Source of the DNA: the human T2T-CHM13v2.0 reference genome, Homo sapiens
Direction: 5' to 3'
Assembly: GCA_009914755.4 (NCBI GenBank)
Contig: CP068257.2
Span: 10,016,001 to 10,080,000 of the forward strand
DNA: 64,000 nt
The translations under genes were made by a program, and so were the position numbers. Shown here in pieces: positions 1 through 64,000 of this stretch. The notes beneath the pieces are model-generated. The model made no database searches. It had not been told where the DNA came from and was given only the letters and a program-made list of their open reading frames with translations. Every line of letters starts with the position of its first letter. The stretch's first letter is position 1.

Positions 1-1447
1 GGTCCATCAAAAGAAAGTTTCAACTCTGTGAGATGAATGCACCCATCACGAAGAAGTTTCTCAGAATGTTTCCATCTAGGTTTATGTGAAGATATTTCCT
101 TTTCCACCACAGGTCTCAAAGCGCTCCAAATGTCCACATGAAGATTCTACAAAAAGAGAGTTTCAAAACTGCTCAGTCAAACAAAGGGTTAACTCTGTGA
201 GATGAATGCACACATCACAAAGAAGTTTCTCAGATTGCTTCTGTCTAGATTTTATGTGAAGGTATTTCCTTTTCTACCATAGGCCACCAAGTGCTCCAAA
301 TGCTCACCTGCAGATTCTACAAAAACAGTGTTTCCAAACTGCTCAATCCAAAGAAAGTTTCAACTCTGTGAGATGAACATACACATCACAAAGAAGTTTC
401 TCAGAATGCTTCTGTATAGTTTTTTATGTGAAGATATTTCCTTTTCTACCATAGGCCACAAAGCGCTCCAAATGTCCACTTGCAGATTCTACAAAAAGAG
501 TGTTTCCAAACTGCTCAATGAAAAGAAAGGTTCAATCCTGTGAGATTAACGCACACATCACAAAGAAGTTTCTTGGAATTCTACTGTCTAGTTTTTCTGT
601 TAAGATATTTCCTTTTCCACCATAGGCCTCAAATCGCTCCAAATGTCCACTTGCAGATTCTAGAAAAATAGACTTTCAAAACTTCTCAATGAAAAGAAAA
701 GTTTATCTCTGTGGGATGAATGCACACATCACAAAGTAGTTTTTCAGATTGCCTCTGTCTAGATTTTGTGTGAAGATATTTGCTTTTCCACCATAGACCT
801 CAAAGCGTTCCAAATGTCCTCTTGCAGGTGGTACAAAAATAGAGTTTCAAAACTGCTTCATCAAAACAACGGTTTAATTCTGTCAGATGAATGTACACAT
901 CACAAAGAAGTTTCTCAGATTGCTTCTGTCTAGATTTTATGTGAAGATATTTCATTTTCTGTCATAGGCCGTAAAGCGCTCCAAATGTCCAGTTGCAGAT
1001 TCTACAAAAAGAGTCTTTCCAAACTGCTGACTCAAAAGAAAGTTTCAACTCTGTGAGATGAACGCATACATCACAAAGAAGTTTCTCAGAATTATTCTGT
1101 CTAGTTTTTATGGGAAGATATTTCCATTTCAACCATTGGCCTCAATGCGCTCCAAATGTCCACTTGCAGATTCTACAAAAAGAGAGTTTGAAAACTGCTA
1201 AATCAAAAGAAATATTGAAGTCTGTGAGATGACTGTGCATATCACAAAGAAATTTCTCAGATTACTTCTGTCTAGATTTTATGTGAATATATTCCCTTTT
1301 TTACCAAAGGCCGCAAAGCGCTCGAAATGACAATTTGCAGATTCTACAAAAAGTGTGTTTGCAAACTGCTAAATCAAAAGGAATGTTCAACTCTGTGAGA
1401 TGAACACACACATCACAAAGTTGTTTCTCAGAATATTTCTGCCTAGT
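1..1447 (-). repeat. Alpha satellite array, 171-bp monomers, reverse-complement of the conventional consensus orientation. D-type, dimer-like, alternating ...CAGATTGCTTCTGTCTAGATTTTATG... and ...CAGAATGCTTCTGTATAGTTTTTTATG...
   Basis: 171-bp periodicity is visible directly. Reverse-complemented monomers read ...TTGTAGAATCTGCAAGTGGACATTTGGAGCGCTTTGAGGCCTATGGTGGAAAAGGAAATATCTTCACATAAAA..., which is the alpha satellite consensus. The block starts at the window edge, so the array extends upstream. Confidence 0.95.
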
Positions 1448-2335
1448 TTATTTTTATTTATTTTTATTTTTTATTATTATACTTTAAGTTTTAGGGTACA
1501 TGTGCACATCGTTCAGGTTAGTTACATATATATACATGTGCCATGCTGGTGCGCTGCACCCACTAACTCGTCATCTAGTATTAGGTGTATCTCCCAATGC
1601 TATCCCTCCCCCCTCCCCCCACCCCACAACAGTCCCCAGAGTGTGATGTTCCCCTTCCTGTGTCCATGTGTTCTCATTGTTCAATTCCCACTTATGAGTG
1701 AGAATATGCGGTGTTTGGTTTTTTGTTCTTGTGATAGTTTACTGAGAATGATGATTTTCAATTTCATCCATGTCCCTACAAAGGACATGAACTCATCATT
1801 TTTTATGGCTGCATAGTATTCCATGGTGTATACGTGCCACATTTTCTTAATCCAGTCTATCATTGTTGGACATTTGGCTTGGTTCCAAGTCTTTGCTATT
1901 GTGAATAATGCCGCAATAAACATACGTGTGCATGTGTCTTTATAGCAGCATGATTTGTAGTCCTTTGGGCATATACCCAGTAAGGGGATGGCTGGGTCAA
2001 ATGGTATTTCCAGTTCTAGATCCCTGAGGAATTGCCACACTGACTTCCACAATGGTTGAACTAGTTTACAGTCCCACCAACAGTGTAAAAGTGTTCCTAT
2101 TTCTCCACATCCTCTCCAGCACCTGTTGTTTCCTGATTTTTTAATGATTGCCATTGTAACTGGTGTGGGATGATATCTCATTGTGGTTTTGATTTGCATT
2201 TCTCTGATGGCCAGTGATGATGAGCATTTTTTCATGTGTCTTTTGGCGCATAAATGTCTTCTTTTGAGAAGTGTCTGTTCATGTCCTTCGCCCACTTTTT
2301 GATGGGGTTGTTTGTTGTTTTCTTGTAAATTTGTT
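1448..2335 (-). mobile_element. LINE-1 (young L1PA/L1HS-like) 3' fragment on the minus strand. It carries the ORF2 C-terminus, the 3'UTR and a poly(A) tail, seen as T-rich TTTTTATTTATTTTTATTTTTT at the left end.
   Basis: The sequence matches the reverse-complemented L1 3' end (…TTTAAGTTTTAGGGTACATGTGCACAT…GGGGGGAGGGG polypurine tract…). The minus-strand ORF at 1681-2295 translates to the L1 ORF2 C-terminus (…MIDWIKKMWHVYTMEYYAAIKNDEFMSFVGTWMKL…). Alpha satellite resumes on both sides. Confidence 0.93.
1681..2295 (-). pseudogene. Open 204-aa remnant of the L1 ORF2 C-terminus. It is a 5'-truncated fragment, not a host gene.
   Basis: The ORF-track protein matches L1 ORF2 C-terminal consensus motifs ([43 protein letters not shown]). 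Confidence 0.9.
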
Positions 2336-3050
2336 ATTTGAATATATTTCCTTTTCCACCATAGACCTCAAAGCGTTACAAATGTCCACTTGCAGATCGT
2401 ACAAAGATAGTTTCAAAACTACTTCATCAAAAGAAAGGTTTAACTCTGTCAGATGAATTCTCACATCAGAAAGAATTTTCTCAGATTGCTTCTGTCTAGA
2501 TTTTATGTGAAGATATTTCCTTTTCTGCCACAGGCCACAAAGTGCTCCAAATGTCCACTTGCAGATTCAACAAAAAGAGTGTTTCCAAATGACCCAAACA
2601 AAAGAAAGTTTCAACTCTGTGAGAGGAATGCACACATCACAAAGTAGTTTCTCAGAATTTGTCTTTCTAGTTTTTATGAGAAGATAATTCCTTTTTCACC
2701 ATAGGTCTCAAAGCCTTCCAAATGTACAAATGCAGATTCGACAAAAAGAGAGTTTGAAAACTGCTCAATCAAAAGAAAGGGTTAACTCTGTGAGATGAAT
2801 ACACAAATCACAAAGAAGTTTCACAGATTGCTTCTGTCTAGATTTTATGTGAAGATATTTCCTTTTCTACCATAGACTGTAAAGTGCTCCAAATGTTCAC
2901 CTGCAGATTCTACAAAAAGAGTGTTTCCAAAATGCTCAATCCAAAGAAAGGTTCAACTCTGTGAGATGAACATACACATCACACAGAAGTTTCCCAGAAT
3001 GCTTCTATATAGTTTTTATGTGAAGATATTTCCTTTTCTACCATAGGCCA
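2336..3050 (-). repeat. Alpha satellite, minus orientation, D-type (dimer-like) monomers.
   Basis: The monomer pattern is the same as 1-1447 and continues immediately after the L1 insertion, so the L1 interrupts a single array. Confidence 0.93.
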
Positions 3051-5924
3051 CTCCGTGAGATGAATGCACACATCACAAAGAAGTGTGTCAGAATGCTTCT
3101 GTCTAGTTATTACGTAAAGATACTTCCTTTTCCACCAGACACCAAAAAGCGCTCCAAATGTCCACTTGCAGATTCTACAAAAAGAGTGTTTCAAAGCTGC
3201 TCAATCAAAAGAAAGTTCAACTCTGTGAGATGAATGCACACATCAAAAAGAAGTTTGTCAGAATGCTTCTGTCTGGTTTTTATGTGAAGATATTACCCTT
3301 TCCACCATGGGCCTCAAGGCGCTCCAAATGTCCACATCCAGATTCTACAAAAAGAGCTTTTGAAAGCTGGTCAATCAAAAGAAAGTTTCAACTCTGTGAG
3401 ATGAATGCACACATCACAAAGAAGTTTGTCACAATGCTTCTGTCTAGTTTTTATGTGAAGATTTTTCCTTTTCCACCATTGGTCTCACAGCACTCCAAAT
3501 GTCCACTTGCAGATTCTACAATAACAGTGTTTCAAAGCTGCTCAATGAAAAGTAAGGTTCAACTTTGTGAGATGAATGCACACATGATGAAGACATTTGT
3601 CAAGATGTTTCTGTCTAGTTCTCATGTGAAGATATTTCCTTTTCCACCATAGGCTTCAAATCACTCCAAACGTCCACTTGCAAATAGTACAAAAAGCGTC
3701 TTTCAAAACTCCTCAATCAAAAGTAAGATTCAATTCTGTGAGATGAATGCACACATCACAAAGAAGTTTGGTAGAATGCTTCTGTCTAGTTTTTATGTGA
3801 AGATATTTCCTTTTCCACCATAGGCCTCAAAGTGTTCCAAATGACCACTTGCAGATCCTACAAAAAGAGTGTTTCAAAGCTGCTCAATCTAAAGAAAGGT
3901 TCAACTCTGTGGGATGAATGCACACATCACAAAGAAATTTCTCACCATGCTTGTGTCTAGTTATTAAAGGAAGATATTTCGTTATCCACCATAGGAATCA
4001 AGTTGCTCCAAATGTCTACTTGCAGATTCTACAAAAAGAGTGTTTCAAAACTGCTCAATGAAAAGTAAGTTTCAACCCTGTGACATGAATGCACACATCA
4101 GAAATAAGCTTGTCGGAATGCTTCTGAGTAGTTTTTATGTGAAGATATTTCCTTTTCCACCATATGCCTCAAAGCGCCCCAAATGACCACATGAAGATTC
4201 TGCAAAAAGGGTTTCAAAACTGCTCAACGTAAAGTAAGGTTCAACTCTGTGAGATGAATGCACAAATCACAAAGAAGTTTGTCAGAATTCTTCTGTCTAG
4301 TTTTTACGTTATTTCCTTTTCCACCATAGGCCTCAACGTGCGCAAAATGTCCACTCAGATTCTACAAAAATGGTGTTTCAAAGTTGCTCAATCAAAAGAA
4401 ATGTTCAACTCTGTGAGATGAATGTACCCGTCACAAAGGAGTTTGACAGAATGCTTCTGCATAGTTTTTATGTGAAGGTATTCCTTTTCCACCATTGGCC
4501 TCAAAGCACTCCACATGTCCGCTTGCAGTTTCTACAAAAAGAGTGTTTCAAAACTGCTCAATCAAAAGAAAGGTCCAATTCTGTGAGATGAATGCACACA
4601 TCACAAAATTTTTTCAGAATGCTTCTGTCTAGTTTTTATGTGAAGATATTTCATTTTCCACCATAGGCCTCAAAGCGCTCCAAATGTCTACGTGCAGATC
4701 CTACAAAAAGAGTGTTTCAAATTGGTCATTCAAAACTAATTTTCAACTCCATAAGATGAATGCACCCATTATGACGAAGTTTGTCAGAATCTTTCTCTAT
4801 AGTTTTTATGTGAAGATATTTCCTTTTCCGCCATAGGTCTCAAAGCACTCCAAAAGTTTACTTGCAGATTCTACAAAAACAGTGTTTTTAAGCTGCTCAA
4901 ACAAAAGAAAAGTTCAACTCCGTGAGATGAATGCACACATCACAAAGAAGTTTTTCATTATGCTTATGTCTAGTTTTTATGTGAAGATATTTCCTTTTCC
5001 ATCATAGTCCTCAAAGTGCTCCAAATGTCCAGTTGCAGATTTTACAAAAAGAGTGTTTCAAAACTGCTCAATCAAAAGAAAATTTCAACTCTGTGACATG
5101 AATGCACACATCACAAAGAAATCTCTCAGAATGCTTCTGTCTAATTTTTAATTGAAGATATTTATTTTTCCACCATAGGCCTCAAAGCACTCAAATGTCC
5201 ACTTGCTGATTCTACAAAAAGAGGGTTTCCAAACTACTCAATCAAAAGAAAGGTTCAACTCTGTGAGATAAATGCACACATCACAAAGTAATTTGTCAGA
5301 ATGCTTCTGTCTAGTTTTTATGTGAAGATATTTCCTTCTCCACCATAGGCCTCAAAGCACTCCAAATATCCACTTCCAGATAGTACAAAAAGGGTGTTTC
5401 AAAACTGCTCAATCAAAAGCAATGTTCAACTCTCTGAGATGAATGCACACATCACAAAGAAGTACCTCAGAAAGCTTCTGTCTAGTTTTAATGTGAAGAT
5501 ATTTCCTTTTCCAACATAGGCCTCTTAGGGGCCAAATGTCCACGTGGAAATTCTACAAAGAGTGTTTCAAAACTGCTCAATCAAAAGAAAGATTCAACTC
5601 TGTGAGATGAATGATCACATCACAAAGAATTTTCTAAGAATGATCCTGTCTAGATTTTTTGTGAAGTTTTTACCTTTTCGACAATAGGCCTCAAAGCGCT
5701 CCAAGTGTACACTTGCAGATTCTACAAAAAGAGTTTTTCAAAACTGTTCAATGCAAAGGAAGTTTCAACTCCATGAGATGAATGCACACATCACAAAGGA
5801 GTTTGTCAGAATGTTTCAGAATAGTTTTTATGTGAAGATATTTCCTTTTGCACCATCGGTTGCAAAGCCCTCCAAATGTCCATTTGCAGATTCTACAGAG
5901 AGTGTTTCAAAACTGGTCAATCAA
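3051..5924 (-). repeat. Alpha satellite, minus orientation, K-type monomers. The diagnostic is GTTTGTCAGAATGCTTCTGTCTAG, which is CTAGACAGAAGCATTCTGACAAAC on the other strand.
   Basis: A truncated monomer junction sits at 3051-3062 (CCATAGGCCACT|CCGTGAGATGAATG). From that point on the monomers carry the CTGACAAAC variant. Confidence 0.85.
5911..5924. other. Left copy of the Alu target-site duplication, AACTGGTCAATCAA.
   Basis: An identical 14-mer recurs at 6236-6249, immediately after the Alu poly(A). Confidence 0.9.
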
Positions 5925-6237
5925 GGCCGGGCACGGTGGCTCACGCCTGTAATCCCAGCACTTTGGGAGGCCGAGGCGGGTGGATCATGAGGTCAGGAGA
6001 TCGAGACCATCCTGGCTAAAACGGTGAAACCCCGTCTCTACTAAAAATACAAAAAATTAGCCGGGCGCGGTGGCGGGTGCCTGTAGTCCCAGCTACTCGG
6101 GAGGCTGAGGCAGGAGAATGGCGTGAACCTGGGAAGCGGAGCTTGCGGTGAGCCGAGATTGCGCCACTGCAGTCCGCAGTCTGACCTGGGCGACAGAGCG
6201 AGACTCCGTCTCAAAAAAAAAAAAAAAAAAAAAAAAA
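5925..6237 (+). mobile_element. Full-length AluY (Yb-lineage features) with a poly(A) tail of about 25 nt.
   Basis: The element starts GGCCGGGCACGGTGGCTCACGCCTGTAATCCCAGCACTTTGGGAGGCCGAGGCGGGTGGATCATGAGGTCAGGAGATCGAGACC…. Near the 3' end it has GCAGTCCGCAGTC (the 7-bp duplication typical of Yb8), plus GGGAAGCGG and GAGATTGCGCC. It ends in A25 and is flanked by a perfect TSD. Confidence 0.95.
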
Positions 6238-6249
6238 CTGGTCAATCAA
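6236..6249. other. Right copy of the Alu TSD, AACTGGTCAATCAA. It overlaps the last A's of the tail.
   Basis: Exact match to 5911-5924. Confidence 0.9.
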
Positions 6250-6578
6250 AAGAATGGTTCAACTCTGAGATGAATGCACACATCACAAAGAAGTTTGTCA
6301 GAATGTTTCTGTCTAGTTCCTAAGTGAAGATACTTCCTTTTCGACCATAGGCCTCATAGCGCTCCAAATATCCACTTGCAGATTCTACAGAGAGTTACCA
6401 AATTACTCAATCAAAAGAAATGTTCAACTCTGTGAAATGAGTGCACACATCTCAAAGAAATTTGTTAGAATGCTTCTGTCTAGTTTTTATGTGAAGATAT
6501 TTCCTTATCCACCATAGGCCTCAAAGCACTCCAAAAGTCCACTTGCAGATAGCACAAAAATTGTGTTTCAGAACTGGA
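6238..6578 (-). repeat. Alpha satellite, minus orientation, K-type. These are the last monomers before the strand switch.
   Basis: The repeat pattern simply continues after the Alu. Confidence 0.9.
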
Positions 6579-9500
6579 CAGAAACACTCTGACAAACTTC
6601 TTTGTGATGTGTGCCTTCATCTCACGGAGTTGAACATTTCTGTTGATTGAGCAGTTTTAAAACACTATTTTTGTAGATTCTATAAGTGTACAATTGGAGC
6701 GCTTTGAGGACTATGGTGGAAAAGGAAATATCTTCACATAAAAATTAGACAGAAGCATTCTGACAAACTGCCTTGTGATGTGTGCATTCATCTCACAGAG
6801 TTGAACATTTCTTTTGATTGAACAGCTTTGAAACACTCTTTTTGTACAATCTGCAAGTGGACATTTGGAGCACTTTGAGACCCATGGTGGAGAAGGAAAT
6901 ATCTTCACATAAAAACGAGAAAAAAGAATTCTGAGAAACTCCTTTGTGTTGAGTGTGTTAATCTCACACAGTTGAGCCTTTCTTTTTATTGAGCAGTTTG
7001 GAAACACTCTTTTGGTAGAACCTGCAAGTGGACATTTGGAACAATTTCAGGCATATGGTGAAAAAGGAAATATATTCACATAAAAACTAGACAGAAGCGT
7101 TCTGACAAACTTCTATGTGATATGTGCATTCATCTCACCGTGGTGAAACTTTGTTTTGATTGAGCAGCTTTGAAACACTCTTTTTGTAGTATATGCAAGT
7201 GGACATTTGGAGCGCTTTGAGGCCTATAGTGGATAACCAAATATATTCATATAATAACTAGACAGAAGCATTTTGAGAAACTTCTTTGTGATGTGTGAAT
7301 TCATCTCACACTGATTTGAACCTTTCTTTTGATTGATCATCTTTGAAACACTCTTTTTGTAGAATCAGCAAGTGGATATTTGGAGCGCTTTGAGGCCTAT
7401 GGTGGAAAAGGAAATATCTACACATAAAAACCAGACAGAAGCATTCTGACAAACTTCTTTGTGATGTGTGCATTCATCTCACAGAATTGAACCTTACTTT
7501 TCATTGAGCAGTTTTGAAACACTCTTTCTGTAGAATCTGCTAGTGAGCAATTGGAGGACTTTGAGTCCTATTGAGGAAAAGGAAATGTCTTCATATAAAA
7601 ACTAGAAAGAAGCCTGCTGAGAAACTTCTTTGTGATGTGCGCATTCATCTCACAGGGTTAAACCTTGCTTTTCATTGAGAAGCTTTGAAACACTCTTTTT
7701 GTAGAATCTACAAGTGGACATTTGGAGCACTATGAGGCCTATGGTGGAAAAGGAAATATCTTCACATAAAAACTAGACAGACTATTCTCACAAACTTCTT
7801 TGTGTTGTGTGCATTCATCTCACAGAGTTGAACCTTACTTTTCATTGAGAAGTTTTGAAACACTCTTTTTGTAGTATCTGCAAGTGGACATTTGGAGCGC
7901 TTTGAGGCCTATGGTGGAAAAGTAAATATCTTCAGGTAAAAAGTAGACAGATGCATTCTGAGAAACTACTTTGTGATGTGTGCATTCATCTCACAGAGTT
8001 GAACCTTTCTTTTGATTGAACAACTTTGAAACACTCTTTTTGTAGAATCTGCAAGTGGACATTTGGAGAGCTTTGAGGCCTATGGTGGAAAAGGAAAAAT
8101 CTTCACATAAAAACTAGACAGAAGCATTCTGACAAACTTCTTTGTGATGTGTGCACTCATCTCACAGAGTTGAACCTTATTTTTCATTGAGCAGTTTTGA
8201 AATACTCTCTTTGTAGAATCTGCAAGTGGACATTTCGTGCGCTTTGAGGCCTATGGTGGAAAAGGAATTATCTTCACATAAAAACTAGACAGAAGCATTC
8301 TGACAACCTTCTTTGTGATATGTGCATTCATCTCACAGAGTTGAACCTTACTTTCGATTGAGCAGTTTTGAAACACTCTCTTTGTAGAATCTGCAAGTGG
8401 ACATTTGCTGCACTTTGAGGCCTATGGTGGATAACAAAATATCTTCATATAATAACTAGATGGAAGCATTATGAAAAACTCCTTTATGATGTGTGCTTGC
8501 ATCTTACAGAGTGGAACCTTTCTTTTGATTGAGCAGCTCTGAAACACTCTTTTTGTAGCATCTGCAATTGGACATTTGGAGTGCGTTGAGGCCTTTGGTG
8601 GAAAAGGAAATATCTGCACATAAAAACCAGAAAGAAGCTTTCTGACAAACTCCTTTGTGATGTGTGAATTCATCTCACAGAATTGAACCTTACTTTTGAT
8701 TGAGCAGTTTTGAAACACCCGTTTTGTAGTATCTACAAGTGGACATTTGGAGTGCTTTGAGGCCTATGGTGGAAAAGGAAATATTTTCACATAAGAATTA
8801 GGCAGAAGGATTCTGAGAAATTCCTTTTTGATGTGTGCATTCATCTCACAGAGTTGAACCTTACTTTCGATTAAGCAGTTTTGAAACACTCTTTTTTGTA
8901 GAATCTGCAAGTGGACATTTGCTGCACTTTGAGGCCTATGGTGGTTAATGAAATATCTTCATATAATAACTAGACAGAAGCATTATGCCAAACTTCTTTA
9001 TGATGTGTGCATTCGTCTCACAGAGTGGAACCTTTCTTTTGATTGAGAAGCTCAGACACACTCTTTTTGTAGCATCTGCAATTGGACATTTGGAGCGCTT
9101 TGAGGCCTTTGGTGGAAAAAGGAAATATCTTCACATAAAAACCAGAAAGAAGCTTTCTGACAAACTTCTTTGTGATGTGTGCCTTCAGCTCACAGAGTTG
9201 AACCTTTCTTTTGATTGAGCAATTTGGAAACCCTCTTTTTGTAGAATCTGCAAGTGGACATTTGGAGTGCTTTGAGGCCTATGGTGGAAAAGGAAATATC
9301 TTCACATAAGAACTAGGCAGAAAGATTCTGAGAAATTCCTTTGTGATGTGTGCATTCATCTCACAGAGTTGAACCTTACTTTCGATTGAGCAGTTTTGAA
9401 ACACTCTTTTTTGTAGAATCTGCAAGTGGACATTTGCTGCACTTTGAGGCCTATGGTGGTTAATGAAATATCTTCATATAACAACTAGACAGAAGCATTA

Positions 9501-12500
9501 TGACAAACTTCTTTGTGATGTGTGCATTCGTCTCACAGAGTGGAAACTTTCTTTTGATTGAGCAGCTCTGAAACACTCTTTTTGTATAATCTGCAATTGG
9601 ATATTTGGAGTGCTTTGAGGCCTTTGGTGGAAAAGGAAATATCATCACATAAAAACCAGACAGAAGCATTCTGACAAACTCCTTTGTGATGCGTGCATTC
9701 ATCTCATGGAATTGAACCTTACTTTTCATTGAGCAGTTTTGAAGCACTCTTTTTGTAGAATCTACAAGTGGACATTTGGAGCACTTGAGAGCTATGGTTG
9801 AAAAGGAGATATCTTCACATAAAAACTAGACAGAAGCATTCTGACAAACTTCTTTGTAATGTGTGCATTCACATCACAGAGTTGAACCTTACCTTCAATT
9901 GAGCTGTTTCAAAACACTCTTTTTGTAGAATCTGCAAGTGGACATTTGAAGCACTTGAGGCCTATGTTGGAAAAGGAAATATCTCCACATAAAAATTAGA
10001 CAAAAGCATTCTGACAAACTTCTTTGTGATGTGTACATTCATGTCACAGAGTTGAACCTTACTTTTGATTGAGCAGTTTTGAAGCACCCTTTTGGTAATA
10101 TCCACAAGTGGACATTTGGAGTGCTTTGAGACCTTTGGTGCAAAAAGAAATATCTTCACATAAGAACTAAACAGAAGCATTCTGACAAATTTCTCTGCGA
10201 TGGGTGCATTCATCTCACAGATTTGAACTTTATTTTGATTAAGCAGCTTTGAAACACTGTTTTTGTAAAATCTGCAAGTGGACATTAGGAGCGCTTTGAG
10301 GCCTATGTTGGATAACGAAATATCTTGACGTAAAAACTAGATAGACGCATTCTGACATACATCTTTGTGATGTGTGCATTAATCTCTCAGAGTTGAAACT
10401 TAATTTTCATTCAGAAGTTTTGAAATACTCTTTTTGTACTATCTGCAAGTGGACATTTGGAGCGCTTTGAGGCCTATGGTGGAAAAGTAAATATCTTCAC
10501 ATAAAAACTAGACAGAAGCATTCTGACAAACTTCTTTGTGATGTGTGCATTTATCTCACAGAGTTGAACCTTACCTTTCATTCAGCAGTTCTGAAACACT
10601 CTTTTTGTTGAATCTGCATTTGGACATTTGGAGAACTTTGAGGCCAATGGTGGAAAAGGAAATATCTTCACATAAAAACTAGACAGAAGCATTGTGACAA
10701 CCTTCTTTGTGACATGCGCATTCATCTCACAGAGTTGAACCTTACTTTTGATTGAGCAGTTTTGAAACACCCTTTTTGTAATGTCTGCAACTGGACATTT
10801 GGAGTGCTTTGAGGCCTATGGTGGAAAAGGAAATATCTTCACATAAAAACCAGACAGAAGCATTCTCACAAACTTCTTTGTGATGTGTGCATTTATCTCG
10901 CAGAGCTGGACCATTCTTTTGATTGAGCAGCTTTGAAACACTCTTTTTGTAGAATCTGCAATTGGACATTTGGATCACTTTGAGGCCTATGGTGGAAAAG
11001 GAAATATCTTCAGATAAAAACTAGACAGAAGCATTTTGAAAAACTTCTTTGTGACGTTTGCATTCATCTCACTGACTTGAACCTTTCTTTTGATTGAGCA
11101 GTTTTGAAAAAGTATTTTATAGAATCTGCATGTGGACATTTGGAGCGCTTTGAGGCCTATGGTAGAAAAGAAAATATCTTCACATGAAAACTACACAGAA
11201 GAATTCTGACAAACTTCTTTGTGATGTGTGCATTCATCTCACAGAGTTGAACCTTTCTTTTGATTGAGCAGCTTTGAAACACCCTATTTGTAAAATCTGC
11301 AAGTGAACATTTGGTGCGCTTTGAGGTCTCTGGTGGAAAAGAAAATATCTTCACATACAAACTAGACAGAAGCATTCTGACAAACTACTTTGTGATTTGT
11401 GCATTCATCTCACAGAGTTGAACCTTTCTTTTGATTCAGCGGGTTTGAAACACCCTTTTTGTAGAATCTGCAAGTGAACATTTGGAGCACTTTGAGGCTG
11501 ATGGTGGAAAAGGAAATATCTTCACATAAAAACTAAACAGACGTATTCTGACAACCTTCTTTGTGATGTGTACATTCATCTCACAGAGTTGAAACTTACT
11601 TTTGATTGAGCAGTTTTGAAACATCCTTTTTGTGCTATCTGCAAGTGGACATTTGGAGTGCTTTGAGTCCTATGGTGGAAAAGGAAATATCTTCACATAA
11701 GAACTAGACAGAAGCATTCTGAGAAATTTCTTTGTGATGTGTGCAATCATCTCACACAGTTGAACCTTACTTTTGATTGTCCAGTTTTGAAAAACTCTTT
11801 TTGTAGAATCTGAAAGTGGACATTTGGAGAGCTTTGAGGCCTATGATGGATAACGAAATATCTTCATATAATAAATAGAGAGAAGCATTATGTTAAACTT
11901 TTTGTGATGTCTGCATACATCTCACAAAGAATTGAAACTTTCTTTTGATTGAGCAGCTTTGCAACATTCTTTTTGTGGAATCTGCAAGTGGACATTTGGA
12001 GTGCTTTGAGACCTATGGTGGATAACGAAATATGTTCACATAAAAATTGGACAGAAGCATTCTGAGAAACTTCTTTGTGATGTGTGCATTCATCTCACAG
12101 AGTTGAACCTCCCTTTTGATTGAGCACTTTGGAAGCACTCTTTCTGTAAAATCTGCAAGTGGACAATTGGAGTGCTTTGAGGCCTATGGTGGAAAAGGAA
12201 ATATCTTCACATAAGAACTAGACAGAAACATTCTGAGAAATTTCTTTGTGATGTGTGCAATCATCTCACAGAGTTGAACCTTACTTTTGATTGTCTAGTT
12301 TTGAAAAACTCTTTTTGTAGAATCTGAAAGTGGACATTTGGAGCGCTTTGAGTCCTATGATGGATAACGAAATATCTTCATATAATAAATAGAGAGAAGC
12401 ATTATGATAAACTTTTTGTGATGTCTGCATACATCTCACAAGGAGTTGAAACTTTCTTTTGATTGAGAAGCTTTGCAACATTCTTTTTGTAGAATCTGCA

Positions 12501-15100
12501 AGTGGACATTTGGAGTGCTTTGAGGCCTATGGTGGATAACGAAATATGTTCACATAAAAATTGGACAGAAGCATTCTGAGAAACTTCTTTGTGATGTGCG
12601 CATTCATCTCACAGAGTTGAACCTCCCTTTTGATTGAGCACTTTGGAAGCACTCTTTCTGTAAAATCTGCAAGTGGACAATTGGAGTGCTTTGAGGTCTA
12701 TGGTGGAAAACGAAATATCTTCACATAAAAATTGGACAGAAGCATTCTGAGAAACTTCTTTGTGACGTGTGCATTCATCTCACAGAGTTGAACCTCCCTT
12801 TTGATTGAGCACTTTCGAAGCACTCTTTCTGTAAAATCTGCAAGTGGACAATTGGAGTGCTTTGAGGCCTATGGTGGAAAAGGAAATATCTTCACTTAAA
12901 AACTAGACAGAAGCATTCTGACAAACTTCTCTGTGATGTGTGCATTCATCTCACAAAGAATTGAAACTTTCTTTGATTCAGGAGCTTTGAAACACTCTTT
13001 TTGTAGAATCTGCAAGTGTACATTTGGAGCGCTTTGAGGCCTATGGTGGAAAAGGGGACATCTTCACATATAGAACAGACAGAAGCATTCTGACAAACTT
13101 CTTTTCGATGTGTGCGTTCAACTCACAGATTTGAACCTTACTTTTCATTGAGCAGATATGAAACACTCCTTTTGTAGAATCTGCAAGTGGACAATTGGAC
13201 CGCTTTGTGGCCTATGGTGGAAAAGGATATATCGTCACATAAAAACTAGACAGAAATCTTCTGACAAACTTCTTTGTTATGTGTGCATTCATCTTTCAGA
13301 GTTGAACCTTTCTTTTGATTGAGCAACTTTGAAACACTGTTTTTGTAGAATCTGCAAGTAGTCATTTGGAGCGCTTTGGGGCCTATGGCAAAAAAGGAAA
13401 TATCTTCACATAAAAACTAGACAGAAGCATTCTGACAAACTTCTTTGCGATGTGTGTATTCATCTCACAGAGTTGAACCTTACTTTTCATTGAGCAATTT
13501 TGAAACACTCTTTTTGGAGAATCTGTAAGTGGACATTTTGAGGGCTTTGACGCACATGGTGGAAAAGGAAATACCTTCACATAAAAATTGGACAGAAGCA
13601 TTCTGACAAACTACTTTGTAATGTGTGCATTCATCTCTCAGAGCTGGACCTTTCTTTTGATTGAACAGCTTTGAAACACTCTTTTTGTAGAATCTGCAAG
13701 TGGACATTTGGAGCGCTTTGAGGCCTATGGTGGAAAAGGAAATATCTTCACAGAAAAACTAGACAGAAGCATTCTGACAAACTTCTTTGTTATGTGTGCA
13801 TTCATCTCACAAAGAATTGAAACTTTCTTTGATTCAGGAGCTTTGAAACACTCTTTTTGTAGAATCTGCAAGTGTACATTTGGAGCGCTTTGAGGCCTAT
13901 GGTGGAAAAGGGAACATCTTCACATATAGAACAGACAGAAGCATTCTGACAAACTTCTTTTCGATGTGTGCGTTCAACTCACAGATTTGAACCTTACTTT
14001 TCATTGAGCAGATATGAAACACTCTTTTTGTAGAATCTGCAAGTGGACAATTGGACCGCTTTGTGGCCTATGGTGGAAAAGGATATATCGTCACATAAAA
14101 ACTAGACAGAAATCTTCTGACAAACTTCTTTGTTATGTGTGCATTCATCTTTCAGAGTTGAACCTTTCTTTTGATTGAGCAACTTTGAAACACTGTTTTT
14201 GTAGAATCTGCAAGTAGTCATTTGGAGCGCTTTGGGGCCTATGGCAAAAAAGGAAATATCTTCACATAAAAACTAGACAGAAGCATTCTGACAAACTTCT
14301 TTGCGATGTGTGCATTCATCTCACAGAGTTGAACCTTACTTTTCATTGAGCAATTTTGAAACACTCTTTTTGGAGAATCTGTAAGTGGACATTTTGAGGG
14401 CTTTGACGCACATGGTGGAAAAGGAAATACCTTCACATAAAAACGAGACAGAAGCATTCTGACAAACTACTTTGTAAAGTGTGCATTCATCTCTCAGAGC
14501 TGGACCTTTCTTTTGATTGAACAGCTTTGAAACACTCTTTTTGTAGAATCTGCAAGTGGACATTTGGAGCGCTTTGAGGCCTATGGTGGAAAAGGAAATA
14601 TCTTCACAGAAAAACTAGACAGAAGTATTTTGAAAAACTTCATTGTGACGTTTGCATTCATCTCACTGATGTGAACCTTTCTTTTGATTGAGCAGTTTTG
14701 AAAAACTCTTTTTGTAGGATCTGCATGTGGACATTTGGATCGCTTTGAGGCCTATGGAGGAAAAGAAAATATCTTCACCTAAAAACCATACAGAAGTATT
14801 CTGAGAAACTTCTTTGTGATGTGTGCATTCATCTCACAGAGTTGAACCTTACTTTTCATTGAGCAATTTTGAAACACTCTTTTTGGAGAATCTGCAAGTG
14901 GACATTTGGAGGGCTTTGACGCACGTGGTGGAAAAGGAAATATCTTCACATAAAAACTAGACAGAAGCATTCTGACAACCTTCATTGTGATATGTGCATC
15001 CATCTAAGAGAGTTGAACCTTACTTTTGATTCAGCAGTTTTGAAACTCTCTTTTTGTAGAATCTGCAAGTGGACATTTGGAGCACTTTTAGACCTATGGT
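6579..15100 (+). repeat. Alpha satellite in the conventional plus orientation, K-type monomers (…AGACAGAAGCATTCTGACAAACTTCTTTGTGATGTGTGCATTCATCTCACAGAGTTGAACC…).
   Basis: The orientation flips at 6578/6579 (…GTGTTTCAGAACTGG|ACAGAAACACTCTGACAAACTTCTTTGTGATGTGTGC…). The block contains local HOR-like duplications (see findings). The boundary to D-type around 15.0-15.6 kb is gradual, so the end coordinate is approximate. Confidence 0.9.
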
Positions 15101-18100
15101 GGAAAAGGAAATATCTTCACATAAAAACTAGACAGAACAATTCTGAGAAACTTCTTTGGGATGTGTGCATTCATCTCACAGAGTAAAACATTCTTTTGAT
15201 CCAGCAGTTTTGTAAGTATCTTTTTGTAGAATCTGCAAGTGGACATTTTGAGCCCTTTCAGGCCTATGGTGGAAACGGAAATATCTACAAATTGAAACTC
15301 GGCAGAAGAATTCTGAGAAACTCCTTTGTGATGCTTGCATTCATGTAACAGAGTTGAACCTTTCTTTATGATTGATCAGTTTGGAAACCCTCTTTTTTAG
15401 AATCTGCCAGCGGATATTTGGAGCGTTTTGCAGCCTATGGTGGAAAAGGAAATATCTTCACATGAAAACTAAATAGATGTATTCTGAGAAACTTCTATGT
15501 GATGTGTGCGTTCATCTCACAGAGTTGAACCTTTCTTTTGATTGAGCAGTTTGGAAACACTCTTTTTGTAGAATCTGCAAGTGGACGTATGGAATGCTTT
15601 GAAGCCTATGGTAGAACAGGAAATATCTTCACATAAAATCTGAACAGAGGAATTCTGAGAGACTCCTTTGTGATGTTTGTATTCATCTTACAGAATTAAA
15701 GCTTCCTTTTGAATGAGCAGATTTGAAACTGTCTTTTTGTAGAATCTGCAAGTGGACATTTTGAGCGCCTGGAGGCCTATGGTGGAAAAGAAAATGGCTT
15801 CACATGAAAACTAGACAGAAGAATTCTGAGAAACTTCTTTCTTATGTGTGCGTTAATCTCACACAGTTGAACCTTTCTTTTGATTGAGCAGTTTCAAACA
15901 CTCTTTTTGTAGAATCTGCAAGTGGACTTTTGGAGCACTTTGTGGCCTACGGTAGAAAAGGAAATATCATCACATAAAATCTAGACAGAAGCAATCTGAG
16001 ACTTCTTTGTGATGTGTGCATTCACCACACATTGTGTAACCTTTCCCTTGATTGAGCAGTTTTGAAACTCTTTTTGTAGAATCTACAAGTCTACATTTGG
16101 AGTGCTTTGAGACCTATGGTAGAAAAGGAAATATCTTCACATAAAAACTAGTCAAAAGAATTCTGAGAAACTTCTTGTTGATGTGTGTGTTCACCTCACA
16201 GAGTTGAACCGTTGTTTTGATTGAGCAGTTTGGAAACCCTCTTTTTGTAGAATCTGCATGTGGACATTTGGAGCGCTTTGAGGCCTATGGTGGAAAAGGA
16301 AGTATCTTCACATAAAAACTAGACAGAAGAATTCTGAGAAACTTCTTTGTGATGTCTGCATTTATCTCACAGACTTGAACCTTTCTTTTGATTGAGCAGT
16401 TTGGAAACACTCTTTTTGTAGAATCTGCAAGGGGACATTTGGAGCGGTTTACACCCTATGATAGAAAAGGAAATATCTTCACATAGAATATAGACAGAAG
16501 CAATCTGAGAAACTTATTTCTGATGTGTGAATTCATCTCACAGAGTTAAACATTTCTTTTGATTGAGCAGTTTGGAAACAATCTTTTTGAAGAATCTGCA
16601 AGTGAACATTTGGAGAGCTTTGTGGCATATGATAGTAAAGGAAATATCTTCAAATAAAATTTAGAGGAAGAAATCTGAGAAATTGCTTTTGATGTGTGCA
16701 TTCATGTCACAGAATTAAAGCTTTCTTTTGATTAAGCAGTTTTGAAACTCTCTTTTTGTAGAATCTGCAAGTGGACATTTGGAAATCTTTGAGGCCTGTG
16801 TTAGAAAAAGGAAATATCATCACATAAAAACTAGATAGAAGCAATCTGAGAAACTTTGGTGTGACATGTGAATTCATCTCCCAGAGTTGAAACATTCTTT
16901 TGATGGAACAGTGTTGATATACTCTTTTGGTAGAATCTGCAAGTGGACATTTCAAATTCATTGAGTCTTATGGTGGAAAAGGAAATATCTTTACATAAAA
17001 ACTAGACAGAAAAATCCTGGGAAACTTCTTTGTGATGTGTGCATTCATCTCACAGAGTTGAACCTTTCTTTTGAATGAGCAGTTTGGAAACTCTCTTTTT
17101 GCAGAATCTTCAAGTGGACATTTGGAGCGCTTTGAAGCCTATGGTAGAAAAGGAAATATCTTCACATAAAATCTACACAGAAGCAATCTGAGAAACTTCT
17201 TTGTGATGTGTGCATTCATCACACCGTGTTAAACCTTTCTCTTGACTGAGGAGTTTTGAAACTTACTTTTTGTAGTATCTGCAAGTGGTCATTTGGAGCG
17301 CTTTGAGGACTATGGTGGAAAAGGAAATATCTTCACATAAAAACCAGACAGAATAATTCTGAGAAACTTCTTTGTGATGAGTGAGTTCATCTCACAGAGT
17401 TGAACCTTTCTTTGATTGAGCAGTTTGGAAGCACTCTTTTTGTACAATCTGCAGGTGGATATTTGGAGCGCTATGCTGCCTATGGTAGAAAACGAAATAT
17501 CTTCACATAAAATCAGGACAGAAGCAATCTGAGAAACATCCGTTTGATGTGTGCGTTAATCTCACAGAGTTAAATCTTTCTTTTGATTGAGCAGTTTTGA
17601 AACTCTCTTTTTGTAGAATCTGCAAGTGGACATTTGGAGCGCTTTTAGAACTATGGTGGAAAAGGAAATATCTTCACAAAAATCTGGACAGAAGACTTCT
17701 GAGAAACTTCTTTGTGATGTGTGTATTCATCTCACGGAGTTGAACCTTTCTTTTGATTGAACAGTTTTGAAATGCTCTTTTTGTAGAATCTTCAAGTCAG
17801 CATTTGGAGTGCTTTGAGGACCATAGTGGAAAAGGAACTATCTTCACATAGAAACTAGACAGAAGAATGCTGACAGACATCTTTTTGACGTTCGTTAATC
17901 TCACAAGGTTGAGCCTTTCTTTTGATTGAACAATTTGGAAAATCTCTTTTTGTTGAATCTGCATGTGGACATTTGGAGCGCTTTGAGGCCTATGGTGGAA
18001 AAGGAAGTATCTTCACATAAAACTAGACAGAAGAATTCTGAGAAACTTCTTTGTGATGTGTGCGTTTATCTCACAGACTTGAACCTTTCTTTTGATTGAG

Positions 18101-18316
18101 CAGTTTGGAAACACTCTTTTTGTAGAATCTGCAAGGGGACGTTTGGAGCGGTTTGCGCCCTATGATAGAAAAGGAAATATCCTCACATAAAATATAGACA
18201 GAAGCAATCTGAGAAACTTGTTTCTCATGTTTGCATTCATCCACAGAGTTAAACGTTTCTTTTGATAGAGTAGTTTTGAAACACTCTTTTTGTAGAATCT
18301 GCAAGTGGACATTTTT
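15101..18316 (+). repeat. Alpha satellite, plus orientation, D-type dimer-like monomers (AAAACTAGACAGAAGAATTCTGAGAAAC alternating with AAAATCTAGACAGAAGCAATCTGAGAAAC).
   Basis: The alternating monomer signatures are visible at about 15.6-18.3 kb. Confidence 0.85.
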
Positions 18317-21300
18317 AATGCAGACATCACAAAGTAGTTTCTCAGATTGCTTCTGTCTAGATTGTATGTGAAGATATTTCTTTTTCTACCATAGACTCCA
18401 AAGCGATCCAAATGTCCACTTGCAGATTCTACAAAAAGAGTGTTTCCAAACTGTTCAACCAAAAGAAAGTTCAACTCTGTGAGATGAATGCACGCATCAC
18501 AAAAAAGTTTCTCAGAGTTCTTCTGTCTAGTTTTTATGTGAAGATAATTTATTTTCCAATATAGGCCTCAAGGTGCTCGAAATGTCCACTTGCAGGTTCT
18601 ACAAAAGAATATTTCAAAACTGGTCCATCAAAAGAAAGGTTTAACTCTGTGAGATGAATGCAAACATCACAAAGAAGTTTCTCAGATTGCTTCAGTCTAG
18701 ATGTCATGTGAAGATATTTCCTTTTCTACCATAGCCTGCAAAACGCTCCAAATGTCCACTTTCAGATTCTACAAAAAGAGAGTTTCAAAACTGCTCCATC
18801 AAAATAAAGGTCCAACTCTGTCAGATGAATGCACACATCACAAAGAAGTTTCTCTTCTTGCTTCTGTCTAGATTGTATGTGAAGATATTTCTTTTTCCAC
18901 CATACACCTCAAAGCACTCCAAATGTCCACTTGAAGATTCTATAAAAAGAGAGTTTCAAAGCTCTTCAATCAGAAGAAAGGTTCAACTCTGTGAGATGAA
19001 TGCACACTTCACAAAGAAGTTTCTCAGATTTCTTCTGTATAGATTTTATGTTATGATATTTCTTTTTCTACCATAGGCCTCAAAGCGCTCCAAATGTCCA
19101 CTTGCAGATTCTACAAAAAGAGAGTTTCAAAACTTCTGAATTAAAAGAAAGGTTTAACTCTGTGAGATGAATGAACACATCACTAGGATGTTGCTCAGAT
19201 TGCTTCTGTCTAGATATTATGTGAAGATATTTCCTTTTCTATCATAGGCCGCAAAGCGCTCCAAATGTCCACTTGCAGATTCTACAAAAAGAATGTTTCC
19301 AAGCTCCTCATTCAAAAGAAAGATTGAACTCTGTCAGATGAACGCACACATCACAAAGAAGTTTCTCAGAATTCTTTTGTCTAGTTTTTATGTGAAGATA
19401 TTTCCTTTCCCACCATAGTCCTCAAAGTGCTCCAAATGTCCACTTGCAGATTCTACAGAGAGTTTCAAAGCTCCTTCATCAAAAAAAAAAATGTTAACCT
19501 CTTTCTGATGAATGCACACATCACAAAGAAGTTTCTCAAATTGCTTCTGTCTAGATTTTGTCTGAAGATATTTCCTTTTCTGCCACAGACTGCAAAGCAC
19601 TCCAAATATCCATTTTCAGATTCTACAAAAAGACTCTTTCCAAACTCTTCAATCAAAAGAAAGGTTCAACTCTGTAAGATGAACGCAGACATCACAAAGA
19701 TGTTTCCCAGAATTCTTCTGTCTAGTTTTTATGTGAAGATATTTCATTTTCCACCAGAGGCCTCAAGGTGCTCAAATTGTCCACTTGCAGATTCTACAAA
19801 AAGAGAGTTTCAAAACTGCTCAATCAAAAGAAAGCTTTAACTCTGTGAGATGAATGCACACATCACAAAGAAGTTTCTCAGATTGCTTCTGTCTACAATT
19901 TATGTGAAGATATTTCCTTTTATGCTATAGGCCCCAAAGCGCTCCAAATGTCCACTTGCAGATTCTACAAAAAGAGAGTTTCCAAACTGCTCAATCTAAA
20001 GGAAGGTTCAACTCTGTGAGAACAATGCACGCATCACAAAGAAGTTTCTCAGAATTCTTCTGTCTAGTTTTTATGTGAAGATACGTTATTTTCCACCATA
20101 GGCCACAAAGCACTCTACATATCCACTTGAAGATTCTACAAAAAGAGAGTTTCAAATCTGCTCCATCAAAGGAAAACTTCAACCCTCTGAGATGAATGCA
20201 CCAATCACAAAGAAGTTTATCAGATTACTTCTGTTTATATTTTATATGAAGATATTTCCTTTTCCAATATAGGCCTCAAAGTGCTCCAAATATCCACTTG
20301 TAGGTTTTACAAAAAGAGAGTTTCAAAACTGTTAAATCAAAACAAAGCTTTAACTCTGTGAGATGAATGCACACATCACAAAGAAGTTTCTCAGATTGCT
20401 TCTGTCCAGATTTTATGTGAAGATATTTCCTTTTCTACCATAGGCCGCAAAACGCTCTAAATGTCCACTTGCAGATTCTACAAAAAGAGTGTTTCCAAAC
20501 TGCTCAATCAAAAGAAAGATTCAACTCTGTTAGATGAATGCACACATCGCCAAGTCGTTTCTCAGAATTCTTCTGCCTAGTTTTTATTTGAAGATATTTG
20601 CTTTCCAACCATAGTCCTCAAAGCGCTCCAAATGTGCACTTGCAGATTCTACAAACAGAGAGTTTCAAAACTCGTGCATCAAAAAAAGTTTACCTCTTTC
20701 AGATGAATGAACACATCACAAAGAAGTTTCTCAGATTGCTTTTGTCTAGATTTTGTCTGAAGATATTTCCTTTTCTGCCATAGGCCACAAAGCGCTCCAA
20801 ATATCCACTTGCAGATCCTACAAAAAGAGTGTTTCTGAACTCCTCAATCAAAAGAAAGTTTCAACTCTGTGAGATGAATGCACACATCACAAGGAAGTTT
20901 CTCAGAGTTCTTCTGATTTGTTTTTATATGAAGATATTTCCTTTTCTGTCATAGGCCTTTAAGCGTTCCAAATATCCACTTGAAGATTCTACAGAAAGAG
21001 AGTTTCCAAAGGGCTCAATCAAAAGAAAGTTTTAACTCTGTGAGATGAATGCACACATCACAAAGAAGTTAATCAGATTGCTTCTGTCTAGATTTTATGT
21101 GAGGATATTTCTTTTTCCAGCCTAGGCCGCACAGCACTCCAAATGTCCTCCTGAAGATTCTACTACAAAAGTTTTTCCAAACTGCTCAATAAAAAGAAAG
21201 GTTCAACTCTGTGAGATGAATGCACACATCACAAAGTAGTTTCTCAGAATGCTTCTGTCTAGTTTTTATGCGAAGATATTTCCTTTTCCACCGTAGGCCT

Positions 21301-22640
21301 CAAAACGCCCCAAATGTCCACGTGCAGGTTCTACAAAAAGAGAGCTTCAAAACTGCTCAATCAAAGAAGTTTTAACTCTGTGAGATGAATGCACACATCA
21401 CAAAGAAGTTTCTCATATTGCTTCTGTCTACAATTTATGTGAAGATATTTCCTTTTATACCATAGGCCCCAAAGCGCTCCAAATGTCCACTTGCAGATTC
21501 TACAAAAGGAGTGTTTCCAAACTTCTCAATCAAAAGAAGGTTCAAATCTGTGAGAAGAACACAGGCATCATAAAGAAGTTTCTCAGAATTCTTCTGTCTA
21601 GTTTTTATGTGAAGATACATTATTTTCCACCATAGGCCACAAAGCACTCTAAATGTCCACTTGCAGATTCTACAAAAAGAGAGTTTCAAATCTGGTCCAT
21701 CAAAAGAAAACTTCAACCCTGTGAGATGAACGCACATATCACAAAGAAGTTTATCAGGTTGCTTCTGTCTAGATTTTATGTGAAGATATTTCCTTTTATA
21801 CCATAGATTGCAAAGCACTCCAAATGTCCACTTGAAGATTCTACAAAAAGAATGTTTCCAAACTGCTCAATCAAAAGAAATGTTCAGCTCTATGAGATGA
21901 ACACAGACATCACAAAGAAGTTTCTCAGAATTCTTCTATCTAGTTTTTATGTGAAGATATTTCCTTTTCCCCATAGGTCTAAAATCTCTCCAAATATCCA
22001 CTTGCAGATTCTACAAAAAGAGAGTTTCAAAACTACTGAATCAAAAGAAAGGTTTAACTGTGTGGGATGAATGCACACATCACAAAGAACTTTCTCAGAT
22101 TGCCTCTATCTAGATTTTAATGTGAATATCTTTCCTTTTCTACCATAGGCCTCAAAGCGCTCCAAAAGTCCACTTGCAGATTCTACAAAAAGAGTGTTTC
22201 CAAACAGCTCAATCAAAAGAAATTTTTGACTCTGTGAGATGAACGCACTCATCACAAAGATGTTTCTCAGAATTCTTCTGTCTAGTTTTTATATGAAGAT
22301 ACTTCCTTTTCCACGATGGGCCTCAATATGATCCAAATATCCACTTGCAGATTCTACAAAAGGAGTGTTTCAAAACTCCTCAATCAAAAGAAAGATTTAA
22401 CTCTGTGAGATGAATGCAACATCACAAAGAAGTTTCTCAGATTGCTTCTGTCTGGATTTTATGTGAAGATATTTCCTTTTCCACCATAGGCCTTTAAGAG
22501 CTCCAAATGTCCACTTCCAGATTCTACGTAAAGAGAGTAGCAAAATTGCTCAATCAAGAGAAAGTTTTAACTCTGTGAGATAAATGCACACATCATAAAA
22601 AAATTTCTCAGTTTGCTTCTGTCTATATTTTATGTGAGGG
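18317..22640 (-). repeat. Alpha satellite, minus orientation, D-type dimer-like monomers.
   Basis: Second strand switch at about 18316/18317 (…TCTGCAAGTGGACATTTTT|AATGCAGACATCACAAAGTAGTTTCTCAGATTGCTTCTGTCTAG…). Alternating CTAGATTTTATG / CTAGTTTTTATG monomers are the reverse complement of the D-type signatures. Confidence 0.9.
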
Positions 22641-25600
22641 TATTCCGTTTTCTACCATAGGCTGCAAAGCTCCCCAAATATCCACTTACAGATTCTACCA
22701 AAAGAGAGTTTCAAAACTACTCTGTCAAAAGATAGGTTCAAATCCGTGAGTTGAATGCACACATAACAAGGAAGTTTCCCAGAATGCTTCTGTGTAGTTT
22801 TTATCCGAAGATATTTCCTTTTCCAAAATAGACCACAAAGCCCTTCACATATTCACTTCCAGATTCTACAAAAAAAGTGTTTCAAAACTACTCAGTCAAT
22901 AGAAAGGTTCAACTCTGTGTGGTGAATGCATTTTTCTCAAAGAAGTTTCCCAGAATGCTTCTGTGTAGTTTTTATTTGAAGATATTTCATTTTCCATCAT
23001 AGGGCACAAAATGCTCCAAGTATCCACTTGCAGATTCTACAGAAAGAGAGATTTAAAAATGCTGAATCAAAAGATAGGGTCAACACTGTGAGTTGAATGC
23101 ACACATAACAAGAAGTTTCACAGAATGCTTCTGTGCAGTATTTATGTGAAGATATTTCCTTTTTCAAAATAGGCCTCAAATCGCTCCAAATATCCACTTG
23201 CAGATTCTACAAAAAGAGTGTTTCCAAACAGCTCAATCAAAAGAATGGTTAAATTCTGTGAGACAAATGCACACATCACAAGGATGTTTCTCAGAATGCT
23301 TCTGTGTAGTTTCAGTTTGAAGATATTTCCTTTTCCATTATAGGCCACAAAGGGCTCCAAATATCGACTTGCAGATTCTACAAAAGAGAGATTCAAATCT
23401 GCCCAGTCCAAAGATAGATTCAACTCTCTGAGTTGAATGCACATATCACAAAGAAGTTTCTCAGAATGCTTCTGTGTAGTTTTCATGTGAAGATATTTCG
23501 TTTTCCACAATGGGCCTCAAAGCTCTCCAAATATCAACTTGCAGATACTGCAAAAAGAGTGTTTCAAAACTGTTCAATCAAAGGAAGGTTTCAACTCTGT
23601 GTGATGAATGCACTCATCACAAAGAAGTTTCTCTGAATGCTTCTGTGTAGTATTTATTTGAAGATATATCCTTTTCCACCAAAGAGCACAAAGGGCTCCA
23701 AATATCCACTTGCAGATTCTACAAAAAGAGAGATTCAAAACGGCTCAATCAAAAGATAGGTTCAACTCTCTGAGTTGAATGCACACATCACAAAGAAGTT
23801 TCTCAGAATGCTTCTGTGTAGTTTTTATTTGAAGATATTTCCTTTTCCACAATAGGCCTGAAATCACTCCAAATATCCACTTGCAGATTCTACAAAAAGA
23901 GTGTTTCAAAACTACTCAATCAAAAGAAAGGTTCAACTCTGTGAGGTGAACGCACACATCACAAAGAAGTTTCTCAGAATGTTTTTGTGTAGTTTTTAGG
24001 TTAAGATATGTGCTTTTCCAAAGTAGGCCTCAAAGCGCTCATAATATCCACTTGCCGATTATACAGAAAGAGTGTTTCAAAACTGCTCTATCATAAGATA
24101 GGTTGAACCCTCTGAGATGAATGCACAGATCACAAAGACTTTTTTCAGAATTCTTCTGTGTAGTTTTTATTTGAAGATATTTCCCTTTCCACCATAGGAC
24201 GCAAATGGTTCCAAATATCCACTTGCAGATTCTACAAAAAGAGAAATAGAAATCTGTTCAATTATAAGATAGGTTCAACCTTGTGAGATGAATGCACACA
24301 TCACAAAGATGTTTCTCAGAATGCTTCTGTGTAATTTTTATGTGAAGATACTTCCTTTTCCACAATAGAGTGTTTCAAAACTTCCCAATCAAAAGAAAGG
24401 TTCAACCCTGTCAGATGAATGCTCACATCACAATCAAGTTTCTCAGAATGCTTCTGTGTAGTTTTTATTTGAAGATATTTTCTTTTCCACCATAGGCCAC
24501 AAAGGGCTCCAAATATCCACTTGCAGATTGTACAAAAAGAGAGATTCAAAACTGCCCAATCAAAAGATAGGTTCAACTCTGTTAGTTGAATGCACGCATC
24601 ACAGAAAAGTTTCCCAAAATGCTTCTGTGAAATTTTTATGTGAAAATATTTCTTTTTCCACAATGGGCCTCAAAGCTCTCCAAATATCAACTTGCAGATA
24701 CTGCAAAAAGTGTGTTTCAAAACTGCTCAATCAGAGGAGGATTTCAACTCTGTGTGATGAATGCACTCATCACAAAGAAGTTTCTCTGAATGCTTCTGTG
24801 TAATTTTTATTTGAAGATATTTCTTTTTCCACCATAGAGCGCAAAGGGCTCCAAATATCCACTTGCAGATTCTACAAAAAGATAGTTTAAAAACGGGTCA
24901 ATCAAAAGATAGGTTCAACTCTGTGAGTTGAAGACACCCATCAAAAAGAAGTTTCTCAGAATGCTTCTGTGTAGGTTTTATGTGAAGATATCTCCTTTTC
25001 TACAGTAGGCCTCAAATCGATCCAAATATCCACTTGTAGATTCTACAAAAACAGTTTCAAAACTGCTCAATCAAAAGATAGGTTCAATTCTGTGAGCTGA
25101 ATGCACTCACCACAGACATGTTTCTCAGAATGCTTCTGTGTAGTTTTTATGTGAAGATATTTCCTTTTCCACAATAGGCTTCAAAGCTCTCCAAATATCC
25201 ACTTGCCGATTCTGCAAAAAGAGAGATTCAAAACTGCTCAATCAAGACATAGGTTCAACTCTGTGAGTTGAATGCACATCTCCAAAGAAGTTTCTCAGAA
25301 TTCTTCTGTGTAGTTTTTATTTGAAGATATTTGCTTTTCCACAGTAGGCCTCAAAGCGCTACAAATATCCACTTGAAGTTTCTGCAAAAAGAGAGATTCA
25401 AAACTGCTCAATCAAAAGATAGATTCAACTCTGTGTGTTGAATTCACACATAACAAAGGAGTTTCTCAGAATGCTTCTGTGTAGTTTTTATGTTAAGATA
25501 TACCCTTTTCCAAAATAGGCCTCAAAGCCCTCCAAATATCCACTTCCAGATTCTACAAAAAGAGTGTTTCAAATTTGCTCAATGAAAAGAAACATTCAAC

Positions 25601-28600
25601 ACTGTGTGATGAATGCACTCCTCACAAAGAAGTTTCTCTGAATGCTTCTGTGTAGTTTTTATTTGAAGATATTTCCTTTTCAACTTTAGGGCACAAAGAG
25701 CTCCCAATATCCACTTGCAGATTCTACAAAAAGAGAGATTGGAAACTGCTCAATCAGAAGATACGTTCAACCCTGTGAGATGAATGCACACATCACAGAG
25801 AAGTTTCCCAGAATGCTTCTGTGTATGTAGTTTTTATTTGAAGATATTTCCTTTTCCACCATATGCTGCAAAGGGCTCTAAATATTCAATAACAAAGTCT
25901 ACAAAAGAGAGATTCCAAACTGCTCAATCAAAAGATCTGTTCAACTCTTTAAGTTTAATGCATATATAACAAAGAAGTTTCTCAGAATGTTTCTGTTCAG
26001 TTTTTATGTGAAGATATTTCTTTTTCCACCATAGGCCTCAAAGCCCTCCAAATATCCAATTCCAGATTCTACAAAAAGAGTGTTGCAAAATTGATCAATC
26101 AAAGGAAGGGTTCAACTCTCTGAGATGAATGCACTCATCACAAAGAAGTTTCTCAGAATGCTACTGTGCTCTTTTTATTTAAAGATATTTCCTTTTCCAC
26201 CATAGGGTGCAAAGGGCTCCAAATATCTACTTACGGATTCTACAAAAAGAGAGATTGAAAACTTCTCAATCAAAAAATAAGTTCAAATCTGTGAGTTGAA
26301 TGAACACATAACAAAGAAGTTTGTCAGAATGCTTCTGTGTAGTTTTTATGTGAAGATATTTCCTTTTCCAAAATAGGCCTCAAAGCTCTTGAAATATACA
26401 CTTCCAGATTCCACAAAAAGAGTGTTTCAAAATTGCTCAATCAAAGGAAAGGTTCAACTCTGTGTGATGAATGCACTCATCACAAAGAAGTTTCTCTGAA
26501 TACTTCTGTGTAGTTTTTATTTGAAGATATTTCATTTTCCACAATAGGGCGCAAAGGGCTCCAAATATGGACTTGAAGATTCTACAAAAAGAGAGATTCA
26601 AAGTTGCTCAATCAAAAGAAAGGTTCAACTCTGTGAGTTGAATGCACACATCACAAAGAAGTTTCTCAGAATGCTTCTGCGTAGTTTTTAAGTGAAGATA
26701 CTTCCTTTTCCACAATAGGCCTCAAACCGCTCCAGGTATCCCTTTGCAGATACTACAAAAAGAGTGTTTCAAAACTGCTCAATCAAAAGAAAGTTTCAAC
26801 TTTGTGAGATGAATGAACACATCACAAAGAGGTTTCTCAGCATGCTTCTGTGTAGTTTTTATGTGAACATATTTGCTTTTCCACAATAGGCCTCAAAGCT
26901 CTCCAAATATCCACTTGCAGATTCTGCAAAAAGAGAGATTCAAAAGTGCTCAATAAGGCGGTAGTTTCGACTCTGTGAGTTGAATGCACATCTCCAAAAA
27001 AGTTTCTCAGAATTCTTCTGTGTAGTTTTTATTTGAAGTATTTGCTTTTCCACCATAGGCCCCAAATCGCTACAAATATCCACTTGAAGATTCTGCAAAA
27101 AGAGAGAATCAAAACTGCTCAATCAAAAGATAGGTTCAACTCTGGATGTTGAATGCACACATAACAAAGGAGTTTCTCAGAATGCTTCTGTGTAGTTTTT
27201 ATGTTAAGATATACTCTTTTCCAAAATAGGCCTCATAGCCCTCCAAATATCCACTTCCAGATTCTACAAAGAGTGTTTCAAAACTGCTCAATGAAAAGTA
27301 ACGTTCAACACTGTGTGATGAATGCACTCCTCTCAAAGAAGTTTCTCTGAATGCTTCTGTGTAGTTTTTACTTGAAGATATTTCCTTTTCAACAATAGGG
27401 CACAAAGGGCTGCAAATATCCACTTGCAGATTCTACAAAAAGAGAGATTGGAAACTGCTCAATCATAAGAGGCGTTCAATTCTGTGAGATGAATGCACAC
27501 ATCACAGAGAAGTTTCCCAGAATGCTTCTGTGTAGTTTTTAAGTGAAGATACTTCCTTTTCCACAATAGGCCTCAAATCGCTCCAAATATCCACTTGCAG
27601 ATTCTACAAAAAGTGTGTTTCAAAACTCCTCAATCAAAAGAAAGTTTCAACTCTTTGAGATGAATGAACACATCACAAAGAAGTTTCTCAGAATGCTTCT
27701 GTTTTGTTCTTATTTGAAGATATTTCCTTTTCAGCAATAGGCCTCAAAACTCTCCACATATCCACTTGCAGATTCTGCAAAAAGGGAGATTCAGAGCTGC
27801 TCATTCAAAAGGTAGGTTCAACTCTGTGTTTTGAATACACACCTCACAACGAAGTTTCTCAGAATGCTTCTGTGTAGTTTCTATGTGAAGATATTTCCTT
27901 TTCTACAATAGGCCTCAAAGCTCTCCAAATAGCAACTTTCAGATTCTGCAAAAAGAGAGATTCAAAACTGCCCAATTAGCAGATAGGTTCAACTCTGTGA
28001 GTTGAATACACACATCACAAAGAAGTTTCTCAGAATGCTTCTGTGTAGTTTTTATTTGAAGTTATTTCCTTTTCCACCATAGGCCACAAAGGGATCAAAA
28101 CATCCAAATGCAGATTCTAAAAAAAGGAGATTCAAAACTGCTCAATCAAAAGAAACGTTCAACTCTGTGACATGAATGTACACACCACAAAAAAGTTTCT
28201 CAGAATATTTCTGTGTAGTTTTTATGTGAAGATATTTGCTTTTCCACGGTAGGCCTCAAAGCGCTCCAAATATGTACTTGCAGATTCTATAAAAGGAGTG
28301 TTTCAAAACTGCTGAATAAAAAGAAAGGATCAACTCTGTGAAATGAATGGACACATCACAAAGAAGTTTCTCAGAATGCTTCTGTGTAGCTTTTATTTGA
28401 AGGTATTTCCTTTTCCACCATAGGCCGCAAAGGGATCGAAATATCCAATTGCAGATTCTAAAAAAAGGAGATTCAAAACTGCCCATTTCTGTGTAGTCTT
28501 TATGTGAAGATATTTGCTTTTCCATGTTAGGCCTCAAAGCGATCCAAATATCTACTTGCAGATCCTGTAAAGTGAGTGTTTCAAAACTGCTGAATAAAAA

Positions 28601-31049
28601 GAAAGGATCAACTCTGTGAAATGAATGGACACATCACAAAGAAGTTTCTCAGAATGCTTCTGTGTAGTTTTTATTTGAAGGTATTTCCTTTTCCACCATA
28701 GGCCACAAAGGGATTGAAATATCCAATTGCAGATTCTAAAAAAAGGAGATTCAAAACTGCTCAATCAAAATAAACGTTCAACTCTGTGACATGAATGTGC
28801 ACACCACCAAAAAGTTTCTCAGAATGTTTCTGTGTAGTTTTTATGTGAAGATATTTGCTTTTCCACGGTAGGCCTCAAAGTGCTCCAATTATGTACTTGC
28901 AGATTCTATAAAAGGATTGTTTCAAAACTGCTGAATAAAAAGAAAGGATCAATTCTGTGAAATGAATGGACACATCACAAAGAAGTTTCTCAGAATGCTT
29001 CTGTGTAGTTTTTATTTGAAGGTATTTCCTTTTCCACCATAGGCCGCAAAGGGCTCCAAATATCCAATTGCAGATTCCAAAAAAAAGGAGATTCAATACT
29101 GCTCAATCAAAAGAAAGGTTCAACTCTGTGAATTGAATGCACACATCACAAAGAAGTTTATCAGAATGCTTCTGTGTAGCTTTTATGTTAAGATATTTCC
29201 TTTTCCACAATAGGGCTGATATCGCTCCAAATATCCACTTGCAGACTCTACAAAAACAGTGTTTCATAACTGCTCCATCAAAATAAAGAATCAACTCTGT
29301 GAGGTGAATGCACACATCACAAAGAAGTTTCTCTGAATGCTTCTGTGTAGTGTTTATGTGAACATATTTGCTTTTCCACAATAGGCCCCAAAGTGCTCCA
29401 AATATCCACATGCTGATTTCTACAAAAAGAGTGTTTCAAAACTGCTCAATCATAAGGTAGGTTCGTCCTGTGAGATGAATGCACACATCAAAACGAAGTT
29501 TCTCAGAATGCTTCTGTGTAGTTTTTATTTGAACATATTTCCTTTTCCACCATAGGCCACAAAGGGCTCCAAATATCCACTCACAGATTCTACAAAAAAA
29601 GAGATTCAAAACTGTTTAATCAAAAGCTAGGTTCAACTCTGTCAGTTGAATGCACACATCACAAAGAAGTTTCTCAGAATGCTTCTGTGTAGTTTTTACA
29701 TGAAGATATTTCCTTTTCCCCAATAGGCCTCAAAGCTCTCCAAATATCCACTTGCAGATTCTGCAAAAAGAGATTCAAAACTGCTCCATCAAAAGAGAGG
29801 TTCGACTGTCAGTGGAATGCACACATCACAAAGTAGTTTCTCAGAACGCTTCTGTGTAGTTTGTATGTGAAGATATTTCCTTTTCAACCATAAAGCACAA
29901 AGGGCTCCAAATATCAAGTTGCAGATTGTACCAAAAGAGAGTTTAAAAACGGCTCAATCAAAACATAGGTTCAACTCTGTGAGTTGAATGCACACGTCAC
30001 AAATAGTTTCTCAGAATGATTTTGTGTAGTTTTTAGGTGAAGATATTTGCGATTCCACAGTAGGCCTCAAAGCGCTCCAAATATCCATTTGCTCATTAAA
30101 CAAAAAGAGTGTATCAAAACTGCTCAATCATAAGATAGGTTCAACCCTGTGAGATGAATGCACACATCACAAATAACTTTCTCAGAATGCTTCTGTGTAG
30201 TTTTTATGTGAAGATATTTCCTTTTCCACCGTAGGCCACAAAGGGCTCCAAATATCAACTTGAAGATTCTACAAAAAGAGAGATTCAAAACTGCTCCATC
30301 AAGAGATAAGTTCAACTCTGTGAGTTGAATGGACACATCGCAAAGAATTTTCTCATAATGCTTCTGTGTAGTTTTTATTTGAAGATACTTCCTTTTCCAC
30401 AATAGGCCTCAAAGCTCTCCAACTATCCCCTTGCAGATTCTACAAAAAGAGAGATTCAAAACTGCTCAATCAATAGAGTGGTTTGACTCTGTGCGTTGAA
30501 TGCACACCTCACAGAGAAGTTTCTCAGAATGCTTCTGTGTAGTTTGTATTTGAAGATATTTGCTTTTCCACAGTAGGCCTGAAAGCTCTCCAAATATCCA
30601 CTTGCAGATTCTGCCAAAAGAGAGATTCAAAACTGCTCAATCCAAAGATAGGTTCAACTCTTTGAGTTGAATGCACACATCACAAAGAAGTTTTTCAGAA
30701 TGCTTCTGTGTAGTTATTATCTGAAGATATTTCCTTTTCCACAGAAGACCTCAGAGGTCTTTAATATCTACTTGCAGATTCTGCAAAAAGAGTGATTCAA
30801 AACAGCTCAATCAAAAGATATTTTCGACTCTGTGAGTTGAATGCACACCTAACAAAAAAGATTCTCACAATGCTTCTGTGTAATTTTTAGGTGTAGATGT
30901 TTGCTTTCCCTCATTAGGCCTCAAAAAGTTCCAAATATCCACTTGCAGATTCTGCAAAAAGAGAGATTCAAAACTGCTCATTCAAGAGATAGGTTCAAAT
31001 CTGTGAGTTGACTGCACACCTCACAAAGAAGTTTCTCAGAATGCTTCTG
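22641..31049 (-). repeat. Alpha satellite, minus orientation, C-type monomers (GAATGCTTCTGTGTAGTTTTTAT… and …TCCAAATATCCACTTGCAG, which are ATAAAAACTACACAGAAGCATTC and CTGCAAGTGGATATTTGGA on the other strand).
   Basis: A sharp subfamily change sits near 22640-22670. The same monomer family reappears in plus orientation at 46.65-64.0 kb. Confidence 0.88.
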
Positions 31050-31842
31050 GGTAGTGGAGTGGAGAAAAGTGGAGTGGATTGGAGTGGTAAGGATTGGAAT
31101 GCAATGGAGTGGAGTGGAATGGAATGGAATGGAACAGAATGGAATGGAATGGAGTGGAACAGAGTGGAGTAGAGGGGAGTGGAATGGAGTTGAGTGGAGT
31201 GTATCAGAGTGCAGTGGAATGGAAAGGAATGGAATGGATTGGAATGGATTGGAGTGGAGTGGAGTGGAATGGAGTGAAATAGAGTGGAGTGGAATGAAGT
31301 GGAATGGAATGGAATGGAGTTGAATGTAACGGAATGGAGCAGAAAGGAATGGAACGGAACTTAAAGGAATCTAGTGGAGTGGAGTGGAGTGGAGTTGATC
31401 AGAGTGCAGTGGAATTGAATGGAATGGACTGGAATGGAATAGAGTGGAGTGGAGGGGAGTGGTAAGAAGTTGAATAGAGTGGAATGAAATAGAGTGGAGT
31501 GGAATGGTATGGAATGGAATGGAATGGAATGGAATGGAATGGAATGGAAAGGAATGGAAAGGAAGAGAATGGAATGGAATTGAAAGGAGCAGAGTGGAGT
31601 GGAATGGAGTTGATTGGAGGGGATCGGAGTGGAGGGGAATGGAATGGAATGAAGTGGAGTGGAGTGGAGTTGAATGGAATGGAGTGGAGTGAAACGGAAT
31701 GGAATGGAATGGAATGGAACAGAATGGAGTGGAGTGGAGTGGAGTGCAGTGGAGTTGAGTGGAGTGGTTCGGAGTGCAGGGGAATGGAAATGAATGGAAT
31801 GGAATGGAATGAAACAGGATGGAATGCAACGAAGAAATGAAA

Positions 31843-31900
31843 TGTGAGCTAAGATTGTGTCACTGCACTCCAGTCTGGGTGACAGAGGTAGACCAGTCGA
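31843..31900 (+). mobile_element. Alu right-arm 3'-tail fragment of about 60 bp, embedded in the pentameric satellite (copy 1).
   Basis: TGTGAGCTAAGATTGTGTCACTGCACTCCAGTCTGGGTGACAGAGGTAGACCAGTCGAAATAAA compared with the Alu consensus GTGAGCCGAGATCGCGCCACTGCACTCCAGCCTGGGCGACAGAGCGAGACTCCGTCTCAAAA. Confidence 0.85.
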
Positions 31901-32596
31901 AATAAAGGAATGGAATGGAATGGAGTAGAATGGAATGGAATGGAGTGGAGTGGAATGGATGGAATGGAGTGGAGTGGATTGGAGTGGAGTGGAATGGAGA
32001 GTAGTGGAGTGTGGTGGAATGAGTGGAGCAGAATGGAATGGAGTGGAATTGAGTGGAATGGAATGGAGTGGAATGGAATGGAATGGAATGGAGTGGAATG
32101 GAATGGAATGCATTGGAGTTGAATGGAATGGAATGGAATGGAATGGAGGGGAATATAATGGAATGTAGTGCAATGAAATGTACTGGAGTGGAGTGCAGTG
32201 GAGTGGAGTGGAATATAGTGAAATGGAGTGGAGTGGAACGGAGTGGAGTGGAATGGAATGGAATGAAATGGAACGGAACAGAACGGAAGAGAATGGAATG
32301 GAAGGGGACAGAGTGGAGCGGAATGGAGTTGAGTGGAGGGGATCGGAGTGCAGTAGAATGGAATTGAATGGAATGGAATGGAGTGGAGTGGAGTGGAATG
32401 GAATGGAGTGGAGTGGAATTGAATGGAAAGGAAAGAAATGGAATGGAATGGAACGGAATAGAATGGAACGGAACAGAACAGAGTGGAGTGGAGTGGAGTT
32501 TAGTGGAGTGGATCGGAGTGCAGGGGAATGGAATGGAATGGAATGGAATGGAATGGAATGGAATGAAATGGAATGGAATGCAACTATGAAATAAAA

Positions 32597-32655
32597 TGTG
32601 AGCTAAGATTGTGCCACTGCACTCCAGTGTGGGTGACAGAGTTAGATCCAGTCGA
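32597..32655 (+). mobile_element. Alu 3'-tail fragment embedded in the pentameric satellite (copy 2).
   Basis: TGTGAGCTAAGATTGTGCCACTGCACTCCAGTGTGGGTGACAGAGTTAGATCCAGTCGAAACAAA. Its flanks (…GGAATGCAAC…ATGAAATG / …AAAGGAATGGAATGGAATGGAGTAGAATGG) are conserved with copy 1. Confidence 0.85.
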
Positions 32656-34431
32656 AACAAAGGAATGGAATGGAATGGAGTAGAATGGAATGGAATGGAG
32701 TTGAGTGGAATGGAATGGAATGGAATGGAGTGGAGTGGAGTGGAATGGAGGGGAGTGGAGTGTAGTGGAATGAGTGGAGCGGAATTGAGCGGAATGGAAT
32801 GGAGTTAAATTGAGTGGAATGGAATGGAATGGAATGGAGTGGAATGGAATGGAATGGAGTGGAATGTAATGGAATGGAGTGCAATAAAATGTAGTGTAGT
32901 GTAGTGTAGTGTAGTGTAGTGGAATGGAGTGGAATGGAATGCAGTGCAGTGGGATGGAATGGAACGGAATGGAAGACAATGAAGTGCAGTGGATTGTAAT
33001 GGAATGGAGTGGAATAGAATGGAGTGGAGTGGTGTGGAGTGGAATGGAGTGGAGTGGAATGGAGTGGAAAGGAATGGAGTGGAGTGGAAAGGAATGGAAT
33101 GGAATGGAATGAAATGGAAAGGAATGGAAGGGAATGAAATGGAATGGAACAGAATAGATTGGAGTGGAATCGAGTGGAGTGGAGTAGGGTGGAGCGGATC
33201 GGAATGCAGTGGAATGAAATGGAATGGAATGGAATGGAATGGAATGAAATAGAATGGAATTTAGGGGAGTGGCGTGGGGTGGATTGAGTGGAGTTGAGTG
33301 CAGTAGTGTGGAATGGAGTGGAATGGAATGTAGTGGAGTGGAATGGAATGGAAAGGAACAGAAAGGAATGGAATGGAATGGAATGGAATGGAATGGAATG
33401 GAACAGAGTGGAGTCTAATGGAGTGAAATGGAGTGGAGTGGAGTGGAGCGGAATGAAATGGAGTGGAATGGAACAGAATGGAACTGACCAGAACGGAATG
33501 GAATCGAATGGAGTGGAGTGGAGTTGAGTGGAGTGGATCGGAGTGCAGTGGAATGAAATGGAATGGAATGGAATGGAATGTATTGGAGTGGATTCGAGTG
33601 GAGTGGAGTGTAGTTGAATGGAGTGGAATGAAATGCAGTGGAGTGGAATGGAATGGAATGGAGTGGAATGGAATAGAATAGAACGGAATGGAATGGAATG
33701 AAAAGGAATGGAGTGGAGTGGAGTTGACTGGAATGGATTGGATTGCCATGGAAAGGAAAGGAAAGGAATGGAATGGAATGGAATGGAATGGAATAGAATG
33801 GAATGGAAAGGAGTGTATTGGAATGGAGTGGAGTGGAGTTGACTGGAATGGATTGGATTGCCATGGAAAGGAAAGGAATGGAATGGAATGGAATGGAATG
33901 GAATGGAATGGAATGGAATGGAATGGAAAGGAGTGTAGTGGAATGGAGTGGAGTGGAGTGCAGTGGATTGGAGTGGAATGGAGTGGAGTGGAGTGCAGTG
34001 GAGTGGAAAGGAGTGGAGTGGTGTGGAATGGAATGGAGTGGAATGGAACGGAACCAAACTGAACAGAGTGGAAAGGAATGGAACGGAGTGGAGTTGAGTG
34101 GAGTAGAGTTGAGTGGAATGGATGGGAATGCTTTGGAATGGAATGGAAAATAATTTAATGAAATTTAGTTGAGTGGAGTGGATTTTATTGGAGTGGAGTG
34201 GAATGGAATGGATTAGAGTTTAGAGCAGTGGCGTGGAGTGGAGTGGAATGGAGTGGAATGGAGTGGAATGAAATGGAGTGGAGTGGAATGGAATGAAATG
34301 GATCAGAATGCTATGGAATGGAATGGAACGGAATGGAGTGGAGTGGAGTTGAGTGGAGTGGATGGGATAGCAGTGGAATGGAATGGAATGAAATGCAATT
34401 GAATGAAATGGAGTGGAATCATGCAATGAAA

Positions 34432-34495
34432 TGTGAGCTAAGATTGTGCCACTGCACTCTAGTCTGGGAGACAGAGTGAGATATAGTCGAAGTAA
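34432..34495 (+). mobile_element. Alu 3'-tail fragment embedded in the pentameric satellite (copy 3).
   Basis: TGTGAGCTAAGATTGTGCCACTGCACTCTAGTCTGGGAGACAGAGTGAGATATAGTCGAAGTAAAAG, with the same conserved flanks. Confidence 0.85.
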
Positions 34496-35591
34496 AAGAA
34501 TGGATTGAAATGCAGTAGAATATAATGGAATGGAGTGGAGTGGAATGGAATGAAGTGGAATAGAATGGAGTGGAGTGGAATGGAGGGGAGTGGATTGGAG
34601 TGGAGTGGAATGGAGTGGAATGGAATGAAATGGAGTGGAGTGGAGTGGAAGAAATAGAGTGGAATGAAGTGGAGTGGAATGGAGTGGAGGGGAGTGAGTG
34701 GAATGGGGTGCAGTGGAATGGAATGGAGTGGACTGGAGTGGAAGGGAGTGGAATGAATTGGAATGGAATGGATTGGAATGGAATGAATGGAGTGGAATGG
34801 AGTGGAGTGTATTGGAGTGGATTGTAGTGGAGGGAAGTGGAATGGAGTAGAATGGAGTGAAATGGAGTGGAGTGGAGTGGAGTGGAATGGAATGGAGTTT
34901 AATGGAATGGAAAGGAACGTACCAGAACAGAATGGAATGGAACGGAATGGAATGGAGTGGAATGGAGTGGAATTGTGTGGAGTGGATCGGAGTGCAGTGG
35001 AATGGAATGGAATGGAATGGAATGGAATGGAATGGAATGGAATGGAATGGAATGGAGTGGAGTGGGGTGGAGTGGATAGGAGTGGAATGGAATGGAGTGG
35101 TGTTGAGTAAACTGGAATAGAGTGGAATGGAATGGAGTGGATTGGAATGCAATGGAAAGGAACAGAATGGAATGAATGGAACAGAATGGTATAGAACGGA
35201 CGGAAAGGAGTGGAGTGGAATGGAGTTGAGTGGAGTGGATCGGATTGCTGTGGAATGGAAAGGAATGGAATGGAATGGAATGGAAAGGAATGTAGTGGAA
35301 TGGAGTGGAGTGGAGTGGAATGGAGAGGAGTGGAATGGAGTGTAGTGGAATGGAGTGGGGTGGAGTGGAGTGCAGTGGAGTGGAGTGCAGTGGAGTGGAA
35401 TGTAGTGGTTTGGAGTGTAATGGAATGGAGTGGAATGCAACGGAACAGAGGAGAATGCAACAGAATGGAATGGAATGGAGTGGAGTGGAGTAGAGTTGAG
35501 TGGAGTGGATCAGACTGCAGTGTAATGGAGTGGAATGGAATTTAAAGTAATCGAGTGGACTGGAGTGGAGTGGAGTTTAGTGGAGTGCGGT

Positions 35592-36137
35592 AGAATAGTT
35601 GTCTATTAGGTCCGCTTGGTGCAGAGCTGAGTTCAATTGCTGGGTATCCTTGTTGACTTTCTGTCTTGTTGATCTGTCTAATGTTGACAGTGGGATGTTA
35701 AAGTCTCCCATTATTAATGTGTGGGAGTCTAAGTCTCTTTGTAGGTCACTAAGCACTTGCTTTATGAATCTGGGTGCTCCTGTATTGAGTGCATATATAT
35801 TTAGGATAGTTAGCTCTTCTTGTTGAATTGATCCCTTTGCCATTATGTAATGGCCTTCTTTGTCTCTTTTGATCTTTGGTGGTTTAAAGTCTGTTTTATC
35901 AGAGACTAGGATTGCAACCCCTGCCTTTTTTTGTTTTCCATTTGCTTGGTAGATCTTCCTCCATTCTTTTATTTTGAGCCTATGTGTGTCTCTGCACGTG
36001 AGATGGGTTTCCTGAATAGAGCACACTGATGGGTCTTGACTCTTTATCCAATTTGCCAGTCTGTGTCTTTTAATTGGAGCATTTAGTCCATTTACATTTA
36101 AAGTTAATATTGTTATGTGTGAATTTGATCCTGTCAT
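35592..36137 (-). pseudogene. L1 ORF2 N-terminal (endonuclease domain) remnant. About 182 codons are open, and the 3' side is truncated by the junction with the satellite.
   Basis: The reverse-complemented ATG is at 36135-36137. The translation matches the L1 EN domain. The apparent ORF only continues to 35577 because the GGAAT satellite has no stop codon in that frame. Confidence 0.9.
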
Positions 36138-36197
36138 GATGATGTTAGCTGGTGATTTTGCTCGTTAGTTGATGCAGTTTCTTCCTAGTCTCGATGG

Positions 36198-37181
36198 TCT
36201 TTACATTTTGGCATAATTTTGCAGCGGCTGGTACCGGTTGTTCCTTTCGATGTTTAGTGCTTTCTTCAGGAGCTCTTTTCGGGCAGGCCTGCTGGTGACA
36301 CAATCTCTCAACATTTGATTGTCTGTAAAGTATTTTATTTTTCCTTCACTTATGAAGCTTAGTTTGGCTGGGTATGAAATTCTGGGTTGAAAATTCTTGT
36401 CTTTAAGAATGTTGAATATTGGCCCCCACTCTCTTCTGGCTTGTAGGGTTTCTGCCGAGAGATCCACTGTTAGTCTGATGGGCTTCTCTTTGAGGGTAAC
36501 CGACCTTTCTCTCTGGCTGCCCTTAACATTTTTTCCTTCATTTCAGCTTTGGTGAATCTGACAATGATGTGTCTTGGAGTTGCTCTTCTCGAGGAGTATC
36601 TTTGTGGCGTTCTCTGTATTTCCTGAATCTGAACGTTGGACTGCCTGCAGAGTGTTTTCCAACTTGGTTCCATTCTCCCCATCACTTTCAGGTACACCAA
36701 TCATACGTAGATTTGGTCTTTTCACATAGTCCCATATTTCTTGGAGGCTTTGCTCATTTCTTTTTATTCTTTTTTCTCTAAACTTCCCTTCTAACTTCAT
36801 TTCATTCATTTCATCTTCCATCGCTGATACTCTTTCTTCCAGTTGATCGCATCGGCTCCTGAGGCTTCTGCATTCTTCACGTAGTTCTCGAGCCTTGGTT
36901 TTCAGCTCCATCAGCTCCTTTAAGCACTTCACTGTATTGGTTATTCTAGTTCTACATTTTTCTAAATTTTTTTCAAAGTTTTCAACTTGTTTGCCTTTGG
37001 TTTGAATGTCCTTCCGTAGCTCAGAATAATTTCATCATCTGAAGCCTTCTTCTCTCAGCTCATCAAAGTCATTCTCCATCCAGCTTTGTTCCGTTGCTGG
37101 TGAGGAACTGCGTTCCTTTGGAGGAGGAGAGGCACTCTGCTTTTTAGAGTTTCCAGTTTTTCTGCTCTGTTTTTTCCCCAT
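36198..37181 (-). pseudogene. L1 ORF1 remnant, disrupted by frameshifts and deletions. It is about 984 bp against the expected ~1017 bp.
   Basis: CCCCAT, the reverse complement of ATGGGG, sits at 37176-37181. ORF1 peptide motifs are split across at least three minus-strand ORFs (36201-36467, 36470-36700, 36543-36932). Confidence 0.85.
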
Positions 37182-37306
37182 CTTTGTGGTTTTATCTACT
37201 TTTGGTCTTTGATGATGGTGATGTACAGATGGGTTTTTGTTGTGGATGTCCTTTCTGTTTGTTAGTTTTCCTTCTAACAGACAGGACCCTCAGCTGCAGG
37301 TCTGTT

Positions 37307-40300
37307 CCAGTTTTGAACATTCTTTTTGTAGAATCTGCAAGTGGACATTTGGAGTGCATTGCAACCTATGGTAGCAAAGGAAATATCTTCACATAAAATC
37401 TAGAAAGAAGCAACCTGAGAAACTTCTTTGTGATGTGTGCATTCATATCACAGAGTTAAACATTTCTTTTGATGGAGAAGTTTTGAAACTATCTTTTTGT
37501 AGATCTAGCAATTGGACATTTGGAGCACTTTGAGGCCTATGGTGGAAAAGGAAATACCTTCACATAAAAACTAGAGAGAAGAGTTCTGAGAAACTTCCTT
37601 GTGATTCATACGTTCATCTCACAGATTTGAACCTTTCTTTTGATGGAGCAGTTTTGAAACTCTCTTTTTGTAGAATGTGCAAGTGGACGTTTGGAGCGCT
37701 TTGAAGCCTATGGTGTAAAAGGAAATATCTTCACATAAAAACCAGATAGAAGCTTTCTGAGAAACTTCTTTGTGATATGTGCATTCGTGTCCCTGACTTG
37801 AGCATTTCTTTTGAAGGACCAGTTTTCAAATACTGTTTTTGTAGAATCTGCAAGTGGACAATTCGAGTGTCTTGAGGCCTATGGTGGAAAAGAAAATATC
37901 TTCACATAAAAACTGGACAGAAGAATTCTGAGAAACCTCTTTGTGATGTGTACATTCGTATCTCAAAGTTTAATCTTTCTTCTGAAGGACCAGTTTTGAA
38001 ATCCTCTTTTTGAAGAATCCGCTAGCAGACATATTGTACGCCTTGAGGCGTATGCTGGAAAAGGAAATATCTTCACATAAAATCTAGACAGAAGCAATCT
38101 GAGAAACTTCCTTGTAATGTGTTCATTTATCTCACAGAGTTAAACCTTTCTTTTGATTGAGCAGTCTTGAAACTCTCTTTTTGTAGAATCTGTAAGTGGA
38201 CATTTTGTGTGTTTTGAAGCCTATGGTGGAAAAGGAAATATCTTCACATAAAAATCAGATAGAAACATTCTGAGAAACATCTTTGTGATGTGTACATTCA
38301 TCTCACAGAGTTAAACCTTTCTTTTGATAGAGCAGTTTTGAAACTCTCTTTTGTGGAAACTGCAAGTGGACATTTCGAGCACCTTGAGTCCTATGGTGGA
38401 AAATGTAATATCTTCACACAAATATTAGATAGAATAATTCTGAGAAACTTCTTTGTGATGTGTGCATTCACCTCAAAGAGTTGAACCATTCTTTTGATTG
38501 AGGAGTTTGGAAACACTCTTTTTGTAGTATCTGCAGGTGGACATTTGGAAAGCTTTTTGGCCTATGATAGAGAAGGAAATATCTTCACATAAAATCTAGA
38601 CAGAAGAAATCTGAGAAACTTCCTCGTGATGTGTGCATTCATCTCATAGAGTTAAAACTTTCTTTTGATTGAGAAGTTTTGAAACTCTCTTTTTTAAGTC
38701 TGCAAGTGGACATTTGGAGCAGTTTGAGGCCTGTGGTGGAAAAGGAAATATCTTCACATAAAAACTAAACAGAAGAATTCTGAGATAGTTTTTGTGATGT
38801 GTGTGTTCACCTCACAGAGTTGAACCATTCTTTTGGATGAGCAGTTTGGAAACACTCTTGTAGAATCTGCAAGTGGATATTTGGAGTGCTTTGCGGCCTA
38901 TGGTAGAAAAGGAAATATCTTCACATAAAATCTAGACAGAAGAAATCTGAGAAACCTCTTCATGATGTGTGCATTCATACCCAGAGTTTAAGCTTTCTTT
39001 TGATGGGTCAGTTTTGGAATACTCTTTTTGTTGGATCTGCAAGTGGACATTTTGAACACCTTGAGGCCTATGGTGGAAAATGAAATATCTTCACGTAAAA
39101 ACTAAACAGAAGAATTCTGAGAAACTTCTTTGTGATGCGTGCATTCACCTCACAGAGTTGAACATTTCTTTTGATTGAGCAGTTTGGAAACACTCTTTTT
39201 GTAGAATCTGCAAGTGGACATTCAGAGGGCTTTGTGGCCTATGGTAGAAAAGGAAATATCTTCACATAAAATCTCGACAGAAGCAACCTGAGAAACTTAT
39301 TTGTGATGTGTGCATTCATCACACAGAGTTAAAACCTTTTTTTAATTGAGCAGTTTTGAAACTCTCTTTTTGTAGAATCTGGACGTAGACAAGTGCAGCA
39401 TTTTCAGGCCTATGGTGGAAAAGGAAATATCTTCACATAAAAACTAGACAGAAGAAATCTGAGAAACTTCCTTGTGATGTGTCTGTTCATCTCACAGAGT
39501 TGAAACTTTCTTTTCATTGAGCAGTTTGGAAACATGCTTTTTGTAGAATCTGCAAGTGGACATTCAGAGGGCTTTGTGGCCTATGGTAGAAAAGGAAATA
39601 TCTTCACATAAAATCTAGACAGAAGCAATCTGAGAAAATTCTTTCTGATGTGTGCATTCATCTCACAGAGTTAAACCTTTCTTTTGATTGAGCAGTTTTG
39701 AAACTCTTTTTGTGGAATCTGCAAGTGGACATTTGGAGTGCTTTTCGGCCTATGATAAAAAAAGAAATATCTTCACATAAAATCTAGACAGAAGCCATCT
39801 GAGAAACTTCTTTGTGATGTCTGCATTCATCTCATAGAGTTAAAATTTTCTTTGAATGAGCACTTTTGAAACTCTCTTTTGTAGAATCTGCAAGTGGACA
39901 TTTGGAGTGCTTTGAGACCTATGATAGGAAAGGATATATCTTCACATAAAATCTAGACAGAAGCAATTTGAGAAACTTCACCATGATGTATGTATTCAAG
40001 TCACAGAGTTAAACCTTTCTTTTTAATTGAGCAGTTTTTTTTTTGTTTGTTTGTTTGTTTTTTTAGAATCTGTTAGTGGACGTTTAAGGCGCTTTGAGGC
40101 CTATGAAGGAAATGGAAATATCTTCACCTAAAAACTAAACAGATTTCTGAGAAACTTCTTTTTGATGTGTACGTTCATCTCACAGAGTTGAACCTTTCTT
40201 TTATTGAGCAGTTTGGAAACACTCTTTTCGCAGAATCTGCAAGAGTATATTTGGAGAGTTTTGAGGCCTATGGAGGAAAAGAAATATCTTCAGATAAAAA

Positions 40301-43300
40301 CTAATTAGAAGCATTCTGAGAAACTCCTTTGTGATGAGTGCATTCATGTCCCAGAGTTCAACATTTCTTTTGATGGGCCAGTATTGAAATAATCTTTTTG
40401 TGGAATCTGCAAGTGGACATTTGGAACGCCTTGAGGCCTATGGTGGAAAATGAAATATCTTCACGTAATAACTAGACAGAATAATTCCAGGAAACTTCAA
40501 TTGTGATGTGTGCATTCATCTCACAGAGCTGAACCTTTCTTTTGATTGAGAAGTTTGGAAACACTCTTTTGGCGAATCTGCAAGTGGAAAATTTGTATGC
40601 TTTGCAGTCAATGGTAGAAAAAGAATAATCTTCAATTAAAATCTACACGGAAGCAATCTGAGAAACTTCTTTGTGATATGTGCATTCATCTCACAGAGTT
40701 AAACCTTTATTTTGACTGAGCAGTTTTGAACTCTCTTTTTATATAATCTGCAAGTGGACGTTTGAACAGATATGAGGCCTACGGTGGAAAAGGAAATATC
40801 TTCACATAAAAACTAGAAAGAAGAATTCTGAGAACCTTCTTTGTGATGCATGCGTTCATCTCACAGATTTGAACCTTTGTTTGGATTGAGTAGTTTGGAA
40901 ACACTCTTTTTGTAAAATCTGCAAGTGGACATTTGGAGCACTTTGCGGCCTAAGGTAGAAAACAAATATCTTCACATAAAATTTAGACAGAAGCAATCTG
41001 AGAAACTTCTTTGTGATGAGTGCATTCATCTCACAGAGTTAAACCTTTCTTTGGATTGAGCAGTTTTGAAATTCTCTTTTTGTAGAATCTGCAAGTGAAC
41101 ATTTGGTGGGCTTTGAGGCCTTTGGTGGAAAAGAAAATATCTTTATATTAAATTTAGACAGAAGAATTCTGAGAAACTGTTTTGTGATGTGTGCGTTCAT
41201 CTCACAGAGTTGAATCTTTCTTTTGATTGAGCAGTTTGGAAACAATCATTTGTAGGATCTGCAAATGGCCATTTGGAGTGCTTTGTGGCCTGTGGTAGAA
41301 AAGGAAATATCTTCACATAAAATCTAGAAGGAAGCAATCTGAGAAACTTCTTTCTGATGTGTGCATTCATGTCACAGAGTTAAAACTTTCTTTATATTGA
41401 GCAGTTTTGAACCTCTCTTTTTGTAGAATCTGCAAGTGGATGTTTAGAGCGATTTGATACCTATGGTGGAAAAGAAAATATCTTCACAAAAAAACTAGAC
41501 AGAAGAATTCTGAAAAACTACTGGTGATGTTTGCGTTCATCTCACAGAGTTCAAAGTTTCTTTTGATGGAGCATTTTGGAAACACTCATTTTCTAGAATC
41601 TTCAGGTGGACATTAGGAGGGCTTTGAGGCCTATGGTGAAAAAGGAAATATCTTCACATGAAAACTAGAGAGAAGAATTCTGTGAAAGTTCTTTTGTTGT
41701 GGGCGTTCATCTCACCCAGATGAACCTTCTTTTGATTGAGCAGTTTGGAGACTCTCCTTCTTTAGAATCTGTAAGTGGATATTTGGAGACCTTTGTGGCC
41801 TATGGCAGAAAAGGAAATATCTTCATATAAATCTCTGCCGCAGCAACCTGAGAAACTTCTTTGTGATGTGTGCATTCATCTGACAGAGTTGAACCTTTCT
41901 TTTGATTGAGCAGTTTTGCAACTCTCTTTTTGTAGAATCTGCAAGTGGACATTTTGAGGGCTTTGAGGACTAAGGTGGAAAAGGAAATATCTTCACATAA
42001 AAACTAGACAGAAGAACTATGAAAAACTTCTTTGTGATATGTGCGTTCATCTCACAGAGTTGAAACTTTCTTTTGATTCAGCAGTTTGGAAACACTCTTT
42101 TCGTAGAATCTGCCAGTGGACATTTGGAGTGCTTGGCGGCCTATAGTAGAAAGGGAAATATCTTCATCTTAAGTCTAGACAGAAGCAATCTGAGAAACTT
42201 CTTTGTGAAGTGTGCATTCATCTCCAAGAGCTGAACCTTCCTTTTGATGTATCAGTTTTGAAATACTCTTTTTGTAGAATCTGCAAGTGGACATTTGGAA
42301 CGCCTTGGGGCCAATGGTAGAAAAGGGTATATCTTCATTTAAAATCTAGACAGAAGCAATCTGAGAAACTTCTTTGTGATGTAGGCATTCATCTGACAGA
42401 GTTAAACCTTTCTTTTGATTGAGCAGTTTGGAAACTCTCTTTTTGTAGAACCTGCAAATGGACATTTGGAGAACTTTGAGTCCTATGATGGAAAAAGAAA
42501 TATTCTCACATAAAAACTAGACAGAATAATTCTGAGAAACTTCTTTTTGATGCGTGTGTTCATCTCAAAGAGTTGAGCCTTTCTTTTGATTGAGGAGTTT
42601 GGAAACACTTTATCTTGTAGAATCTGCAAGTGGACATTTGGAGCGTTTTGCAGCCTATGGTAGAAAAGGAAATATCTACACATAAAATCTAGACAGAAGC
42701 TATCTGAAAATCTTCTTTGTGATGCGTGCATTCATATTCCAGAGTAAAGCCTTTCTTTTGATTCAGCAGTTTTGAAACTCTCTTTTTGTGTAATCTGGAA
42801 GTGGACATTTGGAGGGCTTTGAGGCCGATGGTGGAAAAGGAAATATCTTCAAAAATAAACTAGACATAAGCATTCTGAATAACTTCTTCATGATGTGTGC
42901 ATTCATCTCCCAGAGTTGAAGCTTTCTTTTAATGGACCAGTTTTGAAATACTCTTTTTGTAGAATCTGCAAGTGGACATTTCGAGCACCCTGAGGCCTAT
43001 AGAGGGAAAAGAAATACTTTCAGATAAAAATGAGACAGAAGAATTCTGAGAAACTTCTTTGTGATTTGTGCGTTCATATCACACAGGTGAAACTTTCTTT
43101 TGATTGAGCAGTTTGGAAACACTCTTTTTGTAGAATCTGCCAATGGACATTTGGTGTGCTTTGAGGCTTATGGTAGAAAAGGAAATCTCTTCACAGAAAA
43201 TCCAGACAGAAGCAATCTGAGAAACTTCTTTGTGATGTGTGCATTCATCTCACAGAGTGAAACCTTACTTTTGATGGAGTAGTTTTGAAATTCTCTTTTT

Positions 43301-46300
43301 GTAGAATCTGCAAATTGACATTGGGAGTGCTTTGAGGCCTACAGTGGAAAAGGAAATATGTTCACATAAAAACTAGACAGAAGCATTCTGAGAAACTTCT
43401 TTGTGATGTGTGCATTCATCTCAAAGAGTTGAAACTTTCTTTTGATGGACCAGGTTTGAAATACTCCTTTTGTAGAATCTGCCAGGGGGCATTTCGAGCA
43501 CCTTGAGGCCTAAGGTGAAAGTGAAATATCTTCATATAAAATCTTGACAGAAGCAATCTTAGAAACTTCTCTGTGATGTGTGCATTCATCTCACTAAGTG
43601 AAACCTTTCTTTTGATTGAGCAGTTTTGAAACTCTCTTTTTGTTGAATCTGCAGTTGGACACTTGGAGCGCTTTGAGGCCTAAGGTGGAAAAGGAAATAT
43701 CTTCACATAAAAACTAGACAGAAGAATTCTGAGAAACTTCTTTGTAATGTGTGCGTTCATTTCACAGAGTTGAACCTTTCTTTTGATTGAGCAGTTTTGA
43801 AACACTCTTATTGTAGAATCTGCATGTGGACATTTGGAGCACTTTGTGGCCTATGGTAGAAAAGGAAATATCTTCACATAAAATCTAGACAGAAGCAATC
43901 TGAGAAAATTCTTTGTGATGTGTGCATTCACCTTACAGAGTAAAACCTTTCTTTTGATTGAGCACTTTTAAAACTCTCTTTTTGTAGGATCTGCAAGTGG
44001 ACATTTGTAGCACCTTGAGGCCTATGATGGAAAAGGAAATATCTTCACTTAAAAAATAAACAGAAGAATTCTGAGAAACTTCTTTTTTATATGTGTGTTC
44101 ATCTCACAGAGTTGAACCTTTGATTGAGCAGTTTGGAAACTCTCTTTTTGTAGAATCTGCAAGTGGACATTTGGAGTGTTTTGTAGCCTATGGTAGAAAG
44201 GGAAATATCTTTACATACAATCTAGACAGAAGTAATCTGAGAATCTTCTCTGTGATGTGTGCATTCATCTCACAGAGTTAAGCCTTTATTATGATTGAGC
44301 ACTTTTGAAACTCTCTTTTTGTAGAATCTGCAATTGGACATTTGGAAGGCTTTGGGGCCTATGGTGGAAAAGGAAATATCTTCACATAAAAACAAGATAG
44401 AAGCGTTCTGAGAAACTTCTTTGTGATGTGTGCATCCATCTCCCAGAGTTGAACCTTTCTTTGGATGGACCAGTTTTGAAATACTGTTTTTGTAGGATCT
44501 GCAAGTGGACATTTTGAGCGCCTTGAGGCCTACGGTGGAAAAGGAAATATCTTCACATAGAAACTAGACAGAAGCATTCTGAGAAACCTCTTTGTGATGT
44601 GTGCATTCATCTCAAGGAGGTGAAACTTTCTTTTGATGGACCAGGTTCGAAATTCTCCTTTTGTAGAATCTGCCAGGGGGCATTTTGAGTGCCTTGAGGC
44701 CTATGGTGGAAAATGAAATATCTTCATATAAAAACTAGACAGAAGCATTCTGAGAAAGTTCTTTGTGATGTGTGCATTCATCTCACAGAGTTGAATCTTT
44801 CTTTTGATTGAGAAGTTTGGAAACACTGTTTTTGTAGAATCTGCAAGGGGCAGTTGGAACGCTTATTGTTCTATGGTGGAAAAGGAAATAACTTCATATA
44901 AAATCTAGACAGAAGCAATCTGAGAAACTTTTTGTGATGTGTGCTTTCATCTCACAGACTTAAACCTTCCTTTTGATTGAGCAGCTTTAGAAATCTCTTT
45001 TTGCAGAATCTGCAAGTGGACATTTGGAATGCTTTTAGGCCTATGGAAGAAAAGGAATTATCTTCACATAAAAACTAGCCAGAAGAATTCTGAGAGAATT
45101 CTTTGTGATGTGTGCATTCATCTGGCAGAGTTGAACCTTTCTTTTGATTGAGCAGTTTGGAAACACTCTTTTTGTAGAACCTGCAAGTGGACATTTGGAG
45201 CACTTTGCGGCCTATGGTAGAAAAGGAAATATCTTCACAAAAAATCTAGACAGAACCATTCTGAGAAACGAGTTTTTCTTGTGTGCATTCATCTCACAGA
45301 GTTAACCATTTCTTTTGATTGAGCATTTTTGAAACTCTATTTTTGTAGAATCTGCAAGTGGACATTTGGAGCACTTTGAGGCCTATGGTGTAAAAGGAAA
45401 TATCTTCACATAAAAACTAGATAGAAGCATTCAGAGAAACTTCTTTGTGATGTGTGCAATCATTTCCCAGAGTTAAACCTTTTTTTCTGATGGACCAATT
45501 ATGAAATAGTCTTTTTGTAGAATTTGCAGTTGGACATTTCGAGCACCTTGAGGACTATGGTGGAAAATGAAATATCTTCACATAAAAACTAGACACAAGT
45601 ATTCTGAGCAACTTCTATGTGATGTGTGCATTCATCTCACAGAGTTGGACCTTTCTTTTGATTGAGAAGTTTGTAAACCCTCTATTTGGAGAATCTGCAA
45701 GTGTACATTTGGAGTGCTTTGCCACCTATGGTAGAAAAGGAACTATCTTCACATAAAATCTAGACATAAGCAATCAGAGAAACTACTTTGTGTTTTGTGC
45801 ATGCCCCTGAGAGAGTTAAACCTTTCTTTTGATTGAGGAGTTTTGAAACTCTCTTTTTGTAGAATCCGCAAGTCGATATTTGGAGGGCATTAAGGCCTCT
45901 GGTGGAAAAGGAAATATCTTCACATAAAAACTAAACAGAAGAATTCTGAGAAACTTCTTTGTGATGCGTGCATTCATCTTACAGAGGTGAACCTCTTTTT
46001 TGATTGAGCTGTTTGGAAACATTCTTTTTGTGGAATCTACAAGTGGATATTTGGAACGCTTTGGGGCCTGTGGTAGAAAAGGAAATATCTTCACATAAAA
46101 TCTAGACAGAATCAACCTGACAAACGTCCTTGTGACGTGTGCTTTTGTCTAAGAGAGTTAAACCTTTCTTTTGATTGAGGAGTTTTGAAACTCTCCTTTT
46201 GTAAAATCTGCAAGTGGATATTTGGAGTGCTTTGAGGCCTATGGTGGAAAAGGAAATATCTTCACATAAAAACTAGACAGAAGAGTTCTGAGAAACTTCT

Positions 46301-46650
46301 TTGTGATGTGTGCGTTCATCTCACAGTGTTCAAAGTTTCTTTTCATGGAGCAATTTGGAAACACTCTTTTTGTAGAATCTTCAAGTGGACATTTGGAGGG
46401 CTTTGAGGCCTCTGGTGGAAAAGCAAATATCTTCACATGAAAACTGGAGAGAAGAATTCTGTGAAACTTTTTTCTGATACATGCGTCCATCTCACACAGA
46501 TGAACCTTCCTTTTGATTGGGCAGTTTGGAGACACTCTTTCTGTAGAATCTGCAAGTGGACGTTTGGAGCCCTTTGTGACCAATGGTAGAAAAGGAAGTA
46601 TCTTCATATAAATCTCTGCCGAAACAACCAGATAAACTTCTTTGTGATGT
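37307..46650 (+). repeat. Alpha satellite, plus orientation, D-type dimer-like monomers.
   Basis: Alternating AAAACTAGACAGAAGAATTCTGAGAAAC…GTTGAACC and AAAATCTAGACAGAAGCAATCTGAGAAAC…GTTAAACC monomers. The array begins mid-monomer directly at the L1 5'UTR remnant. Confidence 0.9.
40035..40064. repeat. T10 plus a (GTTT)4-5 microsatellite that has expanded inside one alpha monomer.
   Basis: GCAGTTTTTTTTTTGTTTGTTTGTTTGTTTTTTTAGAATCTG replaces the usual GCAGTTTTGAAACTCTCTTTTTGTAGAATCTG. Confidence 0.8.
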
Positions 46651-49600
46651 GTACATTCATCTCACAGAGTTGAACCTTTCTTTTGATTGAGCAGTTTTGA
46701 AACACTCTTTTTGTAGAATGTGCAAGTGGATATTTGGAGCTCTTTGTGGCCTATGGCAGAAAAGGAAATATCTTCACATAAAAATTACAAAGAAGCATTC
46801 TGATAGACATGTTTGTGTTGAGTGCATTCAGCTCACAGAATTGAACCTATGTTTTGATTGAGCAGGTTTGAAACACTCTTTGTAGAATCTGCAAGTGGAT
46901 ATTTGGATCGATTTGACGCCTATTGTGGAAAAGGAAATATCTTCACATAAAACCTACACAGCAGCATTCTGAGAAACTTCTTTGTTTTGTGTGCATTCAA
47001 CTCATGGAGTCAAACCTATCTTTTGATTGAGCAGTTTTGAATCTCTCTTTTTGCATAATCTGTGAGTGGATATTTGGAGAGATTTGAGGCCTATTGTGGA
47101 AAAGGAAATATCTTCACAGCGAAACTACACAGAAGCATTCTGAGAAACTTCATGGTGATGTGTGCGTTCATCTCACAGAGATGAATCTTTCTTTTCATTT
47201 AGCAGTTTTGAAACACTGTATAATCTGCAAGCGGATAGTTGGAGTGCTTTGAGGCCTATTGTTGAAAAGAAAATATCTTCAAATGAAATCTACACAGAAG
47301 CATTCTGAGAAACCTCTTTGTGATGTGTGCATTCATCTCACAGAGTTGAACCTTTCTTTTGATTGAGCAGTTTTGAAAAACTCTTTATGTAGAATCTGCA
47401 AGTTGATATTTGGAGCGCTTAGATTCCTATTGTGGAAAAGGAAATATCTTTACATAAAAACTGCATAGAATCATTCTGAGAAACTTCTGTGGGATGTGTG
47501 CATTCATCTCACAATGTTGAACCTTTCTTTTCATTCAGCAGTTTTGAATCTTTCTGTTTGTAGAATCTGCAAGTGGATATATGGAGAGCTTTGAGGCCTA
47601 TGGTGGAAATGGAAATATCTTCACATAAAAACTACACAGAAGTATTCTGAGAAACACCTTTGTTAAGGTTAAGTGTGCATTAAACTCACAGAGTTGAAAC
47701 TTTCTTTTGATTGAGCAGTTTTGAATCTCTCTTTTGGTAGAATCTACAAGAGGATATTTGGAGCCATTTTCAGCCTATGGTGGAAAAGGAAATACCTTCA
47801 CATGAAAACTACAAAAAAGATTTCTGAGGAACTTCTATGTCATGTGTGCCTTCATCTCACAGAGTTGAACCTTTCTTTTGATTTAGCAGTTTGGAAACAC
47901 TCTTTTTGTTGTATCTACAAGTGACTGTTTGGACCACTTTGAAGCCTATGGTGGAAAAGGAAATATCTTTAAATAAAAACTACACAGAAGCATTCTGAGA
48001 AACTTCTTTGTGATGTGTGCTTTCATCTCACATTATTGAACCTATCTTATGATTGGGCAGTTTTGAAACACTCTTTTTATAGAATCTGCAAGTGTATATT
48101 TGGAGCCGATGTGGCCTATTGTGAAAAAGGAAATATCTTCACATAAAAACTACACAGAAGCATTCTGAGAAACCACTTTGTGATATGTGCATTAAACTCA
48201 CAGAGTTGAATCTATCTTTTCATTGAGCAGTTTTGATTCCCTCTTTTTGTAGGATTTGCAAGTGGTCATATGGAGCCCTTTGCGGCCTATGGAGGAAAAG
48301 GAAATATCTTCAAATAAAAACTACCCAGAAGCATTCTGAGGAACTTCTTTGCTATGTGTGCATTCAACTCACAGAGTTGAAACTATCTTATGATTCAGCA
48401 GTTTTGAAGCACTGTTTTTGTAGAGTCTTCAAGTGGATATTTGGAGCACTTTGAGGCCTACTGTGGAAAAGCAAATATCTTCACATAAAAACTGCACAGA
48501 AGCATTCTGAGAAACTTCTTTGTGATGTGTGCATTCAACTCACAGAATCGAACCTATATTTTGATGGAGCAGTTTTTAATCTCTCTTTTTGCAGAATCTG
48601 CAAGTGGATATTTGGAGGCCTTTGAAGCCTAGTGTGGAAAAGGAAATATCTTCACATAACAACTACACAGAAGCATTCTGAGAAACTTTTTGTGATGTGT
48701 GTATTCAACTCACAGAGTTGAACCTATGTTTTGATTGAACAGTTTTGAATCGCTCTTTTTGTAGAATCTGAGAGTGAATATTTGCAGTGCTTTTAGGTCT
48801 ATTGTGGAAAAGGAAATATTTTCACATAAAAACTACACAGAAGCTTTCTGAGAAATTTCTTTGTTATGAGTGCATTCATCACACATAGTTGAACCTTTCT
48901 TTTTGATTGAACAGTTTTGTAACACTCTTTATGTAGAAACTGCAAGTGGATATTTGGAGGGCTTTGAGGTCTATTTTGGAAAAGGCAATATCTTCATATC
49001 AAAACTACACAGAAGCATTCTGAGAAACTTCTTTGTGATGTGTACATTCAACTCACAGTGTTGAAACTATCTTTTGATAGAGCAGTTTTGAAACACTCTT
49101 TTTGTAGAATCTGCAAGTGTATATTTGGAAAGCTTTGAGGCCTACTGTGGAAAAGGAAATATCTTCATGTAAAAACTACACTTAGGCAGTCTGAGAAACT
49201 TCTTTATGATGTGTGCATTCATCATACAGATTTTAACTTCTTTTGATTGAGCAGATTTGAAACACTCTTTTTGTAGAATCGGCAGGTGGATATTTGGAGG
49301 GTTTTGAGGCCTATTTTGGAAAAGGAAATATCTTCACATAAAAACTACACAGAAGCATTCTGAGAAACATCTTTGTGATGTGTACATTCAACTCACAGAG
49401 TTGAACCAATGTCTTAGTGGAGCAGTTTTGAATCTTTTTGTGGAATCTTCAACCGGATATTTGGAGCCCTTATCAGCCTATGGTGGAAAAGGAAATATCT
49501 TTAAATAAACTCTACACGGAGGAATTGTGAGAAATTTCTTTGTGATGTGTGAACTCATCTCACAGAGTTGAAATTTCCTTTTGATTGAGCAGTTTTGAAA

Positions 49601-52600
49601 TGCTGTTTTCATAGAATCTGCAAGTGGATATTTGGAGCGCTTTGAGGCCTATTGTGGAAAGGGAAATATCTTCACATAAAAACTACACAGAAGCATTCTG
49701 AAAAACTACTTTGTGATGTGTGCATTCATCTCACAGTGTTGAAATTTTCTTTTGATTGAGCAATTCTGAAATGCTGTTTTCATAGAATCTGCAAGTGGAT
49801 ATTCAGAGCGCTTTGAAGCCTACTGTGGAAGAACAAATATCTTCACATAAGAACTGCACTGAGGCATTCTGAGAAACTTCTTCATGATGTGTGCATTCAA
49901 CTCACATAGTTGAACCTATCTTTTGATTGGGCAGTATTGGATCTCTCTTCGTAGAATCTGCAATTGGATATTTGGTGCCCTTTGTGGCCTATGAATGAAA
50001 AGGAAATACCTTAAAAGAAAAGGTACACAGAAGCATTCAGAGAAACTTCTTCATGATGTGTGCATTCATCTCACAGAGGTGAACCTTTCATTTGATTGAG
50101 CAGTTTTGAAACACTCTCTTTGTAGAATCTGTAAGTGGATACTTGGAGCCTTTTGAGGCCTACTGTGGAAAAGGAAATATCTTCACATAAAAACTACACA
50201 GAAGATTTCTGGGAAACTTCCCTGGGATATGTGCATTCCTCTCACAGAGTTGAACATTTCTTTTGATTGAGCAGTTTGGAAACACTCTTTTTGAACCGTC
50301 TGCAAGTGGATATTTGGAGTAATTGAGGCCTACTCTGAAGAAGAAAATATCTTCACATAAAATCAACACAGAGGCATTCTGAGAAACTTCTATGAGATGT
50401 GTGCCTTCATCTCACAGAGTTGAACATTTCTTTTGATTGAGCAGTTTTGAAACAATCTTTTTGTAGGATCTGCAAGCAGATATTTGGAGCCCTTTGTGGC
50501 CTAAAGTGGAAAAGGAAATATCTTCAAATAAAAACTACACAGAAGCATTCTGAGGAACTTCTTTGTTATGTGTGCATTCAACTCACAGAGTTGAAATTAT
50601 CTTATGATTCAGCAGTTTTGAAACACTGTTTTTGTAGAATCTTCAAATGGATATTTGGAGCGTTTTGAGGCCTACTGTGGAAAAGCAAATATCTTCACAT
50701 AAAAACTTCACAGAAGAATTCTGGGAAACTTCTTTGTGATGTCTGCATTCATCTCACACAGCTGAACCTGTCTTATGATAGAGCAGTATTGAAACAATCT
50801 TTTTGTAGAATCCACAAGTGGATATTTGGAGTGTTTTGAGACCTATTTTGGAAAACAAAATATCTTAACATAAAAACTACACAAAAGTACCCTGATAAAC
50901 TTATTTGTGATGTGTGCATTTATCTCAGAGATTTGAAACTATCTTATGATTTAGCAGTTATGAAACACTCTATTTGTAGAATCTGCAAGTGGATATTTGG
51001 GGCCTTTTGAGGACTATTGTGGAAAAGGAAATATCTTCACATAAAAACAACACAGAAGCATTCTGAGAAACTTCTTTGTGATGGGTGCATTCATCTCACA
51101 GGGTTGAACCTATTTTATAATTCAGCAGTTTTGAAATACTCTATTTGTAGAATATGCAAGTGGATATTTGGAGCGCTTTGAGGCCAACAGTTGAACAGCA
51201 AATATATTTACATAAAAACTACACAGAAGCATTCTGAGAAACTTCTTTGTGATGTGTTCATTCATCTTACAGAGTTGAACCTTTCTTTTGATTGAGCAGT
51301 TTTGAAACACTCTTTGTGTAGAATCTGCATTTGGATATTTGGAGAACTTTGATGCATATTGTGGAAAAGGAAATATCTTCAAATAAAAACTACACAGTAG
51401 CATTCTGATAAACTTCTTTGTGAATTGTGAATTCCTCTCACAGAGTTTAACCTATGTTTTGTTTGAGCAGTTTTTAATCTCTTTTTGTAGAATCTGAACA
51501 GAGTGCTTTGAGGCCTATTGTGGAAAAGGAAATATCTTCACATAAAAATTTCACAGAAGTATTCTGAGAAACTACTGTCTGATGAGTGTATTCATCACAC
51601 AGGATGAACGTGTCTTTTGATTGAGCAGTATTGAAACACTGTTTTTGTATATTCTGCAAGTGGATATTTGGAACGCTTTGAGGCCTATTGTGGAAAAGAA
51701 AATATCTTCACTTAAAGACCACACAGAAGCATTCTGAGAAACTTCTTTGTGATGTGTACATTCAACTCACCGATGTGAATCTATCTTTTGATTAGCAGTT
51801 TTGAAACTCTCTTTTTGTAGTATCTGCAGTTGTATATTTGGAGCCCTTTGAGACCTATGATGGAAAAAGAAATGCCTTCATATGAAAACTACACAGAAGT
51901 ATTCTGAGAAACTCCTTTGTGATGTGTGCATTCAACTCACAGATTTGAACCTATCATTTGATTGAGCCATTTTGAAACTGTCTTTTTCTATTATCTGCAA
52001 GTGAATATTTCTAGCCTTTTGTGGCCTATTTTGGAAAAGGACATGCCTTCACATAAAAAACAAACAGAAGTATTCTGAGAAACTTCTTTGTGATGTGAGC
52101 ATTCATCTCACAGAGATGAACCTTTCTTTTGATTGAGCAGTTTTGAAAGAATCTTTTTGAAGTATCTGCAAGTGAATATTTGGAGCACTTTGAGGCCTAA
52201 TGTGTGGAAGAAATATCTTCACATAAAAACTACATAGAAGCTTTCTGAGAAACTTCTCTGTGATGTGTGCATTCAACTCATGGAGTTGAACCTATTTTTT
52301 CATTGAACAGTTTTGAAACTCTTTTTGTAGAATCTGCAAGTGGATATTTGGAGCCATTTGTGGCCTATGGTGGAAATGGGAATATCTTCAACTAAAAACT
52401 ACACAGAAGCATTCTGAGAAACTTCGTGGTGATGTGTGCATTCATCTCACAGAGATGAATCTTTCTTTTTCATTTAGCAGTTTTTAAACACTCTGTTTGT
52501 AGAATCTGCAAGTGGATAATTGGAGCACTTTGAGGCAAATAGTTGAAAAGAAAATATCTTCACATGAAATCTACACAGAAGCATTCCGAGAAACCTCTTC

Positions 52601-53980
52601 GTGAAGTGTGCTTTCATCTCACAGAGTTGAACCTTTCTTTTGATTGAGCAGTTTTGAAAAACTCTTTTTGTAGAATCTGCAAGTTGATATTTGGAGCGCT
52701 TAGGTTCCTATTGTGGAAAAGGAAATATCTTCACATAAAAGCTGCACAGAATCATTCTAAGAAAGTTCTGTGTGATGTGTGCATTCATCTCACAGTGTTG
52801 AACTTTTCTTTTCATTCAGCAGTTTTGAAACTTTCTTTTTGTAGAATCTGCAGGTGGATATTTGGAGCTCTTTGAGTCCTATGGTGGAAATGGAAATATC
52901 TTCACATAAAAACTACACAGAAGCATTATGAGAAACATCTTTGTTAACACAGAAGCATTCTGAGAAACATATTTGTTAAGTGTGCATTAAACTAACAGAG
53001 TTGAAACTATCTTTCGATTGAGCAGTTTTGAATCTCACTTTTTGTAGAATCTGCAAGAGGATATTTGGAGCCCTTTGCGGCCTACAGTGGAAAAGGACAT
53101 ACCTTCACATAAAAACTACAAAAAAGATTTCTGAGGACATTCTTTGTCATGTGTGCCTTCATCTCACGGAGTTGAACCTTTCTTTTGATTGAGCAGTTTG
53201 GAAACACTTTTTTTGTAGTATCTAAAGTGGATGATTGGATCGCTTTGAGGCCTATGGTGGAAAAGGAAATATCTTCACATGAGAACTACACAGAAGCATT
53301 CTGAGAAACTTCTCTGCAATGTGTGCATTCAACTCACAAGTTTGAACCTATCTTTTGATTCAGCAATTTTGAAACTCTCTTTTTGTAGAATCCGCAAGTG
53401 GATATTTGGAACTATTTGCTACCTATTGTGGAAAAGGAGATATCTTCACATAAAAACTACAGAGAAGCATTCTGAGAAACTTCTTTGTGATTTGTGCATT
53501 CATCTCACAGAGTTGAACCTTTCTTTTGATTAAGCAGTTATGAAACAGTCTTTTTAAAGGATCAGCAAGTGGATATTTGGAGGACTTTTAGGCCTATTGT
53601 GTAAAAGGAGATATCTTCACATAAAAACTAAGCAGAACCATTCTGAGAAACTACTTTGCAATGTGTGCATTCATCTCACAGAGTTGAAACTTTCTTTTGA
53701 TTGAGCAGTTTGGAAACACTCACTTTGTAGAATCTGCAAGTGGATATTTGGAGCGCTTTGTGGCCTATGGTGGAAATGGGTATACCTTCACATAAAAACT
53801 ATGTGGAAGTATTCAGAGAAACTTCTTTGTGATGTGTGCATACAACTCACAGAGTTGAAACTTTCGTTTGGTTGAGCAGTTTTGAAACTCTCTTTTTGTA
53901 GAATCTGCAAGTGGATATTTGGAGCCCTTTGTGGCCTATGGTGGAAAGGGAAATATTTTCACATAAAAACTACACAGAAG
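46651..53980 (+). repeat. Alpha satellite, plus orientation, C-type monomers (GTGGATATTTGGAG…CCTATTGTGGAAAAGGAAATATCTTCACATAAAAACTACACAGAAGCATTCTGAGAAAC…GTTGAACCTATC).
   Basis: The subfamily transition lies near 46.62-46.70 kb. This is the same family as 22641-31049 but on the opposite strand. Confidence 0.88.
53965..53980. other. Left copy of the L1 target-site duplication (AAAAACTACACAGAAG).
   Basis: It recurs as AAAACTACACAGCAG (one mismatch) immediately after the L1 poly(A) at about 60164-60179. The uninterrupted alpha monomer reads …AAAAACTACACAGAAGCATTCTGAGAAAC…. Confidence 0.8.
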
Positions 53981-55029
53981 CCAACTGGCAAATGAGGTGG
54001 CAGTCAAGATGGCCAAATAGGAACAGCTCTGTTCTACAGCTCCCAGCATGAGTGACACAGAAGATGAATGATTTCCTCATTTCCATCTGAGATACCTGGT
54101 TCATCCCACTAGGGAGTGCCAGACAGTTGGCGCAGGATAGTGGGTGCAGCGCACCATGTGTGGGCAGAAGCAGAGTGAGGCATTTCCTCACTTGGGAAGT
54201 GCAAGTGGTTAGGGAGTTCCCTTTCCTAGTCAAATAAAGGGGCGACAGACGGCACCTGGGAAATCCAGTCACTCCCACACTAATACTGTACTTTTTCAAT
54301 GGGCTTAAAAAATGGCGCACCAGGAGATTATATCCCACACCTTGCTTGGAGGGTCCTATGTCCACGGTGTCTCACTGATTGCTAGCACAGCAGTCTGTGA
54401 TCAAACTAAAAGGTGGCAGTGAAGCTGGGGGTGGGGCACCCCCCATTGCCCAGGCTTGCTTAGGTAAACAAAGCTGCTGGAAAGCTCGAAGTAGGTGTAG
54501 CCCACCACAGCTCTAGGAGACCTGCCTTCCTCTGTAGGCTCCACCTCTGGGGGCAGGGCACAGACAAACAAAAAGACAGCAGTAACCTCTGCAGACTTAA
54601 ATGTCCCTGTCTGACAGCTTTGAAGAGAGCAGTGGTTCTCCCAGCACACAGCTGGAGATCTGAGAATGGGCAGACTGCCTCCTCAAGTGGGTACCTGACC
54701 CCTGGACCCCGAGCAGCCTAACTGGGAGACACCCCTCAGTAGGGGCAGACTGACACCTCACATGGCCGGGTAGTCCTCTGAGACAAAATTTCCAGAGCAA
54801 AGATCAGACAGCAGCATTCGTGGTTCATGAAAATCCGCTGTTCTGCAGTCACAGCTGCTGATATCCAGGCAAACAGGATCTGGAGTGGACCTCCAGCAAA
54901 CTCCAACAGACCTGCAGCTGAGGGTCCTGTCTTTTAGAAGGAAAACTAACAAACAGAAAGGACATCCACACCAAAAACCCATCTGTATATCACCACCATA
55001 AAAGACCAAAAGTAGATAAAACCACAATG
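53981..55029 (+). promoter_or_regulatory. L1 5'UTR, the region that carries the L1 internal Pol II promoter. Whether it is active here is unknown.
   Basis: Position and sequence similarity to L1PA 5'UTRs. At about 1.05 kb it is longer than the ~0.9 kb L1HS 5'UTR, consistent with an older L1PA subfamily. Confidence 0.6.
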
Positions 55030-56044
55030 ATGGGGAAAAAACAGAGCAGAAAAACTAGAAACTCTAAAAACAGAGTGCCTCTCCTCCTCCAAAGGAATGC
55101 AGTTCCTCATAAGAAATGGAACAAAGCTGGACGGAGAATGACTTTGACGAGTTGAGAGAAGAAGGCTTCAGACAATCAAATTACTCGGAGCTACAGGAGG
55201 AAATTCAAACCAAAGGCAAAGAAGTTAAAAACATTGAAAAAATTTAGACGAATGTATAACTAGAATAACCAACACAGAGAAGTGCTTAAAGGAGCTGATG
55301 GAGCTGAAAGCCAAGGCTCCAGAACTACATGAAAAATGCAGAAGCCTCAGGAGCAGATACGATCAACTGGAAGAAAAGGTATCAGTGATGGAAGTTGAAA
55401 TAAATGAAATAAAGTGAGAAGGGAAGTTTAGAGAAAAAAGAATAAAAAGAAATGAACAAAGACTGCAAGAAATATGGGACTATGTGAAAAGACCAAATCT
55501 ACGTCTGATTGGTGTACCTGAAAGTGATGTGGAGAATGGAACCAAGTTGGAAAACACTCTGCAGGATATTATCCAGGAGAACTTCCCCAATCTATCAAGG
55601 CAGGCCAACATTCAGATTCAGAAAATACAGAGAATGCCACAAAGGTACTCCTCGAGAAGAGCAACTCCAAGACAAATAATTGTCAGATTCACCAAAGTTG
55701 AAATAAAGGAAAAAATGTTAAGGGCAGCCAGAGAGAAAGGTGGTGTTACCCTCAAAGGGAAGCCCATCAGACTAACAGCAGATCTCTTGGCAGAAACTCT
55801 ACAAGCCAGATGAGAGTGTGGGCCAATATTCAACATTTTTAAAGAAAAGAATTTTCAACCCAGAATTTCATATCCAGCCAAACTAAGCTTCATAAGTGAA
55901 GGAGAAATAAAATACTTTACAGACAATCAAATGCTGAGAGATTGTGTCACCACCAGGCCTGCCCTAAAAGAGCTCCTGAAGGAAGAACTAAACATGGAAA
56001 GAAACAACCAGTACCAGCCAGTGCAAAATCATGCCAAATTGTAA
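55030..56044 (+). pseudogene. L1 ORF1, inactivated. Its 1015 bp is not a multiple of 3, and it contains in-frame stops, for example AGA to TGA near 55812 and TAA near 55400.
   Basis: The ATG at 55030 and the TAA at 56042-56044 are located by comparison with the L1 ORF1 consensus. The six-frame track shows only a 109-aa open stretch (55484-55813) with ORF1 motifs (RPNLRLIGVPESD…RYSSRRATPRQIIVRFTKVE…). Confidence 0.88.
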
Positions 56045-56107
56045 AGTCCACTGTGGCTAGTAAGAAACTGCATCAACTAACGAGCAAAATAACCAAAAAA
56101 CATCATA

Positions 56108-59932
<3,825 letters not shown>

Positions 59933-60163
59933 GCGATGAGAACACATGGACACAGGAAGGGGAACATCACACTCTGGGGACTGATGTGGGGTGGGGGTAG
60001 GGGGGAGGGAGAGCATTAGGAGATATACCTAATGCTAAATGACGAGTTAATGGATGCAGCACACCAACATGGCACATGTACACATATGTAACTAACCTGC
60101 ACAATGTGCACATGTACCCTAAAACTTAAAGTATAATAATAATAAAATAAATTAAATTTAAAA

Positions 60164-60179
60164 AAAAACTACACAGCAG
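60164..60179. other. Right copy of the L1 target-site duplication (AAAACTACACAGCAG). It overlaps the poly(A).
   Basis: Matches 53965-53980 with one G/C mismatch. Alpha continues in phase afterwards (…CAGTACTCTGAGAAACTTC…). Confidence 0.75.
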
Positions 60180-63100
60180 TACTCTGAGAAACTTCTTTGT
60201 GATGAATGCATGCAACTCTCAGAGTTGAACATATCTTTTGATTGAACAGTTTTGAAAATATATTTTTGTAGAATCTGGAAGTGGATATATGGAGCCCTTT
60301 GCGGCCTATAGTGCAAAAGGAAACATCTTCACATAAAACCTACACAGAAGCGTTCTGAGAAATTTCTTGGTGATGTGTGCATTCATCTCACAGAGTTGAA
60401 TATTTCTTTTGATTGTGCAGCTTGAAATACTGTTTTTGTGGAATCTGCAAGTGGATACTTGGAGTGTTATGTGGCCTATTGTGGAAAACGAAATACCGTC
60501 ACATAAAAACTTCACGGAAGCATTCTGAGAAACTTCTTTGTTATATGTGTATTCAACTCACAGAGTTGAACCTGTCTTTTTAAAGAGCAATTTTGAAACT
60601 GTCTTTTTGTAGAATCTGCAAGTGGATATATGGAGCCCTTTGTGACCTATGGTGTAAAAGGAAATATCTTCACAAAAAAACTACACAGAAGCATTCTGAG
60701 AAACTTCTCTGTGAAGGGTTCATTCATCTCACAGACTTGAACCTTTCTTTTGTTTGAGCAGTTTGGAAACTTTTTTTTGTAGAATCAGTAAGTGGATATT
60801 TGGAAGGCTTAGGGGACTATTGTGGAAAAGGAAATATCTTCACATAAAAACTACACAGAAGCATTCTGAGAAGCTTCTTTGCGATGTGTGCATTCATCTG
60901 ACAGAGTTGAAACTTTCTTTAAGCAGTTTGGAAACACTCTTTTTGTAGAATCTGCAAGTGGATATTTGGAGCCCTTTGAGGCTTATGGTGGAAAAGGAAA
61001 TATCTTCAGATAAACACTACACAGGAGCATTCTGAAAAACTGCTTTGTGATGTGTGCATTCATCTCACAGAGTTGAATTTTTCTTTTGATTGAGCAGTTT
61101 TGAAACGCCCTTTTCGTGGAATGTGAAAGTGGATATTTGGAGGGTTTTGAGGCCTACGGTGGAAAAGGAAATATCTTCACATAAAAACTACAAAGAAGGA
61201 TTCTGAGAAACTTATTTGTGATGTATGCAATCAACTCACAGACTTGAACATATCTTTGGATTGAGCAGCTTTGAAACTGTCTTTTTGTGCAATCTGCAAG
61301 TGGATATTTTGAGCCCTTTGTGGCCTATGGTGAAAAAGGAAATATCTTCAGATAAAAACTACAAAGAAGCATTCTGAGAAACTTCTTTGTGATGTGTACA
61401 TTCATCTCACAGAATAGGAACTTTCTTTTGATTGAGCAGTTATGAAATACCCTTTTTGTAGAATGATCATGTGGATATTTTGAGGGCTTTGAGGCCTACT
61501 GTGGAGAAGTTAATATCTTCACATCAAAACTACTCAGAATCATTCTGAGAAACTTCTTTGCGATGTGCGAATTCATCCGACTGACTTCAACCTTTCTTTT
61601 GTTTGGGCAGTTTAGAAACACTCTTTTTATAGAATCTGCAAGTGAATATTTGGAGGGAATTGAGGCCTATGGCTGAAAAGGAAATATCTTTACATAAAAA
61701 CTACACAAAAGCATTCTGAGAAACTTCTTTGTGATGTGTGCATTCAAATCACAGAGCTAAACCTATCTTTTGATTGACCAGTTTTGAAACTCTCTTTTGT
61801 AGAATCTGCAAGTGGATATTTGGAGTGCTTTGAGGCCTATTGTGGAAAAGAAAATATCCTCACATAAAAACTACACAGAAGCATTCTGAGAAACTTCTTT
61901 GTGATGTGTGCATTCATCTCAAGGAGTTGAACGTTTCTTTTGATTGTGCAGCTTGGAAACACTGTTTTTGTAGAATCCGCAAGTGGATATTTGGAGTGCT
62001 ATGTGGCCTATGATGGAAAAGGAAATATCTTCACGTAAAAACTTCACAGAAGCATTCTGAGAAACTTCTTTGTTATGTTTGTATTCAAGTCACATAGTTG
62101 AACCTATCTTTTGATACAGCAGTTTTGAAACTCTCTTTTTGTAGAATCTGCAAGTGGATATTGGGAACCCTTTGCAGCCTATGGTGTAAAAGGAAATATC
62201 CTCACATAAAAACTACACAGAAGCATCCTGAGAAACTTCTTTGTGATGTGTGCATTCATCTCACAGAGTTGAACTTTTCTTTTGATTGTGCAGTTTGGAA
62301 ACACTCCTTTTGTAGAATCTGTACGTGGATATTTGGAGGGTTTTGAGTCCTACGGTGGTAAAGAAAATGTCGTCACATGAAAAATACACAGAGGCATTCT
62401 GAGAAACTTCTTTGTGACGTGTGGATTCATCTCCCAGAGTTGAACCTATCGTTTGATTAAGAAGTTTTGAAACTCTCTTTTTGTAGAACCTGCAAGTGGA
62501 TATTTGGAGCCATTTGCAGCCTCTGGTGTAAAAGGAAATATCTTCACTTTAAAACTACACAGAAACATTCTGAGAAACTTCTTTGTGACGTGTGCATTCA
62601 TCTCACAGATTTGAAATTTTCTGTTGATTCAGCAGTTTTGAGACACTTTTTTTTTGTAGAATCTGCAGTTGGATATTTGGAGCGCTTTAAGGCCTATTGT
62701 GGAAAAGGAAATATCTCCACATAAAAACTATACAGAAACATTCTGAGAAACTTCTATGCGATGTGTGCATTCATCTGACAGAGTTGAACCTTTCTTTAGT
62801 TTGAGCAGTTTGGAAACACTCTTTTTGTAGAATCTGCAATTTAATACTTGGAGCACTTTGAAGACTACAGTGGAAAAGGAAATACCTTCACATAAAAACT
62901 ACACAAAACTATTGTGACAAGCTTCTTTGTGGTGTGTGCATTCAACTCACAGGGTTGAACCTATCTTTTGATTGACCAGTTTTGAGACTCTCTTTTTGTA
63001 GAATCTGCAAGTGAATATTAGGAAATCCTTGTAGCCTATGGTGGAAAAGGAAATATCTTCACATAAAAACTACACAGAAGCATTCTGAGAAACTTCTTTG

Positions 63101-64000
63101 TAATGTGAGCATTCATCTCACAGATTTGCACCTTTATTTGATTGAGCAGTTTGAAACTCTCTTTTTCTGTAATCCGCCAGTGTATATTTGGAGCATTTTG
63201 TGGCCTATGGTAGAAAAGGAAATATCTTCTCATAAAAAGTACACAGAAGCATTCTGAGAAACTTCTCTGTGATGTATTCATTCTACTCACAGAGTTGAAC
63301 CTATTTTTTGATTGAGCAGTTTTGTAATTATCTTTTTCAATAATCTGCAAGTGGATATTGGGAGTCCTTTGTGGCCTAATAAGGAAAAGGAAGTATCTTC
63401 ACACAAAAACTACACAGAAGAATTTTGAGAAACTTCTTTGTGATGTGTGCATTCATCTCAGAGTGTTCAACGTTTCTTTTGATTGAGTCGTTTGGAAACA
63501 CTCTTTTTGCAGAATGTGCAAGTTGATATTTGTAGCGCTTTGAGGCCTCCAGTGGAAAAGGAAATATCTTCACATAAAAACTACACAGAAGCATTCTGAG
63601 AAATTTCTCTGTGATCTGTGCATTCAACTCACAGGGTTGAATCTATCTTTTGATTGACCAGTTTTGAGTCTCTCTTTCTGTGGAATCTGCAAGTGGATAT
63701 TTAAAGCCCTTTGTGGCCTATGGTGGAAAAAGAAATATCATCACATAAAAACTACACAGAAGCATTCTGAGAAAGTTTTTGTGATGTGTGCATTCATCTC
63801 ACGGAGTTGAGCCTATCTTTTGATTGGGCAGTTTTGAAACTCTCTTTTTGAAGAATCTGGAATGAGTATTTGGAGGCCTTTGTGGCATATGGTGCAAAAG
63901 GAAATATCTTCACATAAAAACTACACAGAAGCATTCTGAGAAACTTCTCTGTGATGTGTGCATTCAACTCACAGAGTTGAAGCTACCTTTGATTGAACAG
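60169..64000 (+). repeat. Alpha satellite, plus orientation, C-type monomers. It continues to the window end.
   Basis: Same monomer family as 46651-53980 (GTGGATATTTGGAG…AAAACTACACAGAAGCATTCTGAGAAAC). The window ends inside the array. Confidence 0.93.

What the first reader, a model, noticed from the sequence alone, without database searches (positions are those of the whole stretch)
6540..6620. Alpha satellite strand switch 1 (minus to plus) inside a single monomer subfamily, with mirror-ordered subfamilies around it
At 6578/6579 the array flips orientation. The sequence is …CTTGCAGATAGCACAAAAATTGTGTTTCAGAACTGG|ACAGAAACACTCTGACAAACTTCTTTGTGATGTGTGC….

K-type monomers (CTGACAAAC variant) lie on both sides. 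Moving outward from the breakpoint the order is K then D on both arms: D(-) 1-3050, K(-) 3051-6578, then K(+) 6579-15100, D(+) 15101-18316. That is the signature of an inversion or an inverted duplication inside an array, not two unrelated arrays meeting.

The junction joins different monomer phases, about 'GCAG|TTTTGAAACAC' on the left to 'AGACAGAAGCATTCTGACAAAC' on the right. So it is a simple breakpoint, not a perfect palindrome.

In T2T-type assemblies, strand switches inside alpha arrays are seen at only a limited number of centromeric sites. They delimit evolutionary layers or rearrangements.
Basis: seen in the sequence. Interest (0 to 1): 0.5.

Follow-up and report, generated by a model that had tools for sequence, protein, structure and literature searches.

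The report
Old strand flip in decayed alpha satellite
The 171-bp centromeric repeat array really does reverse direction at about position 6576/6577, inside one repeat subfamily. This is an ordinary, long-known kind of scar in old, inactive alpha satellite and has no sign of function.

Summary
Strand-aware HMM annotation, an independent motif count and BLAST all show monomeric, A-type alpha satellite switching from the minus to the plus strand. It can be placed anywhere in 6569-6577 because AACT at 6572-6575 fits both arms. The two arms meet out of phase (monomer position 87 against position 12).

The same homogeneous 'K' monomer family (C at position 28) lies on both sides.

The mirror exists only at family level. 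No register-specific (palindromic) homology links the K arms or the D arms. The left D/K boundary is a phase break, while the right one is seamless.

Undoing the plus block 6577-18315 as a single inversion restores neither monomer phase nor family continuity. The best reading is therefore an ancient, microhomology-joined, inverted-duplication-type event. It would have happened while K was still homogeneous and was followed by independent decay of each arm. Several successive inversions remain a rival explanation.

The literature shows that strand switches are common in divergent alpha satellite: about 90% of alpha-satellite switches lie in monomeric regions.

Interest is low. Assembly error could not be tested.

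The parts
6569..6577 (.). Strand-switch junction. The best breakpoint is 6576|6577. AACT at 6572-6575 fits both arms, a 4-bp microhomology.
   Evidence: Breakpoint scan against the K consensus extrapolated from each side. Sequence read directly. The junction 30-mer is unique in the window.
3051..6576 (-). Left arm: monomeric 'K' alpha satellite on the minus strand, about 19 monomers. It ends at monomer position 87 and is interrupted by an Alu at 5926-6237.
   Evidence: nhmmer hits. Class assignment. Position-28 C in 13/19 monomers.
6577..15118 (+). Right arm: monomeric 'K' alpha satellite on the plus strand, 50 monomers, starting at monomer position 12. It contains late tandem duplications: 12897-13749 matches 13752-14605, and there are 3-monomer repeats across 11696-12893.
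   Evidence: TRF reports a 171-bp period over 6572-18314.
3..3050 (-). Outer left block: dimeric 'D' alpha satellite (D1/D2 alternating) on the minus strand, interrupted by an antisense L1 3' fragment at 1451-2339.
15120..18315 (+). Outer right block: dimeric 'D' alpha satellite on the plus strand, joined to K in phase.
3050..3051 (.). Phase-breaking junction between D(-) and K(-). Monomer position 141 is joined to position 65, so about 76 columns are missing.
   Evidence: nhmmer partial hits 3022-3051 (HMM 141-170) and 3050-3112 (HMM 3-65). Sequence.
18315..18316 (.). Next strand switch, plus to minus, inside the D family. Monomer position 131 (+) is joined to position 53 (-).
5926..6237 (+). 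Alu insertion in the left arm. It has a 25-A tail and a 14-bp target-site duplication, aactggtcaatcaa, at 5911-5924 and 6238-6251.
   Evidence: Sequence read directly. nhmmer gap of 310 bp. The Yb-like subfamily call rests on my memory of diagnostic bases.

Best explanation
This is a genuine, ancient and functionless rearrangement scar in a 'dead' (non-HOR, divergent) layer of primate alpha satellite.

Shown:
- The array reverses orientation at 6576|6577 inside one homogeneous monomer family (K).
- The two arms meet out of monomer phase, with 4 bp of shared sequence (AACT).
- A dimeric family (D) lies outside K on both arms, in the matching orientation.

Inferred:
- The palindromic order D(-)K(-)|K(+)D(+) was most likely made by an inverted-duplication-type event. 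A break or stalled fork in the K array would have been followed by fold-back or template switching onto the opposite strand, primed at a short microhomology.
- This happened while the K array was still nearly homogeneous, so no monomer-by-monomer register was there to be preserved.
- After that, every monomer decayed independently in a star-like pattern.
- Each arm then acquired its own changes: a deletion that created the 3050|3051 phase break and shortened the left K arm, an Alu insertion, and tandem duplications that lengthened the right arm.

The junction does nothing today. It is a marker of history.
For: - Orientation flip.
- One family on both sides: the arm consensuses differ at 1 of 170 columns, the monomers mix, and between-arm identity (84.9%) lies between the within-arm values of 83.7% and 86.1%. 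Position-28 C is enriched only in these two blocks.
- Star-like decay: monomers differ by 8-9% from the consensus and by about 15% from each other. Divergence shows no gradient with distance from the junction.
- Microhomology and out-of-phase join.
- A single two-break inversion of 6577-18315 fails. Reverting it would put K next to D at both restored junctions and would join monomer positions 87->131 and 12->53 instead of consecutive positions.
- A single inversion of a collinear, layer-symmetric D-K-D array cannot yield D(-)K(-)|K(+)D(+). This is reasoning from the block map.
- The arms are only 82-84% complementary. This rules out a technical fold-back read, which would give near-identical arms.
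- Arm-specific later events.
- Inversions, deletions, TE insertions and HSat expansions are the documented decay signature of dead alpha layers. This window carries all of them.
Against: - No anti-diagonal or local palindromic register shows raised identity between the arms, for K or for D. The duplication is therefore inferred from block order alone.
- D-left is not specially related to D-right.
- The two K/D boundaries differ in structure, so an extra deletion has to be assumed.
- Four bases of microhomology in diverged, AT-rich sequence is weak evidence.
- D is not measurably older than K by within-class identity: about 84-86% for both. That makes it harder to explain why the D arms also lack register.
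- No read-level or second-assembly support for the junction could be obtained.
Confidence: 0.5

Rival explanations
1. Several successive inversions and deletions, without any duplication, scrambled a once collinear layered array of the form X-D-K-D-X. The 6576|6577 junction would be one end of one of these inversions. Its partner breakpoint would lie outside the window or would have been deleted, for example at 3050|3051.
For: - The window has at least four rearrangement junctions in its first 37 kb: 3050|3051, 6576|6577, 18315|18316 and the HSat/L1 interval at 31-37 kb.
- All D blocks and both K blocks behave as samples of single families with no paralogous register. That is what splitting, as opposed to copying, would give.
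- The literature describes many inversions in divergent alpha satellite.
Against: Treating the blocks as a signed permutation of X-D-K-D-X, I needed about four reversals, or breakpoint re-use at 3051, to reach the observed order. An inverted duplication needs one event plus one deletion. This is reasoning from the map, not a computed minimum.
Confidence: 0.25
2. A single simple inversion of the 11.7-kb plus-strand block 6577-18315 occurred within a minus-strand array. The two switches would be its two ends.
For: The plus block is flanked on both sides by minus-strand alpha satellite. This is the simplest picture at first sight.
Against: Reverting it places K next to D at both restored junctions. 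It joins monomer positions 87->131 and 12->53 instead of consecutive positions. The ancestral order would then be D-K-D-K-D-X.
Confidence: 0.08
3. The switch is an assembly artefact: a chimeric join of two K-family stretches, or a misjoined contig end.
For: No external copy of the junction could be found, so the junction rests on this one sequence.
Against: - The arms are only 82-84% complementary, so it is not a fold-back read artefact.
- Monomers here are about 15% divergent, which makes the region easy to assemble with long reads.
- A random misjoin would not be expected to land inside the same family with matching flanking families.
- Nothing unusual, such as Ns, adaptor or low complexity, appears at the join.
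Confidence: 0.07
4. Two unrelated arrays from different loci were brought together in opposite orientation by translocation or insertion.
For: The join is out of phase and lacks register homology.
Against: The left and right K consensuses are essentially identical and the monomers mix on nearest-neighbour tests. The same outer family is present on both sides. However, suprachromosomal families are shared between chromosomes, so the same family does not strictly prove the same locus.
Confidence: 0.05

Closest known systems
Inversion breakpoints (strand switches) in divergent/monomeric alpha satellite layers, as catalogued for T2T-CHM13 and later pangenome surveys
   Same: - 171-bp A-type monomers without a higher-order repeat (HOR), about 15% pairwise divergence.
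- L1 and Alu insertions and an adjacent HSat block.
- Several orientation changes within tens of kb.
- This is the 'post-mortem' decay signature described.
   Different: Nothing essential differs. The only particular feature is that the flanking families are arranged palindromically around the switch.
Polymorphic megabase inversion inside the live chromosome 1 HOR array (1.7 Mb)
   Same: The orientation change lies within a single alpha-satellite family, not between families.
   Different: That inversion sits in a homogeneous, active HOR array and is polymorphic and megabase-sized. This one sits in a dead monomeric layer, has kb-scale blocks, and its population status is unknown.
Fold-back inverted duplications and template-switch (FoSTeS/MMBIR-type) junctions in genomic disorders and gene amplification (named from general knowledge)
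   Same: Head-to-head arms, an out-of-register join and a few bases of microhomology at the junction.
   Different: Such events leave arms that are reverse complements of each other in a fixed register. No register is detectable here.
Mirror-symmetric layering of alpha-satellite families around a centromere (Shepelev et al. 2009, PMC2729386; Altemose et al.)
   Same: The same family order is seen moving outward on both sides (K, then D).
   Different: In the layered-expansion model I expect the two flanks to keep the same strand. I infer this from the model; it is not stated in the passages I read. Here the flanks are on opposite strands, so layering alone does not explain the pattern.

Membership tests
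Alpha satellite (primate centromeric 171-bp repeat) | Tandem head-to-tail monomers of about 171 bp | tested here: met
   TRF reports a period of 171 across all blocks. Mean monomer spacing is 169.7-171.1 bp per block. nhmmer finds 302 monomer hits.
Alpha satellite (primate centromeric 171-bp repeat) | Presence of an A-type (pJalpha) or B-type (CENP-B box) site in each monomer | tested here: met
   All five class consensuses carry CTATGGTGGAAAAGGAA. The A-box motif has 51 exact hits, all strand-consistent. The CENP-B core NTTCGNNNNANNCGGGN has 0 hits. Both motif definitions are recalled from the literature.
Monomeric / divergent ('dead') alpha satellite layer | No higher-order repeat periodicity, with monomers roughly 15-25% divergent from each other | tested here: met
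   Identity is flat at 83-87% for monomer offsets 1-12 in both K arms. Block mean identities are 80-86%. Only local, recent 3- and 5-monomer duplications are present.
Monomeric / divergent ('dead') alpha satellite layer | Carries TE insertions, inversions and other satellite expansions | tested here: met
   Alu. Three L1 pieces. A (TGGAA)n block at 31070-35574. Three orientation changes.
Live/homogeneous HOR array | Multi-monomer units repeated at more than 95% identity | tested here: not met
Inverted duplication / palindrome | Mirror order of sequence blocks on opposite strands around a centre | tested here: met
   D(-)K(-)|K(+)D(+).
Inverted duplication / palindrome | Arms are reverse complements in one fixed register, with identity above the family background | tested here: not met
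   Anti-diagonal means are 81.6-84.9% with no peak. The best local anti-diagonal segments are no better than the control diagonals. The D arms behave likewise. All BLAST HSPs of at least 500 bp fall at 73.5-84.4% identity, and the top-scoring ones sit in many different registers.
Simple two-break inversion (6577-18315) | Reverting the segment restores monomer phase and family continuity at both ends | tested here: not met
   Phases 87->131 and 12->53, with K|D at both restored joins.
Named suprachromosomal family (SF4-SF18) of the K, D and X monomers | Match to curated class consensus or HMM (HumAS-HMMER / PERCON) | not testable with these tools
   No class models or consensus sequences were available in the papers read. 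The only clue is that the 171-bp length and pure A type put K nearer the 'old' 171-bp M1-like group than the 172-bp 'ancient' layers. This is a lead, not a test.

The most novel reading that the evidence does not exclude
The head-to-head K arms, which have identical consensus but no register, might be a fossil of an ancestral centromere array that already carried an internal inversion or palindrome while it was still active and being homogenised. The present-day chromosome 1 array is a comparable case. A stronger version is that fold-back (breakage-fusion-bridge-like) inverted duplication was itself the step that seeded and amplified the K layer in the middle of D. The strand-reversed mirror symmetry would then record how a new centromere layer was born.
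Probability: 0.1. Interest if true: 0.4.

Novelty: already known. Interest (0 to 1): 0.12.

Why it matters
It matters little on its own. Strand switches in divergent alpha satellite are numerous and are annotated routinely in complete assemblies.

The useful points are practical:
- The junction is a unique sequence marker for this pericentromeric locus.
- The block map shows that neither a single inversion nor a recent inverted duplication explains the pattern.
- It corrects the assumption that such switches are rare.

If comparison with other apes dated the event to the time the K array was live, it would add one example to the thin record of rearrangements inside ancestral active centromeres.

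Tried and rejected
1. External copies of the junction. Exact 24-mer scans of metagenome contigs and genome contigs returned three loci. They are not alpha satellite: none of the three gives a BLAST match to the window, and L001, the only one inspected, reads like ordinary non-repetitive, probably bacterial DNA. These are chance matches and say nothing about the junction.

2. Junction-spanning ORFs. The 46-aa minus-strand ORF and the 35-aa plus-strand ORF are not on record in the assembly collection. The 46-aa peptide has no homologue in the protein database. No independent assembly support was obtained.

3. Palindromic register. I tested whole-arm anti-diagonals and local 3-8-monomer segments against control diagonals. 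I also tested the D arms and every other pair of D blocks, and ran raw BLAST. There was no signal anywhere.

4. Special kinship of D-left and D-right. None was found.

5. Divergence gradient away from the junction. None was found.

6. Single inversion of 6577-18315. Rejected on phase and family continuity.

7. Fold-back sequencing artefact. Rejected because the arms are only 82-84% complementary.

8. The apparent 60-bp overlap of the minus and plus nhmmer hits at 6570-6641. The ungapped comparison shows the minus-phase match collapses after 6576, so it is a weak over-extension of the minus-strand alignment. I attribute that to partial dyad symmetry within the monomer, which I did not test. It is not a real shared segment.

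9. Naming the suprachromosomal families.

Full report
**What the window is.** Tandem Repeats Finder reports 171-bp arrays over most of the 64 kb. It also finds a (TGGAA)n block at 31070-35574. A monomer HMM built from the window finds 302 monomer hits. The runs are:
- minus strand 3-1450 and 2340-6576
- plus strand 6577-18315
- minus strand 18316-31053
- plus strand 37308-53960 and 60164-64000

All class consensuses carry the A-type box, and no CENP-B core motif is present. Identity against monomer offset is flat at 83-87%, so there is no higher-order repeat. The arrays are interrupted by:
- an Alu
- an antisense L1 3' fragment at 1451-2339
- an antisense L1 5' part at 35575-37307
- a sense L1 of about 6.2 kb at 53961-60163

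This is the standard picture of a divergent, 'dead' pericentromeric alpha-satellite layer. The Alu has features I recall as diagnostic of the Yb lineage, including the GCAGTCC duplication. That suggests human, but I could not test it.

**The observation.** The strand switch is real. The evidence comes from three independent methods:
- Per-monomer nhmmer E-values of about 1e-28 to 1e-49 on the stated strands.
- Strand-specific counts of the A-box motif: 6/0 on the left of the junction and 0/20 on the right.
- 234 of 234 BLAST HSPs between the two sides lie on opposite strands.

To place the breakpoint, I extrapolated the K consensus without gaps from each side and scored every candidate position. 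The optimum is 6576|6577. Positions 6569-6577 score within one match of it, because AACT at 6572-6575 fits both arms. The minus arm ends at monomer position 87 and the plus arm begins at position 12. The junction 30-mer is unique in the window.

**The subfamily map.** PCA of the aligned monomers and class consensuses separate three families:
- K, a homogeneous monomeric family. Its single private change from every other class consensus is C at position 28. It also differs from each of them at that class's own positions, 5-8 differences in all.
- D, a dimeric family with D1 and D2 alternating.
- X, a second dimeric family with X1 and X2 alternating.

K occupies 3050-6576 (-) and 6577-15118 (+). 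D occupies 3-3049 (-), 15120-18315 (+), 18316-22635 (-) and 37308 to about 46700 (+). X occupies 22636-31053 (-) and about 46700-64000 (+).

Position-28 C is present in 13/19 and 33/50 monomers of the two K blocks, and in 0-2 monomers in each other block.

The two K arms are one family. Their consensuses differ at one near-tied column. No column differs significantly after correction for 680 tests. 15 of 16 left-arm monomers have their nearest neighbour in the right arm.

**Tests of the 'inverted duplication' reading.** An inverted duplication made after the monomers had diverged should leave one anti-diagonal register with raised identity. None exists:
- Whole-arm anti-diagonal means run from 81.6 to 84.9% without a peak.
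- The best 3-8-monomer anti-diagonal segments are no better than the wrong-orientation control diagonals.
- The D arms show the same lack of signal.
- All BLAST HSPs of at least 500 bp fall at 73.5-84.4% identity, and the top-scoring ones sit in many different registers.
- D-left is not closer to D-right than to the other D blocks.

K monomers sit 8-9% from their consensus and about 15% from each other. That is a star-like pattern, and it shows no gradient with distance from the junction.

I make a rough power estimate from these numbers. The spread of the anti-diagonal means is about 0.5-1%. A duplication later than roughly the first 15% of the decay period would therefore have raised paralogue identity by more than 2.5% and been seen. 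Any duplication must date to when the array was still nearly homogeneous.

**Tests of the 'simple inversion' reading.** Reverting the plus block 6577-18315 would put K against D at both restored junctions. It would also join monomer positions 87->131 and 12->53 instead of consecutive positions. So the two switches are not the clean ends of a single inversion.

From the block map, a single inversion of a collinear D-K-D layered array gives K|D junctions. It does not give the observed K|K and D|D junctions.

The two K/D boundaries are also unlike each other. The left one, 3050|3051, is a phase break that joins position 141 to position 65. The right one, 15118/15120, is in phase.

**Most likely history.** The sequence of events below needs the fewest steps. 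The first step is inferred; the later ones rest on features seen in the sequence.
1. An inverted-duplication-type event (fold-back or template switch at the AACT microhomology) occurred while K was still homogeneous. It produced D(-)K(-)|K(+)D(+).
2. All monomers then decayed independently.
3. Arm-specific changes followed:
   - a deletion at 3050|3051 that shortened the left K arm
   - the Alu insertion at 5926-6237
   - late tandem duplications in the right arm, namely 12897-13749 against 13752-14605 at 97.6-100% identity, and 3-monomer repeats across 11696-12893
4. The switch at 18315|18316 and the HSat/L1 interval are further, separate events.

The main rival is a series of inversions and deletions without any duplication. 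It fits the lack of register equally well but needs more steps. Assembly error cannot be excluded without reads. It is unlikely to be a fold-back read artefact, because the arms are only 82-84% complementary.

**Comparison with what is known.**
- Altemose et al. state that diverged alpha satellites are known to contain many inversions, and they quantify breakpoints per Mb.
- Reviews list inversions among the decay marks of dead arrays.
- A 2026 survey finds about 89.6% of alpha-satellite strand switches in monomeric regions.
- The rare cases are inversions in live HOR arrays. [quoted passage not shown]

The finding is an instance of a known and common feature. The palindromic family order is a modest curiosity.

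**Attempts at outside evidence.** These all failed:
- The exact junction 24-mer matched only DNA unrelated to alpha satellite.
- Junction-spanning ORFs are not in the assembly index.
- The 46-aa junction peptide has no homologue in the protein database.
- The suprachromosomal family names of K, D and X could not be assigned with the tools and texts available.

**Verdict.** The feature is of a kind already known, and interest is low (0.12).

Noticed in passing
window 18315-18316: A second strand switch, plus to minus, also lies inside a single family (D on both sides). Monomer position 131 is joined to position 53. Together with 6576|6577 it delimits an 11.7-kb plus-strand block, but the two are not the clean ends of one inversion.
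   Followed up: partly
window 3050-3051: The left D/K boundary is a phase break: monomer position 141 is joined to position 65, with about 76 columns missing. The mirror boundary at 15118/15120 is in phase. TRF sees the resulting 94-bp pseudo-period at 2956-3137.
   Followed up: partly
window 31054-37307: A third orientation change occurs across non-alpha DNA. Minus-strand alpha ends at about 31053. It is followed by 4.5 kb of degenerate (TGGAA)n HSat-like repeat at 31070-35574. Next comes an antisense L1 piece at 35575-37307 covering L1 positions about 945-2688 (ORF1 plus the ORF2 endonuclease start). That piece lacks its 3' part and directly abuts the HSat block. Plus-strand alpha then begins at 37308.
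   Followed up: partly
window 6576 and 37308: Two independent alpha-satellite break points fall at the same monomer position, 87 (CAGTTTTGAAAC). One is the end of the minus arm at the strand switch. The other is the start of the plus array next to the L1 5' end. This may be coincidence, or it may reflect a fragile or L1-endonuclease-like TTTT/A site. It was not tested.
   Followed up: no
window 5926-6237: An Alu with a pure 25-A tail and a perfect 14-bp target-site duplication (aactggtcaatcaa). It carries the GCAGTCC duplication and other bases I recall as diagnostic of the Yb lineage. That would suggest a young insertion and a human origin for the window.
   Followed up: partly
window 53961-60163: A sense-strand L1 of about 6.2 kb with broken ORFs (Pfam RVT_1 and Transposase_22). 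It is flanked by a duplicated AAAAACTACACAG alpha-satellite target site. The other two L1 pieces in the window are about 92% identical to it.
   Followed up: partly
window 1451-2339: An antisense L1 3' fragment that aligns to positions 5317-6197 of the full element at 91.9% identity. It has a T-rich tail remnant at 1447-1478 and splits the left D block.
   Followed up: yes
window 11696-14776 and 8790-9646: There are late local tandem duplications inside the plus K arm. A 5-monomer unit, 12897-13749, matches 13752-14605 at 97.6-100% identity. Repeats with 3- and 4-monomer spacing across 11696-12893 match at 97-98.8%. A 3-monomer unit, 8790-9132, matches 9305-9646 at about 93-98%. The dead array therefore still changed length after it diverged.
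   Followed up: partly
window 3-3049, 15120-22635, 37308-46700 (D); 22636-31053, 46700-64000 (X): Both outer families are dimeric, pure A-type, 171-bp alpha satellite, with two monomer classes alternating imperfectly. The D-to-X transition occurs once on each strand, at 22636 and at about 46700. The D-then-X order reads the same way left to right on both strands, so these two halves are not mirror images of each other.
   Followed up: partly
window 24360-24468, 28399-28486, 28207-28760: The minus-strand X array holds further partial monomers or phase breaks. It also holds a 278-bp unit duplicated at 95% identity (TRF).
   Followed up: no
L001 6007-6030, L002, L003: The exact 24-mer spanning the junction also occurs in three contigs from metagenome and bacterial-genome collections, none of which matches the window by BLAST. 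This is a reminder that exact k-mer hits in very large collections need checking before they are read as copies of the locus.
   Followed up: yes
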